Assembly (NCBI GenBank): GCA_000002435.2
Contig: CM018789.1
DNA: 64,000 nt
Strand: one strand, 5' to 3'
Source of the DNA: Giardia intestinalis
Lineage: Eukaryota
Shown here: in pieces, positions 1 to 64,000 of the stretch
Numbering within the stretch: position 1 is the stretch's first letter
How the letters are laid out: each line of letters opens with the position of its first letter
Notes under the pieces: model-generated
Databases searched by the model: none
What the model saw: the letters and a program-made list of their open reading frames with translations, nothing else
Told to the model about the DNA's origin: nothing
Program-made: the position numbers and the translations under genes

Positions 1-1602
1 GGTTGTGAGACATGCACCGCGCCGCAGCAGATAACTGACAATACTGGAACCGCCACAGCGACGTGCACGAAGTGTGCGAGCAATAATATCGTCAAGACAG
101 ATGCGGATGAAACGACGTGCATCGCCGAGTCTGAGTGTCCCACGACAAAGGGCTTTTTCGTGGAAGACCCTGGCAGCGGGAATCAAAAGAAGTGCACGAC
201 CTGTTCGCCAAATTGCCTCTCCTGTACAAGCGCTGCGGAAGCAGCTTGCAAGTCGTGTACAGTTGAGACGCACTTCCTGGGAGCAGAGGATGGACAAGTG
301 GGCAAGTGTGTGTCATGTGGAGACGCTGCTACAGGCTCTGGTGACTGGAAGGGCGTCACGGGCTGCGCCAAGTGCGCGAAGCCCGAGGCTGCGGGGGCCG
401 CTACCTGCACCGAGTGCGCTAGCGACTACTTGAAGACAGAGGCCGGCGCAACATCCTGCGTAGAAAGGAACCGGTGCACCGGAGGATTCTTCCCCAACGA
501 CGATGTAGACGGCAAAAAGCAGTGCGTTCCTTGCGGTGATGCAGCACATAAAGGCATACCCAATTGCCGGACATGCACAGAAAGCGGAGGCGCTGTAACC
601 TGCGATGCGTGCACAGAAGGAAATACGCCTACCACGGACAAGACGGCGTGCATACCGTGCAGTGTGGATGGGTGCGACAGCTGTAACGAGGAGAACGTCT
701 GCGCAAAGTGTGCTACTGACAAATATCTCACCTCCACGGGTCAGTGTGTAGACGACTGTGAGGCTCTCGAAGGCTATTACAGCGATAAGTCTACTAATAA
801 GTGTGAGAAGTGTAGTCCTGCATGCAAGATGTGTACAAAGACGGCTGATCAATGCTCGAGCTGCCCTGCAAAGAAGGTGCTTCAGTATAGTAGCGAAAGC
901 AACCTAGATTATGGCGGCTCGTGTGTAGATGAATGTAAGGCAGGTATGAATGGCTGTGCAGAGTGCGGCGCAACTATCGGAGAGGCCAAGTATTGCTCCA
1001 AATGCAGCGACGCCAAGCAAGCACCACTGAACGGTAACTGCACTGTTAGCGCTAGGGCAGCTGCATCATGCAAGCGAGTGGAGGAAGGCGCATGTAAAGA
1101 ATGCGAAACAGGATACTTTCTTCTCGAAGGTGGATGCTATCAGACAACGAGACAGCCTGGCATGCAGGTATGTAAGACAGCCAATGGGGGGTCGTGCCAA
1201 ACCTGTGCGAACGAGTTGGCTGCTAGCAGCGGAGACTGCTCTACTCAGACATGCCATCCTAGCTGTAAGACGTGTAGTGCAGCCAATGATGCTAGCAAAT
1301 GCAAAGTATGTGCCGCCGGATACTACAAACAAAGCGATGAAAACACCGCTGGAAAATGTGATCCGTGTTCACAGGGTAATGATAAATGTACCTTATGCAG
1401 ATATTCTACGAAGTTCATATGCCTTGCAAAGGATTCATCTGATGGAGACGGAACCGATACCAAACCCGTTGATCCTCCTTCTAGCAACAAGAGCGGGCTC
1501 TCCACGGGCGCCATCGCTGGCATCTCCGTCGCAGCCATCGTCGTCGTCGGAGGGCTCGTCGGCTTCCTCTGCTGGTGGTTCATCTGCAGAGGCAAAGCGT
1601 AG
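1..1602 (+). CDS. Variant-specific surface protein (VSP), 5'-partial: the frame-1 ORF is open from base 1. Cys-rich CXXC repeats, a C-terminal transmembrane helix and the invariant CRGKA tail.
   Basis: Frame 1 is open from position 1 to TAG at 1600-1602. Translation has more than 50 CXXC/CXC motifs. It ends ...GLVGFLCWWFICRGKA, the hallmark Giardia VSP C-terminus. Confidence 0.9.
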   Translation, partial: GCETCTAPQQITDNTGTATATCTKCASNNIVKTDADETTCIAESECPTTKGFFVEDPGSGNQKKCTTCSPNCLSCTSAAEAACKSCTVETHFLGAEDGQVGKCVSCGDAATGSGDWKGVTGCAKCAKPEAAGAATCTECASDYLKTEAGATSCVERNRCTGGFFPNDDVDGKKQCVPCGDAAHKGIPNCRTCTESGGAVTCDACTEGNTPTTDKTACIPCSVDGCDSCNEENVCAKCATDKYLTSTGQCVDDCEALEGYYSDKSTNKCEKCSPACKMCTKTADQCSSCPAKKVLQYSSESNLDYGGSCVDECKAGMNGCAECGATIGEAKYCSKCSDAKQAPLNGNCTVSARAAASCKRVEEGACKECETGYFLLEGGCYQTTRQPGMQVCKTANGGSCQTCANELAASSGDCSTQTCHPSCKTCSAANDASKCKVCAAGYYKQSDENTAGKCDPCSQGNDKCTLCRYSTKFICLAKDSSDGDGTDTKPVDPPSSNKSGLSTGAIAGISVAAIVVVGGLVGFLCWWFICRGKA

Positions 1603-2706
1603 ATGTACTTAGGTAGTAAATGTGTCGGCTAATATCCATCCGCCCTCCGAGGCCTCGTCGCAGCTCTGCCCTGCAGTATGCGCCAGGGGAGCAGCCGGCC
1701 GTCTGGGTGCCGTGTTTGCCAACTGGTTCTCGAGCTCGCGGCTGCCCGGATCCAAGAGGCCCGTGCCGTCTGAGAGTGGCGCGACCGCCGCCCTCTGCCC
1801 CAGCCTTCTCCGCCCGGTGTCCTCGACAGGAAGCGGGCGGCCGGGCTAGGGTTCTTGCGCTATCGTTAGCCGCCACTAGATCCTCTCCTGTGCGGTGCAC
1901 CAGAGCTGGGCCGCCTGCTGTGCACTTAGAGGCCGCACGGATAGCCCGCCCAATCCTGGCCCTCTGAGGGCGGGTGGTTGTGACAGCAGGCAGGGGCTCC
2001 CCTCTACTCCTGCAGAGGGACGACCAGGAGCCCGGTGCGGTCATCGGTGCCTGGGCCTGTGTCTCGTGCAGCGCGGGCTGGAGAGCAGACACAGCCCCCG
2101 ACCAGAGCCCGGCCGCCACAACTGCGATCACCTCATCCACCACCGAAGTAGCTCACTGGAAGCTTAGGGGCACATACAGACACCGCCCCCCGGTCTCCAC
2201 CAGGAGCTCCTCCAGCCCTCACCGCCCCATACCCCTGCCTCACCAACCAGCCGGCCCGCTACGGGACCCAGGTGACCGCGACTGTGGGAGCGCGGCCCGG
2301 GCCACAGCTGACCGGACACCGAGGAGCGGCCAGCGGAGAGCCCGATGGCAGCCCCTGACAGACGGAAGCATCCAAAAAGACGGCGACCCGAGCTTCACCC
2401 ACCACGAAGGAAGACCAAGGAGAGGCGCCACGGGTAGACCAGAGAGTCCGCGAGAAGGCCAGGGCCCTGGACGCACACACCCACGGAGCGACCGAGGAAG
2501 GCGCCGGGCTCCTCGTGTGCCGATAGCGGGGATCCCCTTGCTGCGCCGTCCGCGGCCAGCACTCGTCTCCGGGCACGGCCAAAGGAGCGCGGCTTGTCTG
2601 GGAGCTCTCTGGGCCGCATCTAGGCAGGCGCAGCGAGCACAGGGAGGAGACCCGACCTCCTTCCCCGTCTTCTCCTGCTCCCGGAGCTGGGTGGCGCCGG
2701 GCGTCG
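355..2706. repeat. Inverted duplication, arm A (2352 bp). It covers the 3' 1.25 kb of the VSP CDS plus 1.1 kb of GC-rich 3' flank.
   Basis: The reverse complement of 5202-7553 matches this arm, with p+q = 7908. Six-frame ORF pairs are identical (1622..1849+ equals 6059..6286-, 1895..2167+ equals 5741..6013-, 1580..2143- equals 5765..6328+). Only about 2 single-base differences are visible as amino-acid changes. Confidence 0.9.
1615..1621 (+). promoter_or_regulatory. Giardia polyadenylation signal AGTAAAT (AGTRAAY), 13 nt after the VSP stop.
   Basis: The sequence tag-atgtacttaggtAGTAAATgtg follows the stop directly. The same heptamer sits just after the stops of prefoldin (about 16007-16013), P2 (about 34882-34888) and NADH oxidase (about 10788-10794 on the minus strand). 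Confidence 0.5.
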
Positions 2707-3040
2707 GAACCAGACGTCCGAGACGCCGCCCGATACGAGGAAGTGGACTAAGAACGTATTTGCTGGAAACCACCTCAGCGATCAACACTGTATCATCCTC
2801 GGAGTCACATACAGTGCCACGGCCGATGGCAAGACAGATTAATCACGTCCCGGAATGCGCCACTCCTATGCCCGCTGCTCTCACAGCCGTCGCCGGCCCC
2901 CAGGTAGTCAACGACCGTGGTGACACCAGCATACATACTTCTGCCTTGTTTACTAGGAGAAGGGCTGTATTGTCCCAGCACGATAGAAACTGGGTACGCA
3001 TACAAGCAAGGCAGACAGGAGAAGACATTGATCTGCGCCG

Positions 3041-5077
3041 TCACAGAAGATCCGGCTCCTCTAGAAGGAACTCGTTGTGGCTCTCTGACCCGGAATTTAT
3101 GCTGCGTAATTTGCTAACTCGGACCCCCCGCTTCTTCGCAAGATTGACGAGGAACGGAGTAGCCACGATGAAACCGACGATGATGAGGCCCAAGATAACA
3201 ATCGTAGAGATGAGTCCTGCACCCCTGCTGGAGAAGTTAAAGTCCGGCTTATCGCAGTAGAGACCCATGATTGAGCTGATGGCGAAAACCTGGCCAGACG
3301 TGCACCGCTCGCAAGAAATCACTTTCTTACTATCTATAACACAGGACGCACACCCACTTAGGCATTTAACGCATGTATTGTCACTATTAAAATAGTATCC
3401 CTGCACACACTCACCAGACTCACAAGTAGCGTCTGTACACTCTCCCTTGCAGCCTTCCAAGCACGGGGAGCACCGATCTCCATTAGCCGAAACGCCATAG
3501 CCGGCTAGGCACTCGCTGCACGAAGAGCCATTAGATGAATAGACTTTGCAATTTTCTACTTGTCCTTTTATGCAATTTTTATTATCAGACGACAGATAGA
3601 ATCCTTTCTTGCAAACGCTACATTGATCTATTGAGGAAACACACATCTCACAGTTGGCGACCCTACATTCTTCTAACGTATTTTTGCTACTATCATACCG
3701 GTAGCCATTGAACCCTGTTTTGCACTCGGAAAGTGACGCTCCAGTGCATATTTGGCAATTTTCTACGCACTTCTCACACATACCGTTGGTCAGATAAAAG
3801 CCTCCTCTGCATGCACTGCAACCCTGTGCAGAATCCGAAGCACTCTTCGCTTTAATACAGTTCTCCATCACGGAACCCACTTCGATGCACCTTCCATTCT
3901 GCAGGACAAAGCCCTCATCGCAATTAGTGCAGTTCGTTGCGGCGTTCTCACAAGTAAGGCAGTTGTCGTCACAATAAACACAGAGATTATCATACAGATA
4001 GTATCCATCCAGACACTCAGTACAATGAAAGCGATCGCTGCACTCTATGCAGCCCGCGATCGAACCATAGCAGGGGAGACAAAGATCATTCTCTAAGAAT
4101 CCCTTATTTGTGCAGTCTATCGATGGGGGATTAGAGCACCAGATACCATATATCTTTGGTCCTACAATAGGCTGAATCGAACCCTTACACCGAGTACAAA
4201 TGGGAACAGTTTGTTCTTGATCGAAGTAGCAGCTGTCACAGCCAGATGGACACTCAACGCACCTGGTCATGTATGAAGGATAGTAATATCCTGGCTTGCA
4301 TCCGGCCGAAAGGCACTTCCCAGGAAGCTGGTATTCGCTATTGGCACAGACTTCGCAGTTGCTCCCACATGCTTGGCAGGCGCCTTCAGAAGTGAGGGCA
4401 TAGCCGGGCATGCAGAAAGTGCACTTGCTGGAATCGCACGTGCTGCAATTGCCAGTACAACTTACACATGTTGCTGATTGTGACGTTGTTGATGGCGTAG
4501 AAAGCCTATAACCTGGCTTGCAGACAGTGCATGCTCCATCATCTGCGCAAGTGTCACAGTTAGCACTGGTACAGGCAGCTGGACTCTTCGTCGAGGGGTT
4601 AACATAGTACCCTGAGGCGGCCCTCGTGCACTCAGTGGCGCTCTTGCAGGATAGACAGTTATCAGCACACTTTGTGCAGGGGGCTGATCCCGCGCCCGAG
4701 TGGAAGTACCCCTCTGCGCAGGTCATGCACTTTCCTGTGTCATGGACGCACTTGCTACATCCTGGATATAAGTCATTGGGCTCCTTGCACGTCCCGTCCT
4801 GTGCTCTGCAGTGGGCCTCGCTGCACGCTGTGCACTTCCCCGGGCCGGTGCAGCGCTCACAGGTGGGATCGCACGGCTTGCAGTACCCTCCCTCGAGATA
4901 CGCCCCGGAAGCGCACCTCGTGCACGCGCCTGCCCCGGTGCACTCCAGGCACCACTTTATCGCCGCAGCGCACTCAACACACATGCTCCCGGTCAGGTAG
5001 TGGTTTTTGGGGCAGCTCATCTTCCCTCCACGCGAAGGCGCGGTGGCCAGAGCGACGAGCACCACCAACGCATGCAT
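3041..5077 (-). CDS. High-cysteine membrane protein (HCMP; VSP-like Cys-rich ectodomain, single transmembrane helix, cytoplasmic tail of about 35 aa not ending in CRGKA).
   Basis: 678 aa from ATG at 5077; the track start at 5080 is TTG. It has an N-terminal signal peptide MHALVVLVALATAPS, dense CXXC/CXC repeats and a C-terminal transmembrane segment GLISTIVILGLIIVGFIVATPFLV followed by a KKRG... tail. Confidence 0.85.
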   Translation of the reverse strand: MHALVVLVALATAPSRGGKMSCPKNHYLTGSMCVECAAAIKWCLECTGAGACTRCASGAYLEGGYCKPCDPTCERCTGPGKCTACSEAHCRAQDGTCKEPNDLYPGCSKCVHDTGKCMTCAEGYFHSGAGSAPCTKCADNCLSCKSATECTRAASGYYVNPSTKSPAACTSANCDTCADDGACTVCKPGYRLSTPSTTSQSATCVSCTGNCSTCDSSKCTFCMPGYALTSEGACQACGSNCEVCANSEYQLPGKCLSAGCKPGYYYPSYMTRCVECPSGCDSCYFDQEQTVPICTRCKGSIQPIVGPKIYGIWCSNPPSIDCTNKGFLENDLCLPCYGSIAGCIECSDRFHCTECLDGYYLYDNLCVYCDDNCLTCENAATNCTNCDEGFVLQNGRCIEVGSVMENCIKAKSASDSAQGCSACRGGFYLTNGMCEKCVENCQICTGASLSECKTGFNGYRYDSSKNTLEECRVANCEMCVSSIDQCSVCKKGFYLSSDNKNCIKGQVENCKVYSSNGSSCSECLAGYGVSANGDRCSPCLEGCKGECTDATCESGECVQGYYFNSDNTCVKCLSGCASCVIDSKKVISCERCTSGQVFAISSIMGLYCDKPDFNFSSRGAGLISTIVILGLIIVGFIVATPFLVNLAKKRGVRVSKLRSINSGSESHNEFLLEEPDLL

Positions 5078-5201
5078 CAACAGCTGTCTAAAAGTATTAA
5101 TTTTTAATCTTAGATCGTGTTATTAGTGGAAGTAGTGTTTGCTTGTTACCTCCTATTCGAGTAAATCTTTCGATTAAAGCGAGTCCCCATGCGCCTCGTT
5201 G

Positions 5202-7553
5202 CGACGCCCGGCGCCACCCAGCTCCGGGAGCAGGAGAAGACGGGGAAGGAGGTCGGGTCTCCTCCCTGTGCTCGCTGCGCCTGCCTAGATGCGGCCCAGA
5301 GAGCTCCCAGACAAGCCGCGCTCCTTTGGCCGTGCCCGGAGACGAGTGCTGGCCGCGGACGGCGCAGCAAGGGGATCCCCGCTATCGGCACACGAGGAGC
5401 CCGGCGCCTTCCTCGGTCGCTCCGTGGGTGTGTGCGTCCAGGGCCCTGGCCTTCTCGCGGACTCTCTGGTCTACCCGTGGCGCCTCTCCTTGGTCTTCCT
5501 TCGTGGTGGGTGAAGCTCGGGTCGCCGTCTTTTTGGATGCTTCCGTCTGTCAGGGGCTGCCATCGGGCTCTCCGCTGGCCGCTCCTCGGTGTCCGGTCAG
5601 CTGTGGCCCGGGCCGCGCTCCCACAGTCGCGGTCACCTGGGTCCCGTAGCGGGCCGGCTGGTTGGTGAGGCAGGGGTATGGGGCGGTGAGGGCTGGAGGA
5701 GCTCCTGGTGGAGACCGGGGGGCGGTGTCTGTATGTGCCCCTAAGCTTCCAGTGAGCTACTTCGGTGGTGGATGAGGTGATCGCAGTTGTGGCGGCCGGG
5801 CTCTGGTCGGGGGCTGTGTCTGCTCTCCAGCCCGCGCTGCACGAGACACAGGCCCAGGCACCGATGACCGCACCGGGCTCCTGGTCGTCCCTCTGCAGGA
5901 GTAGAGGGGAGCCCCTGCCTGCTGTCACAACCACCCGCCCTCAGAGGGCCAGGATTGGGCGGGCTATCCGTGCGGCCTCTAAGTGCACAGCAGGCGGCCC
6001 AGCTCTGGTGCACCGCACAGGAGAGGATCTAGTGGCGGCTAACGATAGCGCAAGAACCCTAGCCCGGCCGCCCGCTTCCTGTCGAGGACACCGGGCGGAG
6101 AAGGCTGGGGCAGAGGGCGGCGGTCGCGCCACTCTCAGACGGCACGGGCCTCTTGGATCCGGGCAGCCGCGAGCTCGAGAACCAGTTGGCAAACACGGCA
6201 CCCAGACGGCCGGCTGCTCCCCTGGCGCATACTACAGGGCAGAGCTGCGACGAGGCCTCGGAGGGCGGATGGATATTAGCCGACACATTTACTACCTAAG
6301 TACATCTACGCTTTGCCTCTGCAGATGAACCACCAGCAGAGGAAGCCGACGAGCCCTCCGACGACGACGATGGCTGCGACGGAGATGCCAGCGATGGCGC
6401 CCGTGGAGAGCCCGCTCTTGTTGCTAGAAGGAGGATCAACGGGTTTGGTATCGGTTCCGTCTCCATCAGATGAATCCTTTGCAAGGCATATGAACTTCGT
6501 AGAATATCTGCATAAGGTACATTTATCATTACCCTGTGAACACGGATCACATTTTCCAGCGGTGTTTTCATCGCTTTGTTTGTAGTATCCGGCGGCACAT
6601 ACTTTGCATTTGCTAGCATCATTGGCTGCACTACACGTCTTACAGCTAGGATGGCATGTCTGAGTAGAGCAGTCTCCGCTGCTAGCAGCCAACTCGTTCG
6701 CACAGGTTTGGCACGACCCCCCATTGGCTGTCTTACATACCTGCATGCCAGGCTGTCTCGTTGTCTGATAGCATCCACCTTCGAGAAGAAAGTATCCTGT
6801 TTCGCATTCTTTACATGCGCCTTCCTCCACTCGCTTGCATGATGCAGCTGCCCTAGCGCTAACAGTGCAGTTACCGTTCAGTGGTGCTTGCTTGGCGTCG
6901 CTGCATTTGGAGCAATACTTGGCCTCTCCGATAGTTGCGCCGCACTCTGCACAGCCATTCATACCTGCCTTACATTCATCTACACACGAGCCGCCATAAT
7001 CTAGGTTGCTTTCGCTACTATACTGAAGCACCTTCTTTGCAGGGCAGCTCGAGCATTGATCAGCCGTCTTTGTACACATCTTGCATGCAGGACTACACTT
7101 CTCACACTTATTAGTAGACTTATCGCTGTAATAGCCTTCGAGAGCCTCACAGTCGTCTACACACTGACCCGTGGAGGTGAGATATTTGTCAGTAGCACAC
7201 TTTGCGCAGACGTTCTCCTCGTTACAGCTGTCGCACCCATCCACACTGCACGGTATGCACGCCGTCTTGTCCGTGGTAGGCGTATTTCCTTCTGTGCACG
7301 CATCGCAGGTTACAGCGCCTCCGCTTTCTGTGCATGTCCGGCAATTGGGTATGCCTTTATGTGCTGCATCACCGCAAGGAACGCACTGCTTTTTGCCGTC
7401 TACATCGTCGTTGGGGAAGAATCCTCCGGTGCACCGGTTCCTTTCTACGCAGGATGTTGCGCCGGCCTCTGTCTTCAAGTAGTCGCTAGCGCACTCGGTG
7501 CAGGTAGCGGCCCCCGCAGCCTCGGGCTTCGCGCACTTGGCGCAGCCCGTGAC
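5202..7553. repeat. Inverted duplication, arm B. This is the derived copy, since its breakpoint falls inside the VSP coding sequence.
   Basis: See arm A. Homology starts exactly at the ...VTGCAKCAKPEAAGA codon run. The upstream VSP N-terminus and signal peptide are absent from this arm. Confidence 0.9.
6306..7553 (-). pseudogene. Truncated VSP copy: the 3' 415 codons are identical to the arm-A VSP including CRGKA, but there is no N-terminal region or signal peptide.
   Basis: ORF 6306..7652- is colinear with the VSP 355-1602 region. Upstream of the duplication breakpoint it reads MHAASTFLCLRYSSQTLYNLDLRGMRAGSAHRA, with no signal peptide. The first codon is TTG and the first ATG is at 7580. 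Confidence 0.7.
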
Positions 7554-8481
7554 GGCCCGGTGAGCGCTTCCGGCACGCATGCCCCGTAGGTCTAAGTTGT
7601 ACAGTGTTTGTGAACTGTAGCGGAGACAGAGAAAGGTGGAAGCTGCATGCAACTTCCATCGCGGGAGTGCACGTCCCCGGTGGTCTATGAAAATAACCTC
7701 ATGCTGCCAAGGTTTTACTGCGTACGAAAGTTAGTAACATGGTACTGGAGACAATCGGTGGATGGAATGAATCATCATCACCAGGAGGTAAGTTTTCTAG
7801 GAGCCTACACCGAGTACTCCCACACTCACAAGGAATCTCCCCTAGACCTCCCTCATGTACGCTGCTATTTCTGAGGGCACTGAGATAACTTAAAGGTACC
7901 CCCTCGACAGGGACAGAATGAACAGTAACAAGTACACCGCATTCATCCTTGTTGTCAAGGCCGAGCAGAGGGCTATGTTGGAACTACTCAAGCCAACCAA
8001 CAAGAGGGATATGGAGGCAGTGAGTCTCTGATTCCTCTCTAAAAACGAAGAGGTAAGGCAAATATAAGACCAGCAGTATTTACATGTCTATACACTGCTG
8101 CTCCAATGAGACAGTTCAGCTGGACACGTTACTTTTGTCAGAGTGTTGGTAAAGTATACGGATGAATTGAAGAGTGATCACGGCAGCACTGTCTTTATAT
8201 ATACAGTTGCTAATGATCACAAAGAATTTGTAGGATTGCTATTGAATAAAAGAGGGGCCTACAGGATACTAGCCGTTGAACTACTCTTATATTAGCGGCA
8301 TAGCATAACAAATCAGAATATGTCAAACTTCTCGCAGAGAAAAAGAGAAGTATAAAGACCATTCGGAGCTGGGATAGTCTTTTGCTCGGTCGACTACGTT
8401 TGCTGTGTATAGAAAGGAAGACTACAACTATCATAGTGTTTTCCACAAGAGTTCAGGGAGTAGCAAATTTGGTTGGTATAA

Positions 8482-9153
8482 ATGATAGCTCTTCATAGAT
8501 TCTCAAGAGTGATGACGGCGAAAACAATAAATTCTGGAACACAAGAATCGGTGATTATGTCTAAGGCGGCTCCGCAAGCTAGAAAGATAACACATTCTGA
8601 GGTTTTTCTTAAGGCAGAGAAGCTGGGACAGATTGTCCGTAATCAGCGCGGGGCTGTCACGGCTGACACAATAAGAAATGTTTTCGAATACCTTGACTTC
8701 GACAACAAGCGCTACATAACAATTCCCGTTCTAACAGGGTTCCTTACACAGTGCGAAGTCGTTGCAGATGATGTCTCTGTCTATAATGAAATCTTGCGCT
8801 ATCGTGAGTCTCGAATAAAGAAAGACGAGTATTTTGAAAAGCCTTCGATGGCCAAAGTGATGATTTCTCTAGAGGAGTTCTCATATTTCATGCTGTGCTC
8901 CACATTTACCAGCAAAGAGCTCCAGCCCATTCGGGAGTCATTTGAGTTGCTAGAGAAGATTACGCCGTCTCTGCGTGCTGACCAGCCAGGAACCCTTAAA
9001 ACTAACATTCTATTTAGAGAGCTACAGTTCTGGGGAATTATGACCCAAGATGAAATAGAACAAATAAGGCCCTTTTTTGGCATACTCCCAGACAGAAAAA
9101 CAATGGATGTTATCAACGCCGAGAAGATTCTGGCCCGGGTTTGTCTGGATTGA
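8482..9153 (+). CDS. Hypothetical protein (223 aa).
   Basis: ATG-initiated ORF in a gene-sized gap. A DFDNKRY stretch resembles an EF-hand loop but lacks Gly6 and Glu12, so I make no domain call. Confidence 0.4.
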   Translation: MIALHRFSRVMTAKTINSGTQESVIMSKAAPQARKITHSEVFLKAEKLGQIVRNQRGAVTADTIRNVFEYLDFDNKRYITIPVLTGFLTQCEVVADDVSVYNEILRYRESRIKKDEYFEKPSMAKVMISLEEFSYFMLCSTFTSKELQPIRESFELLEKITPSLRADQPGTLKTNILFRELQFWGIMTQDEIEQIRPFFGILPDRKTMDVINAEKILARVCLD

Positions 9154-9210
9154 ACATGGTTATCAGTAAACCGGTTGGTCTCTCTCGCCCGTAAAAATAA
9201 AGAATTAAAA

Positions 9211-10749
9211 ATGAAGGCGGTGCACCCAAGCTTCTCTCTGGAGGACGCTCACCGCGCCTATGAATCTAAGGATTATAAGACAGCAGTATCTGTCTACAGA
9301 GATATTCTTCTTCAAATTGAGGATGAGTCCGCCATAGCAGATCTAAATATTTGTCGACACTTCTTTGCCTTTGGTAAGTCTCTTCTGGAATATGCACGTC
9401 ACTTCAACAAGGAATACACCGATTATTTACAGCAGAGAGAAGAATATGCAGAGGTCAAAGGAAGCCTACCTGTGGGCATGGCCGAAGAAGACGAAACTAG
9501 TGAGGAGCTTCAAGACCTGACGTCCATTTTGCCTCCCGAGAAATATTTCGATATGGCAAAGCAGGTTTTCGGGGTCGCTGTGACAATTGCACAGAATGCC
9601 ATTGTTGAAGCACTTAATGGCATGGACATGAAAAAGGCAGCCATATCTGCCTCTCTAGGACCATCTAGTAGCGAGGTTACAAGGCAAATTAAATTCAAAC
9701 GGGTCTCTGATGCATGTAGAGAAGAGCTTAAGCTTCCGGTCAACCTATGTTTTAGCTCTATGTACAATTTGATGCTTTGCAAGTTAGAACAAGGGATATC
9801 CGTGACACTGGAATTTAAGGAGCTGTTTGCTGTCGCAATAGACCACGGGTTCTCTGTAACAGAGATGATTGACGGGACATTTGCGCTCTACACATTCTTC
9901 AACGTTCTTTCGGATTACTATGAAGAGAAAAAGCTTAAAAAATCCCTGGAAGAGTTTGAAAAGACGGTAGGCACAGTGCCTACTGCTGATTCGCCTGAGA
10001 ATGCAGATAGGGATGTTATGCAGCTGTCACATGTCTCCACAAGCTCTACCACGGATGCGGAAGTTCCGCCAGAAGAACTCCTAATAGAAATCTTGAAAGA
10101 TTTACACACCTATTACTCCGTTTGTCTGGCAAACGCTAAAATCATGACCAAAAGAAGTGTACTGGGCCGTCTCCGGCAGACGAAGGAAGGCGCCACCATT
10201 GAGAGCGACGCCACTGAGAACTTGCGTCTTCTAGAGCGAAAGTTGCATAGCCTGAATTGCGGGTTCAAGAACTATTTAGTGGAAAAACATCTGTGTGCAA
10301 CAACGTTTGGACAGTCCACCAGAAAAAGCCAAATATGTAACTTTGGTCACGAGAGTATTAGTGACGGAGATGTCTCCTACGATTCTAATATCAAGGAGAA
10401 GAAGGCTTTAGTTGCAGATACTCAGCATCGAATTGTATCTCTGAGCACACTTAGAGCTTCTGGTGTCTCTGAAGAAACCATCAGTTCCCTAAGAGCCTCT
10501 ATTAGCGATCCAAATGGAACAGTGAAGCCTTCACACCACAGTGACGATGACAGCTCAGACGACGAGGACTTTGTTCCTTCTTCTTCCGAAGATACCTCCG
10601 ATGTGCTCATAAACTCTGGTTGCAGTTCCAGCAGTGAATCTGGCAAATCATCCACCCGGTCGTCCTCGGACTCCTCTTACTCTTCCTCCTCGTCCTCCCT
10701 ATCTTCCAGCTCCTCGTCGTCCTCGCCCACCTCATCCTCGTCAGATTAG
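9211..10749 (+). CDS. Hypothetical protein with a TPR-like helical N-terminus and an acidic, serine-rich low-complexity C-terminal tail.
   Basis: The track ORF 9175..10749 starts with TTG, and the first ATG is at 9211 (MKAVHPSFSLEDAHRAYESKDYKTAVSVYRDILLQ...). The C-terminus is ...SSSSSSLSSSSSSSSPTSSSSD. NASP/SHNi-TPR-like architecture is only a guess. Confidence 0.5.
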   Translation: MKAVHPSFSLEDAHRAYESKDYKTAVSVYRDILLQIEDESAIADLNICRHFFAFGKSLLEYARHFNKEYTDYLQQREEYAEVKGSLPVGMAEEDETSEELQDLTSILPPEKYFDMAKQVFGVAVTIAQNAIVEALNGMDMKKAAISASLGPSSSEVTRQIKFKRVSDACREELKLPVNLCFSSMYNLMLCKLEQGISVTLEFKELFAVAIDHGFSVTEMIDGTFALYTFFNVLSDYYEEKKLKKSLEEFEKTVGTVPTADSPENADRDVMQLSHVSTSSTTDAEVPPEELLIEILKDLHTYYSVCLANAKIMTKRSVLGRLRQTKEGATIESDATENLRLLERKLHSLNCGFKNYLVEKHLCATTFGQSTRKSQICNFGHESISDGDVSYDSNIKEKKALVADTQHRIVSLSTLRASGVSEETISSLRASISDPNGTVKPSHHSDDDSSDDEDFVPSSSEDTSDVLINSGCSSSSESGKSSTRSSSDSSYSSSSSSLSSSSSSSSPTSSSSD

Positions 10750-10800
10750 CTTGTAAACTGCGCAACCACACAGTGCCTGTGCTAGATATTTACTCATTAC

Positions 10801-12177
10801 TCAGTCCTTCTTGTTTATCGCACTAATAGCAGCAACGTTGAGCGTATTCCACGGGTTGTTGTAGTGGGGCTGGAAGAAAAAGTCCTGGACAGCCATCTTT
10901 TCAATCGTGTACCTGTTCTGGATACACACAGCAAGTGCATTCATGACCTGGTTGACAGACGCTTCCGACATCATTTGCCCACCAAGGACCCGGTGCGTAT
11001 CCCCGTCGTAGACAAGCTTCACCATGACGTTTGCGTTGGTTGGCATAAACCCAGGCCTGTCCGTGTCATTAATGATGACGGATTTAACATTCTTGATGCC
11101 AGCAAGTAAGGCGCCCTCCTCCGTCAGGCCCGTTGAAGCCATATGGTGCTTGAATATGCGGATCCCCGACGTGCCCTCCGTTCCGATAAGCCTGAGGTGC
11201 TTCAGCTTGAGGATATGCGCAGCAGCGGCCAGGCCTGTACGGATGGCATTAGTTGCAAGGGGCATGTACCTATCCTCATCTGTGACCGTGTAGTGGATCG
11301 TCGCACAGTCTCCAATGGCGTATACACCGGGCAGACTCGTCCTCGCACACTCATCAATGATGATCGCCTTCGATGGGTGGTGAACGTCGAGTTTGACACC
11401 GTGACGCTCCGCAGACTCCAGGATCATCTCCGTGACTGGGCGGAAGCCGATACAAAGAATAGCCGCGTCTCCACTGTAGACACCCTTACTGGTCCTGACA
11501 ACAATCTTGCCATCGTCCTCGTCAAAGGCCTCCAGTCTCTCACCCATCTGGAGCTGAACGCCATGGGCACGCATCTCATCCTCGCAGATGTCAGTGAATT
11601 CCTTGTCGAAGTTACGAGACATGATCCTACCAGAGCCGTCAATAAGCGTGCACGGCTGGTTCTTCAGCCCGAAGGCCTCGGCAAGCTCGACACCGATGTA
11701 CCCCGCCCCGATAACTACGCAGTGCTTGGTGTTCTCCTCGTGAGAAAACGTTTCGACGATTTTCTTGGCGTGCATATAGTTCTTGCAGAGAAGGACCTTG
11801 TCGCTCTTGATGCCCGGGATGTCAGGGATGATTGGCCAGGAGCCCGTGGCAAAGACAATCTTGTCATACCTCTCCGTCACAGTCTCATTGGTCACGAGGC
11901 TAACTGCGGTAAGCTTCTTGGTAGTAAAGTCGATATCCGTGACGTTGTACTGCATGTGGCAGACACACCCGAGTCCCGCAAGGTCATCCGGGTTGGAGTA
12001 AAAGAGCGACTCCATGTCCTTAACCGTCCCGTGGACACCGAGAGCTATCCCGCAGGACAGAAAAGACAGGTTGTCGTTTCTCTCGTAGATGGAGACCTCG
12101 ATGCTTGGGTCATGCTGCTTGATGGTCTTCGCGACGGCTGTTCCACCGTGGTTGCACCCAAGGATGATGACCTTCAT
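10801..12177 (-). CDS. NADH oxidase (FAD-dependent pyridine nucleotide-disulphide oxidoreductase, class-I, H2O-forming type).
   Basis: 459 aa counted from the internal ATG (MKVIILGCNHGGTAVAKT). The GxGxxG FAD site is followed by a second NAD(P)-binding GAGYIGVELAE motif. The redox-active Cys lies in ...LSFLSCGIALG.... An AGTAAAT signal follows the stop. The longer track ORF (506 aa) starts upstream at a non-conserved extension. Confidence 0.85.
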   Translation of the reverse strand: MKVIILGCNHGGTAVAKTIKQHDPSIEVSIYERNDNLSFLSCGIALGVHGTVKDMESLFYSNPDDLAGLGCVCHMQYNVTDIDFTTKKLTAVSLVTNETVTERYDKIVFATGSWPIIPDIPGIKSDKVLLCKNYMHAKKIVETFSHEENTKHCVVIGAGYIGVELAEAFGLKNQPCTLIDGSGRIMSRNFDKEFTDICEDEMRAHGVQLQMGERLEAFDEDDGKIVVRTSKGVYSGDAAILCIGFRPVTEMILESAERHGVKLDVHHPSKAIIIDECARTSLPGVYAIGDCATIHYTVTDEDRYMPLATNAIRTGLAAAAHILKLKHLRLIGTEGTSGIRIFKHHMASTGLTEEGALLAGIKNVKSVIINDTDRPGFMPTNANVMVKLVYDGDTHRVLGGQMMSEASVNQVMNALAVCIQNRYTIEKMAVQDFFFQPHYNNPWNTLNVAAISAINKKD

Positions 12178-12352
12178 TGCCCTTCTTTGTTTTTGGTCTC
12201 CAAAAGTCAAATTAATTAAATTTATATCTTGAAGAGTAAGTTTGACATTTTGCATGCGCCCTGTCACACCGTCGACGCATCCCAGATTTACTTGCCCAGA
12301 CACGAATCTGTACAAGACCAATATTTACAAAGAAATCCGTTTCAATCCTAAA

Positions 12353-15340
12353 TCACGGTAGATCGGCATCCAACATATTAATTCTGGCTGTCAGGGCCAC
12401 TATAGTTTTGTCCCTGGCTTGTAGCTCATTCTTCAGCTGCTCAATCTCCGCCTGGAGAACGGAGTCAATCGCTGAAGAGTCCAGAGAGTTCATCAGGGCA
12501 TCACGCAGCTTTGCCACCTCCCTCTTCTTATCACGAAGCTCTTCTCTGATATTGTCAAGCTCTGTCTTAGATGACTGTGGTAACGATGCCGTGTTAGCTG
12601 ACGGTAAATACATGGTTCCCTCCCGAGTAGAGTTGTATGTAGCCGTACTCAATAGGCTCTTCATCTGCTGATCCTGAGACTTTATGGCCATGCGCAAGTT
12701 AGCTGTTTCTTTATCTTTCTCTTCAACGGTACTTCGAAGACACGTAAAAGCTGTTTCCTGACTGGCAATGGATTGCTTCAGCCTATCAACCAGTTTATCT
12801 TTGGCCCGTAATTCTCCGCGGAGACGGTCTATCTCGGTCTTTTGCAATTGCTGAAGGCTATCTGAGCCTGGACTGTTCTTTAACCTCTTAATTTCTAAGT
12901 CCCGAGACACTAGAAGCTTTCGGAGCCGTTCTACTTCGCACTCGCGCTCCTTAAACAACTGCTCATAGTCAACGCCGTCGCCTGCTCCATTCCTCGCACG
13001 CTCTATCGCCTGATCGCCCAAATTTGCAATGCAAGCACGCAGACGTTCTATTTCCTGATCCTTTTGGGCTATCAAATCAGAGGACGGGAGGGGATCCTGG
13101 GGAACTATGTGACTGGCAGTCTTCAGAAGGGCATCCTGTGCATCCTTAAGCTGTGATTCTAGCTCTGCAGTTCTCGCATGCATGTCAACCAATTCCTGTT
13201 CTAGAGCCTCGCGGGCCTTAGAAACTTCATCAGCATCCAGGATTTCGATGGGCTTTGCCGGTATGGGTGCTTGCTGAACGTCCTCAGCAGCAATCTGCGA
13301 TGCCGTTGCGGACGCAGGGGTATCGGAGGCCTCAGACGCCTCCCCTTTCTTCTTACCCTTCTTTGTTTTGTCCGCTTTGTCGTTCTTATCTGCCTTTGAC
13401 TTGGACGCTTTCCCACGAGCAGACAGAGGTGCTGACGGTGTGACAGATGCCGCCTGATTTGGTGTGGAGACTTGACCCGTTGACGTGGCATGAAGCTGCT
13501 CCTTCAGTTTCGCTATCTCGTCATCACGTTCCTGAATTTGGACTTTCAATGCTTCCCTTTCCTCATCAGAAAGTCCGCTCTGAACAGGGACAGCAGGAAC
13601 TGGCTTCTGCTCCTCGGCAGGGGTCTCCGCAATAGAAGTGTCGGATGACTCTGTTCCTTTCTTCCTATCTTTCTTCCCATGTTCTGATTTAGAGGCCTTA
13701 CTCTTCACCGATGCAGGTGCTGATAGAGCAGGTGATTCTTGTACGCCCTCCTTGGCTTCTAGCAGAAGAGTGGGAACTGGAGCAGCAGCCTTTAGAGATT
13801 GCTGGTACGACTGTTCGAAGAAGACTTCACAGAGAGAGCGAAGTCTCTCAATCTCAATGTCGCGCGCTTTAAGCAATGGCCCGAAGTCTGGTGCGCTCTC
13901 CGTAGTAAGCGGAAGCATTCTTTCTGCCAAGACAGGAAGCTGAGCAGTGATAGAGTCAGGATTGGGCGTTTCAGAGGGCTCTCCACCTCTGATGCTACCT
14001 CTTCTGCTTGTCTTTGCACTGGTTTTTGCACTAGTCTTAGCACTAGTCTTATCTCCGCGCTTTTTGTCTTCTTTTGCAGACCCCTTCTTGGCTTTAGAGG
14101 TAGATGTTTCCTCTTCTGGGGGAACCTCCGGCTTGACCACAGGTGGCTGGGCGCGTGCATCCTCTAGCTCAATCTTCAGTTGCCTTATCTCCTCCTCATG
14201 GGCATCTCGTAAACGCTTCAGCTCTGCCAGCTTTCCCTCTAAATCAATAACCTTCAATTGAAGAGCATTGGCGTCGGAATACTCAGACATCACACGGCCG
14301 GCAGAAGGAATATACACACTCGGCAGTTCATATGTATACTCGGTCTTATCAGAAAGACAGACACCCAACTTATCAATCTCTTGAAGCTGGGCTGCAGCGG
14401 ATGGCTTCTTCTTTCCTCCTGTTCCAACAAGTTTTTTAATGTCTTCATAAGACTTCTGTGCATCCCCATAAGAGGGAAGCGACTCTAACGCAGATAGTCT
14501 CTCTTTCAGCCCTTCTAAAAGAGAAACCGCTTCAGCAATCTCCTTTAACGCATTATCCGGAGTAGAATACTGACTGATGTGATACCTAGCAACAACTTCA
14601 TAGTAGTGCTTCTTAAAAAGAGCGGTGTACCAGAGTCCATAGTAAACGTCCGTGGCTTCCGAGAGCTTATCGAAAAACTCCGTTGCATGAGTAAAGTTGC
14701 GATGTGCCTTTGCCGCTTCTTGAGCTATCAAAGCTGGAGCTCCTTTCGCTGCGACGTACCTCGAGACTTCAGATTCGTATCCGCAGCCCCTGACAGTGTG
14801 GAGAATCGCCATCAGGTAGTTGCGATCGACAAAGTCACAGCCGGACGAGTCGGCAAGTGGCTGAATCTCCGAAACTATCTCTGACGCCTTTTCAAAAAGA
14901 TTTGCAGCCTGTGCGAAGAGACTCAGAACGTTTTCCTTCTGATCTGGACTCGACGCCTGGCGGGCCAACAAGACCCCCAGATTATACAGAATGTTAACGA
15001 CATCGATCATAAGCGGCTCTAGGAACGACGTTGCCTCGCCTGTAGCGGCAGCTTCTTCGAATATCCAGTGATGACTATGTTGTGAAATTAGCTCTTTGAA
15101 CTCCTTCGATGCCCACGGAAGCTGTTTGGCCAACGGCAACGCCAAAGAGTACGCCTCTTTAAGCGAGTCCATGTTTTTAACATCCGTACGCAAAGCACTG
15201 TACCTCTCGATAGTCTGAACTAGGTCCGAAGACGCTGATGCAGGCAGTCCGTCCCCCATATTTTGAATAGCCTTGAGCAGGGCATTATCATCTGCAGGCA
15301 CACGCAGCGGAAGCGCGAGAGCGCAAGGATTCTGATGCAT
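12353..15340 (-). CDS. Large coiled-coil protein (995 aa) with a roughly 330-aa N-terminal globular domain, Lys/Ser/Thr-rich linkers (KTSAKTSAKTSAK) and multiple heptad-rich segments.
   Basis: ATG at 15338-15340. There are long ExxRLRxL-type repeats (EIERLRS, EVERLRKLL, EIKRLKN, EIDRLRGELRAKDKLVDRLKQ). I recognised no enzymatic motif. Confidence 0.7.
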   Translation of the reverse strand: MHQNPCALALPLRVPADDNALLKAIQNMGDGLPASASSDLVQTIERYSALRTDVKNMDSLKEAYSLALPLAKQLPWASKEFKELISQHSHHWIFEEAAATGEATSFLEPLMIDVVNILYNLGVLLARQASSPDQKENVLSLFAQAANLFEKASEIVSEIQPLADSSGCDFVDRNYLMAILHTVRGCGYESEVSRYVAAKGAPALIAQEAAKAHRNFTHATEFFDKLSEATDVYYGLWYTALFKKHYYEVVARYHISQYSTPDNALKEIAEAVSLLEGLKERLSALESLPSYGDAQKSYEDIKKLVGTGGKKKPSAAAQLQEIDKLGVCLSDKTEYTYELPSVYIPSAGRVMSEYSDANALQLKVIDLEGKLAELKRLRDAHEEEIRQLKIELEDARAQPPVVKPEVPPEEETSTSKAKKGSAKEDKKRGDKTSAKTSAKTSAKTSRRGSIRGGEPSETPNPDSITAQLPVLAERMLPLTTESAPDFGPLLKARDIEIERLRSLCEVFFEQSYQQSLKAAAPVPTLLLEAKEGVQESPALSAPASVKSKASKSEHGKKDRKKGTESSDTSIAETPAEEQKPVPAVPVQSGLSDEEREALKVQIQERDDEIAKLKEQLHATSTGQVSTPNQAASVTPSAPLSARGKASKSKADKNDKADKTKKGKKKGEASEASDTPASATASQIAAEDVQQAPIPAKPIEILDADEVSKAREALEQELVDMHARTAELESQLKDAQDALLKTASHIVPQDPLPSSDLIAQKDQEIERLRACIANLGDQAIERARNGAGDGVDYEQLFKERECEVERLRKLLVSRDLEIKRLKNSPGSDSLQQLQKTEIDRLRGELRAKDKLVDRLKQSIASQETAFTCLRSTVEEKDKETANLRMAIKSQDQQMKSLLSTATYNSTREGTMYLPSANTASLPQSSKTELDNIREELRDKKREVAKLRDALMNSLDSSAIDSVLQAEIEQLKNELQARDKTIVALTARINMLDADLP

Positions 15341-15421
15341 CTTTTTATTGCCGCCAAAAAAGTGGAGTGCTCAAAAATTAAAAAAATTAAAAAGCTCAAA
15401 AAGCTGGTTACTGGTCCTTGA
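15341..15421. promoter_or_regulatory. Bidirectional AT-rich promoter/initiator region between the divergent coiled-coil (-) and prefoldin (+) genes.
   Basis: The 80-bp spacer is dominated by AAAATTAAAAAAATTAAAAAG, the kind of A/T-rich initiator stretch that sits immediately upstream of Giardia start codons. Similar stretches lie at 33232-33264, 12178-12240 and 26731-26876. Confidence 0.35.
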
Positions 15422-16000
15422 ATGACGAGTTACCAGAAGGAGCTGCCGGTAGATTGCTTTGAGCACGTGTTACCAGACGAGTATAATACACGCAAAATCC
15501 CACGGGCAGAGTATATAGAAGATATTGCCGACTTTGTAAGGCAGCACGGCGATGATGCGGCTGCCGCGATCGCAGCTCTCCAGGAGAAATTGCAGAAGTA
15601 CAGCTTCATGCTGGACGTCGTCCAGAAGCAGAAAAATTCCCTTGTCGGCTCGACGGCTGACCTTAGAGAGAATCTGGACCTCATAGATTATTTGGAGAAG
15701 CAGGAAAGCGCTTTTGAGGCGAGGTATGAGCTGGCTGCCGGCGTATATGCCAAGGCGATGATCCCAAAAAGCGACCAGGTATCACTCTGGCTCGGAAGCC
15801 ACGTTATGGTGGAGTTTCCGCACGGAGAGGCTCGGTCCCTACTCAAAAAAAATCTGGGTGACGCCGAGCAGAGCATAGCAGAAATGGCGAAGAATCTTCA
15901 GTTTATTAAGGAGCAGATCACAATGATAGAGGTCAGTATCAGCCGGGTCTTCAACTGGGACGTCCAGAGAGTAAAAACTTCAGGAGACATTATCGAGTAA
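15422..16000 (+). CDS. VBP1: Prefoldin subunit 3 (VBP1/Gim2 family, alpha-class prefoldin).
   Basis: 192 aa. Alignable to VBP1 across the coiled-coil/beta-hairpin/coiled-coil fold, including the C-terminal ...ISRVFNWDVQRVK, compared with human ...MARVYNWDVKRRNK. Confidence 0.8.
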   Translation: MTSYQKELPVDCFEHVLPDEYNTRKIPRAEYIEDIADFVRQHGDDAAAAIAALQEKLQKYSFMLDVVQKQKNSLVGSTADLRENLDLIDYLEKQESAFEARYELAAGVYAKAMIPKSDQVSLWLGSHVMVEFPHGEARSLLKKNLGDAEQSIAEMAKNLQFIKEQITMIEVSISRVFNWDVQRVKTSGDIIE

Positions 16001-16033
16001 TTATCGAGTAAATCGGGAAATTTTAGAGCAGGC

Positions 16034-16837
16034 ATGCGCGGCAGCGGAGCCCTGCTGCTTATGCTGGGCCAGGCATCGACCCAGGGCGTCATCATCGTGA
16101 CTCGCTCCCTGAAATATCAGCCGTATGCTCAGACAGTGTCCGATAAAGTTCACTTTGCATGTATCGCACTCGTCGCTGCATTTTGCTTATCCTCTTTCCT
16201 CCTCCATGTATATGGTGACGAGGCTCAGAAAGAGCTGTTTTGGAAGCTTTTGACAAAGCCTGTGCCCGTTTCAACTTTGTGGCTGGTGACACTACAACCG
16301 CTTTTGCTTCTGCTCTCAGCACTTAGGCACAGGCACTACAAGAGCAACATTGCGGAGGAGCAGTTCAGCGAACTCTTGTATAGTCTTGTAATAGCCCCCG
16401 TCGCAGAAGAGGTAATGTACCGGCTCATGGTAGAGGCGCTCTTTCAACCACTCGACTACATGCCTATGTCACGAATAGTGATAAGCAACAGCTTCTTCGC
16501 GCTCCTCCACTTTCTTGCCATAAGGGACAGGTACCGCTTTGCTCAGACCCTGATTGCCAAGGCGTCGATACTCCTCAATGCCGGCCTTACCGTGGTTCTC
16601 CAGGCCACGCTATTCGGGGTATGGAGTGAGATGATGCTAGCAGTTACAGGCTCCATCTGGCCCTCCATCATCATCCACAGCATCTGCAACTACATCGGCC
16701 CACCGCGAATGATCACGTCCAAAGATTGGTACATCAATGCCATAGGACTCTGCTGCTTCCTCCTAAATATCATCATCGTCTGCGAGCTCCATGGTATCCC
16801 CGTTTCACAGACCCTATTTGTCCGATTTAGTAATTGA
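16034..16837 (+). CDS. CAAX prenyl protease 2 / CPBP-family intramembrane metalloprotease (Rce1-like).
   Basis: Polytopic membrane protein of 267 aa. It carries the family motifs EExxxR (APVAEEVMYRL), FxxxH (FFALLHFL) and HxxxN (IHSICNY). Confidence 0.75.
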   Translation: MRGSGALLLMLGQASTQGVIIVTRSLKYQPYAQTVSDKVHFACIALVAAFCLSSFLLHVYGDEAQKELFWKLLTKPVPVSTLWLVTLQPLLLLLSALRHRHYKSNIAEEQFSELLYSLVIAPVAEEVMYRLMVEALFQPLDYMPMSRIVISNSFFALLHFLAIRDRYRFAQTLIAKASILLNAGLTVVLQATLFGVWSEMMLAVTGSIWPSIIIHSICNYIGPPRMITSKDWYINAIGLCCFLLNIIIVCELHGIPVSQTLFVRFSN

Positions 16838-17003
16838 TTCTGTATCCATTTTTAGATATGCAAAAGCCGAATAGAATTCCGCCCACCCAGGCTTTCCTAG
16901 AAGATAATCAGTCGCTGCGACCCCGTGCGAATGTTGCCTTCCGAAATCAAAAAAATCACAATTGATTTTGATCTGACGATCAGGACGCCGGGAAAATAAA
17001 ATC

Positions 17004-18998
17004 ATGGCAACTGCACCGGCTGTAGGCATCGACCTCGGAACCACTTACTCCTGCGTTGGCGTTTATCAGAACGAAAAAGTGGAGATCATCGCCAATGAGC
17101 AGGGCGCGTACACCACGCCCTCCTACGTCGCCTTCACGGATGCAGAGCGTCTCATCGGCGACTCCGCCAAGAACCAGTGCGCCCTCAATCCTGAGAATAC
17201 CATCTTCGACGCCAAGCGCTTGATCGGTCGCAGGTTCAACGACCCTGAAGTGCAGGCAGACCTCAAGCACTTCCCGTTCAAGGTCATCTGCGGCCCCGAC
17301 GAGAAGCCCCAGATCCAGGTTGTCTACAAGGGTGAGACGAAGACGTTCACTCCCGAGGAGATCTCCTCCATGGTCCTCACCAAGATGAAGGATATCGCCA
17401 GCGACTACCTCGGCAACAAGGTCACCGAGGCCATCGTCACCGTCCCTGCGTACTTCTCTGATGCGCAGCGCAAGGCTACGCAGAACGCCGGCACGATTGC
17501 TGGGCTTAACGTCCTCCGCATCATCAACGAGCCCACTGCCGCTGCCATCGCCTATGGGCTCGACAAGTCTACGTCCAAGAAGGAGCGCAACATCCTCATC
17601 TTTGACCTCGGTGGTGGGACGTTCGATGTCTCCCTCCTGACTGTCGACCCCAGCTCCGGCGTCTTTGAGGTCAAGGCCACGGCTGGCGACACTCACCTGG
17701 GCGGCGAGGACTTCGACTCGCGCGTCGTGAACTACTTCATCGCCGAGTTTAAGAAGAAGCACGGGAAGGATATCTCCGGTAGCAACAGGGCGATGCGTCG
17801 CCTGCGCACTGCCTGTGAGCGCGCTAAGCGCACTCTTTCCTCGAGCCAGCAGGCGTCTATCGAGATAGAGTCTCTTTTCGAGGGCATAGACTTCTTCACT
17901 AACATCACAAGGGCGAAGTTCGAGGATCTTTGCATTGACCTCTTCCGTAAGTGCCTGGACCCCGTTGATCGCGTTCTCCGCGATTCCAAGCTCGGAAAGA
18001 ACGACGTCCACGACATTGTTCTTGTCGGTGGGTCCACGCGTATCCCGAAGGTCCAGCAGATGCTCAGGGACTTCTTCAACGGCCGCGAGCTCAGCAAGAA
18101 CGTCAACCCCGACGAGGCTGTCGCCTACGGGGCGTCTGTCCAGGCCGCCCTCCTGTCCTCTTACAAGGATCAGGCCGGAAGCGGTGCAATCAACGACATC
18201 CTGCTTCTCGATGTCACGCCTCTCTCGCTCGGTATCGAGACGTCTGGCACCAACATGACGACCCTCATCCCGCGCAATACCACTGTGCCAGTATCTAGGA
18301 AGGAGACCTTCACGACCTACGCCGACAACCAGACAACCGTTACAATCAGGATCTTCGAGGGCGAGCGGCCGCTCACGAAGGACAACAACTTGCTCGGTAC
18401 GTTCGACCTCGGCGGCATTCCCCCCGCGCCCCGTGGCACACCAAAGATAGAAGTCACCTACGACGTCTCCGCCGACGGCGTTCTCACAGTCACAGCCAAG
18501 GACCTCGGCGGCACAGGAAACTCCAAGCAACTCTCGATCAACCAGAACGCCAACCGCCTTTCGCAGGAGGAGATCGACCGCATGGTCAAGGACGCTGAGC
18601 GCTTTGCCAAGGAGGACGAGAAGATCCGCGAGGGCCAGAAGGCCCGGAACGAGCTCGAGAGCCTCGTCTTCAGCGTGAAGTCCACCCTCGGCGAGGGCAA
18701 GGTACAGATCTCAGATGACGATAAGAAGAAGATCGAGACGGCCGTCAACGAATGCGCGACCTGGCTTGAGAACAACAAGGTCGGCGACAAGGAGCAGTTC
18801 GAGGCCAAGAAGAAGGAGCTGGAGGCGATCGTCCATCCCGTTATGGCTGCTGGCATGGGCGCGGCCGGTATGCCGCCGGGAGGCTTCCCTGGTGGCATGC
18901 CTCCTGGTGGGTTCCCCGGCGGATTCCCTGGCGGGATGCCCGGTGGCGCGGCCCCAGGCGGTGCCCCTGCGGGTCCCAGTGTCGATGATCTGGACTAA
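17004..18998 (+). CDS. HSP70: Cytosolic heat-shock protein 70 (HSP70/HSPA).
   Basis: 664 aa. It starts [12 protein letters not shown] and contains [10 protein letters not shown] and the full nucleotide- and substrate-binding domains. A C-terminal GGMP-type repeat ([23 protein letters not shown]) ends ...PSVDDLD. Confidence 0.95.
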
Positions 18999-19148
18999 CT
19001 GTGGTGTAAGGAGGTAAATTTCTTTGCTTTGCTTTCCATTCGTGCCACTCCTCTCCACGCCGCGCTTCCCGCCCCTTTCATCTGCGTGCAGGGCCGGTGG
19101 CAGAGCTGAGCGGCGGGCCACACCGGACGGTTTGCTCCTTAGAATTTA

Positions 19149-19712
19149 ATGTACGCGACCCGCCTGCAGCACCTCTGCAGCAAATATAGCCACCAGTCTC
19201 CTAATCCTAAAAAGGTGTCGGCTACCCGTCAACCACCGGCCATAAACGCTGGTCCATCTGGTCTTTACGATAACTATCAACGCAAAAAGGACCAAGAGCT
19301 GATAGAGGAGGCGACCTTCATGAACACTGGGCTGCTTCCCAAGGCTGTTAATAAGCTTTCTTCTGGGTATGCCCATAGACACCAGAAAACAGAATCTGCA
19401 AGCCCTTCAAAAGGCAAGTCGGCTACCGACCTACTGACTAAAACCGTAGCATGTAGAGCAGAGCCACTCATGAAAAACCAGCTGGCTTCTGACTCACGAC
19501 CACTTACTCGATCACTGCAGCTTGATTCTCAGTCGTCTCTAAAGTTGTCTACGCACTCTCATGTGCAGTTGCCGTACAAGGAGTTGGACAGGCTGGCTAC
19601 ATCTCGGGCGGAAGAGATAGAAATAGACTCTATCAAGATAGAACAGCTCTATTCCGCCAGAGTCACAAAGCTCGCACTGTCTCACAGAAGCCGTCTAGAC
19701 ATCCTATTATAG
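19149..19712 (+). CDS. Hypothetical protein (187 aa).
   Basis: ATG-initiated ORF in an otherwise empty interval. I recognised no domain. Confidence 0.3.
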   Translation: MYATRLQHLCSKYSHQSPNPKKVSATRQPPAINAGPSGLYDNYQRKKDQELIEEATFMNTGLLPKAVNKLSSGYAHRHQKTESASPSKGKSATDLLTKTVACRAEPLMKNQLASDSRPLTRSLQLDSQSSLKLSTHSHVQLPYKELDRLATSRAEEIEIDSIKIEQLYSARVTKLALSHRSRLDILL

Positions 19713-19810
19713 CCTCTTCTCATAATCTTGGTCTTCACTAGCTTACCATATTCTGTAACTCGCAGCTCTTGGCGTTTACAAGTGTCGAAGCGGCGAAAGC
19801 GAAAGGAAAA

Positions 19811-20095
19811 ATGAGTCGGCCTACAATCGTACGTAAGGCATTCGTACACGACAGAGCAGCGCATCTTACCTTCTTAGAGCGTTGCATTCTGCGGCACCAG
19901 CCTAGTACGCTTTTGAATCAGCTGCCAAACAAGGCCTTCCCCCCTTATGATCTAATTGATGAGGGGACCCTCCAGACCCTGTTTGAGACCGCATTTTTAC
20001 ACTCTGGGCAAATACCAACAGAGATCTCGGCGCTATACCGGCTATATTTTGGTCCCAGGTCCGGAGTATGTGCATCGAGCAGCAGAAGCACTTAA
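19811..20095 (+). CDS. Small hypothetical protein (94 aa from the first ATG).
   Basis: The track ORF 19769..20095 starts with TTG, and the first ATG is at 19811. This is a weak call and it could be non-coding. Confidence 0.2.
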   Translation: MSRPTIVRKAFVHDRAAHLTFLERCILRHQPSTLLNQLPNKAFPPYDLIDEGTLQTLFETAFLHSGQIPTEISALYRLYFGPRSGVCASSSRST

Positions 20096-20244
20096 GTTGA
20101 GAAAAGTTGAAAAGCCTTCGCGATGAGGGTTACCGGACTTTCACTGCGACACAAGAGTTTATCTGAATGCACGCTTTTGATGCCACCGTCGTACAGCGTC
20201 TTCTTTGAGAAGTTTAAAAAACGATTAAATAATTGCACTACACC

Positions 20245-21096
20245 ATGCAACGGCGAAATGCGCGACAACGACAAGAGTTCCTCTATCGCAAGCAACTGCA
20301 AGCATCGGAAGCTGCTTCATATACTCACAAAGAACAGCTACAGAAGGCATTGGAGACTGGCAAGAGCATTCCAGATCACCTGCGGGCAGACGCTATTAAC
20401 CTCGCCGAGCACATGCTCTTCGACGACGTGACCACCAAGGTAAAAGGGCTGGACGATGATGAGTATGCGAACGCAAAGGTTCCAAAGCTTCTTCTCACCA
20501 CAAGCAGGAACCCTAGTAGTAGGCTCCGCAACTTTGCTAAGGAGCTGCGATATTTATTCCCTAATACACAACGTGTTAACCGCGGCCGGCACGTCATCTC
20601 CGAATTAGTAGATGTTGCCAGATCCAGCGGTTTCACAGATCTTCTAATACTACATGAGACGCGTGGGAACCCGGACGGGCTTGTACTTTCCCACCTTCCT
20701 TATGGCCCAACAGCATATTTTACTCTGTCAAATGTGGTGCTAAGAAGCGAGACAAACTCGGATGAGACTGTTCCAGAGCATGCTCCCCATCTGATTTTCG
20801 AGGGCATGCACAGCAAGCTGGGTGCACGGTTGACTCAAATACTTAAGCACCTCTTTCCGACCGGAGGCAAGTCTGCCAAGCGTGTTTGTTCATTCATAAA
20901 CAGGCAGGACTCCATAGTGTTTCGCAATCATGTGTACCGGAAGGTAGGTCCGGAAGTCGTGCTAAAGGAGATTGGGCCGCGATTTTGCTTGCACCCTTAC
21001 ATGATCCGCCTGGATACGATGGAGTCCACTGCTGGCGAGACTGAGTGGCGCTTGCACAACTTTACTAACACTGCACACTTAAAACAACACTTGTGA
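20245..21096 (+). CDS. IMP4: U3 snoRNP protein IMP4 (Brix-domain ribosome biogenesis factor).
   Basis: From ATG at 20245 the protein starts MQRRNARQRQEFLYRKQLQ..., compared with yeast/human IMP4 MLRRQARERREYLYRK.... The Brix domain core is present (...RLRNFAKELRYLFPN...LLILHETRGNPDGLVLSHLP...). The track start at 20233 is TTG. Confidence 0.8.
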   Translation: MQRRNARQRQEFLYRKQLQASEAASYTHKEQLQKALETGKSIPDHLRADAINLAEHMLFDDVTTKVKGLDDDEYANAKVPKLLLTTSRNPSSRLRNFAKELRYLFPNTQRVNRGRHVISELVDVARSSGFTDLLILHETRGNPDGLVLSHLPYGPTAYFTLSNVVLRSETNSDETVPEHAPHLIFEGMHSKLGARLTQILKHLFPTGGKSAKRVCSFINRQDSIVFRNHVYRKVGPEVVLKEIGPRFCLHPYMIRLDTMESTAGETEWRLHNFTNTAHLKQHL

Positions 21097-21331
21097 ATCC
21101 CAAGATTGCTTTTCTTTTCTAGGATTCTCAAAAGAGCGTGGATTGTTACTGAGATATGTTGTTAAGATATGCCGACTAAAGTATCAGGGCATGCTCGAGT
21201 TCTACTGGGTTGGTGAAAGGAGAGGGAAAGGAGAAGGAAAGAAGAGAAGGGCACTAGCAAAGCACGAATGAGACTGGACAAGCAGCCTCCAAAAAAAGGC
21301 TTTTGGTCAAAGTTTTGATTTTCAGGACCTC

Positions 21332-22783
21332 ATGACTAATGCATCTCTTCTTGAAGAGTGGTTTTCGGCTATTAAGACAGGAAACGTCGATGCAGTGAAG
21401 CACCTTTTGGAGAAGTGCGCAGGAAGCTTCTGGAGCGACGGACAGACAGGACTAATGAGAGCCGTACTTTCTAACAATGAGGAAATTGCCACTTTGCTGC
21501 TCCCATACGAGAAGCATCGCTTCTGTTACAGAGGATACACTGCGCTCATGTGGGCAGTGTACACAAATAGCGCCCACTTTACTAAGCTTCTCGTGGAGGA
21601 GGAGGGTGGCGACCAGAATGAATGGGGCGCCACGGCCCTCATGTACGCTGTTCTGTTCAATAGAGAAGAGCTCATTCCACTGCTCATTGAAAAGGAAGCA
21701 AAGAAGGGCCTTACGAGAAACTTCTTTGGAGAGCTACCCTCCTATGAGGACGGTATCATACCTCACTGTATAGGCAAGACTGCCCTCATGCTCGCCGCAG
21801 AAGCAGGCCTCCTGGGTGCAGTGAAGCTTCTGTTAGACAGTGAGAAGGATTGCGTTTCTTCACAAAACAAGACCGCTGCAGACTACGCTTTGGAAGCCGG
21901 CAGAAAAGATATTTACACGTTTCTTATTGAGGAGGGCGAGATGGAAGAGCCCGCAGACGCTAACGATCCAGCAAAGTTGAGAACCACTTACGATCACGAC
22001 GCTAATAGGGGGTTTGGCAACCTTTCCCTATTCTGTACTCCGCGAAGCGAAGAGATAGTCTACCGACACCCTATCACGTGGTCTTTAGATGACATATCTT
22101 ATATGTTTGAAAAAGCGGTTAAGGTGCAGAACAAGCTCTTCACCAACAGGCTGCTTCTTTTACTCTCTCTAGATGCGGAGGTTGTAAAACGTGCAAACAA
22201 TTTTGCAATGGAAAACAAGACGGCCAATGCACGCCAATACCGTCTTCTTTTATTTGGACTTACCACTTGTGGAACAATCTCCACACTGCGGCGTTTCCTC
22301 TTGGATTTAGCGGACCCATACTTTTCCACATATCTACTCACTGACAAGACAGACCCGGATTTTAGGGATGCAAGGCACCTGGTAGATTTACTGGAGACAT
22401 ACCTGGTCGAGTTTCTAGCTGCCCCGGGCTTCACCCCCGAGCTAGCGAGCAGTCTCTTTGACTCTTTCTTTGATGACCTGAGCACGATAGGGTGCCTGGA
22501 GCACTTAGAGACTTACCAACTCTGTGTTGTTTGCATGGACAGGTTGTCAGATTGCGTTCTAATGCCTTGTAGACACGTTTCTTTCTGTAAGCAGTGTATC
22601 CCCGAGCTGAATACCAAGCGGGAGTGCCCAATTTGCAGATCAGAAATTACATCCTATTTCCAAGTCAATGCACCCTACGACTTTTACGCCACGGATGCTA
22701 CCCGTCGAAGATTGGAAGAACTGGATGCGCAGTATGCAAGGCAGTTAGCCCAGGAAGAATATGAAGTCATGGAGAATCTGTAA
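21332..22783 (+). CDS. Ankyrin-repeat protein (Giardia 21.1-type TALM repeats) with a C-terminal C3HC4 RING finger; putative E3 ubiquitin ligase.
   Basis: It has repeated ...TALMWAV / TALMYAV / TALMLAA ankyrin units. The RING is CVVCMDRLSDCVLMPCRHVSFCKQCIPELNTKRECPICR. Confidence 0.8.
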   Translation: MTNASLLEEWFSAIKTGNVDAVKHLLEKCAGSFWSDGQTGLMRAVLSNNEEIATLLLPYEKHRFCYRGYTALMWAVYTNSAHFTKLLVEEEGGDQNEWGATALMYAVLFNREELIPLLIEKEAKKGLTRNFFGELPSYEDGIIPHCIGKTALMLAAEAGLLGAVKLLLDSEKDCVSSQNKTAADYALEAGRKDIYTFLIEEGEMEEPADANDPAKLRTTYDHDANRGFGNLSLFCTPRSEEIVYRHPITWSLDDISYMFEKAVKVQNKLFTNRLLLLLSLDAEVVKRANNFAMENKTANARQYRLLLFGLTTCGTISTLRRFLLDLADPYFSTYLLTDKTDPDFRDARHLVDLLETYLVEFLAAPGFTPELASSLFDSFFDDLSTIGCLEHLETYQLCVVCMDRLSDCVLMPCRHVSFCKQCIPELNTKRECPICRSEITSYFQVNAPYDFYATDATRRRLEELDAQYARQLAQEEYEVMENL

Positions 22784-22840
22784 CATAGGCAATAAGTAAA
22801 GCGTAGGTGACGAGTCACCAAAAGCTAAATTTAGTTTTTG

Positions 22841-23584
22841 ATGTCGACCATTCGCTCACAGTCCCCCGTTCAGACGCGGATCCGGTCCCTGGCAGACAAG
22901 CTCAATGGCATGCAGTCGGGACTTCATGACGCGAACAGACGTGAGCACTTAGAAACAAAGGCGTTGGAGTTATCTGAGCGTGTTGTGCGTTCGGAGCAAA
23001 AGGAGCAGCAACAATTCTTACTAATCAAGGAGAAGCTCAAAGACTTTCAGGGAGCACTTAAAATAGAGCAGGAAGCCCGGTTGGCTGTCGAAGATCAGCT
23101 TGGAAAGCAAATTGCTGCCCTAGAGCAAAAGCTCAAGATGGAAATAGGCGTAAACGTCAGATCACGTCTCGATGAGGAACAGGCCTTTAACACCAGACTT
23201 ACAGAGCACATGAAAACCACATATGCCGCCGTAGAGCAGCAGAACGAGATCCGTGAACAACAGAACGCTGCACAGGTCTCTCAGCTAGCAACCAGCCTGC
23301 AGACAGTAGCTGCAAAGATAGACGAGTGTCGTGCTTCGCGCGAGCGAGAAATTGCCAAGCTTCAGCAGACATTCACCTCAGAGCTCCAGGCGCTGACTGA
23401 GCAGATTGCCGCCGAGGAGAAACAGCGGCAGGAGATGGAAGCAGGACTCTATAGTGCTCTGGAAGAGGCTTGCAAGAAGCTCCAGGACAAGATCGTGCGA
23501 GAACGAGAGGCTAGGGAAAAGACACATGAGAGCATTCTCAACTTGCTCGACGACGTATGCGGAAAGGTCGAGCAATATGTGTAA
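22841..23584 (+). CDS. SF-assemblin family protein (striated-fibre assemblin; beta-giardin/delta-giardin/SALP-1-like ventral-disc cytoskeletal protein).
   Basis: 247-aa continuous coiled coil, the right size for the family. The C-terminus ...ESILNLLDDVCGKVEQYV parallels beta-giardin ...DKIVNTLEDVVSKIQGGL. The track start at 22838 is TTG and ATG is at 22841. Confidence 0.7.
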   Translation: MSTIRSQSPVQTRIRSLADKLNGMQSGLHDANRREHLETKALELSERVVRSEQKEQQQFLLIKEKLKDFQGALKIEQEARLAVEDQLGKQIAALEQKLKMEIGVNVRSRLDEEQAFNTRLTEHMKTTYAAVEQQNEIREQQNAAQVSQLATSLQTVAAKIDECRASREREIAKLQQTFTSELQALTEQIAAEEKQRQEMEAGLYSALEEACKKLQDKIVREREAREKTHESILNLLDDVCGKVEQYV

Positions 23585-23624
23585 CAGCAAGAATAAACCA
23601 TGCAATCGTAGGTTTACAGGGTTT

Positions 23625-24650
23625 CTAGTTAGCATCCTTCTCTTCGTCTCCGTCTCCGTCACTGTCCCCTACCCCCGCATCGCAACCGCTGCCAGTGAGA
23701 GTTGTGGGCGCAAAGTATCCCAAGGAAACCTTGTCGGAAAGAAACTGTTTGTGATCTATGCCAATGGGAGTGGGGTCGTGCGGAGAAAACTTGTCACCAT
23801 CAGGCTTGAGGTGAAGAGGGTCGGCCATGTCTAAACCGACACTCAAGGGAGCCGGAATACCAGGCTGGATCAGTTGCATAGTGTTTGGAAATGGTGTGGG
23901 AGAGATTCCAAGGTTGCCAAGATTGCCAATGTTGCCAATGTTCAGCAAGGAAGTCGACGAAGGGCCTATCGCCATGTTCAAGGGTCCAGGCACGATCCCC
24001 TGTCCGCTGATATTTGGGCCGTGAAGAAGCGAAGGGGAACCCACATAGTCTGTCTTCTTTGACCTCGACGCGTCAGACATGGTGCCACTCGGCACAGCAC
24101 TATAGGCTGTAGAGGAGGCCGGTGTCCTCGAGTGATTAGGAGAGGTATCTGTCATCGAGTTGGCTGTCGACGACCCGCGGTGCTTAGACAACTTTTCAAC
24201 GTAAAAGTTGCATTCCTCCATGAGGGACTTGGCTTCTCTACTGTTGAGATAATTGGTGACATGGCAGGAAACCTCTAGCGTGTGGTAGGTTGTGCTTAGC
24301 CTATTGTAGATGCTCTTCCGGAACTCTTTATCTATCGGTATGTTATTCTGTATGGCGTTCCTGATGGAAGTCTTGATAATATCCTTGTCCTCGGCAGACA
24401 TGCGCGGTCCCAGAGTTTTATTTGACCATGTGTTAAAGTACCAGGTGTAGACTTTCCCCTTGTCCATTCGGAGGCGCGCGGCGATGGTGTGCCAGTCTAT
24501 CTTAACTTGGCGGATATACTTATCGAGCAGCTGAGGATCTGCCAAAAGATCTTGGATCGACGGATGCTCATCGTGGGATTCCTCCACCGCGCGGGCTAAC
24601 TCCTGAAGGATCCCCTTTCCTTCGGTTTCAGTTATTGGTTTGCCCCTCAT
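23625..24650 (-). CDS. Myb/SANT-like DNA-binding domain protein with a Ser/Thr/Pro/Gly-rich low-complexity C-terminal half and an acidic tail.
   Basis: 341 aa. The N-terminal ...KIDWHTIAARLRMDKGKVYTWYFNTW... has the spaced-Trp/helix-turn-helix pattern of a single Myb/SANT repeat. The rest is low complexity (NIGNIGNLGNLGI...GDSDGDGDEEKD). My visual base indexing disagrees with the track by 1 nt here, so I kept the track coordinates. Confidence 0.55.
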   Translation of the reverse strand: MRGKPITETEGKGILQELARAVEESHDEHPSIQDLLADPQLLDKYIRQVKIDWHTIAARLRMDKGKVYTWYFNTWSNKTLGPRMSAEDKDIIKTSIRNAIQNNIPIDKEFRKSIYNRLSTTYHTLEVSCHVTNYLNSREAKSLMEECNFYVEKLSKHRGSSTANSMTDTSPNHSRTPASSTAYSAVPSGTMSDASRSKKTDYVGSPSLLHGPNISGQGIVPGPLNMAIGPSSTSLLNIGNIGNLGNLGISPTPFPNTMQLIQPGIPAPLSVGLDMADPLHLKPDGDKFSPHDPTPIGIDHKQFLSDKVSLGYFAPTTLTGSGCDAGVGDSDGDGDEEKDAN

Positions 24651-24709
24651 TTTTTGACTTTTTTGAACTGTTAAGTTTTTATTTTTTAATTCTGCTTTTA
24701 ATAGATTTC

Positions 24710-25171
24710 ATGAATTGTTGCCGTAGCGAGCGCGCCACTGGTGCGCGACCCAAAGGGAAGTACGACGACTTTTTTCAAGAGATACTAGCGCAGATACCAA
24801 ACACAACGTACACTGCGTTGTATGACAGAGCAAGCAACTCCTTGGTCGCAGAATCGTATTTCTGCGGACGCAGAGACGAGCGATTTGCCGATCAAGCGTC
24901 TCATGTTCGCTATAACGTTGAGCCCCTGATAGGCCTCCTGCACCGTACAAAGGACATCGGTGGGCCCACAAGCGAAGCAACAGAGCCGTCTGTGCTGCTG
25001 CTAACCACGTCCATGGGCCATGTGTTCTGCGTCTTAGCTGTTCCCTGCCAGCATTCTCTCATAGTCGCCACTTTATTTGACCCTTCAGACGCCAGCGAAA
25101 TAACTGGCGCAATCTTCGAGCTCCGCTTGAGGAGCATAATTGGGAAGATTGGAGCCGCAATTGCGAGCTAA
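24710..25171 (+). CDS. Hypothetical protein (about 153 aa), possibly a roadblock/longin-like small alpha/beta fold.
   Basis: The track ORF 24635..25171 starts with TTG, and the first ATG is at aa 26. This is a weak call. Confidence 0.3.
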   Translation: MNCCRSERATGARPKGKYDDFFQEILAQIPNTTYTALYDRASNSLVAESYFCGRRDERFADQASHVRYNVEPLIGLLHRTKDIGGPTSEATEPSVLLLTTSMGHVFCVLAVPCQHSLIVATLFDPSDASEITGAIFELRLRSIIGKIGAAIAS

Positions 25172-25203
25172 AGTTACTAGTTATTTAAAAGTATCACGAC
25201 TAC

Positions 25204-26727
25204 TTATTTACCAACCATTGTGCGGAGAAAGGAGAGAGTACACATAATGGCGAAGAGGTTAATAGACAGTGGCCGTAACTTCTTCCACAGCATCTCCTTA
25301 GTGTCATAGCCCCATATTGTAGTGAAAGGGGTCGAGATGCCTTCGTTGGTGGACAGCCCGGTGGAGACACACCCGCCGTTGCGAGGGTGAATGTCCAATG
25401 CTCCCGAGTAGGTCGTGTTGCTTATAGCACCTGTGAACGGGACATGTACCTGTACATTAGTAGCGCCAGATGGTGGATAGATGCAAAGAGAAAAGGAATC
25501 ATAGTAAGCGTGTAAGATTTTGGGGCCAGATGGGAGTACGAGCCCATATGTATCCCGCTCCAGTCTTTTGGGCAGGGCCTCTGCGCTGCTCTTATCTAGA
25601 CTGACTAGATTGTTACATTTATATTTCAGTGTGAATTTAGTTTGGCTGTCTCCTGCAACTGCAAATCTGGGCTTGACCTTGAGAAGGGTCCTTGTTTGCT
25701 CTCCAAACCTCTGTCTCAACTTGCGCATACTCTCCGTGTCTATTTCTATAGTGTCTATCTTCCCTATGCGGTCATAATACGATATATCATCTAGCTCTAC
25801 CTCACAGGGTAGCTCTATCACAAAGAAGGCTGGTATTGTCATATCGTAGTGCTGACGCATTAGTATATTTTTATTAGAAAAGTGCTTGTCGCTGCTCCGG
25901 GGATTGATATTACGAATAACAAAATCGTCCGTGATTGTCACAAATCCACTCATAGTTGTCTTTGTTTTGATGTTTGGGCCATTGATTATTACTGTTCGTA
26001 CCGCACTTACGGCAAATTGGTACGCATTACTGTAGTACGTCATATCTATTAAAGTGCAAGTGTGCTCGGGACCATACGCAATTTGATCTATGGAAATCTG
26101 GGTGGTTGTCTCTGTGGTGGACACCCGGTACCCTCGAAAATCCGTATCTAATGATGAAAACTTGGTCTTCCTGGAGTTGAAATTAAAGGAGGTCTTCTGC
26201 TTGCTACATGGGTAGAAGGAAGGAAGCTCAACACATGTAGTAAATTTAAGCGTGGCTAGATGGTGCATCTGATTGACATCGTTATTGTCACGAAGGGTGC
26301 TCAAGACCTCTTCGCTGAGAGTTGGCGTGGATACCACGTTAAGTATTTCACCGCCGATAGGATAGACGATGTATATGTGGAGATAGAAGTCCTCGGGAAT
26401 TGCTCCAGTCCACCCATCGCTCCGACCATTAATAAGGTGCACCTTAATCCCGGTTTTATTGTAGCCTTCATTGAACAGGTCCACGGAGAGCAGGGGGCCG
26501 GACGTATCCTTTCCATAAAATGCTTTTATTAGCCCAATTCTTTCCATCAGTGCTGCATTCAATCCGTAGATAAAAGCTTCATCAGGCTCTGATTTAACCA
26601 GTTTGACTTGCAGTGTGGCCTGCTCGACAACCTCGGTAGAATCACCTATTGTGTATGTTCGAATAAGGTCCTTGATCTGATATGAGCCCAGAGACAAGGA
26701 TAGAAGCGCAAGGATTAACACAGCCAT
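25204..26727 (-). CDS. Secreted or membrane-anchored hypothetical protein with an N-terminal signal peptide.
   Basis: From ATG at 26727 it starts MAVLILALLSLSLGSYQ (cleavable signal). The mature region of about 480 aa has no recognised domain. A hydrophobic C-terminal stretch (LRPLSINLFAIMCTLSFL) could be a transmembrane or GPI-like anchor. Confidence 0.6.
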   Translation of the reverse strand: MAVLILALLSLSLGSYQIKDLIRTYTIGDSTEVVEQATLQVKLVKSEPDEAFIYGLNAALMERIGLIKAFYGKDTSGPLLSVDLFNEGYNKTGIKVHLINGRSDGWTGAIPEDFYLHIYIVYPIGGEILNVVSTPTLSEEVLSTLRDNNDVNQMHHLATLKFTTCVELPSFYPCSKQKTSFNFNSRKTKFSSLDTDFRGYRVSTTETTTQISIDQIAYGPEHTCTLIDMTYYSNAYQFAVSAVRTVIINGPNIKTKTTMSGFVTITDDFVIRNINPRSSDKHFSNKNILMRQHYDMTIPAFFVIELPCEVELDDISYYDRIGKIDTIEIDTESMRKLRQRFGEQTRTLLKVKPRFAVAGDSQTKFTLKYKCNNLVSLDKSSAEALPKRLERDTYGLVLPSGPKILHAYYDSFSLCIYPPSGATNVQVHVPFTGAISNTTYSGALDIHPRNGGCVSTGLSTNEGISTPFTTIWGYDTKEMLWKKLRPLSINLFAIMCTLSFLRTMVGK

Positions 26728-26876
26728 CAATGGGCTCCTTTCCTTTAATTTAATTTACTTTCCCGGTTTACTTTTCTTTGGTTGAATAAATCCTTTCGAG
26801 CTTTCCTGCAGAAGCCTGAAAAGCATCTATTCTTGCTTCTGCCTGTTCGGTCTTAATTGTAGCGAGTAGGTTTTCA

Positions 26877-27911
26877 ATGACACTCATTCAGCTCCCGCAA
26901 GCAAACGCTCTGGTTATCGATCTCGGCATGCACACTGTTCGCATGGGGTTTGCATGTGATCCGTGCCCTACCTGCACAATTGATGTTTCAGCACTATTTC
27001 AAGATAAGGAGCTCTCTGCTTCGACGTTGGCTCATGCGATTTACGATGAGTTTCAGGCTAAGCTTCAACAGTATGTGGCAGAGCCTTTGCCCGTCTTTAT
27101 CGCCATTAATCATGACATCCGTCCATCCTTCATATTCAAACTCCTGGACCATTTTCTTTCCGTCTTTCCTGGAGTTGCGTTCCACTCTGCTATCTCCTGT
27201 GCTGCATATGCAAGTACTCAGACCACTGCCCTCATTGTTGACTGTGGTCACACAGCTACACGCCTCGCCTTGGTTGTAGATGGAGTTATTGCCTCCGTGC
27301 AACCTGTGCCCAACTTTTCTGGAGAACGTCTCTTGAGAGAGTTGCTGAGTGTGATGGATAACAAGCATACTGCGGCTTGTAACTTGCTCAAGACGTCCTG
27401 CGACATATTTACACGCCCAACGTCCGCAGACCTGGCCTCCCTTACGCAGAAAGCATTGAAAGAGCTGTGCACTGTTTCCTTGGAACTACAGAAAGATGAA
27501 GAACTAGCAACTACTACATTTATATATGAGGAAGAGATAAAACTGCCTTGCGGCCACACAATAACCTTAAACCAAGAATTGTTTGGTATAGCAGAAAGCA
27601 TGCTACAACAGTCCAAGCTCAGCACCCTCATACTGACTACGCTGGAGACCCCGTCGATAGGCTACCATCAGTCAAAGGGGAACATCCCTGTCATTATAGT
27701 AGGTGGTCTTGCACGGCTCAGCAATCTTACAAGACGAATACAGCAAGACCTTTCCGGCAAGGCCACTGTGCAGTCGACGGATGATGCCATCAACGCTGTG
27801 TGGCAAGGAGGCGCGTCGTTTGTGGGAATAGAGACCTTAGGGGATTTCCTTATAACAAGGGCACTCCTAGATGAACAGGGGCCTGAAATCTTAATGAAAG
27901 TGATAATGTGA
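26877..27911 (+). CDS. Divergent actin-related protein (actin/HSP70-fold ATPase).
   Basis: Actin signature blocks are in order. [16 protein letters not shown] corresponds to actin [40 protein letters not shown] corresponds to [42 protein letters not shown] corresponds to [20 protein letters not shown]. Confidence 0.6.
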   Translation: [344 protein letters not shown]

Positions 27912-27929
27912 CACTCTTACAAAAGACTC

Positions 27930-30900
27930 TTAGAGCGGATCATCGTTGCCCTTCATACTTGTCTCTGTAAGCGATCCTGCCCTTTTACAGCACTTTGTAT
28001 TTCTCTCACGCCTTCTGTCTACAAGCCACTGCCTCCTCAGCTTCTCTGCGTCTGTTGGAGATATGCGCATGCGAATCCACTTCAAGAAGAATGGTGGGAA
28101 GACGGCAGCGCATGCGCCCAGCACAACACGGAACCAGAATGTGAGGGTGACTATGGACCGCTTATCGAAGTATTCTGGCATAATGAACATAGCAGCTACG
28201 TAGATAGCAAACGAAAGAATCCCACTGCCCACCATAAAGGGAGACCACTCGTATATCCCAATGCCCAGCGTAAGTAACTCTGTAATTAAAAGAGATGTGT
28301 ATCCAGTGCCCACAAGGTTGAAGAAGTTAGCCCCGTCGTCCAGGGATCCGTGCAGTCCTCCATTGATCAGAAACTGCGAAAACATTAGCAGCACAGATCC
28401 CTGAAAGATGCTGACACACAACCACTTGAAAAAGCAGGAGACAAGCCCGTGCTTGTTTCGCTGACTGTCTTTGTACAAGATCGGGTAGCGTCGGACTAAG
28501 TAATCCTTGGGCAGGTCATGGTCAAAGCATATGATGGTTACGGGAAGAGATGTAAATACAACAGTGTACCCCAGCATCAACCAACCGGTGAAAAGAGGTA
28601 TTGTCGAGAAAGCAAATAATGCTGAGAAGACAGCCTGCATCACCGATATGGTCATTCCCCGCGAGAAGACGTAGTGTGCCATAGCGTAACCTCTAATGTA
28701 GTTGAGTCTGCCGTGATATAATAAGAGCGATGACAAGTCCTTGAATCTGTCCAAACTAAAGTCAGACGCTAGGCTTGCCTGCTTCCCTTCTTTTCCCACG
28801 AGCCCAACCCCAACAGCGGCAGACTGAATCATAGAAACGTCGTTGCCACCATCACCTATGGCGAGCACTCCAACCTTTGGAGCACCACATCTACAACGTG
28901 GGTTACAGCACATATGCTCCATGTGCAGATTGGCAACCATCTTTGTAATGATAGACTTCTGCTCAGGTGAGCAACGAGAGCAGACAAATGCCGGGCATCT
29001 CGCTATCGTGGTTATGAACTGCTTTGCCACCGAGGAGCCGAACTTTGAATTCCTATCCTTTCCACAACAGCCTGCTCGGCCAGAACGAGATCCTCTAGAC
29101 TGTGTCCGAGTAGCTAAATCGAGCTCCTTTTCGTGTTGCAGTTCCTCTTTGGTAACCACCTCGCCACGGAATTCTTTGAGAGACGAGTCTGGGAGGGTCT
29201 TCATGATCTCCGACAAGATTGTTCCGTCAATAATTACTGCACACTCATACCCGCTGTCTGCTATCTTATTTAACTCGGAGGAGATATATTCTAATAGTCT
29301 AGTATTTGAGACATCTGTTGATCCGGCATTGCCACTAGAGGCATTTCCCGCGGTACCCATTGTCACTGAGATACTATTTTCAGTCGACCTTCCAGAGGGC
29401 CCACAACTGTCTTTTGTGAATACCTCCATGCCGCTATAAGATCCCTTGGTGCCAGCTGTTCCGCTCACTGCAGCAGCATATGTGGCCAGTGTTATCTCGT
29501 GGAATCTTTGATTAGGACTTACAAGATTGGTCGAGCGAGCGATACACATGGACGTGTCGCTTTTGTCTCCAGTGAGCAAAAAGATACGGATCTCTGCATC
29601 TCTCAGCTGCTGAATTGTGAGCTTAACATCTTCCTGGAGTTTGTCCTCTACCCCAGTTGCTGCCACGATATCCATTGAATGTAAAATGGAGTTTTCTGCA
29701 TCATCTATATGTTTCTGTCTGTCATCTAGGGCTTCATTGGCGGTTTTGTAGAGAGATGCAAAAGCAGATAGCTCGTCTCTCGTCATAGTCCGCTGAGCAA
29801 ACACTAAGGTCCTCAGGCCTTTGCTGGCCAGGGTTGAGACCTGCTCCGATGCCCACGGCGATGGGTTAGACGCGGCTATAACAACTGAGTCGGCGCCCTT
29901 CATAAGCACTAGGATCTCTCCAGTTAAGTGGCTCTCTAGAACTATGGCCATGCGCTTTGTTGTAGATGTAAAGGGAAACGTATAGAGGATAGTGTATTCC
30001 TCTGGCTCACCCAACGGGTTCTGGAGTACAATGGATGTTCTATCTCTGTGCATAAGGGTTAAGTTGAGCTCTGCAGCCAGCTTAACAAGGGATATCTCAT
30101 CTGGAGATGACGCTTGTAGAGTATAGTAGCTAATGTCTGGGTTGATACCACCTCCTATGCCCGGAGGACAGTTGCTGGACGTTGAGATCTGAACAAGGTG
30201 GTTCTTCTGAAGAGCTCGCATGACCTCTGTGCTAGACGGAGCTGAGTCCGATGCAGCAAGAGATTGCAGATGCCTACTGCTCCACATAGCTATTGTTGCG
30301 TCATCAATCAAAAAGTCTGCGTCGTCTTGTGCTGCGGACCGCTCAATGGGAACAACAGTGTTGCAAAGGGCCATCATGCGCAAGGCTGTGATCAGTGCCT
30401 TCTGCTCATCGTTGATATTGCTTACTGAGGAAGTTTTCATCTGGGGGATCAAAGAGTAAACATTGCCATGGACCTGCCTGCGCATGGTGATCTGCTCATT
30501 GCCAAACGCTTGCCCATGAATAGGGAGAGACGAGTGCTGCATAGATGCCACACCGGCAGGGATAGACATGTCCGGGTCTCTACTGACATCGGCTTGTGAC
30601 CTGTAAGCACGCTTCAGAGCCATCCGGAACGACCCATAGTCGTCCTCTGTCAGGGTCTCATAGGAGCTCTTCCCCGTATGAAGGGAGCGGAAGGTCATGA
30701 TATTCTGAGTGAGAGTGCCTGTCTTGTCCGACATTATATATCCTATTCTGCCCAATTGCTCTGGAATAGTTGTTGTCCTTACAATAGGATTCTGCATGGA
30801 TTTATCCCTCCTAATCATCAAGGAAGTGATTATTTTAGCTAAGTCGAGATTGACACGCAATGAGATGGGTATAACCGAAGAAAAGAGTAACAAGTATCGG

Positions 30901-32228
30901 AAAAATATCACATAGTAAACCGACGTCCATGGACTATTGCCCCCCAGCCAACTGTATAGAGCCGCACCAAAGAACTGGATCCAAAACAGGTTCATCGCAC
31001 GCATATCTATTTCCTTATCAAAAAAGCCCATCTTCACCCGAGGAGCATTGGTATTCAAGCGAGTCTTACTTTCAGAACCAACATAGACTACGAGGGCGAC
31101 TGTCGTGGACGGTGACGCTATCACGGTGGAAGACCAGATAGTATTCTCTAGAGAGATAGACTCTGTGATAACGGAGTTGTCGGAACTCACATAGTTAGCT
31201 CTACCCTTGAACCCATATATGTCCTTGTGGGCAGCTTCAATCTCAAAAATGGCTCGGGTCTGAACGTCGCGTAAATACTCGATGCCCTTCCCCTGGGTAA
31301 AGTTTAGAGCCTTTCGCATCTTCCAATCTGTCTCGCCATCAAGTTGATCGGTCTTTATAAAGCATTCCTCGACACTGTTACCGTCGTTCTGCAAATGGAG
31401 AATGACACAGTCAGTCGGAACACGCTGACCAGACCGCAGGACTAAAATGTCTCCAACACGAATATCCTGTGCAAGAACCTGTTCCACATCATTAACACTT
31501 ACTGCGTCTGAACGAAGTCTGTGATACTTCTCTCGATTAACCGCGCGGTCGCGGATAACGCGCTGAATATCGTCTACAAATTCTTTAATCATGGTCACAG
31601 CCAGCACAAGAACGAGTGGTGCCAGATATGTAAATAGAAAGCCGACCCTGAGGATAGGAATAGATTGTGAGATTGTTATCCCGAGAAAATACAGATTGAA
31701 AAAGTATTTGAATTGTTGGTAGAGAATTTTAGGAACAAATGTGATAATATTGTACTTATTATTTTTTAATAGATTTTTTGGCGACGGATGGGACACATGC
31801 GAGTTGAGGAATATGCTACGGGCAGGATATGTCTTCTCCGGCCTTCTCCGCCCACCAGCTTTGTATTTCTTTCCAATTCTTAGAGCTCGTTTGGAATTGG
31901 CTAAATAATAAGACCCTTTTGACTTGAGCCGTCTTACTAAGGAAGTTCGCTTTGGTTGCTTCAGCTCGGAATCCATGGTTGTGTAAGGGAGGAGAGGTGC
32001 ACTGTCTTCGCGTCTGCGATTGAAGGGGACGATGGGCTGCGCAAGTGCCAAGGGGCCGGCAACAGGGGCAATCACAGGCTTATCATCAATTTCAGACACT
32101 CGCTTTTTCAGTGCAAGGGCAACCTCTTCTTCCTTCTGCTTAGCAAGCTGATCATTGTGAGCATTCACCAAGGCCTCAATCCGGGAGTAGTCTTCAAAAA
32201 GTTCACTCTTTTGTAACTCTGGCGGCAT
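27930..32228 (-). CDS. P4-type ATPase (phospholipid-transporting flippase).
   Basis: 1432 aa. It has the P-type phosphorylation motif SDKTGTLTQN and the P4 hinge motif GDGGNDVSMIQSAAVGVGLVGKEG, with 10 predicted transmembrane segments bracketing a large cytoplasmic loop. Confidence 0.9.
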   Translation of the reverse strand: MPPELQKSELFEDYSRIEALVNAHNDQLAKQKEEEVALALKKRVSEIDDKPVIAPVAGPLALAQPIVPFNRRREDSAPLLPYTTMDSELKQPKRTSLVRRLKSKGSYYLANSKRALRIGKKYKAGGRRRPEKTYPARSIFLNSHVSHPSPKNLLKNNKYNIITFVPKILYQQFKYFFNLYFLGITISQSIPILRVGFLFTYLAPLVLVLAVTMIKEFVDDIQRVIRDRAVNREKYHRLRSDAVSVNDVEQVLAQDIRVGDILVLRSGQRVPTDCVILHLQNDGNSVEECFIKTDQLDGETDWKMRKALNFTQGKGIEYLRDVQTRAIFEIEAAHKDIYGFKGRANYVSSDNSVITESISLENTIWSSTVIASPSTTVALVVYVGSESKTRLNTNAPRVKMGFFDKEIDMRAMNLFWIQFFGAALYSWLGGNSPWTSVYYVIFFRYLLLFSSVIPISLRVNLDLAKIITSLMIRRDKSMQNPIVRTTTIPEQLGRIGYIMSDKTGTLTQNIMTFRSLHTGKSSYETLTEDDYGSFRMALKRAYRSQADVSRDPDMSIPAGVASMQHSSLPIHGQAFGNEQITMRRQVHGNVYSLIPQMKTSSVSNINDEQKALITALRMMALCNTVVPIERSAAQDDADFLIDDATIAMWSSRHLQSLAASDSAPSSTEVMRALQKNHLVQISTSSNCPPGIGGGINPDISYYTLQASSPDEISLVKLAAELNLTLMHRDRTSIVLQNPLGEPEEYTILYTFPFTSTTKRMAIVLESHLTGEILVLMKGADSVVIAASNPSPWASEQVSTLASKGLRTLVFAQRTMTRDELSAFASLYKTANEALDDRQKHIDDAENSILHSMDIVAATGVEDKLQEDVKLTIQQLRDAEIRIFLLTGDKSDTSMCIARSTNLVSPNQRFHEITLATYAAAVSGTAGTKGSYSGMEVFTKDSCGPSGRSTENSISVTMGTAGNASSGNAGSTDVSNTRLLEYISSELNKIADSGYECAVIIDGTILSEIMKTLPDSSLKEFRGEVVTKEELQHEKELDLATRTQSRGSRSGRAGCCGKDRNSKFGSSVAKQFITTIARCPAFVCSRCSPEQKSIITKMVANLHMEHMCCNPRCRCGAPKVGVLAIGDGGNDVSMIQSAAVGVGLVGKEGKQASLASDFSLDRFKDLSSLLLYHGRLNYIRGYAMAHYVFSRGMTISVMQAVFSALFAFSTIPLFTGWLMLGYTVVFTSLPVTIICFDHDLPKDYLVRRYPILYKDSQRNKHGLVSCFFKWLCVSIFQGSVLLMFSQFLINGGLHGSLDDGANFFNLVGTGYTSLLITELLTLGIGIYEWSPFMVGSGILSFAIYVAAMFIMPEYFDKRSIVTLTFWFRVVLGACAAVFPPFFLKWIRMRISPTDAEKLRRQWLVDRRRERNTKCCKRAGSLTETSMKGNDDPL

Positions 32229-32241
32229 TTTTTAATCAGTT

Positions 32242-33231
32242 TTACGTGTTGTCAACTAATTTGAACGCAAACTTAGTCATAAGGGTCCACAGTCGGGTCG
32301 TAGGATGGGAGACGGACAACTCGTCTAGGAGCCCTTTCAACCTATCTGTGTCTTCGGGGTGTAAAGGTAACAACAGAACCCTTAGATATAGACCTGCGGG
32401 GACAACAGCAGGTGGACTTGTGTATTGAAGGACAAGGTTGTACAGTTCTTCTAATGTGCTCCTCTGTGACAGACCTCCTTGTCCTGCACCCTCGGTAGTG
32501 ACCCAGTCATAGAGACCTCTGAGGTAGTCCCAGATGGCTTGGTTTGCAGGCGTCTTAGAGAGCGCACTATCCACGAAGGAAAACTCATCCTCGTAAGCTG
32601 CCTCCCCGGAAGTTAGTAGGTTCTTCACGCACATAAGCCTATATGCCCAATAGCTGTTGTTAAGCAGATCGTTCTCCAAAAGCTGCTCGACCCACTGTAG
32701 CTCTTCCCTCCAATCTAAATTATTTAAAAGATTTGTCAAGCTCATTTTGTAATTCCAGACATGATAGTTCTTACTGTCCATAGATAGTATGCTGCACACA
32801 AGGGACCGTTCCCGCAGCTCATAGTAACTTTTGCGGTCTTCTTCGGGAAGGATCTGCATCAGAGCATATCTATGTGGCCAGACCTGGAAGTTCTTACTGG
32901 AGGCTTGTGCAATCACAGCACTTCTGTCCAGCTCATGCTGCGGGCTTACGAGTCCCAATCGAACACACTGTAAAATAAGCCGATACCCTGCATAGTCTGT
33001 TGGCCGCAAGGAGATGAGCTTATGGCCCAACTCGTACTGTTCCATTGTTCTAGCTTGCGGTGAGGCCCGCAGGGCGAGACAAGCATCCTCTACCAAAGCT
33101 CTAGTCTCATCATTTGGTACCCAGGATAGCAAGACTCGGTCAGTCCCTTCCCCATGGGACGACTCATCTAGAGATTCGAACTTCATACTCGCCCCCGATT
33201 GATCATTCCAAATTTCATTGAAAATTACCAT
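32242..33231 (-). CDS. Protein prenyltransferase alpha subunit (FTase/GGTase-I alpha).
   Basis: 329 aa with tandem prenyltransferase-alpha repeats carrying the conserved Trp (KNFQVWPHR, KNYHVWNYK, NNSYWAYR, NQAIWDYL). Confidence 0.8.
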   Translation of the reverse strand: MVIFNEIWNDQSGASMKFESLDESSHGEGTDRVLLSWVPNDETRALVEDACLALRASPQARTMEQYELGHKLISLRPTDYAGYRLILQCVRLGLVSPQHELDRSAVIAQASSKNFQVWPHRYALMQILPEEDRKSYYELRERSLVCSILSMDSKNYHVWNYKMSLTNLLNNLDWREELQWVEQLLENDLLNNSYWAYRLMCVKNLLTSGEAAYEDEFSFVDSALSKTPANQAIWDYLRGLYDWVTTEGAGQGGLSQRSTLEELYNLVLQYTSPPAVVPAGLYLRVLLLPLHPEDTDRLKGLLDELSVSHPTTRLWTLMTKFAFKLVDNT

Positions 33232-33264
33232 TCTTTAATTAAAAATATGCAATTAAAACAAAAA

Positions 33265-34431
33265 ATGCCTCCGAAAGGTAACCAGCCCAGTACCAAGACC
33301 ATTCAAAAGGAGAAGCAGAAAATAATAGAAGATCGCACTTTCGGGCTTAAGAACAAAAACAAGTCTAAAAAGGTTCAAGAGTACATCCAACAAGTCACAA
33401 AAAACATTCAGAATGCCCGATATCCGGGTCAGACACAAAACCGTCAGCAGCAGTCGACGGCTGAGCTGAATGCAAAGAGAAAGGAAGAGGAAAAGAAGGC
33501 ACAGATGCTGGCCATGCTGCGCTCTTCTCTGAGACAGCCCCCAATCCCAGAGGGCGCAAATCCCAAGGACTTCCCTTGCATCTTCTTCCTTCACAACTGC
33601 TGTGATAAGGGGGACAAGTGCAAGTATAGCCATAACAATGACACGAGTCATAGAGAGGCTCCATCTAAGAAGGAGCCTGTTGAAGAGGCGTCTGCAGAAG
33701 CCAAGGCCGCTTCCGGAGACGAAGAGAAGATCAGCGCGCTTTCCCAGGCGCTTGGAAAGCTAGACCTATACAGGGATATGCGCGAACAGCTCATGGAGTA
33801 TAATGCCAGGCAGCAGGCGAACAAGAGCGGCAAAAACTATGAGTCCATTCTCCAGGAGTATAAGGAAAGGTACCAGACCAGATTTGGAGACCGCAAGGTG
33901 TCCAAGGAGACCTGTCCTAACTATCTTGCAGCTTGTAAGAAGAGGGAAATCGGCTGGGGCTTTAAGTGCCCGCAGGAAGAAAAGACCGGCTACTGTGAGT
34001 TTCGACATTGTCTACCTCCCGGATACGTCATAGAGGAGAAGAAGAAGGTGGAGGTCATCGATAAAGACTTAGATTACGTTGAGATCGAGGAAGATATCGA
34101 ACGACGCAGAAATGAAATCACGTCTGGAACCCCTGTCAACCCAACCACGTTCGCTGAGTGGAAGAAAAAGCGCCTTGAAGCCAAGAAGGCTATAGAACAA
34201 GAAAACATCACCAGAGTGGAAAACATACTCAAGCAAAGGGGTGGTGAGCACTATCAGGGCCTCACAGGCCGCGCCATCTTTGAGAACATAGGGCGTATCA
34301 GTGGAATGGAGGACGTTGCCGCTGAACAGAACAAGGAAGAAATCGACGAATGGCTCAAGAACCGGGAGGACATTGAAGAAGTTGAGAAGGAGGCAGAACA
34401 GAGCGCTGGGCAGCCCCTCGACACCGAGTAA
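33265..34431 (+). CDS. ZC3H15: ZC3H15 / DFRP1 / TMA46-type CCCH zinc-finger protein (DRG GTPase regulatory partner).
   Basis: From ATG at 33265 it starts MPPKGNQPSTKTIQKEKQKIIEDRTFGLKNKNKSKK, compared with human MPPKK...[24 protein letters not shown]. Two CCCH fingers are present (CIFFLHNCCDKGDKCKYSH and CEFRHCLPPGY). Confidence 0.8.
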   Translation: MPPKGNQPSTKTIQKEKQKIIEDRTFGLKNKNKSKKVQEYIQQVTKNIQNARYPGQTQNRQQQSTAELNAKRKEEEKKAQMLAMLRSSLRQPPIPEGANPKDFPCIFFLHNCCDKGDKCKYSHNNDTSHREAPSKKEPVEEASAEAKAASGDEEKISALSQALGKLDLYRDMREQLMEYNARQQANKSGKNYESILQEYKERYQTRFGDRKVSKETCPNYLAACKKREIGWGFKCPQEEKTGYCEFRHCLPPGYVIEEKKKVEVIDKDLDYVEIEEDIERRRNEITSGTPVNPTTFAEWKKKRLEAKKAIEQENITRVENILKQRGGEHYQGLTGRAIFENIGRISGMEDVAAEQNKEEIDEWLKNREDIEEVEKEAEQSAGQPLDTE

Positions 34432-34498
34432 AGTTCTAAAAAAAGTCGAGCGAATTGATTTCAATTTCGTCTTTTTATAAGCAAAGGGAGTGAGGCAA

Positions 34499-34867
34499 AT
34501 GAAGCACCTTGCGGCGTACCTTCTGGCTAAGATGGGCGGCAAGAACGAGCCAGCCGTAGCTGACATCGAGAAGATAATAGCAGCCGTTGGAGGCACGACA
34601 GACGCAGACCTCGCGAAGACCGTTGTGGAGAAAGTTGGGGCTGGTGGCCTCTCTGTTGAGGATCTCATGAGTCTCGGAAAGAAGCGCATGGCGAGCATGC
34701 CCGCCGTGGGGGCAGCCCCTGCCGCTGCATCAACCGCTGCAGCAGTCGCCGAAGCAGCCCCTGCAGCAGCCAAGAAGGAGGAGTCTGACGACGACGAGAT
34801 TGTCGGTGCCGGTGGAATGTTCGGCGGCGACTCGTCTTCTTCTGAGGAGGAGTCCTCGTCTGATTAA
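34499..34867 (+). CDS. RPLP2: 60S acidic ribosomal stalk protein P2.
   Basis: MKHLAAYLLAKMGGKNEPAVADIEKIIAAVG... is the canonical P2 N-terminal dimerisation domain, followed by an Ala/Gly-rich hinge. The C-terminus is atypical: ...EESDDDEIVGAGGMFGGDSSSSEEESSSD instead of ...EESDDDMGFGLFD. The track start at 34490 is GTG. Confidence 0.85.
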   Translation: MKHLAAYLLAKMGGKNEPAVADIEKIIAAVGGTTDADLAKTVVEKVGAGGLSVEDLMSLGKKRMASMPAVGAAPAAASTAAAVAEAAPAAAKKEESDDDEIVGAGGMFGGDSSSSEEESSSD

Positions 34868-34905
34868 TCGCGGGGTTCTGGAGTAAATACGGTCGTTCTC
34901 GGTGC

Positions 34906-36633
34906 CTACTGCGTCACCCGATCCTCCTTACACTTTAGATACCACTCCTCGGTAATGTGTGTGTTCTCCCACTCCTTGACTTGCCGGGCGTGTGAAAAGC
35001 GAGCCTTAGTCTGTTGTGTGGTAGCATCTATCCGGAGGAGCTGCCGAAGATCCGCCTGCATTTTCTCCAGTTCAGGGACGGCCGCCGGGAAGATCTCCTT
35101 TCGGCGTCTAAAGATGAAACCTCTCATTGCTTTTGTGAGCTTTCCGAAGACAGGCCGTCGCTCACGCTGCTTGTTTGGCCCCTCCTCTAGTGTCTTATGG
35201 GTATAGCTCAAGGCCGAGACCCGAGAAAAGATAAAGGTCTCTATGCCCGATGGTAGAGCAATGTTGCACTGAGCTAGTTCACGTGACTCTAGCATGGGCG
35301 CAATAATGAGTCTGTACGAAGGATGGTCTTCCAACTTTGCCGATACACTTACCTGTGCAGTGCTTGCCCCTCGCACCACATTACTCGTCTGGGATTGAGC
35401 CAGAGTAGCGTTCTTAGAGGTTCCAGGAATGTATGAAATTTGACTAAATTTCTGAGTAACCTGATCGGTGCTTAGCTGTGTGTCGGCAACAGAGAGGTCT
35501 GGTATGCTTGTTTGGGACAGGTCCCCCTTGTCTCTCAACATGCTATTTTCCAGCTCATTCAGAAGAGCCGTGAATAACACTTGCATAGACGTATCATTTC
35601 CTGACTTCAAAATCATCTCCTCTGTTTCCAAAGATTTGTCCAGCTGAGGAAGGATCTCAGCTAGCCTTATGCCGCTCGGAAACCAAACTATGTTCTTCAG
35701 CAAATCTGCCTTGGACCAAATCTCGTACGGAGGCACATAAACCCACCGCTTCTCGGAAGAATAGGTCATCTGCTTCCTCTTCCGCATATCTCGTAAAAGG
35801 GAGTCGAATGGATAGGGAAGGTAGGATGGATTGAGAGCCTTCTGCAAGTATAGTAGCGTCTCCTTAAGCTTTTCATCACCATCACTCACTTCTGTCACGT
35901 TGATATGATGGAGGAAAAGAGAGAAACTTACAATGGTATCTGATAGAAAGATGGGAAGAACCCCCTGCTGACCGTGGTACTGGGAGATTTGCTGCACGAT
36001 CTTCATAAGCGGCAAGGTGGATAACCGTCGCATTTCTAACCTTCCCGATCTTCCTATCGCTCCCCCCTTGGTTAGTAGCATCTCTGGCAACTCTGGTTGA
36101 TAGCACAAGAACAAACCATCCTTGATCAGCTGCTCACCAAGCTTTATCGAGATTTTTGGGTATGTAAACAGATTGCCATCGTTGTACTCAACATTAACTA
36201 ACTGCAAAAGAGATAAAACGAAAATCAAGTCTACCAGATAAACGGCGGATTCTACCGAACAGCCGTGGGAAAATACTATTTGATAGCTACGAGCGTCAGA
36301 CTGCGTACGCTTAATCTTACGAATGAAGTGGCATAGCTGTTTCAGGTACTTTTCATCTGTCTCTTCAGGATAGATAAGTTTTATGTCTAGATATAATCTG
36401 TAATCTAGCTTGCTGAGGATATAGGTAAGCTTATTAACTAATCTGTCTTGAGAAATATCAATGGATATGCTGCGCACCTCTTTCAGCGACTCTAATTCCT
36501 CTATAACAAACTCATAAAAAAGGCGATATGCGAGCGATGAGATAGGGACTTTCTTTCCCGTGGAGATATAATGTTGATACACGTACACTTTATCGGTCGC
36601 AAATTGAAGAATGTGCGGGAGATTGGATGACAT
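34906..36633 (-). CDS. Hypothetical protein (575 aa).
   Basis: Long ATG-initiated ORF with ordinary composition. I recognised no domain. Confidence 0.55.
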   Translation of the reverse strand: MSSNLPHILQFATDKVYVYQHYISTGKKVPISSLAYRLFYEFVIEELESLKEVRSISIDISQDRLVNKLTYILSKLDYRLYLDIKLIYPEETDEKYLKQLCHFIRKIKRTQSDARSYQIVFSHGCSVESAVYLVDLIFVLSLLQLVNVEYNDGNLFTYPKISIKLGEQLIKDGLFLCYQPELPEMLLTKGGAIGRSGRLEMRRLSTLPLMKIVQQISQYHGQQGVLPIFLSDTIVSFSLFLHHINVTEVSDGDEKLKETLLYLQKALNPSYLPYPFDSLLRDMRKRKQMTYSSEKRWVYVPPYEIWSKADLLKNIVWFPSGIRLAEILPQLDKSLETEEMILKSGNDTSMQVLFTALLNELENSMLRDKGDLSQTSIPDLSVADTQLSTDQVTQKFSQISYIPGTSKNATLAQSQTSNVVRGASTAQVSVSAKLEDHPSYRLIIAPMLESRELAQCNIALPSGIETFIFSRVSALSYTHKTLEEGPNKQRERRPVFGKLTKAMRGFIFRRRKEIFPAAVPELEKMQADLRQLLRIDATTQQTKARFSHARQVKEWENTHITEEWYLKCKEDRVTQ

Positions 36634-37044
36634 TTTTTTTGTGATTTACTTTCTATGTTCCCTGCTCAAGTACTAACCCTAGATCAGTAAATCTCTTTAA
36701 TTGTGTATGGATGCGTGAAATAAAAAATCTACGAGACCTCTATAAACCTGGCTGCCTGATGGGCAAGTACTCATAAAGACCACCTACACTCAACCACCCC
36801 ATCACTGAACAAGACCTACGCCTTGCTTTGCTGTCTTCAAGTGCAAGCTGTTATCAGTGAGCTCTCATCCACTGATAAGTTTTTGAGATATAACCACCTA
36901 TGTTTCGGCCCTCACCACCCATGGCAGCCATTTAATCTACGAATGACTAATTTCATATGGGACATAGACAAGAACATAAAGTAGATCTTCCACTCTCAGC
37001 AGCGCAGGTTAAGAAAGAACAAAATTACTTTTGGCTGTTAGGAG

Positions 37045-38793
37045 ATGGCAGACCTAGCAAAGTCAGCTCAACCATCACTTCAGTCCGCATCCTTAGATCT
37101 GGTTCGCCAGCGGGCTGAGCACTGCTTTAATATCTACCATACTCATGCAGAAACGCTATTCCCACTCTCAGTAATTTTATTGTCCTCCATCACAAAATCC
37201 AGTGCAATTCATTCATCGTCCTTCCTTTGGAACACACAATCGCAAGGAGCAGTTAGTTCATCATATTACGGACTCGTCCGTATTCTTAATGAAGTTGCAA
37301 ATTATTTAGAGCAGATGGAGGTGTGCAGTCACATGGACTCACTAGAAGCTCCATCTCTACAAGATAGCCCTTCTTCTACAGACCAATTTCATGAAGTTTC
37401 ACTGGCTTTGTGTGCACCGTGCTTTTTATATGACAATTTGCACTCGTTTTACACTTTAGAATCGCCTCCTTCTGTATCTGCAGAACCCTTTTATAAACGA
37501 ATCTTCTCATATATTTACCCATCACTCTCTTCTCCACGTCCCTTCCAGATACAGAAAAGTGTCATAACTGCACATAAGAAGCACTGTCTCGAGCTAATAC
37601 TGTCTGAAATCATCAATGCTAACTCACAATGCAAAGCATCATGCCAGGTCCTTGTCATTTTAGCTACAGTTAGTGCCTCATCACTCAGTGCAAAGTCTGT
37701 TATTTTCCTTAGCACTCCACATCTCTCTGATCATAACTCTACATTGTTAATAATACCTGGCCCAGTTGCACGAAAAGAAATCGTGGTCCCCAATCTTCAA
37801 GCTGTCAAGGTTACAGGGCAAATCCCTCCGGTAAACATTCAGCAGCACGTAGAGACCCTATCCTTCACTAACGTCGAATCCACTTTCAGACTCTTTTCTC
37901 GAAACAAACCAGTAGCTTGGCAGGTCATAAGTCCGTCCCATACGGGCGTGCTGCTACCTTTTATGCAGAAGTGCAACGGTCTCCACAGCTGGGCATCAAT
38001 TGCAGAGAACATTCGTGCATATAATCTTCCGGTGATAAAGAACGCATTAAAGACTGCAGCACGTATACGTACTAGCAAGGTGCGGCGAGTGAAGTTGCAG
38101 AAAACAAAGCGGAGCTCCTTCTTTTCATTCAAGTCTGTGCCAGGCCAAAAGCACTTCTTACTTAGTCGCAGAAATGTCCCTTCTAAGGCTGTGCAAGCCA
38201 AGAAGACTCTTGGCATAAACCGTGGAAGTCTCTTTTGCTGCCACATGTCTCCAGGCGAATATGATTCTCAGCTACCCTTTCAAACACGCATTCCGTTGGC
38301 TCTTACTCAGGATTCCACACCTCATCTACGAGTGAAAAAGCAGTTTACTCCGCAGCTAGCTCAATCCACTTCAGAAGCAGGAATATATAGTTTCACAGTG
38401 CAGCTGAGGTTACCTGATGGTTCTGACCCCATGCTGACTGTGTACATTGCAAAGGTATCTCTTCATTTTTCAGAGGCCCAAGGAGCGGTTTTGCTCCCTA
38501 ATTCTTCAGAACTCTTGCCCGTTCCTTGCACCTGTGAGCTCCCAGTCGGCAAGTTTCTGACCAATAAGAGTGCTCATACAAAGTATGGCCTATACAGTTT
38601 ACACACACAGCAGATTGAATGGCAGCCTTCAGGCATCAAAAGGTATAGCGGTAATACAACAGCATGCGTGTCGCTAAACGTACAATATCATAGTCAAGCT
38701 ATGCCCGGGCTAACTTCATATCCTGCTGTCGATGTGTCCATCGATAGCAGAGTAATTCCAGATGTCGTGTACATCACTGACATCATTCCTTAG
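37045..38793 (+). CDS. Hypothetical protein (582 aa).
   Basis: Long ATG-initiated ORF divergent from the previous gene across a 410-bp spacer. I recognised no domain. Confidence 0.55.
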   Translation: MADLAKSAQPSLQSASLDLVRQRAEHCFNIYHTHAETLFPLSVILLSSITKSSAIHSSSFLWNTQSQGAVSSSYYGLVRILNEVANYLEQMEVCSHMDSLEAPSLQDSPSSTDQFHEVSLALCAPCFLYDNLHSFYTLESPPSVSAEPFYKRIFSYIYPSLSSPRPFQIQKSVITAHKKHCLELILSEIINANSQCKASCQVLVILATVSASSLSAKSVIFLSTPHLSDHNSTLLIIPGPVARKEIVVPNLQAVKVTGQIPPVNIQQHVETLSFTNVESTFRLFSRNKPVAWQVISPSHTGVLLPFMQKCNGLHSWASIAENIRAYNLPVIKNALKTAARIRTSKVRRVKLQKTKRSSFFSFKSVPGQKHFLLSRRNVPSKAVQAKKTLGINRGSLFCCHMSPGEYDSQLPFQTRIPLALTQDSTPHLRVKKQFTPQLAQSTSEAGIYSFTVQLRLPDGSDPMLTVYIAKVSLHFSEAQGAVLLPNSSELLPVPCTCELPVGKFLTNKSAHTKYGLYSLHTQQIEWQPSGIKRYSGNTTACVSLNVQYHSQAMPGLTSYPAVDVSIDSRVIPDVVYITDIIP

Positions 38794-38809
38794 CTCTGCT
38801 CTTTTGTAG

Positions 38810-39037
38810 TTACTTTACGGGAAGGGTTCCAGACGAGCGGAACATGGCTAAGATCTCTGCCTCTGTGGGCAGAGGTTCTCCTGCGCTGTACTTGGCTTTT
38901 AGCGCCACTGTAATGTGGTTCTGAAGAACCTGGAGGTGCTCTATGACACGTTCGTACTCCTCAGTAAGTGCACCCGTGTATGCCGCACATGTCGTCTCCC
39001 AGATCTCGTTTAGTGTCTGTGAATCGGCACTAGACAT
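38810..39037 (-). CDS. Small hypothetical protein (75 aa).
   Basis: Compact ATG ORF, convergent with the upstream gene and not overlapping it. I make no family call. Confidence 0.3.
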   Translation of the reverse strand: MSSADSQTLNEIWETTCAAYTGALTEEYERVIEHLQVLQNHITVALKAKYSAGEPLPTEAEILAMFRSSGTLPVK

Positions 39038-39667
39038 GAATTAAGAATTTATTGGTCCTGTCAGCCTCCTGTCAGCCGTTGATCGCCCATTGTCTAATGT
39101 GGCTTGCTACTCGGTTCTACCACTGGCCCTGCACGTTGGCTACTGGGTGCCGTTGAGAGGATCACCAACCCAGCCACCCAATCGACGAAGGAAGTGGCGG
39201 TAGACGCTCATGATCGTCTGCATGTGTTCGTTGTTGACGAGCGCTTGTATGCACTGCAGACCGCTGAGAACGCTCAGCAAACGCCACAGTGACCTTAGTC
39301 ATAGATCGGGGTGATGTACTCATCTCGGAGGTCGACCACACCAGGAATGGGCCTCAGCGATTTGGCACACAGGCACTCTGGGTTGGCCGACTGTAGTGGA
39401 GGAGCATGATTCACAGATGTCCTTTGGCTCCCCTATGAAGACGCAAAGCCTGGCTGTTTGTCTTTAACACTGCGAGCAACAGATACTCATAAACACCAGT
39501 TTACACAAAATGTAACGTTCGTTTTTAGGCTTGAGAGTTGGATGCATGTGCATCTGGGCCTATAGTGGGATAGCTGGTAAGGTAGTGTTCAACAGAATGT
39601 TCGTAGAATGCACCTGTACGTAGATTCCACACTTAACTTTCTGGGACACACAAAAAATAGTATACGA

Positions 39668-41896
39668 ATGTTGTGTCTGCTAGCTTTGGAATTCGTAGTT
39701 AGCCTCGTTGTCGATGCTTATCAGAATGCTTTTGAAAAGGAGTGTACGACTGTGGCGCAAAAGGACACATGCGCGACCAAGAAGTGTATAACGGTCAGCG
39801 GCACCGAACTGTGCCGCGAGTGCGTTGGCGGAAAAGTCCCTATCGACGGGATTTGTAAGGACACTACTGATTCCAGTGTTAGTTTATATGGATGCGAGCA
39901 TTCTAGTGGCACTGGATTTTGCACCTCGTGCAAGGATACCGCCTTCCTCTTCTACGGCAGCTGTTACGCTATAGACAAGGTTCCGGGAAACCTTGTTTGT
40001 AGCAAAGCAGAGAGTGGCAAGTGTACGGAGTGCAGACAAGGATCAAAGTTTCTGTTTACAAACCCCGACGACAGTGCGGCGGAACGGTGCATATTGTGTT
40101 ACGACAACGTCGGCTTCGGCTCATATAAAGGCGTCGATGGCTGCAGGTACTGCCTGCCTCCGCTCACCGGAGAGACATCTGCAGAGTGCAACTGGTGCCA
40201 GAATGAGAAGTATGGCCCGATAGACGGAGTATGCAAAGATCCGGGCAGGCACTTGTGCGCCGACGGGGCCTGCTCAAACTGTTACATGACTCACATTCAG
40301 CACAACGGAGGGTGCTACACAAAGACAGAAACCGTTGCACAGAAGATATGCACCACCGAAAACCAGTTCCAAGTAATTAACATCACTGCCTGCAAGAAGT
40401 GCGCCATTAAAGGGGAGGTCCCAATGGACGGGCGGTGCATAAAGGGCTTGCTCGAGCCAAAGTGCAACCCGTATCCTAACACGGATGGCAGCTGTACCGA
40501 TTGTAAGAAGGGCGGAGTCAGCTACGACACGTTCCTGTTCAACGAGGGCTGCTACAACATGAGCGATTACATCGGGTCCCAGATCTGCAGCAAGGTTAAC
40601 GAAAACGCAGAATGTGAACTTTGGAATATCGGAAGTTATGCAGTTTTCCGGCCTCCAAACGACAAAACTGCCCATACGTGCAGCGATACTTCTGCCAGGG
40701 GCATCCCTGGATGCTCCCGCTGCAGCTACAATGTTGAGAAGAAAGGGCCTATTTGCTATAACTGTGAGTACAACACGTTGGCTTTTGATAGAATGTCATG
40801 TATCACTGAAACCAGCTGCACAGGGGATAATGTACAACGAAAGTGCCCTGGAAACTCCGAAAGAGGGTGCAGATGCGAGTGTGCAGAGAAATCCTATAAG
40901 AACGGAGATAAGTGCGTTGCGTGCGATTCATCATGTCTGAAATGCGCTGGACGAGAGAGTAGATCTTGCACACTGTGTCCTCCTGGCAAAGCTCTTAAAT
41001 ACATAGGAAGTTCTATGGTAGGAACGTGTGAAGAGGGCTGCAAACAGGATGATACATGCGAGACCTGTGGCCTAACGGTTAATCAAACAGCATATTGCTC
41101 TAAGTGCAAGGACCCCACTAAATATCCCCTAGATGGTGTGTGCACATCAGCAAGTGAAGCCAGGACATCCGCCTGTTTGCAGCAGTCCAATGGAGCGTGT
41201 CAGAAATGCTCATCTGACTATTTCTTAATGGGCGGTGGCTGCTACCAAATCAACAAATATCCCGGTCGATTTGTATGTGGATGGGCCGACGATGGGAAGT
41301 GTATAGAGACTATGAATGGATACAGCATTAACGACCAGGGCCAACTTGTAGATTGCGACTCTACCTGCATGACGTGCGTGGAAGGCAAGAAGGAGCAATG
41401 CTTGTCGTGTCACTCAAGCAAATACCTCAAGAAGGAAGGGACAACTTCTTACGGCACCTGCGTGAGCCGCAACGACTGCAAGGACGGATACTACGCCAAT
41501 CACGATACCATGGAGTGCCTCCCGTGCAACATCAACGACTGCGTCTCGTGCCATCTTATTGACAAGTCAATTTTGTGCAGTCGATGTCGTGGAGACAATC
41601 TTGTGGGCCTCGACAAACGCTCGTGCACGACGGTGATCCCCGAAAATGCCGTTGAGTCCTGGGGTGGTTATACATGCAACGATGACTCGGTTCTCTCGGG
41701 CAACGCATGTCTGAGAAAGAGCTCCCAGAAGAACAAAGGAAATGGGCTTTCTAACAACGTGATTATTGGAATTTGTGTTGGAGCTGTTTTGATTATGGGT
41801 GCGCTGATTGGTGTCCTGGCCTGGTGGGTGGTGTCCCGGAAGAAAAAGAGCGCCAGCTTTGAACGTAGTAGAAGCCTGGTTATATCTAAGTCCTAG
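39668..41896 (+). CDS. High-cysteine membrane protein (HCMP): Cys-rich ectodomain, single transmembrane helix, short basic cytoplasmic tail.
   Basis: From ATG at 39668 the signal peptide is MLCLLALEFVVSLVVDAYQ. A CXXC/CXC-rich ectodomain of about 700 aa follows, then the transmembrane segment IIGICVGAVLIMGALIGVLAWWVV and the tail SRKKKSASFERSRSLVISKS. It does not end in CRGKA. An upstream in-frame ATG at 39608 would add 20 aa before the signal peptide. Confidence 0.85.
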   Translation: MLCLLALEFVVSLVVDAYQNAFEKECTTVAQKDTCATKKCITVSGTELCRECVGGKVPIDGICKDTTDSSVSLYGCEHSSGTGFCTSCKDTAFLFYGSCYAIDKVPGNLVCSKAESGKCTECRQGSKFLFTNPDDSAAERCILCYDNVGFGSYKGVDGCRYCLPPLTGETSAECNWCQNEKYGPIDGVCKDPGRHLCADGACSNCYMTHIQHNGGCYTKTETVAQKICTTENQFQVINITACKKCAIKGEVPMDGRCIKGLLEPKCNPYPNTDGSCTDCKKGGVSYDTFLFNEGCYNMSDYIGSQICSKVNENAECELWNIGSYAVFRPPNDKTAHTCSDTSARGIPGCSRCSYNVEKKGPICYNCEYNTLAFDRMSCITETSCTGDNVQRKCPGNSERGCRCECAEKSYKNGDKCVACDSSCLKCAGRESRSCTLCPPGKALKYIGSSMVGTCEEGCKQDDTCETCGLTVNQTAYCSKCKDPTKYPLDGVCTSASEARTSACLQQSNGACQKCSSDYFLMGGGCYQINKYPGRFVCGWADDGKCIETMNGYSINDQGQLVDCDSTCMTCVEGKKEQCLSCHSSKYLKKEGTTSYGTCVSRNDCKDGYYANHDTMECLPCNINDCVSCHLIDKSILCSRCRGDNLVGLDKRSCTTVIPENAVESWGGYTCNDDSVLSGNACLRKSSQKNKGNGLSNNVIIGICVGAVLIMGALIGVLAWWVVSRKKKSASFERSRSLVISKS

Positions 41897-42816
41897 AAGA
41901 CTCCGTCGTAAGCCACAAATGCGCTACTATTGTCTTTAAAGTCTAACACTATGCATGCTAAATCACTAGGTTGCAGCTCATCAACAAGGTCTACTAGCCT
42001 TTTATGGTAGTCTTTGGAGTCGTGCTGCTCTTCGTCGTTTCTAGCTAAGCGTAGCATGCTTGTGAAGAGGGGAGGAAGATTACCATAGTACTCAGTGAAC
42101 GCATCTAAGCAAGCCAGTTTGATTTCCCTTATTAGCGAGGGCTTCTTACACTTACGCCATGCCAGGCGGTCAGTCAAGATATCTAACCAGAGATAGCACA
42201 GGGCCTCGTAGTCATCACTGTACTGGGCTTTCCCACCAACTACGACATTAGAAGACGCGTACCTTGGAGTGACACGCGTGTCAGGATGCACTGTATCGCA
42301 TGTAATAAAGATGGCAGAGGATAGATCAATTGCCTTGGCTACGTCGTCTTTAACCAGAAAGTTGCGGGGACTGATGTCGCGGATAGAATAGCCAAGGGCA
42401 TGAGCAGTCGCAAGAGCATCGATAGTGCTGCGCAGCTTAGAAAGGATTGTAACTGCCACTTTGTCAGTGAGTCCAGAGACTAACATTGGCCGGAGCCGTT
42501 CTCCCCAGCGATCAAGAGTCTCGTCCATTAACTCCGTGGCCAGAAAATGGACATTCTCTGTCGTGCCGCACCCCAGAGGGCGCACAAAACAGGCAGGATT
42601 CGCTGCATGCATAGCCGCTAGAAGATCAAATTCCTTCGCAAAAGGATTCCCTGTGCATTCATGATCTCTTTGTGTTTTACTTGCTATCTTCAATGCCACA
42701 AAGGACGGGCTACACTCAGCTTCCGAGCAAGTAGACTGGGCTTTATATACTGTACCTGTGTTCCCGTAGCCCAAGAACTCAGAGACCTCGTAAGACCCCA
42801 CGGTCTGTCCGATCAT
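41893..42816 (-). CDS. Serine/threonine protein kinase, CK1/TTBK-like.
   Basis: 307 aa. It has the glycine loop LGYGNTGTVYKA, the VAIK-like ...ALKIASK, the catalytic-loop segment IRDISPRNFLV and an activation-loop region. ATG is at 42814-42816. The 4-nt overlap with the HCMP stop is typical of Giardia gene packing. Confidence 0.7.
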   Translation of the reverse strand: MIGQTVGSYEVSEFLGYGNTGTVYKAQSTCSEAECSPSFVALKIASKTQRDHECTGNPFAKEFDLLAAMHAANPACFVRPLGCGTTENVHFLATELMDETLDRWGERLRPMLVSGLTDKVAVTILSKLRSTIDALATAHALGYSIRDISPRNFLVKDDVAKAIDLSSAIFITCDTVHPDTRVTPRYASSNVVVGGKAQYSDDYEALCYLWLDILTDRLAWRKCKKPSLIREIKLACLDAFTEYYGNLPPLFTSMLRLARNDEEQHDSKDYHKRLVDLVDELQPSDLACIVLDFKDNSSAFVAYDGVF

Positions 42817-42835
42817 TATTTTGATTTACATCGCC

Positions 42836-45307
42836 GGTCCGAGCAATCCGTACCCCGTACAAGTCCTCCCCGCGGAAGGCGGACCCCGCCCGTTCGCCGC
42901 CCCAAGCCCAGAGTCCGGGGTTCGGGTCAGAACGTCGGTTGAGTCCGGGGGAGAAGAGCCCGACCGTGCACGCCAGCTCTGGCATCAACCGGAACGCCCT
43001 TCATACCTGCCGAGGAGCTAAGGCGCAATCCCTACCACCCAGTAGCACGACCGAGGCCACGGGGTTGAGCGGACGACAGCACCAGAGCGCCCGGCTGCTC
43101 GAGGCCCGGCGGACCAGAGGGCCTCCGTGAGGAAGACAGGGACCCGGCTCGTCCAGGGCACTGCGAAGCGCCGCCCCTCGCCGGGGATGCGCTCCGACGC
43201 CAGGAGAACGAGGGCCGCGGGCACACGTGGACGCCTGATAAGACGGCGGAAAAGCCGCGCCTCTCGTGCGAGCACGTGAAGCACTCATGAGCGCGCTTCC
43301 GGTGCTCCAGGTCCGGCCCGGGCCTCAGGAGCCCACTGAGACGGAGCATCCTACGCTGAGCGGCACCGGGTGAACGTTGAACTAGTAGGAGCGGAAGAGC
43401 ACGTGCCTGTCCTGAGCGAAGACCCTCCGCGGCGAGGCCGTCCAGACGCATGCAGCACAGACACCGGATGCAGGGCGCTGCTGAGTGGGGCAGCGGGGAT
43501 AGAGAAGGACATCCCCCTCAGCGCCCGTCGTGTGAACGTGCTCAGGGGAGGGTACCTAACACCCCGCAGAGCTCCAGTCGAGAGCCGAGGAGACGTGCCT
43601 CCCCACACAGCGGGGAAGCGGAGGAGCGGCATTCACCGGCCCGCTGCCCGGCTTGCAGCCTCTGCCTCGCCTCGAAGGGGAGCTGCCCCCTAACAGCGCC
43701 ACCGACGACCAGCACCTTGCTATCCAGAGGGCCGGGTCAGGACGGCCTGGACCTACGCTGGCGAGTCCATCCGGGTGCAGGCCTTCAGCGAGATCCTCGG
43801 CGCGATCCATAGGATGGGATGCGTGCTCTGTACGGTTCCGCCTGGCCCTTCCCCAAGAATGAGACAGGACAACCACGATCAGGGGACGATCATGATGCGC
43901 TCCACAAGGTAGTCCCGAGTCCCCTGGAGACCCAGACACTAGCCTTCCCGAGACAGAGCAGACTGCGTTCTACTGACTGCACATGGTGGCGTTCGCATGG
44001 CACAGGGAGACACAGGCTGATGGGCACGGCGACCTCGCTCGACATAACGAGCACCCCGACAGCAGACGGCCTCTGCCGGGCGAGTGTGCCCCGTCCCGAG
44101 GAGCTGCGTCGAGGCCTTCCTCCGGCTGTGACACGCCGCACCCCTGGGCTCGGTCCCTCGGGGCCCTACGCATGCTTCTGTGCTGCGCGGGACAGAACCT
44201 GCTCGCCAGGAGCTGAGGAGAGACCCCGCTCAGTGCCCATGCCGACGACACACTCATCTTCCATAGTAGCAACAATGACGTGGCGGGGGTAGTCACAGAG
44301 GCGGCAGGCCTGGTGAAGCAACATGGCTCGACGGTCAACACTGACAAGTATAGGAACACAGAGGGGCAGGAGGCCTCCTTCCTGGCCGGTCGAAGGAGCT
44401 CCCAGGGCAACGGAGGGCCGAAGCCAGTGATGGCACTAATCACTCGCCACGCTGGTCGAGATGGACCCGCACGTGGCCTATGTGAATCCCTCGGCAAGAG
44501 ATGGGAGCCTTGGGGTGCTTGGCTGGCAGAGGCGGACTGATCCTGCCCACACCGAAGAGTGGCGGCCTGGAACACCTGTCTGGCGTCTGCCGCAGCAGTT
44601 GGTAATCCCTTGACACCATCGAGTAGACGGGTGCCGGTTGTAGAGAGACGGCCTGACAGCGAACCGGTCCTGATCGCTCCTGGTGCCTCAGACGACGCCT
44701 CGACAGACCGAAGCATCACCCCAAGTGTGCTGTGCAGATGGACCAGCCCACAGGTCAGCTAAGCCAGACACGCTGCACAGGGTGAGCGTCGATGTGATCT
44801 CGTGCTGGGTGACGGACCAGCTGCAAGAGTGCACTGTGATTCATGAATAGGAGGGCAAACCAGAAGCCAGACCTCTCCTCCAACGCCAACGCATGGGAGT
44901 ACTCCGCCGGCATCCACGAACGCGTACTATGACTCCAAGACAGAGGCGCACGAGGAGCGCACCCTCCGGTCATACTCGGGACTGATGGTGCCCTCCACGA
45001 AGAGACGAAGAGGCACCCCGAGGAACGGGGTAGACACCCGGGGTCGTGGCGTGGGATCTTCGTCGTAGAGCATCAGCACCACGAAGCAATCCTGGAGTAC
45101 ATTGCCAGAGTCAATTGCTCTTGAGACTAGATCGCCGCGACTGACGCAAGGCCCTGAGATAGTAGGTGCCCACCAGTGCCAGACGGTAGTTGACCCCGAC
45201 GGGCCAGAGGAAGGAAAGTCCTAGGGGCACCGCGAGGAGCGGCAGCTTTTAGGAGAGCTGGGACATAGGGGTTCTTCCGCCGGGATCGAGGGCATCCGAC
45301 TCTCGGA
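42836..45307 (+). mobile_element. Copy 1 of a 2.47-kb GC-rich element: a 5'-truncated, degenerate non-LTR retrotransposon fragment (GilD-like dead element).
   Basis: Directly repeated at 51579-54050 (offset 8743 bp). All embedded ORFs are identical between copies except one amino acid (...EERSGFWF... versus ...EERSDFWF...). It contains an RT-like frame (44220-44540). The boundary is uncertain by about 5 bp because of a 1-nt indel at the 5' junction. Confidence 0.7.
44220..44540 (+). pseudogene. Reverse-transcriptase remnant (motif C and the downstream thumb region) of a non-LTR retrotransposon, interrupted by stops and frameshifts.
   Basis: Frame-0 translation reads GETPLSAHADDTLIFHSSNNDVAGVVTEAAGLVKQHGSTVNTDKYRNTEGQEASFL.... 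This parallels the L1/R2-type xYADDhhh-(about 20 aa)-GhxhNxxKT segment (for example FADDMIVYLENP...VSGYKINVQKSQAFLY). A TGA sits 9 codons upstream, and the upstream RT motifs are not in frame. Confidence 0.55.
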
Positions 45308-45596
45308 CTCTGGACTCTGCCTGGAAGCGAAAGACCTGCCTTCACTTGCCTCAACTGCCATTAAACTCTGATCTTACCCAGTGTACCGAAGCAAAAATAA
45401 GACTGTTCGGGCTGCCCCCGCGTGCTAATAGATCCCATCAGAAGTAGACGAGTCGTGGAGATGGGCTCGTTCCACGTGCCTGCTCCTCTGAGGATGCGCT
45501 GCCCTTGCTCCCCACCGAGTCCCTGGTGCTCCTCTCCGTCTCTCTGTGATCAGTAACATGTGGCACTGGCGCTTCGCTCTACCGGCCTTAGAGCGT

Positions 45597-47648
45597 TTAC
45601 TCTGAGAGGAGGGCAATTATCTCATGGCGCCTCCATAGCTTGGCCATGTCAAGGGCAGTTTCGTCCATATTATCTCTAATATTCTTCTCCCTCACAAGGA
45701 GCCTCGCACACTCTACGTAGCCGCTCTGTGCAGCGACTGTGAGAGCGGGCCATCCATCGTTATTTTGCATACCGCCCTCTTTCTCCACAAGTAATCTGAC
45801 ACAGCTTGCGTGGCCATTCTGCGCAGCCCACATGAGGGCCGTCCATCCATCCCTCGATTGCGCACAACTCTCCTTTTCTACGAGTAGCTCAACACAGCCA
45901 GCTTCGCCACGTTCTGCAGCAATCATAAGGGCGGTCCATTTGCTGTTATCCTGTATACCGCCTTCCTGCCTCAGAAGCAATTCGACACAGCTTCTGTGGC
46001 CTTTCCCCGCTGCAGCCATAAGGGCGGTTTCCCCATCGTTATCTTGCATGCCAACCTCGTTTTTCAAGAGCAATTTGGCACACTCTGAATGGCCAGCACT
46101 TGCTGCAGCCATGAGGGCCGTCCACCCCTTATCGCTCTTCATGCCGCTTTCCTTCTCTAGCAGGAGCTTAAGACAGTCTGCGCGGCCAGTCCTTGCAGTA
46201 TACATGAGGGCGGTCCATCCGTTGCTATCTTTCAGTCCCTTCTCTTTCTCCGCGAGCAGCTCCACAATCTCTGTGTATCCATATACCGCCGCCCTTATCA
46301 GAGCAGTTCCCTCGTATATCTTCCAGTCACCTACAAGTGCGCATCCCTTCATCTTCATGCCCCCCTGGAGCGGTATGAGGGCCTTCACAGCCTCCACGTC
46401 GTTTCTATCGACTGCCTTCATGAGGTCGGTGGAGTCGTCCTCCTCTATTAGGTGCTTCTCTGGCTCTTCTGACTCGTCTGATTCGTCTGACTCCTCCATT
46501 TCGTCTGTCTCGTCTGTTTCGCCCATCTCTGTCTTAATCTCCTGTATTTCCCTGAATAGCTTGGCGGCAATAGCACACTGCTCCCTAATGATGTCCATTC
46601 TTGCAGCTCGATCAGGAGGGTCCTTCCTAAGAGCTACTGTTTCGTTGTTGGCTCTATTCAAGGCTTCTACAAAGGCTGCGCGCACCTCCTTTAACCTTGT
46701 ATCTTGGGCCTCTTGTTCATCAGCAGAGATGCCAAGCCTCCGAAGTAGACGGGCGAGCCTTCTGGCAGTCGGCCTCTCGGCGGGATCGAGGACGAGCATC
46801 CTCTCAAGGACGCTCCTTGCGAGGTCGTCTGCGACACCGCTCAGGTCCGGCCTCCATCCGTCGACGAAGACCTCTGCTGGCTCCCTGCCCCCCAAGAAAT
46901 CCGGCTTCCTCAGGGTGGCGAGCTCGTATGCGACGGCCCCGAGGCTCCAGACGTCGGATGCGGCGGTCGTGTCACCGCAGAGGAGTGTCTCGGGGGCCAT
47001 GTACGCGGGGTCGCCAGCCTTCGCAGCTCCGCTCGATATGCCCTCGCAGAACCCGAAGTCTGCAAGAACAACACGCCGCCCGTCCCCAGCGAACATGATG
47101 TTGTCGGGCTCGAGGACAACGCTAGAGGGCAGGCCGTTGTGGGCACCTCTGCTGAGCCCGTGGAGGTGGGCAAGGGCGCCAGCCAGCTGCCCCAGAAGGG
47201 AGAGCACCAGCTTGCTGGGAATAGGTTCGTGAATGTCCCTGTAGTCGGTGATGAACTGCCTCAGGTCCCCGCAGCAGCGGTCTGTGACAACAAGGATCGT
47301 ATTGTCATCCATAAGCACCTGGTGGTATTTGAGAACGTCTGGGTGAAGGGTGCCTAGAAGAACGGTCAGCCTACGCCGAATGGCATCTACGCTGTGTTGA
47401 TCCAGACCATCAAGCCGGATTTCTTTCACAGCAAGGTACGGGCATCCCCTGAGAGAGTAGACGGCACCGTGGGCATCCTTACTGAGCATGTTACCTAGGC
47501 GTCTATGCAACTTTTTGGGGCTGAACACGGGAACGCCACCAGCGCCCATCGGCCCTGAAAAGCCGCTAACTAAATTGTTACTGGCATCTCCTAGGGCGCC
47601 CTCTGCGGTGGCTAAGGCAGAGGGGTAAAGCCCGCAGTCAACAGCCAT
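45597..47648 (-). CDS. NEK-like protein kinase domain (probably catalytically degenerate) fused to C-terminal TALM-type ankyrin repeats (Giardia NEK/protein 21.1 family).
   Basis: From ATG at 47648 (the track start at 47654 is GTG). The kinase core has ...YLAVKEIRL... and DFGFCEG but an altered catalytic loop (HGLSRGAHNGLPSSVVLEPDNIMF, no HRD). An acidic linker follows, then about 9 ankyrin repeats (GWTALMYTARTGRADCLKLLLEKE...). Confidence 0.8.
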   Translation of the reverse strand: MAVDCGLYPSALATAEGALGDASNNLVSGFSGPMGAGGVPVFSPKKLHRRLGNMLSKDAHGAVYSLRGCPYLAVKEIRLDGLDQHSVDAIRRRLTVLLGTLHPDVLKYHQVLMDDNTILVVTDRCCGDLRQFITDYRDIHEPIPSKLVLSLLGQLAGALAHLHGLSRGAHNGLPSSVVLEPDNIMFAGDGRRVVLADFGFCEGISSGAAKAGDPAYMAPETLLCGDTTAASDVWSLGAVAYELATLRKPDFLGGREPAEVFVDGWRPDLSGVADDLARSVLERMLVLDPAERPTARRLARLLRRLGISADEQEAQDTRLKEVRAAFVEALNRANNETVALRKDPPDRAARMDIIREQCAIAAKLFREIQEIKTEMGETDETDEMEESDESDESEEPEKHLIEEDDSTDLMKAVDRNDVEAVKALIPLQGGMKMKGCALVGDWKIYEGTALIRAAVYGYTEIVELLAEKEKGLKDSNGWTALMYTARTGRADCLKLLLEKESGMKSDKGWTALMAAASAGHSECAKLLLKNEVGMQDNDGETALMAAAGKGHRSCVELLLRQEGGIQDNSKWTALMIAAERGEAGCVELLVEKESCAQSRDGWTALMWAAQNGHASCVRLLVEKEGGMQNNDGWPALTVAAQSGYVECARLLVREKNIRDNMDETALDMAKLWRRHEIIALLSE

Positions 47649-47842
47649 TGCCACTTTTAAATCTCCATCTTAACTTGTTTTTTAAGAAGGTATTCAGTCC
47701 ATGTTTACAGAAGCCGGCCTTTTCTATACTATACAGTAGTCATCAATTAATGAACAGAATTATGTACTCATTTGGAGGTTTCCTCCTCTAGTGTGCTTAG
47801 ATACAACAAAGATGATTCATTTCACCAACCGGTTACTTCCAA

Positions 47843-47940
47843 TACTGTGTTGTTGGGACCTCCGCCTGTGGACATGGCCCAAAGGTTCCACGAATAAGCC
47901 CTCGCTCAATTCCTGGCCATATCTAGAGAAAAAGGCTACT
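47843..47940. repeat. Left arm of a perfect 97-98-bp terminal inverted repeat pair.
   Basis: The reverse complement of 47850-47940 is identical to 48862-48953. The arms enclose about 920 bp of AT-rich sequence with no ORF of 60 aa or more. Confidence 0.8.
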
Positions 47941-48861
47941 CGATGAGCACAAGGGCCCCCTCTAGTTACACAGAGGGACGACTAGAGACTCAACACAATT
48001 GTCACATACCACCTTCAGCTGTTAAGGGAATCAACACAGAACCGGGAACCAGATATTTGACTTATAGGCACGTATAAAATGATAGCTGGACCCATCTAGT
48101 CATCAGACGAACCAGTTACGGCGAAATATTCGGAAATACAGAGATAGAACATTCGTAATTATTTATGGAGCGAGCGATTTCTTCATCCTATATCCAGAGG
48201 CACCTTGAGAAACTCCGCGTGGTAACCAAACGAACACCTAACGAGATTAATCATAGGCTTTGAGAGCTAGCCTTCAGGGTGACTGAAGGAGGGAGAACCA
48301 CTGGCTACCCGAAGTTCTGAGGTATCCCCAAGCTCATAGCTTAGACAGACGACCATGGGACAAGAGAAACAACCACATTTTCACCAACCACTGTCACCCC
48401 CAATCCAAAGAGCCACAGCGATAGAAACCAACTAGACCCTAGAGGAAGGAACAACTATCGATAGGTAACGAGGTTCTGCATAGCGAACTACGGGCCCGCA
48501 GCATCCATCTGTTTTCACGGCGTTAGGATGGACTTTCGTAGGATTAGGGATGCCTTATGGGGTAAGAGACTATCGGTGGAATCGAAGTAGCAACGACGGC
48601 TACAGACAGAGGGGATAAAACGCTGTAAAAGAGGACATTGATGACCCGAATTCTCATCCATCATAGATAACAGACCAAGGAAGGAGGTGGAATTTATTAG
48701 TTACACGTGTTTGCAGAAAATTGGGGTCCCGGGCGAATCAGGCGTGCGAGCATCACCAGACGTGCATACCTGAGCCGAATGCACACACTACATAAGATCA
48801 CCAAAAAGAGTTGTATCCAGACGTACTAGTGAGAAGGAATCTCTTGTTACATTATTTACTA

Positions 48862-48958
48862 GTAGCCTTTTTCTCTAGATATGGCCAGGAATTGAGCGAG
48901 GGCTTATTCGTGGAACCTTTGGGCCATGTCCACAGGCGGAGGTCCCAACAACACAGCA
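48862..48958. repeat. Right arm of the 97-98-bp inverted repeat pair.
   Basis: See the left arm. The match is agtagcctttttctctagatatggccaggaattgagcgagggcttattcgtggaacctttgggccatgtccacaggcggaggtcccaacaac. Confidence 0.8.
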
Positions 48959-50292
48959 CTTAGATATAATCATAGCGTTAATACCCTCTCATGATTTCCA
49001 ACCCGTTTATGCCACAAAAGGAGAGATAATTATTTTCATGTTATATATAGACTGACGATACTTTTATTATGCTTGGTCTTCATAAGCAGCCAGTGACTTT
49101 TAATAGATATTTGGTTGTGTGGCATAAAACAACATGAGAAATACTAGCTCCGTTTCCTGCTTACAGTCGTTCGATCAGTTATAGCCTCGTGAGCATTAGG
49201 ACTCTGATGACATATCTTGTAAATGTTAGCCTCGAAATATCTGTTGATTTAGAAGACGAGAGACAACCCTATGTGTACCATCTTCTTGACTCCATGGGGT
49301 ATCCTTGTATACTAATCCATATATAAACCTGCCAGATAGATGGTAGAGCAGCTATTGTGGAGAGCTTACATAGGATCCTGTCTGCAGGCATAGTTCTGGG
49401 ATTTCACGAGTGAATTCCTTCATTTTTTGCTATCTCTAGAAACAATTAAGAGCTTCCCCCGCGACCTTGTACACCAAATCCGGTGCATCTTTAAATTCTT
49501 CAGATGGCACTCGTGTCTAACCTGAGTGAGTATGCTCTAATGGCACATATAGTTTTACTCCTTGTATGAGTCTGGCCCTTTCAAGAGCGTTAGCAGGCTG
49601 CGAGCACACATCTTTCTCAGACTCGGTAGTCTAGCTTTGGTCCCCCATCGTCCTCCTTATCTTCGGAGCATTCCCTGTCCTGTAAAACTGCACTCTATCA
49701 TCAGGGAGGCAAGGAGAGACTCAGAATTTATGAGTCGCTCTGTGGCGTTTATCCATCTGTGTTACTGGATTCTGGGCCCCCAACTTGCATTAGTAGCTCA
49801 GGAGTCGCATAAGCGTACCCACTTCCTTTGTAGCTTTATGTGGAGATGAAGCTAAATGGCTGCTAACAGGTCTGTGGATTCTTTTGGCAAGTTTGCATGT
49901 CGAATCAGTATGTTGTTAGGGATTTCGACTCCATATTCCTGTCTGGCCCGAATGCATGCGATGGCCGTTTTTGCCTTTTCACCGCTTCTACCTTGCTATG
50001 GGTTCTTAGCAGTCGATGTTTCTTCTTTTTCTCAATCGTTCTGATCACCCATGCAAGGAGCCCTGCTAACAGTTAGACGTACGTTGACAGTAGGCAATCA
50101 CTGGGTGGCCAGACTTTCAGCTCAGTCACTTCTGATCGGCTTCGTCGGATGCTCAGTTCGTGATCATCATAAGGCTCGAAGTGAAAAGCTTCACATTGTG
50201 TCGTTTATAATCCTCGTCTTCAACATAACTAATATAAATGGAAGTTTGCTCATGTATTTCTGCATCTACTCGCAGGTAAAGAGTCCAAGACT

Positions 50293-50889
50293 TTACTTAG
50301 CCTCATCTAGTGACAGGAGTAAATTATCGTCAGTAACTGCGGAAATTTCCCTATCAATTTTTGCGGCGGGACACGGGCGCCCTAAAGTAACTCTACTTTC
50401 AATTATGGTTTTTCTCATTCTGGTAATACTCCCCTCACATCGCATATAAGCATACTGACGTGAAGGAGATGTAAAGTAAACAGGAAATTTCCCAGAGAAC
50501 ATGGTTATAGCAATAACACATCGATATATTTTCTCAGCTGATGGCGTTATTTGCGGTCCACCGATAATGGGTATAAACTTTACCGAGTAGAGCTTTGAAT
50601 CTATTTGGGGTGTCATTTGATTTATAGTAGTACTTACTGAGAGACGGATTTGATCTCTTTGGCGATTAGATAATACAAAACCTCTTATACGGCTGCTATC
50701 ATCTATGCCAAAAAACAAATGCCCGCCGTTGGTATTAATAAAGGCATTTAAGTAAATTTGGGAATATCTTCTAATCTCTCGTATAAGGTTCTTTGTATCT
50801 TGTAGTGCTTTAAACTCCGTCTCTTTATCCTCTTCGAAATCTATCAGGTCATCATAGCGGAGGGACTCTGGAAGGGGACGAAGGGTCAT
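50293..50889 (-). CDS. AlbA_2 / Schlafen-like domain protein (198 aa).
   Basis: ATG at 50887-50889. The N-terminal half has the AlbA_2 (PF04326-type) signature ...ETEFKALQDTKNLIREIRRYSQIYLNAFINTNGGHLFFGIDDSSRIRGFVL... (EFK, then AF.NT.GG.L.FGIDD...I.G). It lies in a low-GC island between the two retroelement copies. Confidence 0.55.
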   Translation of the reverse strand: MTLRPLPESLRYDDLIDFEEDKETEFKALQDTKNLIREIRRYSQIYLNAFINTNGGHLFFGIDDSSRIRGFVLSNRQRDQIRLSVSTTINQMTPQIDSKLYSVKFIPIIGGPQITPSAEKIYRCVIAITMFSGKFPVYFTSPSRQYAYMRCEGSITRMRKTIIESRVTLGRPCPAAKIDREISAVTDDNLLLSLDEAK

Positions 50890-51578
50890 CTAAATTTCAG
50901 TAAATGTTGATGAACTTTACATAAACAGTATACAGTAACAAACTGAAGACTGGGCCGTATCGCCCTCCGAATGCCGGGACCAAAGACACCAGGCCAACGC
51001 GGAGGTCTTCGAGCGGCGCCAATGGTGCACAGGGCTGAAGCCGGAGGTTCAGGATCTGCTGCCGAGGGCAGCCGGCGCCCGGTTGTCGGGCCGGGTCCTC
51101 CGAGCTGCCCCGCGATCGACGACGACGCAGAGGCGGGCATCAAGGGCGTCGTCTCCAGATGTCTCCCAGGTCGCTGTACGCCCCATGCAAGGCATTGATG
51201 GAGCCACTTGCCCCGATGGCAGTTTCGACACCATCCTTCAAGGGCGCGCTGGACGCGTTTCTGCGCTGAGAGCGGGAGGAAGGTAAGCACGAAGAGAGCT
51301 TGCTCTGTCCATTGAGGTCGGCTGCTAGCCACTATTAGCAAGTCCTTCGTGCGGGCCGCCGCGCGGTGGCTCCCTCACTCATTCATCCAGAACTCGAACT
51401 TGGGGGTCGCCCACCTCTGGAGAAGAGCCTTGTGCTTCCTCCCTAGGGGGCCGTTGTTACCCCGCGATGCGTTCCTCTGGCCAATCTGGGCCAGCTGCTC
51501 CCTGCACCCGGTGGGCACCTGCTACCCCAGGGCTATGCAGCTCGCCTTCTGCCTCATCGAGGCTGATCTGCCACCTGC

Positions 51579-54050
51579 CGGCCGAGCAATCCGTACCCCG
51601 TGCAAGTCCTCCCCGCGGAAGGCGGACCCCGCCCGTTCGCCGCCCCAAGCCCAGAGTCCGGGGTTCGGGTCAGAACGTCGGTTGAGTCCGGGGGAGAAGA
51701 GCCCGACCGTGCACGCCAGCTCTGGCATCAACCGGAACGCCCTTCATACCTGCCGAGGAGCTAAGGCGCAATCCCTACCACCCAGTAGCACGACCGAGGC
51801 CACGGGGTTGAGCGGACGACAGCACCAGAGCGCCCGGCTGCTCGAGGCCCGGCGGACCAGAGGGCCTCCGTGAGGAAGACAGGGACCCGGCTCGTCCAGG
51901 GCACTGCGAAGCGCCGCCCCTCGCCGGGGATGCGCTCCGACGCCAGGAGAACGAGGGCCGCGGGCACACGTGGACGCCTGATAAGACGGCGGAAAAGCCG
52001 CGCCTCTCGTGCGAGCACGTGAAGCACTCATGAGCGCGCTTCCGGTGCTCCAGGTCCGGCCCGGGCCTCAGGAGCCCACTGAGACGGAGCATCCTACGCT
52101 GAGCGGCACCGGGTGAACGTTGAACTAGTAGGAGCGGAAGAGCACGTGCCTGTCCTGAGCGAAGACCCTCCGCGGCGAGGCCGTCCAGACGCATGCAGCA
52201 CAGACACCGGATGCAGGGCGCTGCTGAGTGGGGCAGCGGGGATAGAGAAGGACATCCCCCTCAGCGCCCGTCGTGTGAACGTGCTCAGGGGAGGGTACCT
52301 AACACCCCGCAGAGCTCCAGTCGAGAGCCGAGGAGACGTGCCTCCCCACACAGCGGGGAAGCGGAGGAGCGGCATTCACCGGCCCGCTGCCCGGCTTGCA
52401 GCCTCTGCCTCGCCTCGAAGGGGAGCTGCCCCCTAACAGCGCCACCGACGACCAGCACCTTGCTATCCAGAGGGCCGGGTCAGGACGGCCTGGACCTACG
52501 CTGGCGAGTCCATCCGGGTGCAGGCCTTCAGCGAGATCCTCGGCGCGATCCATAGGATGGGATGCGTGCTCTGTACGGTTCCGCCTGGCCCTTCCCCAAG
52601 AATGAGACAGGACAACCACGATCAGGGGACGATCATGATGCGCTCCACAAGGTAGTCCCGAGTCCCCTGGAGACCCAGACACTAGCCTTCCCGAGACAGA
52701 GCAGACTGCGTTCTACTGACTGCACATGGTGGCGTTCGCATGGCACAGGGAGACACAGGCTGATGGGCACGGCGACCTCGCTCGACATAACGAGCACCCC
52801 GACAGCAGACGGCCTCTGCCGGGCGAGTGTGCCCCGTCCCGAGGAGCTGCGTCGAGGCCTTCCTCCGGCTGTGACACGCCGCACCCCTGGGCTCGGTCCC
52901 TCGGGGCCCTACGCATGCTTCTGTGCTGCGCGGGACAGAACCTGCTCGCCAGGAGCTGAGGAGAGACCCCGCTCAGTGCCCATGCCGACGACACACTCAT
53001 CTTCCATAGTAGCAACAATGACGTGGCGGGGGTAGTCACAGAGGCGGCAGGCCTGGTGAAGCAACATGGCTCGACGGTCAACACTGACAAGTATAGGAAC
53101 ACAGAGGGGCAGGAGGCCTCCTTCCTGGCCGGTCGAAGGAGCTCCCAGGGCAACGGAGGGCCGAAGCCAGTGATGGCACTAATCACTCGCCACGCTGGTC
53201 GAGATGGACCCGCACGTGGCCTATGTGAATCCCTCGGCAAGAGATGGGAGCCTTGGGGTGCTTGGCTGGCAGAGGCGGACTGATCCTGCCCACACCGAAG
53301 AGTGGCGGCCTGGAACACCTGTCTGGCGTCTGCCGCAGCAGTTGGTAATCCCTTGACACCATCGAGTAGACGGGTGCCGGTTGTAGAGAGACGGCCTGAC
53401 AGCGAACCGGTCCTGATCGCTCCTGGTGCCTCAGACGACGCCTCGACAGACCGAAGCATCACCCCAAGTGTGCTGTGCAGATGGACCAGCCCACAGGTCA
53501 GCTAAGCCAGACACGCTGCACAGGGTGAGCGTCGATGTGATCTCGTGCTGGGTGACGGACCAGCTGCAAGAGTGCACTGTGATTCATGAATAGGAGGGCA
53601 AACCAGAAGTCAGACCTCTCCTCCAACGCCAACGCATGGGAGTACTCCGCCGGCATCCACGAACGCGTACTATGACTCCAAGACAGAGGCGCACGAGGAG
53701 CGCACCCTCCGGTCATACTCGGGACTGATGGTGCCCTCCACGAAGAGACGAAGAGGCACCCCGAGGAACGGGGTAGACACCCGGGGTCGTGGCGTGGGAT
53801 CTTCGTCGTAGAGCATCAGCACCACGAAGCAATCCTGGAGTACATTGCCAGAGTCAATTGCTCTTGAGACTAGATCGCCGCGACTGACGCAAGGCCCTGA
53901 GATAGTAGGTGCCCACCAGTGCCAGACGGTAGTTGACCCCGACGGGCCAGAGGAAGGAAAGTCCTAGGGGCACCGCGAGGAGCGGCAGCTTTTAGGAGAG
54001 CTGGGACATAGGGGTTCTTCCGCCGGGATCGAGGGCATCCGACTCTCGGA
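51579..54050 (+). mobile_element. Copy 2 of the 2.47-kb GilD-like non-LTR retrotransposon fragment. It probably extends further 5' than copy 1.
   Basis: Near-identical to 42836-45307. The ORF 51349..51873+ crosses the 5' repeat boundary in frame, continuing upstream into the GC-rich 690-bp segment 50890-51578. This suggests copy 2 is the longer, less truncated element. Confidence 0.7.
52963..53283 (+). pseudogene. Reverse-transcriptase remnant (copy 2), identical to 44220-44540.
   Basis: Same ...LSAHADDTLIFHSSNNDVAGVVTEAAGLVKQHGSTVNTDKYRN... frame, offset by 8743 bp. Confidence 0.55.
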
Positions 54051-54324
54051 TCTTGGACGGTAAGCAGGAGACCCATCCAGTGCAGTAGCTTGCACGAGGG
54101 AATTTGCTCAGATACACCTAGTGAAACGTGTCTGTTCGTCACATCCCCTACTTTCCCCAAGTCAAATGCCAGAGCCTTGGGGGCCTATTGGTGCTTTGTT
54201 GAGGACTGCTGTGCACAGACCCCAGATGCTCGACTAGACAGACTATCAGTGAACATGTTTATTGGCGACCTTTGGTCTGAAAAATTAGCGAGAGTCCGGC
54301 CCTGCTTTCCGACTGCCCTGCGCT

Positions 54325-55992
54325 ATGAGTTTTGCATATCTGTCCCCTGAGGAGCTTGCAGAGCAGCATCGACGTGGGACAGAGAGAAGCAATATCAGGG
54401 CACTCCAAGACACAGAGGAAAGGCGTCGGCGACAAGCGATGTGGCGTCGCATTGACTCCCAGGTGCGCAGAGACGACGTAGCAATTACTGCGTGTATGAG
54501 CCAGCTTCGGGGACTAAAGCTACAGGCGGCGCACTATCTCGATGTTCTAAACAGCACGACGACGGCGATTGCAGATCTTGAGGCCAAGATACATTTGCTG
54601 AGCCTGAGCTCTGAGGACATCAAGACACAGCTATGCAGAGGCTCATCGTGCTCTTCAATGAAACGCCCTTGTAGTTCTTCTCTCATTGCAGACCGTGACA
54701 GGCTGTATGGTGATATGACGAATGATTGGAAGGTGCGTGAATCTGACGGCTTTCTTCCTCACAGCTCTTCACCTCGGCCCAAGCATTCTCTTTTCTGGAA
54801 GGAGGTCCACTCATCTGGGCAGCCGGCTCAAATGGCCTGCGAAGATTCATTCTACGATTCACCCTCTGAGGAATGCGAGGCACAAACGTGTGCACTCGCT
54901 GGAAATATAGCCCACGAGTCGGCGGCGAGCATCCGTTCATCCCGTCACAGGCGTCTCCGCACATCAGCCACCAGACCGCATGCAAATGGCAGGTTTTCTG
55001 ACCCCGTTGCGTTTGACGAGCTCGACTATTTCAGGAGAAAAGTTTCTGCATTGCCACCTATGGATGATCTAGTCTCCTTACGTGCAGGCCATCCAGAAGA
55101 ACAGAACACAGTAAGTGGAACGTCTCTGTATTCTGGAGAGCCACGTCTCAATGAGCCCCCGTGCAGCAGACCCTCGTCAGAAGACCCTCGCCAGCTCAGG
55201 AAGAACCTTTTCACCGTGATCGATAAGTATCGCAATGGGTGTACATACTCGCTGATCTCCCTCTTTCCGCCGCTCGACAAGCTCTACCAGCTCTTCGCCG
55301 ACGCGCAGCCGGCTCTTTCGGCTATCAAGGCCTCCATTATGATAGGTGTGACCCTTTTTAAGATAGCAGAGTTTGTTCGCGAGCTCCTCAGCAGCGACGC
55401 CTTCTATAAGTTTGTGCTTGCTCTGGACCCGGCGGACCTTCCTCGCCTACCTGCCTCCTTGGCAGAGGCTCGGACCATTCTTAGAGATGACGGCGCATCA
55501 TCGCACGGTGATAGCGGTATTTACAATACAGTCAACTTACTGGTGTCTCTACGCATGTACGTCAGGGCCCACTGGTTTGACTCCGTTCAGTCCAGCTACG
55601 GCAACTTCCTGCACCGCTACTACCTCAAGTTCTTGCAGATCAACAGCATGTCCAGGATCACTGTCCCGCTGTGGCCTCAGTACAAGCGCGTCCGCCTATT
55701 CAATGCAGAGAGGCACCTTTTGCGAGACGGCGAGCTGGACTTTTCGTTCCTCTATGCAATCCTCTCCACATTTGCCATCCTCCACGAGTTGCACATTCTG
55801 CCCGTTCAGAGGGCCACCTACGGACATCACGAGCTCAAGATGTGTGAGCACGCAATGGAGCACGGCACGATGGTGCAGCCGTCGAGTGGAGCAGCCAGGT
55901 ACACGTGCATCTGGCCTGCGTGGGTGGACAAATACAATAACACGTATATAGGATCTCGATTTCGTAGGCACAGATCAGCGCAGTCCTCATAG
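54325..55992 (+). CDS. Hypothetical protein (555 aa).
   Basis: ATG-initiated long ORF immediately 3' of repeat copy 2. I recognised no domain. Confidence 0.55.
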   Translation: MSFAYLSPEELAEQHRRGTERSNIRALQDTEERRRRQAMWRRIDSQVRRDDVAITACMSQLRGLKLQAAHYLDVLNSTTTAIADLEAKIHLLSLSSEDIKTQLCRGSSCSSMKRPCSSSLIADRDRLYGDMTNDWKVRESDGFLPHSSSPRPKHSLFWKEVHSSGQPAQMACEDSFYDSPSEECEAQTCALAGNIAHESAASIRSSRHRRLRTSATRPHANGRFSDPVAFDELDYFRRKVSALPPMDDLVSLRAGHPEEQNTVSGTSLYSGEPRLNEPPCSRPSSEDPRQLRKNLFTVIDKYRNGCTYSLISLFPPLDKLYQLFADAQPALSAIKASIMIGVTLFKIAEFVRELLSSDAFYKFVLALDPADLPRLPASLAEARTILRDDGASSHGDSGIYNTVNLLVSLRMYVRAHWFDSVQSSYGNFLHRYYLKFLQINSMSRITVPLWPQYKRVRLFNAERHLLRDGELDFSFLYAILSTFAILHELHILPVQRATYGHHELKMCEHAMEHGTMVQPSSGAARYTCIWPAWVDKYNNTYIGSRFRRHRSAQSS

Positions 55993-56013
55993 GGCTGCCC
56001 AGTGGAGCTGTAC

Positions 56014-56886
56014 CTACTGTGCCCCCGTACTCTTTAAGGGCCACGAGAAGCCCTGGCTCTTCACGTTTGCAATGACCCTCTCTGTCGAAAAGCTGGTCGG
56101 CTTGCCGCCAAAGATCCAGTTTTTATAGGCAAGCATCATGGTCAACACGAAATTGTCACACCACCGCGAAATGTTGAAGAGATTCGATCTATTCTTTAGG
56201 ATCCGCTTCCGTACGCTAAAATAGTAGCCGCTGTCTACTGCCAAGCGGCTGCACAATAGTACGGCCTCCCCTTGGGACGCGCAAATTAGGTCTTTGCATT
56301 CTAGGACGCTCAGAAACGAAAGGGTCTTCCGGCTAAGAATGTACTCCCCTACAAACCCAACTACAGGAACACCCGACCACAGCGCGTCGAGCACGATGGT
56401 GCTTCCGTTGCACTTCAAGGTGTCCACGAACACATCAACGGCCAGGTAGCGCCGTATGTGCTCCACCTTCATTGGAAGCATGCTTAGAAAGATGACCCTA
56501 TCCAAGATGTCCGGCGCCTTGTGTCTAAAGAACGCCTCGATGTGCAGCTGAGACGCAGGGGGAAACTTGAGGAGCGCATAGTACGCATTAGGCACACTGC
56601 GCAGCAGAGAGGCGATGATCCCCAGCGTTCCCATGTCGAACTTGTACACTTGATTGAACGTGCAGAACAAAAAGCAGTTAGCCGGTATCCCATAGAGCGC
56701 GCGGATGTTCTTGCGATATAGAGGCAGCTCCAGACACACGCGGTGACTGGTGAGATCAGAATTATTTTCACTCTTCTCCATGCTAGCTGGAACTGCCGCT
56801 TCCGAAGCGATTCTTTGCAGCGGATAAATGGCCTTCAACAGCGGCTCCATCTTCTTGATCATGGATCTATCTCTGCCGCCAACCAA
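56014..56886 (-). CDS. O-GlcNAc transferase-like (GT41) C-terminal catalytic lobe only. It is either a fragmentary or pseudogenised OGT paralogue, or a domain-only protein.
   Basis: 290 aa. It aligns colinearly with the human OGT C-Cat lobe. LFCTFNQVYKFDMGTL...ALLKFP...RVIFLSMLPMKVEHIRRYLAVDVFVDTLKCNGSTIVLDALWSGVPVVGFVGEYILSRKTLSFL corresponds to VYCNFNQLYKIDPSTL...WLLRFP...[62 protein letters not shown]. No N-terminal catalytic lobe or TPR array lies upstream. The first codon is TTG, and in-frame ATGs are at 56862 and 56850. Confidence 0.55.
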   Translation of the reverse strand: MVGGRDRSMIKKMEPLLKAIYPLQRIASEAAVPASMEKSENNSDLTSHRVCLELPLYRKNIRALYGIPANCFLFCTFNQVYKFDMGTLGIIASLLRSVPNAYYALLKFPPASQLHIEAFFRHKAPDILDRVIFLSMLPMKVEHIRRYLAVDVFVDTLKCNGSTIVLDALWSGVPVVGFVGEYILSRKTLSFLSVLECKDLICASQGEAVLLCSRLAVDSGYYFSVRKRILKNRSNLFNISRWCDNFVLTMMLAYKNWIFGGKPTSFSTERVIANVKSQGFSWPLKSTGAQ

Positions 56887-56895
56887 CCGTCCGTT

Positions 56896-57375
56896 TCAGA
56901 TCGGCTGGACCTGGAAAAACACATTGTCACCGGTGATGAGGATTCTATCGTTCATCAAAAGCTCGTCCCTCCCCTCGCTAGCCGAGTTTGTCGACACCCC
57001 ATTCTTAGTCTCCCCCTTCATCTTCGCTATTTCTGCCAGCTCCAGCTCCAGCTCTAATATCTTTGAGCTGTGGGCTCCCTCGTCCTTGTCGCCGCCTCCA
57101 ATCGGTGCTTCCGAATGTGTGCGACTCCCTATTCCACTATCCACAGACGACGACGTTGCATCGCTTCCGTCCAGGCTCAGAATATTCTCTCCAGCAGCGC
57201 TGTGATGGTTCACATCTATATCGGGCTTGCTGTCCTGAATGAGACTTCTGACCTCCTCCACAGTGACCTTGAGAATATCCGCGTGCTCCTCCAGGAGAAT
57301 CGCATTGCTATAATGCATACTATGGCTGGGGCAAATGAAGCATCCCGGCATTGTGATGACGTGCTCGGAATACAA
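56896..57375 (-). CDS. Upstream ORF in the same frame as the OGT-like fragment, separated from it by a single TGA (56896-56898).
   Basis: 159 aa ending ...ITGDNVFFQVQPI, then TGA, then NGRLVGGRDRSMIKKMEPLL.... It may be the 5' part of one disrupted gene. No OGT N-lobe motifs are recognisable in it. Confidence 0.3.
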   Translation of the reverse strand: MYSEHVITMPGCFICPSHSMHYSNAILLEEHADILKVTVEEVRSLIQDSKPDIDVNHHSAAGENILSLDGSDATSSSVDSGIGSRTHSEAPIGGGDKDEGAHSSKILELELELAEIAKMKGETKNGVSTNSASEGRDELLMNDRILITGDNVFFQVQPI

Positions 57376-57496
57376 GTGCGCATAGTTTAGTATAGAAGAA
57401 AAATAGTTATATGGAAACTTCGAATGGGCCCACTTGATAAAGAAAGACTTGAAGGTTTAAATGATGTAAGTATACTAACTGGGCTTGAAGATGTCG

Positions 57497-60400
57497 TTAC
57501 ATTACTGTTTGAACACCTGGGCAGGGCACTGTGTTAGATACATTTCTCCATATTTGATTGTCATATTGGTCTACTGCCCCGATGCAGACGAACAGCCTGC
57601 GTGCCCGGCTTACAGCCACAAGGGACCTACAGAGGTTATTCCTGAATTCATTACCTCTGGGGCCCGACAACGACAGGAAGACGACATCTGCCTCGAGCCC
57701 CTGATATCCGTCGCTGGTTTCGACGTCCAAATTAAGACGCACCTTCAGGTGTGTATCGCTGTCTATGGTGAACGTAGTATCGCTGCACATGTTCCGCAGG
57801 ACAGCTATGACAGGGTCGGAAAGAATGTACTGCTTTTGCGAGTGATATAACGATAGCAGAGCAACACTGATAGAGACTTCGTATGCATTGATCGCTGGAC
57901 TGTATAGTAGCAGGGTTTTGCTTTGGGGCGCCGAACTGTTGCTTATTATCCTATAGACGATGCGAAGCAAAAGAATGAGTGCAGCATTCTTTTCTTGTTC
58001 GCTTATACAACAGTTCCTCGTGTCCGTCATATCGGGCAGAAGTTTCTTTGTATCTGAGGACTGTATTATGGGCGGTGGACAAAGCGCTATTCTCTCGTGT
58101 ATATTTTTCAATAGATTATTGATTTGGCTCCGCTGGACTGCTGGTTTGTCCAAGTTGTCTGGCAAACAGAAGAAACAGCGCCCTTTAAACTCTGATAGTA
58201 TGACTAAGTCAACATAGCTTTTGAAGGTCACGTTAGGTATATCCCGCAAGCCCCCTTTTATACAGCACGACTTGGGAAGTCGTGACTCATAGAGGGACCG
58301 GTACAAATCTGCGATTTCTGGGACGCTTCGCGCCTGTTCCTCCAGCGTTACTATGGGAATGCCTTCGCGGGAAGAATAGCATAGCCGATGAAACAGTGAC
58401 CAGTCGAGTGCTGCCGTGGACGTTAGTTTGCAATCTTGTATCAGGGGCGGTAGTTGGAGGACGTCTCCGATTAGGATGAGCTTATCAAAAGTTAGCAGTA
58501 GTAAAAGGGCTAGCTCGTGCTCGGCGAGCCGCGCTGCCTCCTCTATTATGATGTGTCGCGCCGGATTTTTCTGACATCGATAGTTGATCATCCTCATCGC
58601 TAAATCCCCATTAGCTGTTCTTCGATTTGCCTTCTTGCTTGTGGATTTGCCCCCGACTACGTCGACGATGGTCTGTATCATTTGGTGTCCACGTTCGCGC
58701 ACATCCAAAGGGTCTCCTTCGAAACGCTCGGATTGCTTCTGCAGGAACTGGACCCTGCTGCTTACCCCACTTATTGTGCCAACGACGATAGTGGCATGAT
58801 TCATTAGCCAGCTTATGTACACCATGTAATCGCTCAAAATGAACTTTAATAGATTATACTTTCTTGAGCGGATAGGGAGAGAATCCCTATTAGCCTCGCA
58901 ATAACGCAATATCTTCTTCGAGAGTGCGGAGAAGGCGCGACTTGGACGGGAGGAGATCTCATTCTGCATCTCGGCAAAGTCTATCTCCGTAACGCGCAAC
59001 TCGGTGGCGACATTGACGAGGTACTGAAGTGGCATGAAGTTGCGCACAAATGGATCAGAAGACCGTTCTCCAATTCGTACAGTGAATGGGATGGTGTACG
59101 CGGCCCAATTGTCTGCCGTGAGGATATACTTTGCCAGCTGATCTGCTGCGTTGTTGCTATGTGCAACAAGGAAAAGCTGCATCCCAAGATGAATATCTGT
59201 GAGCATATCGAGGCAGCTAGCATATGTCCGAATCGAGCTTGCGTAGGCGGAACTGAAGGCTCTCCACTCGGCGTCCCCTGTTGCAATATCGAGGCTTGTC
59301 CTTATCCACTTGGAATCAGCGCCTTTCGTAAGCAGCAGGACCTTTGAAATGAGAGAAAGCGAGGTTGACTTCCCGCTTCCCGGACACCCAAGAATCAGTA
59401 GGAGGGGAGAAAGGACGGCATAAACGAGGGCCTTGAACTGCGACGGCCTCAGCGTCTTTTCTGTGAGGAGCTGCTTGCGGGGAACAAGCTGCGTGCCCAC
59501 CTCCAAAGCTGGCTCTGTGAGCGTCACCCGGCAAGGCTCAACCTCTAGGTCAATCGAGCTGATATCGATCAGAATGCTTGTCCGAGGATCTGCAGAGCTG
59601 GCTGGAGAAAGCCTCAGGTGCACCGGGGTTCTGTGCATAGTGGTGAGCGCCTGATAGATGCTCCCCATTGCGCCTTCGATATAGGAAGGATCTCGATCAG
59701 AGACGGCAGCATATCCGTAGCATATGCAGGAGTTGCAAGGAAGCCTGAGCTTGTCATATCGGCCCAGAGCCAGTGCACTGAAGTTGGGGGACATGTCATC
59801 AAAGCGCCGATAGTAGAGGTCCAGCAGGTACTCTGCTATGCACTGGGCTGCGTCTAAGTGTAGGCTGACAGACGGGTGAGTCCACGAAATGTAGAATGCG
59901 AGGGAGCCGGGGCTTATCGCATATGCACCGTATGCCTCCCTGAGCATATACGTGTCGAACTCTGCCTCTGCTAGCTGGATGTTGAAGACACTCGTTGTCT
60001 TGTCGGTTGAGGTGCAGTCGTCCATGCCTTTGCGCAGCTGACTGCACAGCTGGCACGTCCTTGCCACGTAGATGGCCTGGATGGTCTTCTCCGGCAGCGC
60101 TACTTGATAGATGAAGGGGTACTGCTCCAGCCTCCCGTTGTCTCCGTACCTAATTCTGCCGCGAACCGCCTCCTCGTCGACATAGAGCGCCAGCCTCCCG
60201 GAGTCCTCGAACGTCAGCCCTCGGATGGTGTGCTTTGGGTTACAGAACGTGCTGCTGTCCGACAACAGCTTCACGGTTATCGCAGAGTATATCTCGGCCA
60301 GACTGTGGTACGACTTCACCCAGAGGTAGCCGAGGCTGCACGCCGGCGCGAGGAGGGTGCTACACAGGAAAAGCGTCCCGGTGTCGTATCTGTGCATGAT

Positions 60401-61792
60401 GTTTCCAAGGACTACCCCGTGGAGCATCATGTTGATGCACTCGTTGAGCGTCTGGAAGGAGAGAGAGGAGTCCTTCTGGCTCTTGTTCGCCATGAGTTCT
60501 CTGAAGTACCGCATCTTCTTGTCCTTGGCAGTCCTGTCGACGTAGAAGGACGCCTGGATGCAGGGCAGGTGGTGGTAGTAGCTGCATGTCACGAGGGCGA
60601 AGATGAACTCGCAGAGAAACAGCCTTACCCCCACAGACATACGACCGGTATTTGTGATGGTCTTGAGAAGGTCAAACACAAGCGAGAGAAGCACCGTTCC
60701 GCGGTGTGGGCTGTTGTAGTCCTTCAGCAGGCGGAAGCTCAGGATGGACTCTATGTAGTCTATGCAGGACAGCTGTTGGTATCCTTCGAAGATGCACAGG
60801 GCGGAGAGGAGAAACAGGCAGGACACTAACAGCATTCGGACCCTAACGTTCTGGGACGGAGTTGTGCCCTCTGGTATAGACACGATAAGAGGGTCCCTGT
60901 GGGCATCGACAAGAATGTTGAGGCATAGATTTATCAGCTGGTTGGATCTAAACTGCTTGCGGGGGTCGACCAGCTCGTGGACTGTAAAGTAGACTCCAGA
61001 GATCGTCGGGTCTGCAGGCAAAAACGGCTGCCCTGAGCGAAGTCTTGGCCGCAATAGGTCCACCACCCGAGAGGGATACTCGGTGTCTATGCAGTATGGA
61101 ATGTATGGTAGGAGACGGGTGAGCAGGGATAGGCATGGGTCCAGGACGTGCAGGTGCCCCCGGCACGCGGGCAGGCTAAGCTCCAGGGCATTGGCCAGCA
61201 CCAGGAACGCCCGTCCGTCCGCACACTCATTTGCGATATAGTGCAGCCTCCCTAGGACGAGCCCCTCGTACAGGAGCACAGAGGCGCACACATAGGACGC
61301 GACGACCACGTGGCGGAGGGCTTGGTCCGAGGAGTCCCTCTGCCTGAGGACAGGGAGCAGGTGCTGCAGTAAGGCCTCTGACGCGCCGGCTGCCGACATC
61401 CCAGAGTGCAATTCTGTCCATAGGTAAGCGTCCGAGTGTGCTGCCCTTCCTCCTATCGGCCTTAGCTTCACTGCAACGGTCTCCACGTGGTCCTGGGAGG
61501 CATCGCAAGAGTGGAGAAGTGGCGGGAAGAAGTGGTCTCTTCCTAGGGTTGCAATGTCTGGGGCTGCGAAGTGGAGGAAGGCGGCATGGAGTGCCGCGGG
61601 GAAGGATGAATCGCGGTCGTTGATCACTCCGTCTACTGTCCACTTGTACCTCAGTAGCGTCTTTGTGTCCATAGAACCGTGCTGCCCGTCGAGCCAGGGA
61701 GAGATCCAAATGTGCTGGAATTTTGGTTTTGGGGCACCTCTGTCCACTGTCCTTACACCGAGTGATAGAGCCACTTCGTCAGTGGGTGCCAT
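57497..61792 (-). CDS. Large Upf1-like superfamily-1 helicase (1431 aa) with an N-terminal region of about 830 aa of unknown function. The architecture is Aquarius/SEN1-like but unconfirmed.
   Basis: The C-terminal third has SF1 motifs. Walker A is LILGCPGSGKSTS. Motif II-like is HIIIEEAARL, degenerate relative to DEAAQ. Motif III is LILIGDVLQLPP. Motif V is TSDGYQGLEADVVFLS. Motif VI is VAVSRARRLFVCIGA. ATG is at 61790-61792. Confidence 0.75.
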   Translation of the reverse strand: MAPTDEVALSLGVRTVDRGAPKPKFQHIWISPWLDGQHGSMDTKTLLRYKWTVDGVINDRDSSFPAALHAAFLHFAAPDIATLGRDHFFPPLLHSCDASQDHVETVAVKLRPIGGRAAHSDAYLWTELHSGMSAAGASEALLQHLLPVLRQRDSSDQALRHVVVASYVCASVLLYEGLVLGRLHYIANECADGRAFLVLANALELSLPACRGHLHVLDPCLSLLTRLLPYIPYCIDTEYPSRVVDLLRPRLRSGQPFLPADPTISGVYFTVHELVDPRKQFRSNQLINLCLNILVDAHRDPLIVSIPEGTTPSQNVRVRMLLVSCLFLLSALCIFEGYQQLSCIDYIESILSFRLLKDYNSPHRGTVLLSLVFDLLKTITNTGRMSVGVRLFLCEFIFALVTCSYYHHLPCIQASFYVDRTAKDKKMRYFRELMANKSQKDSSLSFQTLNECINMMLHGVVLGNIMHRYDTGTLFLCSTLLAPACSLGYLWVKSYHSLAEIYSAITVKLLSDSSTFCNPKHTIRGLTFEDSGRLALYVDEEAVRGRIRYGDNGRLEQYPFIYQVALPEKTIQAIYVARTCQLCSQLRKGMDDCTSTDKTTSVFNIQLAEAEFDTYMLREAYGAYAISPGSLAFYISWTHPSVSLHLDAAQCIAEYLLDLYYRRFDDMSPNFSALALGRYDKLRLPCNSCICYGYAAVSDRDPSYIEGAMGSIYQALTTMHRTPVHLRLSPASSADPRTSILIDISSIDLEVEPCRVTLTEPALEVGTQLVPRKQLLTEKTLRPSQFKALVYAVLSPLLLILGCPGSGKSTSLSLISKVLLLTKGADSKWIRTSLDIATGDAEWRAFSSAYASSIRTYASCLDMLTDIHLGMQLFLVAHSNNAADQLAKYILTADNWAAYTIPFTVRIGERSSDPFVRNFMPLQYLVNVATELRVTEIDFAEMQNEISSRPSRAFSALSKKILRYCEANRDSLPIRSRKYNLLKFILSDYMVYISWLMNHATIVVGTISGVSSRVQFLQKQSERFEGDPLDVRERGHQMIQTIVDVVGGKSTSKKANRRTANGDLAMRMINYRCQKNPARHIIIEEAARLAEHELALLLLLTFDKLILIGDVLQLPPLIQDCKLTSTAALDWSLFHRLCYSSREGIPIVTLEEQARSVPEIADLYRSLYESRLPKSCCIKGGLRDIPNVTFKSYVDLVILSEFKGRCFFCLPDNLDKPAVQRSQINNLLKNIHERIALCPPPIIQSSDTKKLLPDMTDTRNCCISEQEKNAALILLLRIVYRIISNSSAPQSKTLLLYSPAINAYEVSISVALLSLYHSQKQYILSDPVIAVLRNMCSDTTFTIDSDTHLKVRLNLDVETSDGYQGLEADVVFLSLSGPRGNEFRNNLCRSLVAVSRARRLFVCIGAVDQYDNQIWRNVSNTVPCPGVQTVM

Positions 61793-62359
61793 AGACCCCA
61801 GTTTGGTAGTGTTATGGGTCTCAGTGATGGCCCCACTTCTTCACGAGTGCCGTAGCCGGCATCTCCGTCACTGCGGTCATCGTCGGGGACCTCGTCAGCT
61901 TTCTCTGCCGGTGGTTCGTATGTAGACTTAAACGTATACTTAAGTAATAGACGTGTCATCAATAAGTCCCGACATTTGCCCTTTAACAGACAAAACATCT
62001 AACTTGTTTTTACCGAGACACGCACAGTACAAATACAGAGGTCTACCACATAGATTGGCTATCCCTTAAGCAGAGCTCACTGACTAATGCCAGTGCGCGT
62101 ATGGATGTTATTACTTCTTGCTAAATAATCTAGAAGATAATGGAGGCGGTATTCTGCGTTAAGCAATCTGCTTGGCCGCAGCCAACGAGATTGCGACATC
62201 GAGACAGAGTAACTGAATTCTTGGGAAAAACATAACATGATATTCCCAGTTGTAGACACTTTCGGTAGAAAGACGCAGTGTGGATCTATGAGCGAATTCG
62301 AGAGCTAGCACAGCCCTTGGTTCAAAAATCTAATCCTTTAATTTGCTCATTGTTAAACA

Positions 62360-63999
62360 ATGGGCTTAGAAGTATTTCTATCCCGTCGTCGCCTCAATTT
62401 GACGCGCTTATGCGAGGCTTTAACCCCCACTGTCCCACTCAAGCAAGGAGTGTCTGGAATCTATACCTTGTATTTCATGGATGTATGTGCTATGATCTCA
62501 TCTCCTACCCCCCATCGCGTGCCTGTCGAGCTCCCCAATGGGACTGTGGAGTACATATTTCTTCAACCTTATCTCTCAGCCCTGTATATCCACTTCAAAC
62601 GTGAAGTCAAGCACGAACCTATTTGGTTCTGTGAGGGGCTTCCATTTCACGAAAGACCATTCTTTGCCACTAAGATCAGAGAGTTGTGTGATTTATACCC
62701 TATACTCCTTGGAACAACATCTGCAGAGCTTGACACTCAAGCTAGTTTCATTTCTGTCCAGTGGCTTGTTGTTCGCTCCAGTATTAACACCCACATGCTA
62801 GATTTTATTCTTACATCCCAAGGTTCTTGCATGTGTGACTGTGGTGTAGATAACGTCTCTCACCCCGCTCCCACAGTCCGACCATCAGTTTGTAAAGATG
62901 CAGAAGTGATCACATATACTAGACAAGCTCTTTCTACAGAGCCTTCTGCTAGCATAGAAGCGGGATTCACGGTTGATCCGGGGACATCCATCACCGCACA
63001 TGCCAGCCAACTGACGACCTATCAGAACTCCTTGGTTGAACTCCACGAAAGTGCTGCATCAGATTGTAATTACTCAACGCTTCAGCAAAATAAAAACTAT
63101 CACGATCCCATAGATATCCTTGACGAAGCTATTACTCAAGGAAGGGAAATACGCTGCTGTCTTCACTGCGGTTTTCCCATTTTGCCAGGCTTTCTATCTA
63201 GTAGGCGGGGCATGACTTCGTTTCTTACTTCTTTCAATTTCAGGTATGCGCCCCCTGGAGCGAGTCTTTCGTCAGCTGGGACCATTGACGGCTTTCTTTT
63301 AAGCCGGCCCATCGACAGCCCAACAGCCTCTGCGAGGTCACCACCGAGAGGACTGACTTCATCTGTCCTTAAGATGGACGATTTCGATAGCATATTTGCA
63401 GGCAGTGTCTTTATCAATTCCTTACAAGCCATGCTTCCACCGCCCTTAACACTTCTGTTAGACACCAAGGCTGAGCTGGCAGAGTTTGATGCATCTGCCG
63501 TGGCCCTCGAGAATTCCACCGTGATTACCATCAATAAACTTCAGCAGAAGAGCTTCTTATCACGGCGGTCCCGCAACCTGGTGAACCATCGCAAGTCTAA
63601 TTCTGGGATTTCAGTTTCTCATCATATAAGAAAGGCAAGTACCATGGTTTCTCTCAGCAATAACGTCAGTCTATGCGCTTACCAGGGAGTGGAATCCTTT
63701 ACAAATGCAAGCATGGAGGAGGATCCGATTCAGTCTCCCTGCAACCTATCCTGTAGTGATACCTCTCCTATGAGAACTACGCTTGCAGATAGCAAAGCAG
63801 ACCACGCCAGAGAGCTTAATGCAGATTTACACGGAGGGCAGAACCATGCAAGAAATGTTCTTAAGCAAGGACCTATTGGAAGACAGACCTTAGATATAAC
63901 TATTACAGATAAGAAACCTGATAGTTGTTCAAAGTCTGCGAAAGTTGTTGGAGTTAATCCGTTCACACAGCAATGGCTAGAATCTGACCGAATTAGCCC
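62360..63999 (+). CDS. Hypothetical protein, 3'-partial. It is open to the window end, is more than 540 aa, and is absent from the supplied ORF track.
   Basis: By manual translation, the frame starting at ATG 62360 (preceded by in-frame TAA at 62354) shows no stop through base 63999 (MGLEVFLSRRRLNLTRLCEGLTP...CMCDCGVDNVS...CCLHCGFPILPGF...VVGVNPFTQQWLESDRISP). Base composition is AT-richer than the neighbouring genes. Confidence 0.45.
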   Translation, partial: MGLEVFLSRRRLNLTRLCEALTPTVPLKQGVSGIYTLYFMDVCAMISSPTPHRVPVELPNGTVEYIFLQPYLSALYIHFKREVKHEPIWFCEGLPFHERPFFATKIRELCDLYPILLGTTSAELDTQASFISVQWLVVRSSINTHMLDFILTSQGSCMCDCGVDNVSHPAPTVRPSVCKDAEVITYTRQALSTEPSASIEAGFTVDPGTSITAHASQLTTYQNSLVELHESAASDCNYSTLQQNKNYHDPIDILDEAITQGREIRCCLHCGFPILPGFLSSRRGMTSFLTSFNFRYAPPGASLSSAGTIDGFLLSRPIDSPTASARSPPRGLTSSVLKMDDFDSIFAGSVFINSLQAMLPPPLTLLLDTKAELAEFDASAVALENSTVITINKLQQKSFLSRRSRNLVNHRKSNSGISVSHHIRKASTMVSLSNNVSLCAYQGVESFTNASMEEDPIQSPCNLSCSDTSPMRTTLADSKADHARELNADLHGGQNHARNVLKQGPIGRQTLDITITDKKPDSCSKSAKVVGVNPFTQQWLESDRIS

Positions 64000-64000
64000 A

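What the first reader, a model, noticed from the sequence alone, without database searches (positions are those of the whole stretch)
1..7652. Tail-to-tail inverted VSP duplication flanking an HCMP gene, with one copy 5'-truncated
Positions 355-2706 and 5202-7553 are reverse complements of each other (2352 bp). Only about 2 base differences are detectable through translated ORFs. The arm breakpoint falls inside the VSP coding sequence. Arm A therefore belongs to a full-length VSP with a signal peptide, presumably upstream of base 1. Arm B is a headless VSP (no signal peptide; the first codon of the ORF is TTG) that still carries the complete transmembrane/CRGKA end and the poly(A) signal. The 2.5-kb spacer carries an HCMP gene. 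Giardia VSP expression is reported to be controlled post-transcriptionally by an RNAi-type mechanism fed by antisense VSP RNA. A locus where 1.25 kb of VSP coding sequence sits in both orientations 2.5 kb apart could provide hairpin dsRNA by read-through transcription. It is also a cruciform and recombination hotspot that can flip the HCMP spacer. The 1.1-kb GC-rich segment that travels with the VSP 3' end in both arms has no credible ORF, and its nature is unknown.
Basis: partly seen in the sequence, partly recalled or inferred. Interest (0 to 1): 0.7.

Follow-up and report, generated by a model that had tools for sequence, protein, structure and literature searches.

The report
Partial inverted VSP duplication, Giardia
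On Giardia intestinalis chromosome 1, the last 60% of a surface-antigen (VSP) gene and 1.1 kb of GC-rich flank are repeated in mirror orientation on either side of a cysteine-rich membrane-protein gene; the repeat is real and is kept uniform over evolutionary time, but it is an atypical example of a duplication type already well documented in this parasite, not a new kind of element.

Summary
Window 354-2706 and 5202-7554 are reverse complements (2,353 bp, one mismatch), separated by a 2,495-bp spacer. The window is G. intestinalis WB chromosome 1. Arm A is the 3' part of the full-length VSP GL50803_0050379 (687 aa, = vsp185). The spacer holds HCMP Group 5 gene GL50803_0050380. Arm B is the annotated pseudo-VSP GL50803_0050381.

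All four junctions are seen in independent assemblies, so this is not an artefact. Tail-to-tail identical VSP pairs, partial VSP duplications, GC-rich gene-poor VSP flanks and retroelement relics are all published. This locus is an unlisted, atypical member of that class: one copy is truncated, the ORFs are 4.7 kb apart, and the spacer carries a coding gene.

New details from this work:
- The junctions checked in isolate DHA2 (AII) are the same, yet the arms differ by 3.1% between isolates and 0.04% within WB. This indicates concerted evolution by gene conversion.
- The GC-rich module is a low-copy repeat with a fixed terminus at 2642/5266. That terminus is shared with the 3' end of dead reverse-transcriptase/endonuclease remnants.

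The hairpin-dsRNA idea is untested. Poly(A) signals on both strands lie between the arms, and fully identical pairs such as vsp1267 are expressed. Interest is low to moderate.

The parts
1..1602 (+). 3' 1,602 nt (533 codons plus stop) of the full-length VSP GL50803_0050379 (KAE8301316.1 / XP_037901557.1, 687 aa; = vsp185 of Adam 2010). The first 154 codons, including the signal peptide, lie upstream of the window.
   Evidence: The frame is open from base 1. It matches the C-terminus of P0188 exactly. The protein has 687 aa, 80 Cys, 27 CXXC and 70.6 kDa, the same as vsp185. Locus tag.
354..2706 (.). Arm A of the inverted repeat (2,353 bp): VSP codons 272-687, the stop codon, the poly(A) signal and 1,104 bp of 3' flank.
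   Evidence: The single mismatch is at 1674.
1615..1621 (+). Giardia poly(A) signal AGTAAAT of the VSP, 13 nt after the stop.
   Evidence: The same 20-mer is listed for GL50803_0050379 and GL50803_0050381.
1603..2642 (+). GC-rich non-coding module (69% G+C), ending at a family-specific terminus (...GCAGCGAGCACAG, last base 2642). The last ~260-340 bp (about 2303/2385-2642) are homologous to the 3' end of dead RT/endonuclease retroelement remnants. The part from 1749 to about 2300 matches only the copies in DHA2 locus L005.
   Evidence: Composition and lack of periodicity. No Rfam match. No Pfam match. No protein homologue. Homology and shared terminus. Link to RT/EN remnants.
2643..2706 (.). 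64 bp beyond the module terminus that are still part of the duplicated arm. The duplication unit therefore does not coincide with the repeat element.
2707..5201 (.). Unique spacer, 2,495 bp.
3041..5077 (-). HCMP Group 5 gene GL50803_0050380 (KAE8301317.1 / XP_037901558.1, 678 aa). Its 124-bp upstream region (5078-5201) and its poly(A) signal lie inside the spacer.
   Evidence: Pfam VSP domain, E 2.6e-18; logCPM 8.1 in published RNA-seq.
2948..2954 (-). AGTAAAC poly(A) signal downstream of the HCMP stop.
5160..5166 (+). AGTAAAT on the + strand, 36 bp before arm B begins. It may be a chance match.
5202..7554 (.). Arm B of the inverted repeat.
5266..6305 (-). Second copy of the GC-rich module; its terminus is at 5266 and faces the spacer.
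6306..7652 (-). Headless pseudo-VSP GL50803_0050381. The ORF starts at TTG 7652, and the annotated ATG is at 7580. Only 7554->6306 is VSP-derived (codons 272-687). It has no signal peptide and no Inr; the TM-CRGKA tail is intact, and an AGTAAAT signal lies at 6293-6287.
   Evidence: Pfam VSP, E 1.5e-63; annotated pVSP. The same junction peptide is annotated in isolate DHA2 as ESU38497.1.
6234..6234 (.). The only difference between the arms (A here; the partner base 1674 is C). DHA2 carries the arm-A state, so the arm-B base is the derived one.

Best explanation
This is a segmental inverted duplication at a VSP locus on chromosome 1 of Giardia intestinalis WB. It is an atypical, partial member of the known class of inverted VSP pairs.

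A 2,353-bp block was copied in reverse orientation to the far side of an HCMP gene. The block comprises the last 416 codons of VSP GL50803_0050379, its poly(A) signal, a 1.04-kb GC-rich repeat that ends at a fixed terminus, and 64 further bases. The copy (GL50803_0050381) has no promoter, no start codon and no signal peptide, so it is a pseudogene.

What is shown:
- The anatomy of the repeat.
- The three junctions that can be checked in sub-assemblage AII isolate DHA2 (arm B's outer junction and both inner junctions) are the same there.
- The arms differ by 3.1% between the two isolates but by 0.04% within WB.

What is inferred from this: the duplication predates the AI/AII split, and its arms are continually homogenised by intrachromosomal gene conversion (concerted evolution).

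The GC-rich module is not a gene. It is a low-copy repeat. Its terminal ~300 bp are homologous to the 3' end of degenerate reverse-transcriptase/endonuclease remnants (GilD-like dead non-LTR retrotransposons), which are known to lie beside VSP genes.

The most likely role (inferred, not shown) is that the structure is a by-product and substrate of recombination-driven VSP repertoire evolution. The pseudo-copy would be a conversion partner for the 3' part of the expressed-type gene. I do not think it is a dedicated regulatory device.
For: Structure.

Identity of organism and genes.

Known class: 14 pairs in Adam 2010; 19 pairs in Xu 2020; 20 pairs, 'partially duplicated' VSPs and pseudogenes or retroelement relics between pairs in bioRxiv 2022.03.07.483299; G. 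muris pairs with genes in the spacer.

Independent support for the junctions:
- Outer junction A is present in the 2007 Sanger assembly as vsp185.
- Outer junction B is in DHA2 contig AHGT01000012.
- Both inner junctions are in DHA2 contig AHGT01000181, whose ends are inverted repeats of 484 bp at 99.6%.
- The reference assembly used 200x PacBio reads with N50 12.7 kb, against a 7.2-kb structure.

Concerted evolution:
- 71 substitutions in 2,285 bp between the WB and DHA2 arms, against 1 in 2,353 between the two WB arms.
- At 18 sites in 2199-2610, both WB arms agree and all three DHA2 copies agree, but the isolates differ.

Module:
- No coding or RNA-family signal.
- A third copy is joined to the flank of the 1110-aa gene at exactly position 2641/2642, in 7 short-read contigs and in DHA2.
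- Diverged copies with the same terminus occur in L005, L017 and window 47845-48956.
- In L017 the module-like end lies directly 3' of, and on the same strand as, an ORF whose homologues are annotated 'Reverse transcriptase/endonuclease'.
- GilD elements lie in gene-poor regions next to VSPs (PMC2861651).

The inverted repeat is absent around the P15 (assemblage E) HCMP homologue and at the P15 13342 locus.
Against: - DHA2 is a short-read draft. Identical arms there could partly reflect collapse of reads, and arm A's outer junction was not recovered in DHA2.
- DHA2 contig AHGT01000012 runs from arm B straight into the 1110-aa gene, skipping about 10 WB genes. This is either a mis-join through the repeat or a real deletion allele, so the DHA2 structure is not fully settled.
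- No reverse-transcriptase similarity was found inside the window's own module. Only its last ~300 bp link to RT-bearing remnants, and 1620-2300 remains unassigned.
- No target-site duplication or poly(A) tail was seen at the termini.
- 'No dedicated function' is an argument from absence. Transcription and small-RNA data were not available.
Confidence: 0.7

Rival explanations
1. Hairpin-dsRNA source. Read-through transcription across both arms would fold into a 2.35-kb stem. Alternatively, read-through of the HCMP mRNA into arm A would make antisense VSP RNA. Dicer would process either into siRNAs that silence GL50803_0050379 and related VSPs.
For: A perfect 2.35-kb inverted repeat exists. The HCMP is transcribed (logCPM 8.1) and points into arm A in the antisense direction. 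Antisense transcripts exceed sense for 80-88% of VSPs, and their origin is unresolved. Giardia has Dicer, Argonaute and RdRP implicated in VSP control (Prucca 2008, as cited).
Against: Two AGTRAAY signals must be bypassed on either strand to join the arms, and one must be bypassed for HCMP read-through. Arm B has no Inr or promoter. Fully identical inverted pairs include expressed VSPs such as vsp1267 and TSP11. Antisense RNA is reported for most VSPs, whereas only 40 of 136 complete VSPs are in duplicated pairs, so inverted repeats cannot be the general source. No RNA data for this locus were available.
Confidence: 0.1
2. A recent duplication with no gene conversion. The arms would be identical simply because the copy is young.
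For: There is only 1 difference in 2,353 bp. Adam 2010 suggested that identical pairs are recent duplications.
Against: The same outer-B junction and both inner junctions are present in DHA2, although WB and DHA2 differ by 3.1% in the arms and 0.3-1.6% in the flanks. The differences are shared by both arms within each isolate.
Confidence: 0.08
3. An invertible switch. Recombination between the arms would flip the HCMP spacer to turn the HCMP or the VSP on or off.
For: Inverted repeats of this size recombine readily. The gene conversion inferred here implies physical interaction between the arms.
Against: The HCMP's 124-bp upstream region and its poly(A) signal lie within the spacer, and the arm sequence next to it is the same in either orientation. 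Inversion would therefore leave the local context of the HCMP and of both VSP copies unchanged.
Confidence: 0.05
4. Assembly artefact, such as a PacBio missed-adapter palindrome or a chimeric join.
For: Palindromic artefacts occur in SMRT data. Earlier assemblies broke at VSP pairs.
Against: A 2.5-kb unique spacer with a conserved, expressed gene separates the arms. All four junctions are seen in non-PacBio assemblies. Read N50 was 12.7 kb at 200x.
Confidence: 0.02
5. The GC-rich module is the long terminal inverted repeat of a foldback or TIR-type DNA element rather than a retroelement 3' end. Such elements would seed the inverted VSP pairs.
For: Copies occur as inverted pairs with their termini facing outward, in window 47845-48956 (96-bp perfect arms) and in L005 10698-13421.
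Against: There are no target-site duplications and no transposase ORF. In L017 a single copy sits 3' of an RT/EN pseudo-ORF on the same strand. Copies share one end and differ in how far they extend inward, which fits 5'-truncated retroelements. In the locus under study the termini face inward.
Confidence: 0.1

Closest known systems
Identical inverted VSP gene pairs of Giardia intestinalis WB (vsp1267 of Mowatt 1991; 14 pairs in Adam et al. 2010, PMC2996952; 19 in Xu et al. 2020, PMC7000408; 20 in bioRxiv 10.1101/2022.03.07.483299)
   Same: Tail-to-tail orientation, near-perfect identity that extends beyond the stop codon into the 3' flank and then diverges abruptly, a kilobase-scale unique spacer, and a location in a gene-poor, GC-rich VSP region.
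   Different: Only 416 of 687 codons are duplicated, so one partner is a pseudo-VSP. The identical 3' flank is 1,104 nt rather than 318-559 nt. The ORFs are 4,703 bp apart rather than 2,393-3,222 bp (Adam 2010) or 2,526-2,813 bp (Xu 2020). The spacer carries an expressed HCMP gene, whereas no gene is listed between any WB tail-to-tail pair. The pair is absent from the main-text pair tables I could read (Adam Table 5, Xu Table 2); the preprint's S4 table was not available.
Giardia muris identical VSP pairs (Xu et al. 2020, PMC7641422)
   Same: Head-to-head or tail-to-tail identical pairs whose intervening sequence contains coding genes or truncated pseudogenes.
   Different: This is a different species. 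The genes between those pairs are NEK, ankyrin or zinc-finger genes, not an HCMP, and both members of each pair are complete.
GilD, the 'dead' non-LTR retrotransposon family of Giardia (Arkhipova & Morrison 2001, as described in PMC2861651), and the psi-RT remnants between head-to-head VSP pairs (PMC7000408)
   Same: The terminal ~300 bp of the GC-rich module share sequence and an exact end with remnants that carry RT/endonuclease pseudo-ORFs. Both lie in gene-poor DNA next to VSPs.
   Different: No RT or endonuclease similarity is detectable within the window's module itself. I could not compare it with a GilD reference sequence, so calling it GilD is an inference.
Large palindromes kept uniform by arm-to-arm gene conversion (human Y-chromosome palindromes, plastid inverted repeats); this comparison rests on general knowledge
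   Same: Kilobase-scale inverted arms with a unique spacer. The arms are nearly identical within a lineage but diverged between lineages.
   Different: The scale is much smaller. One arm interrupts a gene. The elevated GC content cannot be attributed to biased conversion here, because the VSP coding part of the arms is not GC-enriched (GC3 0.56).
Hairpin-RNA (hpRNA) endo-siRNA loci of animals and plants; this comparison rests on general knowledge
   Same: An inverted duplication of part of a gene, located near its parent, that could fold into long dsRNA.
   Different: No evidence exists for a single transcript spanning both arms. Poly(A) signals intervene, and the spacer holds an independent gene on one strand.

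Membership tests
[quoted passage not shown] | C-terminal transmembrane segment followed by the invariant CRGKA tail | tested here: met
   The protein ends ...AIAGISVAAIVVVGGLVGFLCWWFICRGKA* at 1600-1602.
[quoted passage not shown] | Cysteine-rich ectodomain with many CXXC motifs; Pfam PF03302 | tested here: met
   80 Cys and 27 CXXC in 687 aa. PF03302 is precomputed for its 90% cluster. PF03302 scores E 1.5e-63 on the part shared with copy B.
[quoted passage not shown] | N-terminal signal peptide and PyAATGTT initiator at the start codon | tested here: met
   The signal peptide MLLKITLTLAIALSAC is in P0188. vsp185 is listed with a CAATGTT Inr. Both lie upstream of the window, so they were read from the database protein and the published table, not from the window DNA.
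[quoted passage not shown] | N-terminal signal peptide and a proper start | tested here: not met
   The ORF begins with TTG. The first 33 codons are unrelated sequence, the only in-frame ATG (7580) is not followed by a hydrophobic segment, and no PyAATGTT occurs in 1-9000. RefSeq annotates it as pVSP GL50803_0050381.
Identical inverted VSP pair (Adam 2010 / Xu 2020 sense) | Two complete, identical VSP ORFs | tested here: not met
   Only codons 272-687 are duplicated.
Identical inverted VSP pair (Adam 2010 / Xu 2020 sense) | Inverted (tail-to-tail or head-to-head) orientation, with identity running into the flank and then diverging abruptly | tested here: met
   The pair is tail-to-tail. Identity continues 1,104 nt past the stop and ends within a few bases at 2706/2707 and 5201/5202.
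Identical inverted VSP pair (Adam 2010 / Xu 2020 sense) | 2-4 kb of non-coding DNA between the ORFs | tested here: not met
   There are 4,703 bp between the stop codons, and this DNA contains the HCMP gene.
High cysteine membrane protein (HCMP/CRMP) | Cys-rich ectodomain with VSP-like repeats, an N-terminal signal-like segment, one C-terminal TM segment, and a cytoplasmic tail other than CRGKA | tested here: met
   PF03302 E 2.6e-18. The N-terminus is MHALVVLVALATAPS. The TM segment LISTIVILGLIIVGFIVATPFLV is followed by a tail of about 35 aa. The gene is named HCMP Group 5 / CRMP by its sources.
Non-LTR retrotransposon remnant (GilD-like), for the GC-rich module | Reverse-transcriptase/endonuclease coding remnant | tested here: not met
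   No Pfam hit. No tblastn or tblastx similarity to Giardia RT/EN fragments within 1603-2706 beyond chance level.
Non-LTR retrotransposon remnant (GilD-like), for the GC-rich module | A common 3' end shared among copies, with variable 5' extent | tested here: met
   The terminus at 2642/5266 is shared with copy C, window 47845/48956, L005 10698/13421 and L017 8710. The copies extend about 100 to more than 1,000 bp inward from it. In L017 this end lies 3' of an RT/EN pseudo-ORF on the same strand.
Non-LTR retrotransposon remnant (GilD-like), for the GC-rich module | Sequence identity to the published GilD consensus; target-site duplication or 3' tail | tested here: inconclusive
   No GilD reference sequence was available, and PMC64710 is not held. 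No target-site duplication was seen at the two elements whose flanks could be read.
Hairpin-RNA / endo-siRNA generating locus | Both arms are contained in one transcript, and Dicer-dependent small RNAs of both polarities map to the arms | not testable with these tools
   No RNA data were available. The sequence shows AGTRAAY signals between the arms on both strands.

The most novel reading that the evidence does not exclude
The partial inverted copy could act as a genomic antisense or hairpin generator for one VSP lineage. Read-through of the well-expressed HCMP mRNA past its poly(A) signal, or a long transcript spanning both arms, would yield dsRNA covering the conserved 3' 1.25 kb of GL50803_0050379. 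This would seed Dicer products that act in trans on this VSP and on paralogues sharing its 3' end, such as the 94%-identical gene seen in L005. Gene conversion would then be maintained by selection, to keep trigger and target identical. On this reading, some of the unexplained excess of VSP antisense RNA would have a DNA-encoded origin.
Probability: 0.08. Interest if true: 0.7.

Novelty: new member of a known kind. Interest (0 to 1): 0.27.

Why it matters
The immediate value is as annotation and as a caution. GL50803_0050379, GL50803_0050380 and GL50803_0050381 form one 7.2-kb palindromic unit. Short reads, RNA-seq and small-RNA reads cannot be placed uniquely over 2.35 kb of each arm, so expression values for this VSP and its pseudo-copy are confounded.

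Biologically, the WB/DHA2 comparison gives a clean example of Giardia VSP inverted repeats that are old but homogenised. This changes the published reading of identical pairs as 'recent duplications', and it implies frequent intrachromosomal conversion at VSP loci, which is a route to repertoire change.

The fixed repeat terminus shared with RT/endonuclease relics links the GC-rich 'gene-poor' VSP flanks to dead retroelements at base-pair resolution. It also offers a marker (...CACAG end) for a genome-wide census.

None of this is a new kind of system.

Tried and rejected
- **Structured RNA in the GC-rich module.** Rfam found nothing at gathering threshold over the whole window. At E<=1 over 1400-3100 it found only a chance mir-33 hit outside the arms.
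- **A protein gene in the module.** There is no codon periodicity, no Pfam family in five ORFs, and no homologue of the 244-aa frame among 5.8 billion proteins.
- **Tandem repeats in the module.** None were found.
- **Homology between the module and the window's other GC-rich repeat (42833-45315 / 51577-54058).** None was found.
- **RT similarity inside the module, L005 or the 47.8-kb element.** I found only marginal hits (E 0.002-0.1) in the 47.8-kb element and in the 42.8/51.6-kb repeats.
- **Fetching WB DNA upstream of the window or around copy C.** The reference chromosome is not in the contig index. All short-read contigs end inside the repeat.
- **L005 as the DHA2 orthologue of arm A.** I rejected this: L005 is a paralogue, 94% identical over the last 1,015 bp only.
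- **GC-biased gene conversion as the cause of the high GC.** I rejected this because the VSP coding part of the same arms has ordinary GC3 (0.56), and WB/DHA2 substitutions are balanced between AT->GC and GC->AT.
- **A conserved RNA hairpin near the terminus.** RNAalifold gave a weak consensus (-10 kcal/mol), and its compensatory changes come mostly from one lineage. This is only a hint.
- **Papers not held.** Liao 2014 (endo-siRNA regions) and Arkhipova & Morrison 2001 could not be read.

Full report
**1. Observation**

The repeat finder reports one long inverted repeat in the first 12 kb. A base-by-base comparison places the near-perfect core at 354-2706 and 5202-7554. The core is 2,353 bp long with a single mismatch (1674 C against 6234 A). 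Similarity is lost abruptly on both sides, and the spacer is 2,495 bp.

Frame 1 is open from base 1 to a stop at 1600-1602 and ends in the VSP hallmark ...FLCWWFICRGKA. On the minus strand the same 416 codons run 7554->6306, inside an ORF that begins at a TTG at 7652 with 33 unrelated codons. A 678-aa cysteine-rich ORF lies on the minus strand of the spacer at 5077->3041. The 1603-2706 flank is 69% G+C, has no three-base periodicity and is T-poor.

One detail needs correction. The two VSP coding segments are 4.7 kb apart; it is the arms that are 2.5 kb apart.

**2. Identity**

Exact-sequence look-ups place the window in Giardia intestinalis WB clone C6, on the 1,485,438-bp record that is chromosome 1 (NC_051856.1).

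- Copy A is KAE8301316.1 / XP_037901557.1 = GL50803_0050379. This is a 687-aa VSP whose signal peptide lies 154 codons upstream of the window. Its length, 80 cysteines, 27 CXXC motifs and 70.6 kDa match vsp185 of Adam et al. 2010. That gene was listed as complete, with a CAATGTT initiator, unplaced, and without any 'tail-to-tail' flag.
- The spacer gene is HCMP Group 5, GL50803_0050380.
- Copy B is annotated as the pseudogene pVSP GL50803_0050381, starting at the in-frame ATG at 7580.
- The breakpoint is in codon 272.

**3. Not an artefact**

Each junction is seen outside the PacBio assembly.

- The 5' part of the VSP joined to arm A is present in the 2007 Sanger assembly as vsp185.
- The arm-B/13342-side junction is present in the AII isolate DHA2. 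It lies in contig AHGT01000012, as protein ESU38497.1, which has the same 33-residue junction peptide.
- Both inner junctions are present in DHA2 contig AHGT01000181. That contig is 3,483 bp long, carries the HCMP, and has ends that are 484-bp inverted repeats diverging at exactly 2706/2707 and 5201/5202.
- The reference assembly used 200x PacBio reads with N50 12.7 kb, more than the 7.2-kb structure.

**4. Age and maintenance**

WB and DHA2 differ at 71 of 2,285 aligned arm positions (3.1%). This breaks down as 28 of 1,036 in the GC-rich part and 43 of 1,249 in the VSP part (26 synonymous and 14 non-synonymous codons). The single-copy flank differs by only 0.3-1.6%. The two WB arms, by contrast, differ at 1 of 2,353 positions.

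Across 2199-2610 there are 18 sites where both WB arms carry one base and all three DHA2 sequences carry another. The three junctions recoverable in DHA2 (arm B's outer junction and both inner junctions) are shared with WB, so the duplication predates the AI/AII split. The arms must therefore have been homogenised within each lineage. This is concerted evolution, most simply by intrachromosomal gene conversion.

At the single WB difference, DHA2 has the arm-A base, so the arm-B base is a new mutation that has not yet been converted.

Two caveats apply. DHA2 is a short-read draft, and its arm-A outer junction was not recovered.

In assemblage E (P15), the HCMP homologue (83% identical) has no flanking repeat. 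The 13342 neighbourhood there holds a kinase and a differently oriented VSP, and synteny with WB starts only at window 8122. The structure is therefore specific to assemblage A.

**5. The GC-rich module**

The module shows no sign of being a gene or a known RNA:
- It has no Rfam family and no tandem repeats.
- It has no Pfam domain in any long frame.
- The one long frame searched (244 aa, 1974-2706) has no homologue among 5.8 billion proteins.

It is, however, repeated.

(a) A third, nearly identical partial copy is joined to the 3' flank of the 1110-aa gene next to GL50803_003539. By accession numbering this is about ten genes upstream of the VSP. The join is at the position corresponding to window 2641/2642. 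Seven independent short-read contigs end inside this copy, and DHA2 contig AHGT01000012 crosses it.

(b) Diverged copies (69-81% identity; nhmmer E 1e-54 to 1e-62) lie just downstream of a paralogous VSP in DHA2 locus L005. There they form a decayed inverted pair, 10698-13421.

(c) The window's own small inverted repeat at 47845-47940 / 48861-48956, and a copy between the heads of a head-to-head VSP pair in DHA2 locus L017, share the terminal ~130-200 bp.

All of these copies end at the same base...CACAG, which corresponds to window 2642 and 5266. They extend inward from that end for different lengths.

In L017 this end lies directly 3' of a 290-aa ORF on the same strand. The homologues of that ORF are annotated 'Reverse transcriptase/endonuclease, putative' in WB. 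Published work places the dead non-LTR family GilD in gene-poor regions next to VSPs (PMC2861651), and RT remnants between head-to-head VSP pairs.

I therefore read the last ~300 bp of the module as the 3' end of a GilD-like relic. The rest of the module (about 1620-2300) matches only the L005 copies and stays unassigned. No RT similarity is detectable inside the window's module.

The duplicated arm runs 64 bp past the repeat terminus. The inverted duplication was therefore a segmental event, not a transposition of the repeat.

**6. Function**

Only four AGTRAAY poly(A) signals occur in 1-9000. Three sit just after the three genes: + strand at 1615, - strand at 6293, and - strand at 2954. The fourth is on the + strand at 5160, immediately before arm B. 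Any RNA containing both arms must ignore two of these signals. Copy B has no initiator.

The HCMP's upstream 124 bp and its poly(A) signal lie inside the spacer, so inversion of the spacer would not change any gene's immediate context.

Roughly 20 fully identical inverted VSP pairs exist in WB. They include vsp1267, the expressed VSP of a studied clone, so inverted VSP DNA is compatible with expression. Antisense VSP RNA is widespread and its origin is open, so the dsRNA idea is not excluded. Nothing in the sequence favours it, and it could not be tested here.

My best reading is that this is a by-product and substrate of recombination-driven VSP evolution. The pseudo-copy would serve, at most, as a conversion partner.

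**7. Comparison with what is known**

The following are already published:
- tail-to-tail identical pairs (vsp1267; Adam 2010; Xu 2020);
- 'partially duplicated' VSPs, and pseudogenes or retroelement relics between and beside pairs;
- higher GC content and low gene density around VSPs;
- pairs with genes in the spacer, in G. muris.

This locus is absent from the main-text pair tables I could read (Adam Table 5, Xu Table 2; the preprint's S4 table was not available), because one partner is a pseudogene. It departs from the canonical WB tail-to-tail pairs in four ways:
- only part of the gene is duplicated;
- the identical flank is 1,104 nt rather than 318-559 nt;
- the ORFs are 4,703 bp apart rather than about 2.4-3.2 kb (2,393-3,222 bp in Adam 2010);
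- the spacer holds an expressed HCMP gene.

**8. Verdict**

This is a new, atypical member of a known kind. The added value is threefold: evidence for concerted evolution, the third module copy, and the shared repeat terminus that links the flank to dead retroelements. Interest is about 0.27.

Noticed in passing
window 42833-45315 and 51577-54058: A second long repeat, this one direct: 2,484 bp at 99.8% identity with start-to-start spacing of 8,744 bp. It is also 62-70% G+C. It is not homologous to the VSP-flank module. It shows weak similarity (E 5e-4 to 1e-3) to Giardia RT/endonuclease fragments at 44858-45088 / 53709-53831 and 82% identity to part of DHA2 locus L005 (18623-19074). Between the two copies lie a NEK kinase gene, the small inverted-repeat element and a Schlafen-like gene.
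   Followed up: partly
window 47845-48956: A 1,112-bp foldback-like unit with perfect 96-bp terminal inverted repeats and a 920-bp ORF-less centre. Its outer ends are homologous to, and end at the same ...CACAG terminus as, the GC-rich module beside the VSP. No target-site duplication is present. It lies 190 bp upstream of a NEK kinase gene.
   Followed up: partly
window about 61830-61925 (+): An orphan, degenerate VSP C-terminal tail (…AVAGISVTAVIVGDLVSFLCRWFVCRLKR…). It is 71-79% identical at the DNA level to VSP 3' ends, has no VSP body upstream, and lies just beyond the start of the 1431-aa ORF at 57497-61792.
   Followed up: no
L003 (DHA2 contig AHGT01000012) 12383/12384; L006-L011, L013 contig ends: In DHA2, the contig runs from 13342 through the pseudo-VSP and the module straight into the 3' flank of the 1110-aa gene. 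It skips what in WB are about 10 genes, the full VSP and the HCMP, although the HCMP with inverted module ends exists on its own 3.5-kb DHA2 contig. This is either a mis-join through three near-identical module copies or a real deletion allele between direct copies.
   Followed up: partly
window 2707-3040 versus 5078-5201: The two non-coding ends of the spacer evolve very differently between WB and DHA2. There are 30 substitutions in 333 bp (9%) on the side downstream of the HCMP, next to arm A. There are 0 in 124 bp on the HCMP promoter side.
   Followed up: no
window 50293-50889 (-): A 198-aa ORF with a Schlafen AlbA_2 domain (PF04326, E 6.7e-11), lying between the two direct GC-rich repeats.
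   Followed up: no
L017 (DHA2 contig AHGT01000075) 6380-11401: A head-to-head VSP pair (672 aa and 419 aa) whose 3' parts form a 1,093-bp inverted repeat at only 89.5% identity. An RT/endonuclease pseudo-ORF and the module-type 3' end lie between the heads. This is an example of a diverged inverted pair, i.e. one that is not being homogenised.
   Followed up: partly
alignment A1 (last ~75 nt before the module terminus; window about 2570-2620): RNAalifold proposes a small conserved hairpin (TGGCC...GGCCA stem) with some compensatory changes. The energy is weak (-10 kcal/mol), and most of the changes come from a single lineage.
   Followed up: partly

What the first reader, a model, noticed from the sequence alone, without database searches (positions are those of the whole stretch)
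42816..54324. Repeat-bounded 11-kb accessory block: retroelement copies bracket a NEK-like/ankyrin gene and a foreign-looking AT-rich island
The block is laid out as follows. The CK1-like kinase start codon is at 42816. Repeat copy 1 runs 42836-45307. The NEK-like/ankyrin gene runs 45597-47648 on the minus strand. A 3.7-kb AT-rich stretch spans 47655-50890 and contains the 97-bp inverted repeat element and the AlbA_2-like gene. A 690-bp GC-rich leader follows, then repeat copy 2 at 51579-54050. The base composition of 47.7-50.9 kb is strikingly different from the flanking genes. In 47357-49562 not a single ORF of 60 aa or more exists in six frames. This looks like nested mobile-element insertions or a partial tandem duplication. 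It is the kind of NEK/ankyrin plus retroelement neighbourhood seen in variable or subtelomeric Giardia regions.
Basis: seen in the sequence. Interest (0 to 1): 0.55.

Follow-up and report, generated by a model that had tools for sequence, protein, structure and literature searches.

The report
Dead retroelement copies bracket Giardia genes
Two near-identical 2.5-kb fragments of a dead retrotransposon flank a NEK kinase gene, a gene-free AT-rich spacer and a short AlbA_2 gene in Giardia WB; this is an old, real arrangement kept uniform by gene conversion, and an ordinary feature of this genome, not a foreign island.

Summary
The window is Giardia intestinalis WB, from the 2020 PacBio assembly (1.49-Mb contig). 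Positions 42839-45307 and 51582-54050 are direct repeats, 99.8% identical and 8,743 bp apart. They bracket a NEK/ankyrin gene, an ORF-free AT-rich stretch with a perfect 96-nt inverted repeat, and a 198-aa AlbA_2 gene. The repeats are non-coding, 64.5% GC, and carry decayed reverse-transcriptase motifs. That fits the dead GilD / "psi-RT" remnants already described near VSP genes, but I had no GilD reference sequence to compare.

All four repeat junctions recur in sub-assemblage AII (DH) and in other assemblage-A read sets, so this is neither an assembly artefact nor a recent duplication. Inside the repeats, 110 sites are shared by both WB copies and differ from both DH copies, against 2 sites with the orthologous pattern. 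Lineage-specific microhomology deletions also sit in both copies. This is concerted evolution by gene conversion.

The island is not foreign. The nearest relatives of its AlbA_2 protein are metamonad AlbA_2-STAND NTPases, and its GC content and divergence match other intergenic DNA in the window. In assemblage E (P15), synteny ends exactly at the first repeat boundary.

Verdict: a well-characterised instance of a known kind of structure. Interest is low to moderate.

The parts
41893..42816 (-). Protein kinase gene (KAE8301342, 'Kinase'); CK1-group/TTBK-like. Its start codon lies 22 nt from the first retroelement copy.
   Evidence: Pfam Pkinase E=6.9e-12; exact match to XP_001707944; best PDB relatives TTBK1/2.
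42832..42838 (+). 5' junction microhomology: flank GCCGGTC against GCCGGC at the end of the leader upstream of copy 2. P15 shares this flank up to 42838.
   Evidence: Junction alignments; the P15 alignment ends at 42839.
42839..45307 (+). Retroelement remnant copy 1 (psi-RT, GilD-like), 5'-truncated, 64.5% GC, no intact ORF (20-29 stops in each plus-strand frame).
   Evidence: Self-BLAST 99.8%; six-frame translation; sub-threshold RVT_1 hit, E=0.008-0.0016.
43775..44261 (+). Decayed RT core in copy 1, read by eye. Motif A-like 'VQAFSEI' at 43775 (frame 0), motif B-like 'PQGSPES' at 43902 (frame 1), motif C 'HADDTLIF' at 44238 (frame 1). At least one frameshift lies between motifs A and B. The same motifs occur in copy 2 at +8743.
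   Evidence: Translations. The Pfam RVT_1 match covers only the ADD box (profile positions 146-196).
45308..45596 (.). Spacer between the end of copy 1 and the NEK stop codon, GC 0.56. The junction lies within a 3x GACTCTG heptamer at 45298-45319.
   Evidence: The junction is conserved in DH and in the ENA isolates.
45597..47648 (-). NEK kinase gene (kinase domain plus ankyrin repeats), KAE8301343.
   Evidence: Pfam Pkinase plus Ank families; cluster look-up; pN/pS 0.16 against DH.
47655..49561 (.). ORF-free AT-rich spacer (GC 0.436; longest ORF 51 aa).
   Evidence: No Rfam or tRNA match.
47845..47940 (+). Inverted-repeat arm 1 (96 nt).
   Evidence: The arms are perfectly complementary in WB, with 2 mismatches in the ENA isolates and 5 in DH.
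48861..48956 (-). Inverted-repeat arm 2 (96 nt), separated from arm 1 by a 920-nt ORF-free spacer. No target-site duplication at the outer ends.
49562..50292 (.). AT-rich DNA downstream of the AlbA_2 gene. It holds only short, unsupported ORFs and no relic of the NTPase part of related proteins.
50293..50889 (-). 198-aa stand-alone AlbA_2 (Schlafen-type) domain gene, KAE8301344, GC 0.395. A truncated paralogue of the metamonad AlbA_2-STAND NTPase family.
   Evidence: Pfam PF04326, 43.2 bits.
50946..51581 (+). GC-rich 'leader' (about 0.61-0.65 GC). Probably the 5' continuation of retroelement copy 2; this is inferred.
   Evidence: Composition. The part 51139-51576 diverges 6.9% from DH. A microhomology deletion in the ENA isolates runs from 51138 into the element. 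Short-read contigs break at 51315-51462.
51582..54050 (+). Retroelement remnant copy 2, the same fragment as copy 1.
54325..55992 (+). Hypothetical protein GL50803_00111871, the right-hand neighbour of the block.
   Evidence: The junction of copy 2 with this flank is conserved in DH.

Best explanation
The block is a chromosome-internal A-B-A arrangement in Giardia intestinalis assemblage A. 'A' is a 2.47-kb fragment of a dead non-LTR retrotransposon (an RT pseudogene of the GilD / psi-RT kind), present twice in the same orientation. 'B' (6.27 kb) carries a NEK kinase gene, ordinary AT-rich non-coding DNA with a 96-nt inverted repeat, a truncated AlbA_2-domain gene, and a GC-rich stretch that is probably the 5' continuation of copy 2.

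Shown:
- The arrangement predates the AI/AII split.
- The two copies stay almost identical within each lineage because gene conversion between them spreads substitutions, and even deletions, from one copy to the other. Between lineages they drift at roughly the neutral rate.
- The element decays by microhomology-mediated deletions.

Inferred:
- Copy 1 was derived from a longer, leader-bearing element like copy 2. It was joined to the kinase upstream region through a 6-7-nt microhomology. This was either a 5'-truncated retrotransposition or DNA-level repair; the two cannot be told apart now.
- Being long direct repeats, the copies could also mediate loss or amplification of the 8.7-kb unit. No copy-number change was seen.
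For: Source genome and annotation.

Repeat and its decay:
- 99.8% identity between the copies.
- 20-29 stops per plus-strand frame; motif A lies in a different frame from motifs B and C.
- RVT_1 hit at the ADD box, E=0.0016-0.008.
- A further family member exists elsewhere: P0001, 79-88% amino-acid identity, with an unrelated N-terminus.

The structure is real and old:
- The DH (AII) contigs carry kinase|A5', A3'|NEK...AlbA...leader|A5' and A3'|111871.
- Four ENA metagenome-derived Giardia assemblies and Logan contigs from several read sets carry the same block.
- Eight Logan contigs are 100% identical across the kinase|copy-1 junction. Five of them stop at 42889, which is 30 nt after the copy-specific SNP at 42859, as k=31 unitigs should.
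- The 3' junctions of both copies are conserved in WB, DH and the ENA isolates.
- SPAdes coverage of B against the flank is 23.4 vs 21.2 and 10.1 vs 12.8 (contig names).

Concerted evolution:
- The DH copies are 99.6% and 98.9% alike.
- 110 sites show WB1=WB2 differing from DH1=DH2, against 2 sites with the orthologous pattern.
- A segment of about 210 bp is present in both DH copies where both WB copies have about 65-90 bp.

Microhomology deletions: 'TCCCTGCCGCCC' and 'GGCGGGC' sit at the deletion junctions, and GCCGG(T)C at the 5' junction of copy 1.

Near-neutral drift: the repeats differ 5-16% between WB and DH. Synonymous divergence of the neighbouring genes is 5.7-11.4%.

Literature: GilD is dead, disrupted by microhomology-mediated deletions, and found in gene-poor regions next to VSPs (PMC2861651). 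RT remnants and self-similar regions of more than 2 kb at more than 95% identity are mapped in the WB genome, 6.9% of which is duplicated (PMC7000408).
Against: - The RT assignment rests on a sub-threshold Pfam hit (16-19 bits against a 29.6 cut-off) plus motifs read by eye. No GilD, GilM or GilT reference sequence was available, so family membership is untested.
- Two homology searches with translations of the repeat found only one relative, or none.
- There is no poly(A) and no target-site duplication at the copy ends, so the mode of origin is unresolved.
- The DH and ENA contigs come from short-read or 454 assemblies and end inside the repeat. Copy-specific sequence is known only for about 0.5-1.2 kb at each end.
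- Only isolates that carry the AlbA_2 or NEK protein can be found by the look-up, so genomes lacking the block would have been missed.
Confidence: 0.72

Rival explanations
1. Recent segmental or partial tandem duplication. The 2.5-kb segment, or the 8.7-kb unit, was copied recently at the DNA level in the WB lineage, which would explain the 99.8% identity. The unit would then vary in presence or copy number among isolates.
For: Near-identity of the copies. Both copies share the same stops and the same 3' end. One metagenome scaffold (L011) connects leader to A to the NEK 3' end, as a tandem or circular unit would. The WB genome is 6.9% duplicated (PMC7000408).
Against: All four junctions exist in DH (AII) and in other A isolates, so the duplication predates the AI/AII split. 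The within-isolate identity comes with 110 fixed between-isolate differences, which is the signature of conversion, not of youth. The B block is at flank-level coverage in two assemblies. The L011 connection is also what a collapsed repeat gives in a short-read scaffold.
Confidence: 0.1
2. Two independent retrotranspositions of the same (possibly trans-mobilised) element into neighbouring sites, with different 5' truncation and a common 3' end. Conversion later kept them alike. This rival concerns origin only.
For: Both copies have the same orientation and a common 3' boundary at 45307/54050. Copy 1 is shorter at its 5' end and has a 6-7-nt microhomology at the junction, as at 5'-truncated LINE insertions.
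Against: There are no target-site duplications and no poly(A) or other recognisable 3' tail. The shared 3' end lies only about 1.07 kb after the ADD box. That leaves no room for the long 3' UTR reported for Giardia elements (PMC5537684), so it looks like a shared truncation. The element shows no intact ORF in any isolate seen.
Confidence: 0.25
3. The AT-rich island is a foreign or mobile insertion: a horizontally acquired segment, or a DNA transposon bounded by the 96-nt inverted repeats, that brought in the AlbA_2 gene.
For: GC is 0.435 against 0.645 in the flanks. WB has a perfect 96-nt inverted repeat. There is no ORF of 60 aa or more over 1.9 kb. This AlbA_2 protein was found only in assemblage A at 90% clustering, with no close orthologue among annotated B or E proteins.
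Against: The closest AlbA_2 relatives are all metamonad (Giardia P15 at 42% identity, Hexamita, Spironucleus, Monocercomonoides, Paratrimastix, Dysnectes). The P15 paralogue has the same low GC, 0.40-0.42. Equally AT-rich windows occur elsewhere in the window. The inverted repeat does not enclose the AlbA_2 gene, has no target-site duplication and no transposase, and its arms drift apart in other isolates, with 2-5 mismatches. Divergence of the island (0.3-0.9%) equals that of other intergenic DNA here, 0.2-1.3%.
Confidence: 0.04
4. Assembly artefact: a falsely duplicated or mis-joined repeat in the PacBio assembly.
For: Near-identical copies can in principle arise from mis-assembly. The 2007 gene numbering runs XP_001707944 (kinase) to XP_001707939 (111871), while NEK and AlbA_2 carry new XP_0379015xx numbers. 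This suggests the older assembly had a collapsed version (inference).
Against: Independent assemblies and read sets reproduce every junction and the copy-specific SNP. A 2.5-kb repeat is shorter than typical PacBio reads, and the assembly was checked against optical maps (PMC7000408).
Confidence: 0.02

Closest known systems
GilD, the 'dead' non-LTR retrotransposon family of Giardia (Arkhipova & Morrison 2001), listed as psi-RT / reverse-transcriptase remnants in the WB 2020 genome (PMC7000408)
   Same: RT-derived sequence without an intact ORF. Many stops and frameshifts. Internal deletions with microhomology at the junctions. Chromosome-internal position next to a VSP/HCMP gene and a NEK gene. 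GC-rich.
   Different: Sequence similarity to GilD itself could not be tested, because no reference was available. Here two fragments with identical boundaries flank unrelated genes and evolve in concert. I did not find this described for GilD in the papers I could read.
GilM / GilT telomeric non-LTR retrotransposons of Giardia (CRE clade; GilM 5,474 bp)
   Same: Same host, and a single-ORF LINE-like element with an RT. A possible REL-endonuclease-like 'KPD...VDV' relic lies downstream of the RT (read by eye).
   Different: GilM and GilT are intact and lie in head-to-tail arrays at chromosome ends. These copies are dead and internal, with no telomere repeat or rRNA within 64 kb.
Concerted evolution of dispersed or flanking direct repeats by intrachromosomal gene conversion (as for duplicated gene pairs, LTR pairs and rDNA)
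   Same: The copies are more alike within a genome than orthologous copies are between genomes. Indels are shared by both copies. Differences survive only near the edges of the repeat.
   Different: The converted sequence is a neutral pseudogene, so there is no reason to invoke selection. Conversion is simply a consequence of 2.5 kb of homology 6 kb apart.
Metamonad AlbA_2-STAND NTPase proteins ('AAA-4 domain protein' of Giardia P15, Spironucleus, Hexamita)
   Same: The N-terminal Schlafen-type AlbA_2 domain is 38-45% identical over residues 1 to about 185.
   Different: The window protein stops after the AlbA_2 domain (198 aa against 670-860 aa). No relic of the NTPase part is detectable downstream.

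Membership tests
GilD / psi-RT dead non-LTR retrotransposon remnants of Giardia | Sequence derived from a reverse transcriptase | tested here: inconclusive
   Pfam RVT_1 matches only the ADD-box region: 16.3-18.6 bits, E=0.008-0.0016, below the 29.6 cut-off, even after frame stitching. Motif A, B and C-like strings were read by eye. No PDB hit.
GilD / psi-RT dead non-LTR retrotransposon remnants of Giardia | Only dead copies: stops, frameshifts and substitutions disrupt the ORF | tested here: met
   20-29 stops in each plus-strand frame. The motifs are spread over two frames. No intact ORF in the WB, DH or ENA copies seen.
GilD / psi-RT dead non-LTR retrotransposon remnants of Giardia | Internal deletions with microhomology at the breakpoints | tested here: met
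   Lineage-specific deletions are flanked by TCCCTGCCGCCC and GGCGGGC. Further indels lie at 43499-43608 and 43919-44093 relative to the ENA isolate.
GilD / psi-RT dead non-LTR retrotransposon remnants of Giardia | Internal, gene-poor location next to VSP-type genes (PMC2861651) | tested here: met
   The HCMP/VSP gene at 39608-41896 ends about 0.9 kb from copy 1. There are no telomere repeats or rRNA in the window.
GilD / psi-RT dead non-LTR retrotransposon remnants of Giardia | Nucleotide or protein similarity to the GilD reference sequence | not testable with these tools
   No Giardia nucleotide collection or Repbase entry was available, and Arkhipova & Morrison 2001 is not held. One diverged family member (P0001) was found, but it is unnamed.
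Recent segmental duplications of the WB genome (>95% identity, >2 kb; PMC7000408) | Self-match longer than 2 kb at more than 95% identity | tested here: met
   2,484 columns at 99.8%. However, the duplication is not recent.
Giardia NEK kinases (kinase domain plus ankyrin repeats, definition of PMC7000408) | Pkinase domain together with ankyrin repeats | tested here: met
   Pkinase at 79.5 bits and Ank_2 at 200 bits; annotated 'Kinase, NEK'.
Schlafen-type AlbA_2 domain proteins (PF04326) / metamonad AlbA_2-STAND NTPases | AlbA_2 domain above the Pfam threshold | tested here: met
   43.2 bits against a 25.3 cut-off, covering profile positions 1-116 of 118.
Schlafen-type AlbA_2 domain proteins (PF04326) / metamonad AlbA_2-STAND NTPases | C-terminal STAND/AAA NTPase module, as in the nearest relatives | tested here: not met
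   The protein ends at residue 198. tblastn with three relatives finds nothing downstream. The relatives carry AAA_16 or NB-ARC matches, most below the Pfam cut-off; only P0048 reaches it.
TIR DNA transposon (for the IR-bounded 1.1-kb unit) | Terminal inverted repeats plus target-site duplication, a transposase or further copies | tested here: not met
   The inverted repeat is present. There is no target-site duplication at 47844/48957 and no ORF above 51 aa. The arms diverge independently in other isolates. Other genomic copies could not be searched.
Horizontally acquired (foreign) island | Closest relatives outside the host lineage and composition outside the host range | tested here: not met
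   Of the top 10 relatives, the 6 that carry names are all metamonad. GC of 0.39-0.48 also occurs elsewhere in the window and in the P15 paralogue.

The most novel reading that the evidence does not exclude
The two retroelement remnants act as a recombination cassette. Crossing-over between them would release or amplify the 8.7-kb unit (NEK plus AlbA_2 plus the long inverted repeat) as a circle or tandem array in part of the tetraploid genome copies or in some isolates. The scaffold L011, which reads leader to A to the NEK 3' end, would then be real. Alternatively, or in addition, the perfect 96-nt inverted repeat in the ORF-free spacer could be transcribed into a long hairpin that feeds Giardia's Dicer pathway.
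Probability: 0.07. Interest if true: 0.55.

Novelty: new member of a known kind. Interest (0 to 1): 0.25.

Why it matters
The locus is a clear, datable example of gene conversion homogenising non-functional repeats in Giardia, an organism whose means of genetic exchange and of keeping four genome copies alike are still debated. Substitutions and deletions are shared by both copies within AI and within AII, while the junctions are shared between them. It also carries a practical warning. Near-identity of repeats in this genome does not mean a recent duplication, and GC contrast next to retroelement remnants does not mean foreign DNA. Beyond that, the structure is of a kind already catalogued in the WB reference genome.

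Tried and rejected
1. rRNA or another structured RNA as the GC-rich repeat, or within the island. Rfam found nothing at gathering thresholds over the whole window, nothing at E<=1 over 47600-51000, and there are no tRNAs.
2. Homology searches with the RT-frame translation found only one unnamed metaclust protein. The antisense long-frame translation found nothing. Frame-stitched RT versions did not lift RVT_1 above threshold, and PDB gave nothing.
3. One 20-mer of the repeat, scanned in JGI metagenomes, gave only chance matches in GC-rich bacterial contigs.
4. I first thought the ORF-free island was unusually conserved: 0.5-0.9% divergence against 2.2% in the flanks, and against pS of 6-11% in the neighbouring genes. 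I rejected this. Other intergenic segments (0.2-1.3%) and the housekeeping region at 32-38.5 kb (0.4-1.8%) are just as similar. It is the HCMP, kinase, NEK and retroelement segments that are unusually diverged.
5. I first thought the high WB-DH divergence of the repeats required conversion from third copies. This is not needed, because the divergence matches local synonymous divergence.
6. A relic of the NTPase half of the AlbA_2 family gene in the AT-rich DNA: none found.
7. Similarity between the repeat, leader or spacers and the other GC-rich repeat pair at 351-2716 / 5192-7558, or anything else in the window: none.
8. The P15 468-bp sequence beyond the breakpoint was compared with the window and all fetched loci: no match.
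9. Known small-RNA sequences matching the inverted-repeat arms in the literature: none.
10. The chromosomal position of the window and the paralogous GL50803_00114392 locus could not be fetched, because the WB chromosome is not in the gene-position index.

Full report
SOURCE. Exact look-ups place the window in the PacBio reference assembly of Giardia intestinalis WB (ATCC 50803), on the 1,485,438-bp contig. The genes are consecutive in the annotation: KAE8301341 (high-cysteine membrane protein/VSP, 39608-41896+), KAE8301342 (kinase, 41893-42816-), KAE8301343 (Kinase, NEK, 45597-47648-), KAE8301344 (putative DNA-binding domain protein, 50293-50889-) and KAE8301345 (hypothetical GL50803_00111871, 54325-55992+). 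Nothing is annotated as protein-coding inside the two repeat copies.

OBSERVATION. Self-BLAST finds one direct repeat in the region, 42833-45315 against 51577-54058. It is 99.8% identical over 2,484 columns, with differences only at 42838 (1-nt indel), 42859, 44867 and 45308-45310. The strict homology is 42839-45307 / 51582-54050, with 8,743-bp spacing.
- GC is 0.645 in the repeats, 0.435 in 47655-50890, 0.612 in the 'leader' 50891-51576, and about 0.50 in the rest of the window.
- The inverted repeat has arms of 96 nt (47845-47940 and 48861-48956), perfectly complementary and 920 nt apart.
- From 47655 to 49561 the longest ORF is 51 aa. Only 0.7% of shuffles are that ORF-poor.
The slips are small: the island is 3.2 kb, not 3.7 kb; the arms are 96 nt, not 97; and the NEK ORF itself overlaps the start of the 'ORF-free' interval.

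WHAT THE REPEAT IS. Every plus-strand frame has 20-29 stops. The plus strand nevertheless carries strings resembling RT motif A (VQAFSEI, 43775, frame 0), motif B (PQGSPES, 43902, frame 1) and motif C (HADDTLIF, 44238, frame 1).
- Pfam RVT_1 matches the ADD-box region at E=0.008, and at 0.0016 after stitching frames. That is 16-19 bits, below the 29.6-bit threshold.
- One unnamed database protein (P0001) is a 79-88% identical translation of another copy with an unrelated N-terminus, so the sequence belongs to a multi-copy family.
- The literature describes a third Giardia retrotransposon family, GilD. [quoted passage not shown]
- The WB genome paper maps RT remnants (psi-RT) and self-similar regions of more than 2 kb at more than 95% identity, and reports that 6.9% of the genome is duplicated (PMC7000408).
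- The copies fit this description, but I had no GilD sequence to compare. Membership is therefore inferred from properties, not shown.

THE STRUCTURE IS REAL AND OLD. In sub-assemblage AII (isolate DH, GCA_000498715.1) three contigs end inside the repeat.
- The first carries kinase|A-5'.
- The second carries A-3'|NEK, the island, AlbA_2 and leader|A-5'.
- The third carries A-3'|GL50803_00111871.

Four Giardia assemblies recovered from ENA metagenomes, and Logan contigs from several read sets, carry the same block. Eight Logan contigs are 100% identical across the kinase|copy-1 junction. Five of them stop at 42889, exactly 30 nt after the copy-specific base at 42859, as k=31 unitigs should where two copies become identical. 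The 3' junctions of both copies lie at the same nucleotide in WB, DH and the ENA isolates. SPAdes coverage of the B block equals that of the flank (23.4 vs 21.2; 10.1 vs 12.8; contig names). An assembly artefact and a recent WB-specific duplication are therefore excluded.

CONCERTED EVOLUTION. Within DH the two copies are 99.6% (5' 533 bp) and 98.9% (3' 470 bp) identical. DH and WB differ by 5-16% in the same segments. In four-way alignments, 110 sites have both WB copies in one state and both DH copies in another. Only 2 sites, at the very 5' edge, follow the orthologous pattern. A segment of about 210 bp is present in both DH copies where both WB copies have about 65-90 bp of different sequence. 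Because the junctions are shared between lineages, the copies must have exchanged sequence within each lineage after the split. This is gene conversion between direct repeats 6.3 kb apart. Repeat divergence between lineages is in the range of synonymous divergence in the neighbouring genes (pS 5.7-11.4%), so the repeats drift neutrally.

DECAY BY MICROHOMOLOGY DELETION. The DH-specific deletion is bounded by the direct repeat TCCCTGCCGCCC. In the ENA isolates, copy 2 has lost 51139-51696, which is the 3' part of the leader plus the first 115 nt of A. The break lies between two GGCGGGC motifs and left a 45-nt remnant that matches the DH-specific segment. So the ancestral element was longer, and the leader was contiguous with it. 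The leader's high GC, the 6.9% WB-DH divergence of 51139-51576 and the short-read contig breaks at 51315-51462 also suggest that it is element sequence.

At the 5' end of copy 1 the flank reads GCCGGTC, where the leader reads GCCGGC immediately before the homology. This microhomology suggests that copy 1 was derived from a leader-bearing element. The route was either a 5'-truncated retrotransposition or end-joining repair. The absence of target-site duplications and of a 3' tail leaves the choice open.

ASSEMBLAGE E. The P15 contig is collinear with the window from 30.3 kb to 42839 at 82-88% identity. It then continues for 468 bp of unrelated 63%-GC sequence to the contig end. The breakpoint coincides with the repeat boundary to the nucleotide. 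Either an orthologous remnant has diverged beyond recognition, which is plausible at about 84% genome identity (PMC9618722) and a neutral rate several times higher, or the site has been rearranged independently.

THE ISLAND IS NOT FOREIGN. At 90% clustering, the 198-aa AlbA_2 protein occurs only in assemblage A genomes. A full HMMER scan finds 744 relatives. Of the top ten, the six that carry names are Giardia P15 'AAA-4 domain protein' (42% identity), Hexamita inflata, Spironucleus salmonicida, Monocercomonoides exilis, Paratrimastix pyriformis and Dysnectes brevis.
- These relatives are proteins of 670-860 aa or more, with AlbA_2 followed by a STAND-type NTPase (AAA_16/NB-ARC matches, most below the Pfam cut-off).
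- The window gene is a stand-alone N-terminal domain with no detectable relic of the rest downstream.
- The AlbA_2 region of the P15 paralogue is equally AT-rich, at 0.40-0.42 GC, and lies in a different genomic context.
- The inverted repeat does not enclose the gene, has no target-site duplication, and has 2-5 arm mismatches in other isolates without compensation.
- The window has no telomere repeats or rRNA, and housekeeping genes lie on both sides. The locus is therefore chromosome-internal, a small synteny-break island of the kind described for VSP/NEK-rich spots (PMC7000408).

A LEAD THAT DISSOLVED. The ORF-free island differs by only 0.5-0.9% between WB and the other isolates. This looked remarkable next to 2.2% in the flanks and pS of 6-11% in the neighbouring genes. 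But other intergenic segments of the window differ by 0.2-1.3%, and the housekeeping region at 32-38.5 kb by 0.4-1.8%. It is the HCMP, kinase, NEK, 111871 and retroelement segments that are unusually diverged. The island behaves like ordinary Giardia intergenic DNA.

COMPARISON AND NOVELTY. In kind, this is a GilD-like RT remnant pair plus a NEK gene next to a VSP-type gene. Retroelement remnants, duplicated segments and NEK/VSP synteny breaks are all catalogued for this genome. What I did not find described in the papers available is the A-B-A layout at this locus, its age (before the AI/AII split) and the clear concerted evolution of two dead copies, including shared deletions. I rate it a new member of a known kind, of modest interest.

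LIMITS. No Giardia-wide nucleotide search was possible. As a result, the family copy number, the full-length consensus, the position of the window on the chromosome and the state of the locus in assemblage B are unknown. Copy-specific sequence from other isolates covers only the ends of the repeats.

Noticed in passing
window 351-2716 and 5192-7558: A second large repeat, inverted, 99.8% identical over about 2.36 kb. Each arm holds a VSP gene (160-1602+ and 6306-7652-, convergent) plus about 1.1 kb of 68%-GC 3' flank. A VSP-like ORF (3041-5080-) lies between the arms. This matches the convergent duplicated VSP pairs tabulated for chromosome 1 in PMC7000408. The GC-rich flank shows no similarity to the retroelement repeat.
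   Followed up: partly
window 54325-55992: GL50803_00111871 has a paralogue at 90% identity or more, GL50803_00114392, on the 2.76-Mb contig. The DNA to the right of copy 2 may therefore itself be part of an inter-chromosomal duplication. The paralogous locus could not be fetched.
   Followed up: partly
window 32000-64000 vs DH contigs L006, L008 and L009: WB-DH divergence is a mosaic. It is about 0.4-1.8% over 32-38.5 kb, the island and 61-64 kb. It is 2-6% over the HCMP, kinase, NEK, 111871 and helicase genes. Synonymous divergence ranges from 1.5% to 11.4% between neighbouring genes. This may reflect different coalescence times or exchange among gene-family members.
   Followed up: partly
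L011 (ENA ERZ28660572 scaffold_4639, 7,371 bp): This metagenome scaffold is a circular permutation of the A+B unit. It runs NEK 3' part, A, leader, AlbA_2, island, NEK 5' part, and so joins the 5' junction of copy 2 to the 3' junction of copy 1. A collapsed repeat is the most likely cause, but a tandem or circular form is not excluded.
   Followed up: no
window 50293-50889: The AlbA_2 ORF is intact in all seven sequence variants found. Against DH, however, it shows 7 non-synonymous and 2 synonymous differences (pN/pS about 1.0). Against the ENA isolates pN/pS is 0.39. Constraint may be relaxed, but the counts are too small to tell.
   Followed up: partly
L028 10001-11053 (P15 contig ACVC01000209.1): The P15 'AAA-4 domain protein' (350 aa) follows the family only to about residue 275. 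It then reads through into an Arg/Pro-rich tail, where GC rises from about 0.40 to 0.60. It looks like another truncated member of the AlbA_2-STAND family.
   Followed up: no
window 46459-46534: A 9-nt tandem repeat (TCTGACTCG, about 6 copies) lies inside the NEK gene. It encodes the acidic 'ETDETDEMEESDESDESEE' linker between the kinase domain and the ankyrin repeats.
   Followed up: no
window 45298-45319: The 3' end of copy 1 lies inside three copies of the heptamer GACTCTG. Copy 2 has only the first one and a half copies. This could be a slippage-prone end or a junction microhomology.
   Followed up: no
L010 (Logan SRR30814783, 1,196 bp): A 262-aa AlbA_2 protein, 37% identical by BLASTP (44% by phmmer), comes from an unidentified sequencing run. 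A separate 857-aa relative (P0040, 45% identical) is found only in Logan assemblies. These are possibly other Giardia species or diplomonads that have not been annotated.
   Followed up: no

What the first reader, a model, noticed from the sequence alone, without database searches (positions are those of the whole stretch)
42836..54050. Two near-identical 2.47-kb direct repeats are dead non-LTR retrotransposon fragments (GilD-like)
The GC-rich repeat looks non-coding, with only short Arg/Pro/Gly-rich ORFs on both strands. One + strand frame (44220-44540, and again at 52963-53283) reads ...LSAHADDTLIFHSSNNDVAGVVTEAAGLVKQHGSTVNTDKYRN.... This is the xYADD box, with Tyr changed to His, followed about 20 residues later by the GhxhNxxK(T/S) motif, as in L1/R2-class reverse transcriptases. 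The frame is closed by a TGA 9 codons upstream, so the element is dead. This fits the described Giardia GilD family, or an undescribed relative. In copy 2 an ORF (51349..51873) runs in frame across the 5' repeat boundary. Copy 2 may therefore be a longer version of the element, with copy 1 truncated at 42836. Both copies share the same 3' end and differ by about 1 bp. That points to a recent segmental duplication or gene conversion rather than independent insertions.
Basis: partly seen in the sequence, partly recalled or inferred. Interest (0 to 1): 0.65.

Follow-up and report, generated by a model that had tools for sequence, protein, structure and literature searches.

The report
Dead Giardia retrotransposon relic, duplicated and homogenised
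Two almost identical 2.5-kb GC-rich stretches in this Giardia chromosome are non-coding wreckage, most likely of the known dead retrotransposon family GilD, and they stay alike because the cell keeps copying one onto the other; this is ordinary for Giardia.

Summary
Window 42833-45315 and 51577-54058 are direct repeats, 99.8% identical and 64.5% G+C, in Giardia intestinalis WB. All six frames are closed at about the random stop rate.

The reverse-transcriptase (RT) reading is plausible but thin. Across six frames of 3.2 kb, the only Pfam hit is RVT_1, over 48 residues covering the YxDD box and the next motif (19 bits, E=1e-3, below the curated cut-off). No upstream RT motif, endonuclease motif, poly(A) or target-site duplication could be detected.

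Family-level evidence helps:
- Five diverged, differently deleted copies were recovered from other Giardia samples.
- Their larger deletions sit between 2-9 bp microhomologies.
- No intact relative exists among 1.84 billion representative proteins.
- A VSP-family gene lies next door.

These traits match what the literature reports for GilD, but no GilD reference sequence was available to compare.

Both copies occupy the same two sites in the assemblage AII isolate DH. 110 variable sites group by strain and none by position, so the near-identity comes from gene conversion of an old duplication, not a recent duplication. Copy 2 extends about 625 bp further 5' and carries one arm of a 67-nt inverted repeat.

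Known kind of feature; low interest.

The parts
42833..45315 (+). Copy 1 of the GC-rich repeat (2,483 bp). It starts 16 bp from the ATG of the minus-strand kinase gene 41893-42816.
   Evidence: Self-BLAST 99.8% to copy 2; list of differences; G+C 0.645.
51577..54058 (+). Copy 2 of the GC-rich repeat (2,482 bp).
50952..51576 (+). 5' extension of copy 2: GC-rich (0.646) DNA that is absent from copy 1 and abuts the promoter and ATG of the minus-strand gene 50293-50889.
   Evidence: Composition profile and G+C. Present at the orthologous site in isolate DH, 94.6% identical. Short-read contigs of other isolates end inside it at 51205-51447.
52960..53280 (+). 107-codon open stretch holding the RT motif C-E remnant (LSAHADDTLIFHSS...GLVKQHGSTVNTDKY). 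The RVT_1 match covers residues 5-52, which is 52972-53115.
   Evidence: Pfam RVT_1, 19.1 bits, E=1.1e-3, profile positions 149-197 of 205. Changing His to Tyr raises it to 24.5 bits. Translation.
44217..44537 (+). The same RT-motif remnant in copy 1, with an identical peptide.
   Evidence: Translation.
51472..51538 (.). Left arm of a 67-nt inverted repeat. It lies in the 5' extension, so only copy 2 has it.
   Evidence: 73% complementary to 53889-53955; 46.8 bits, E=1e-8, against a maximum of 29.7 bits in 100 shuffles.
53889..53955 (.). Right arm of the inverted repeat. The equivalent in copy 1 is 45146-45212.
52655..52835 (+). 181-bp segment kept in the WB copies (copy 1 equivalent 43912-44092) but missing from the DH copy and three metagenome copies. 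It is flanked by the 8-bp direct repeat GTCCCGAG.
   Evidence: Multiple alignment; microhomology count.
45316..50951 (.). Unique DNA between the copies. It holds the NEK/ankyrin kinase gene 45597-47654 (-), a 2.6-kb ORF-free stretch, and the SLFN_AlbA_2 gene 50293-50889 (-). It is not part of the element, but it is bracketed by the repeats.
   Evidence: ORFs; gene names; Pfam families of the DH orthologues.

Best explanation
The window comes from Giardia intestinalis WB. The GC-rich block 50952-54058 is a decayed, non-functional relic of a non-LTR retrotransposon, most probably the described dead family GilD (Genie 2). A 2.48-kb internal part of it is present a second time 8.74 kb upstream at 42833-45315.

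Shown:
- Both copies are closed in every frame.
- The only recognisable protein remnant is the RT palm segment (YxDD box plus the following motif).
- Relatives in other Giardia samples are 75-95% identical and differ by internal deletions, the larger ones flanked by short microhomologies.
- Substitutions among copies show no codon periodicity, so all visible divergence is neutral.
- Both sites, with the same junctions, are occupied in the assemblage AII isolate DH.
- Within each strain the two copies are nearly identical, while between strains they differ by 13-15%.

Inferred:
- An old insertion happened before the AI/AII split.
- A DNA-level duplication of an internal fragment followed. This is preferred because there is no poly(A), no target-site duplication, and copy 1 lacks the 5' part.
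- The two copies have since been repeatedly homogenised by gene conversion.
- Conversion or recombination with other diverged family members would explain the mosaic pattern between WB and DH.

The element does nothing for the cell. At most it is a substrate for recombination.
For: Organism and genes: exact matches to G. intestinalis WB proteins KAE8301342, KAE8301344 and KAE8301345 on a 1,485,438-bp record.

Repeat.

Dead state: stop counts equal the random expectation.

RT remnant: RVT_1 is the only Pfam hit with E<=10 in the six frames of 50890-54120. About 14,000 residues of other control translations gave no Pfam hit: the other copies, the second GC-rich block, and the ORF-free spacer. 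The one stray hit among the small family ORFs was MHC_I_2 at E=0.1.

Family: a full HMMER scan of 1.84 billion representatives found only short ORFs from other dead copies and no intact RT. The contigs behind those ORFs align to the element at 75-95% identity.

Deletions with microhomology: 181 bp with 8 bp, 86 bp with 6 bp, 29 bp with 9 bp.

No codon periodicity among substitutions.

DH isolate: the element is present upstream of the kinase, on both sides of the NEK-SLFN block, and upstream of the 555-aa gene. DH copy 1 vs DH copy 2 is 98.3-100% identical, while WB vs DH is 85-88%. 110 sites group by strain and 0 by position. The mosaic includes about 330 bp that are nearly identical between WB and DH, flanked by tracts with 5-17 mismatches per 60 bp.

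A VSP-family gene (PF03302) lies 0.9 kb from copy 1.

Literature:
- GilD copies lie next to VSP genes and are disrupted by microhomology-mediated deletions (PMC2861651).
- RT remnants are annotated in the WB reference genome (PMC7000408).
- RT, VSP and HCMP genes form GC-rich islands (PMC3091692).
Against: The RT match is short (48 residues) and below Pfam's gathering score. After allowing for six frames its E-value is only about 0.04. No RT motifs N-terminal of YxDD, no CCHC or PD..D endonuclease motif, no poly(A) and no target-site duplication were detectable. None of the five other copies gives any RVT_1 hit. No GilD, GilM or GilT reference sequence could be obtained, so family membership was never tested by direct comparison. 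The DH and metagenome copies come from short-read assemblies, whose contig ends inside repeats could be partly chimeric.
Confidence: 0.75

Rival explanations
1. The repeat is not a retroelement. It is a GC-rich non-coding repeat of the VSP/HCMP-associated islands, and the RT-like string in it is a chance match.
For: RVT_1 scores only 19.1 bits, below the 29.6 cut-off, over 48 residues. No other RT or endonuclease motif was found in any frame or in the consensus. The other copies give no hit. There is no codon periodicity. Another GC-rich block in the same window (1603-3040) has no RT signal at all.
Against: RVT_1 is the only family hit in six frames of the element. It matches the catalytic YxDD box plus the next motif in register, whereas similar-composition translations gave no Pfam hit. 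A single His-to-Tyr change lifts the score to 24.5 bits. The family decays exactly as reported for GilD (PMC2861651).
Confidence: 0.15
2. The two copies are a young segmental duplication, or two recent independent insertions of one dead master copy mobilised in trans. No gene conversion is needed to explain their identity.
For: 99.8% identity and identical lesions in both WB copies. A shared 3' limit combined with a shorter 5' end in copy 1 is the pattern expected from 5'-truncated LINE insertions.
Against: Both sites, with the same junctions, are occupied in isolate DH. The DH copies share DH-specific substitutions and indels with each other: 110 sites group by strain and 0 by position. There is no poly(A) and no target-site duplication.
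Confidence: 0.07
3. The repeats are kept alike by selection because they have a function, for example as a source of small or antisense RNA, or as boundary elements around the NEK-SLFN cassette.
For: Homogenisation occurs in two lineages. Telomeric Giardia retroposons are known sources of small RNAs (cited in PMC10999387).
Against: Divergence between strains is fast, at 13-15% against 1-4% in the flanks. Deletions differ from copy to copy. There is no Rfam match. Nothing in the sequence requires a function.
Confidence: 0.03

Closest known systems
GilD (Arkhipova & Morrison 2001), apparently equivalent to Genie 2 (Burke et al. 2002): the dead non-LTR retrotransposon family of Giardia lamblia WB
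   Same: Same organism and strain. Interspersed rather than tandem. Every copy is dead, with stops, frameshifts and internal deletions. The larger deletions are flanked by microhomology. A VSP-family gene is adjacent. An RT remnant is present. There is an internal inverted repeat, and Genie 2 copies were reported to carry inverted repeats (my recollection of the abstract, not checked).
   Different: Nothing contradicts membership, but it was not tested directly because no GilD or Genie 2 sequence was available. Here only 48 residues of RT are recognisable and no endonuclease domain is. The near-identity of two local copies through gene conversion was not mentioned for this family in the papers I could read; the two primary papers were not available.
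GilM and GilT (Genie 1/1A): telomere-associated non-LTR retrotransposons of Giardia
   Same: Same host. Both are GC-rich LINE-like elements encoding an RT (PMC7000408, PMC10088271).
   Different: GilM and GilT are about 5.5-6 kb, lie in tandem subtelomeric arrays, and have an intact RT ORF. The element here is interspersed between ordinary genes and closed in all frames. Its RT fragment found no intact RT protein at E<=1e-3 among 1.84 billion representatives.
RT remnants (psi-RT) and retrotransposon relics next to duplicated VSP genes in the WB reference genome
   Same: GC-rich non-coding relics in VSP/HCMP/NEK-rich regions, often as duplicated near-identical blocks (PMC7000408 Table 2; bioRxiv 10.1101/2022.03.07.483299; PMC3091692).
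   Different: Those described relics lie between the two members of a head-to-head VSP pair. Here the two relic copies are direct repeats that bracket a NEK kinase gene and an SLFN_AlbA_2 gene.

Membership tests
GilD / Genie 2 (dead Giardia non-LTR family) | Nucleotide or protein similarity to the published GilD/Genie 2 consensus or copies | not testable with these tools
   The two primary papers are not held. No collection available here contains the Giardia reference elements.
GilD / Genie 2 (dead Giardia non-LTR family) | Recognisable reverse-transcriptase remnant | tested here: inconclusive
   RVT_1 covers motif C-E only: 19.1 bits, E=1.1e-3, below the gathering score of 29.6. No upstream motifs were found. 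The other copies give no hit.
GilD / Genie 2 (dead Giardia non-LTR family) | All copies dead: stops, frameshifts and substitutions | tested here: met
   Stops occur at the random rate in the + strand frames. Every one of seven copies carries different lesions. Substitutions show no codon periodicity.
GilD / Genie 2 (dead Giardia non-LTR family) | Internal deletions flanked by microhomology (as summarised in PMC2861651) | tested here: met
   181-bp deletion with 8 bp of microhomology, 86 bp with 6 bp, 29 bp with 9 bp, 24 bp with 3 bp.
GilD / Genie 2 (dead Giardia non-LTR family) | Interspersed location next to VSP-family genes (PMC2861651) | tested here: met
   A 762-aa cysteine-rich PF03302 (VSP family) gene lies at 39608-41896, 0.9 kb from copy 1, and a VSP pair lies at 160-7652. 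Distance from the telomere could not be determined.
GilD / Genie 2 (dead Giardia non-LTR family) | Internal inverted repeats (a Genie 2 feature, recalled from the abstract and not verified) | tested here: inconclusive
   One 67-nt, 73% complementary pair at 51472-51538 / 53889-53955 is significant against shuffles. Whether it corresponds to the published repeats is unknown.
Non-LTR retrotransposons with a restriction-like endonuclease (R2/CRE/NeSL/Genie group) | C-terminal CCHC and PD..D endonuclease domain downstream of the RT | tested here: inconclusive
   No Pfam or PDB sequence match downstream of the RT motif. RPD-like and RxDLVL-like strings can be picked out by eye, but they have no statistical support. 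Decay could have erased the domain.
Non-LTR retrotransposon insertion by target-primed reverse transcription | 3' poly(A) or simple-repeat tail and target-site duplication at the copy ends | tested here: not met
   No tail and no flanking direct repeat at least 7 bp long at either copy. The present repeat limits therefore look like duplication or conversion limits, not insertion ends.
GilM / GilT (Genie 1/1A) | Intact RT ORF, tandem subtelomeric arrays | tested here: not met
   There is no open frame, no tandem array, and no intact RT relative at E<=1e-3.
Old duplication kept alike by gene conversion (concerted evolution) | Both sites occupied, with the same junctions, in a second lineage; variable sites group by lineage rather than by site | tested here: met
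   DH contigs cover all four junctions. 110 sites group by strain and 0 by position. Caveat: the DH assembly is from short reads.

The most novel reading that the evidence does not exclude
Dead retrotransposon relics in Giardia are active recombination substrates. The two local copies are continually homogenised, and they also receive conversion tracts from diverged copies elsewhere in the genome, which would explain the mosaic WB/DH pattern. If so, they would record ongoing homologous recombination in a supposedly asexual parasite. As direct repeats, they could also mediate loss or amplification of the NEK-SLFN gene cassette that lies between them.
Probability: 0.3. Interest if true: 0.4.

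Novelty: already known. Interest (0 to 1): 0.2.

Why it matters
It matters little on its own. Giardia WB was surveyed for retroelements in 2001, dead RT relics in GC-rich VSP-associated islands are described and annotated, and this locus fits that picture.

Two modest points are useful. First, it is a clean, quantifiable example of concerted evolution of non-coding repeats in Giardia (110 sites against 0 across two sub-assemblages). That bears on how much mitotic or meiotic recombination this organism has. Second, it is a reminder that such repeats break short-read assemblies exactly here: every short-read contig recovered for this locus ended inside the element.

Tried and rejected
- **Pfam scans.** All six frames of copy 2 plus its extension gave only the RVT_1 fragment. 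The small ORFs of other copies gave nothing. Three frames each of L017, L018 and L019 gave nothing. A multi-copy consensus and upstream-frame chimeras did not extend the match beyond profile position 138.
- **NCBIfam.** Nothing for the real sequence. With Tyr restored, group II intron RT appeared at E=0.1.
- **PDB sequence searches.** The RT region, the consensus and the putative endonuclease region found no RT or R2 protein.
- **Structure prediction.** AlphaFold of the 107-residue stretch gave pLDDT 48, and the Foldseek matches were meaningless.
- **Word-indexed protein searches.** One call timed out. One was swamped by low-complexity words. Two found only ORFs of dead copies.
- **Other sequence checks.** A JGI metagenome DNA scan with a conserved pattern gave 0 hits. 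tblastx and blastn of the element against the rest of the window found no further copy. Rfam found nothing.
- **Reading RT motifs A and B by eye.** Two incompatible candidates turned up (IRVQAFSEI and LETQTLAFP), so I rejected this approach as unreliable.
- **Paralogue locus.** The paralogue of the 555-aa gene is not on record.
- **Primary papers.** The two GilD/Genie papers are not held.
Full report
**Where the window comes from.** Four ORFs around the finding are exact matches to proteins of Giardia intestinalis WB (ATCC 50803) on a 1,485,438-bp record. They are the kinase 41893-42816(-) = KAE8301342, the 198-aa SLFN_AlbA_2 protein 50293-50889(-) = KAE8301344, and the 555-aa hypothetical protein 54325-55992(+) = KAE8301345. 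The 685-aa NEK/ankyrin kinase at 45597-47654(-) lies between them. The accession numbers run consecutively across the region. I infer from this that the current annotation places no protein-coding gene inside either repeat.

**The observation.** A self-BLAST of the window returns a single direct pair, 42833-45315 and 51577-54058, at 99.80% over 2,484 columns. A base-by-base alignment shows one 1-bp indel and two substitutions inside the repeat, plus a ragged last 8 bp. Both copies have 64.5% G+C, against 48.7% for the DNA between them. The three + strand frames carry 20, 21 and 29 stops where 21.8 are expected from base composition. So nothing is open, and the many 100-260-codon ORFs on both strands are what this composition gives by chance. 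That includes the ORF crossing the 5' boundary of copy 2.

**Is it a reverse transcriptase relic?** I scanned all six frames of 50890-54120 against Pfam with stops masked. The only family reported at E<=10 is RVT_1. It covers residues 5-52 of the 107-codon open stretch and profile positions 149-197 of 205, which are the YxDD box and the following motif. The score is 19.1 bits, E=1.1e-3, below the gathering score of 29.6. Allowing for six frames, the E-value is about 0.04.

As an empirical control, about 14,000 residues of other control translations gave no Pfam hit at all. These were three frames each of three other copies, the second GC-rich block at 1603-3040, and the ORF-free spacer. The one stray hit among the small family ORFs was MHC_I_2 at E=0.1. 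Changing His to Tyr raises the RVT_1 score to 24.5 bits. A Tyr codon is a possible ancestral state, because four copies have T at the first codon position and WB has A at the second.

The match could not be extended, however:
- Chimeric queries that joined each upstream frame to the motif did not reach beyond profile position 138.
- A multi-copy consensus did no better.
- No other copy gives any hit.
- PDB sequence searches find no RT or R2 protein.
- An AlphaFold model of the stretch is too poor to use.

I could pick out two mutually exclusive 'motif A' candidates by eye, which shows that eye-matching is worthless here. On sequence statistics alone the RT origin is likely but not proven. No endonuclease domain is demonstrable.

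**Family behaviour.** A full HMMER scan of 1.84 billion representative proteins with the 107-residue stretch found no intact RT. It found five short ORFs, plus two spurious repeat proteins. The contigs behind those five ORFs are ENA metagenome assemblies, and they are further copies of the same element. They are 63-65% G+C (58% for the 508-bp L020 contig) and 75-95% identical to the WB copies.

Aligned together with the copy from isolate DH, they show a decaying repeat family. Each copy has its own internal deletions, and the larger ones lie between short direct repeats: 181 bp between GTCCCGAG, 86 bp between ACAGCG, and 29 bp between CGACGCCTC. Substitutions among copies are spread evenly over the three codon phases. 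All visible divergence is therefore neutral, and no copy shows signs of having diverged while under selection.

A cysteine-rich VSP-family gene (PF03302) lies 0.9 kb from copy 1, and a VSP pair opens the window.

These properties match what the literature says of GilD. It is one of only three retroelement families in WB and is the dead one. [quoted passage not shown] RT remnants are annotated in the WB reference genome (PMC7000408), and RT, VSP and HCMP genes form GC-rich islands (PMC3091692). The two telomeric families, GilM and GilT, have intact RT genes. The absence of any intact RT hit argues that this relic is not a close relative of them. I could not obtain a GilD or Genie 2 sequence, so membership is inferred rather than tested.

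**Extent of the element.** Copy 2 continues 5' of the repeat as about 625 bp of equally GC-rich DNA (50952-51576), reaching the promoter of the neighbouring gene. This extension contains a 67-nt stretch (51472-51538) that is 73% complementary to 53889-53955 near the 3' end of the repeat. That scores 46.8 bits, against a maximum of 29.7 bits in 100 shuffles. Copy 1 begins 38 bp past the equivalent of that arm and so lacks it. Neither copy ends in poly(A) or a simple repeat, and neither has a target-site duplication. The repeat limits therefore look like the limits of a DNA-level duplication or conversion tract, not retrotransposition ends.

**History of the two copies.** Contigs of isolate DH (assemblage AII, GCA_000498715.1) reach into the element from all four sides: upstream of the kinase, both ends of the NEK-SLFN block, and upstream of the 555-aa gene. 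The junctions are the same as in WB. Both copies therefore predate the AI/AII split.

In the two regions where all four sequences overlap (about 470 bp at the 3' end and about 390-540 bp at the 5' end), identities are as follows:

| Comparison | Identity |
|---|---|
| WB copy 1 vs WB copy 2 | 99.2% |
| DH copy 1 vs DH copy 2 | 98.3-100% |
| WB vs DH, within the element | 85-88% |
| WB vs DH, unique flanks | 95.7-99.3% |

110 variable sites group the sequences by strain and none groups them by position. Strain-specific indels are likewise shared by both copies of a strain. This is concerted evolution. The WB near-identity reflects gene conversion, not a recent duplication.

The WB-DH comparison is also mosaic. 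About 330 bp (53279-53600) are almost identical, flanked by tracts with 5-17 mismatches per 60 bp. One metagenome copy switches between DH-like and other-copy-like tracts. This suggests exchange with other, diverged family members. The caveat is that the DH and metagenome sequences are short-read assemblies whose ends inside repeats may be chimeric.

**Verdict.** The repeats are real, dead and non-coding. The best reading is a GilD-type retrotransposon relic, with an internal fragment duplicated long ago and the two copies kept alike by gene conversion (confidence about 0.75). The chief rival is a GC-rich island repeat with a chance RT-like string (about 0.15). The feature belongs to a known and already surveyed kind, and interest is low. 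The concerted-evolution signal is the only part worth a footnote.

Noticed in passing
window 351-2716 and 5192-7558: A second near-identical repeat (2,367 bp, 99.8%), this one inverted. It is a tail-to-tail pair of VSP genes (160-1602 on + and 6306-7652 on -, both ending in CRGKA). Each is followed by about 1.1 kb of 65% G+C non-coding DNA, and a 679-aa cysteine-rich gene (3041-5080, -) lies between them. The GC-rich tails show no similarity to the element studied here and no Pfam hit in six frames.
   Followed up: partly
window 47845-47940 and 48861-48956: A perfect 96-nt inverted repeat with a 920-nt spacer, inside a 2.6-kb ORF-free, AT-richer stretch (47655-50292) between the NEK gene and the SLFN_AlbA_2 gene. 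The stretch is 99.3% identical between WB and DH, more conserved than the neighbouring intergenic DNA, and the repeat arms are present in DH. There is no Pfam hit in six frames and no Rfam hit. It remains unexplained.
   Followed up: partly
window 54325-55992: The 555-aa hypothetical protein GL50803_00111871 has a paralogue that is at least 90% identical, GL50803_00114392, on another WB chromosome (a 2.76-Mb record). The right flank of copy 2 may therefore belong to a larger inter-chromosomal duplication. The paralogue's locus could not be fetched.
   Followed up: partly
window 51577-54058, minus strand: One minus-strand frame of the repeat has only 9 stops, against 15-29 in the other five frames and about 22 expected, and it contains a 249-262-codon open stretch antisense to the RT motif (43970-44719 in copy 1). 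It has no Pfam hit and no homologue, and substitutions show no codon periodicity. It is probably a composition effect or a trace of the old sense frame.
   Followed up: partly
loci L002-L016 and L021 (contig ends): Every short-read contig that reaches this locus stops inside the element: Logan unitigs, ENA metagenome assemblies, and the DH 454 assembly. The stops fall 60-1,500 bp past the unique flank. This shows that the element is multi-copy in those genomes and systematically breaks assemblies here.
   Followed up: no
L008 201-414 and the start of L018, against window 42961-43029: The AII-type copies carry a 212-bp segment where the WB copies have 68 unrelated bases. Both DH copies share it. 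It is either an insertion in AII or a replacement in WB, and its origin is unknown.
   Followed up: no
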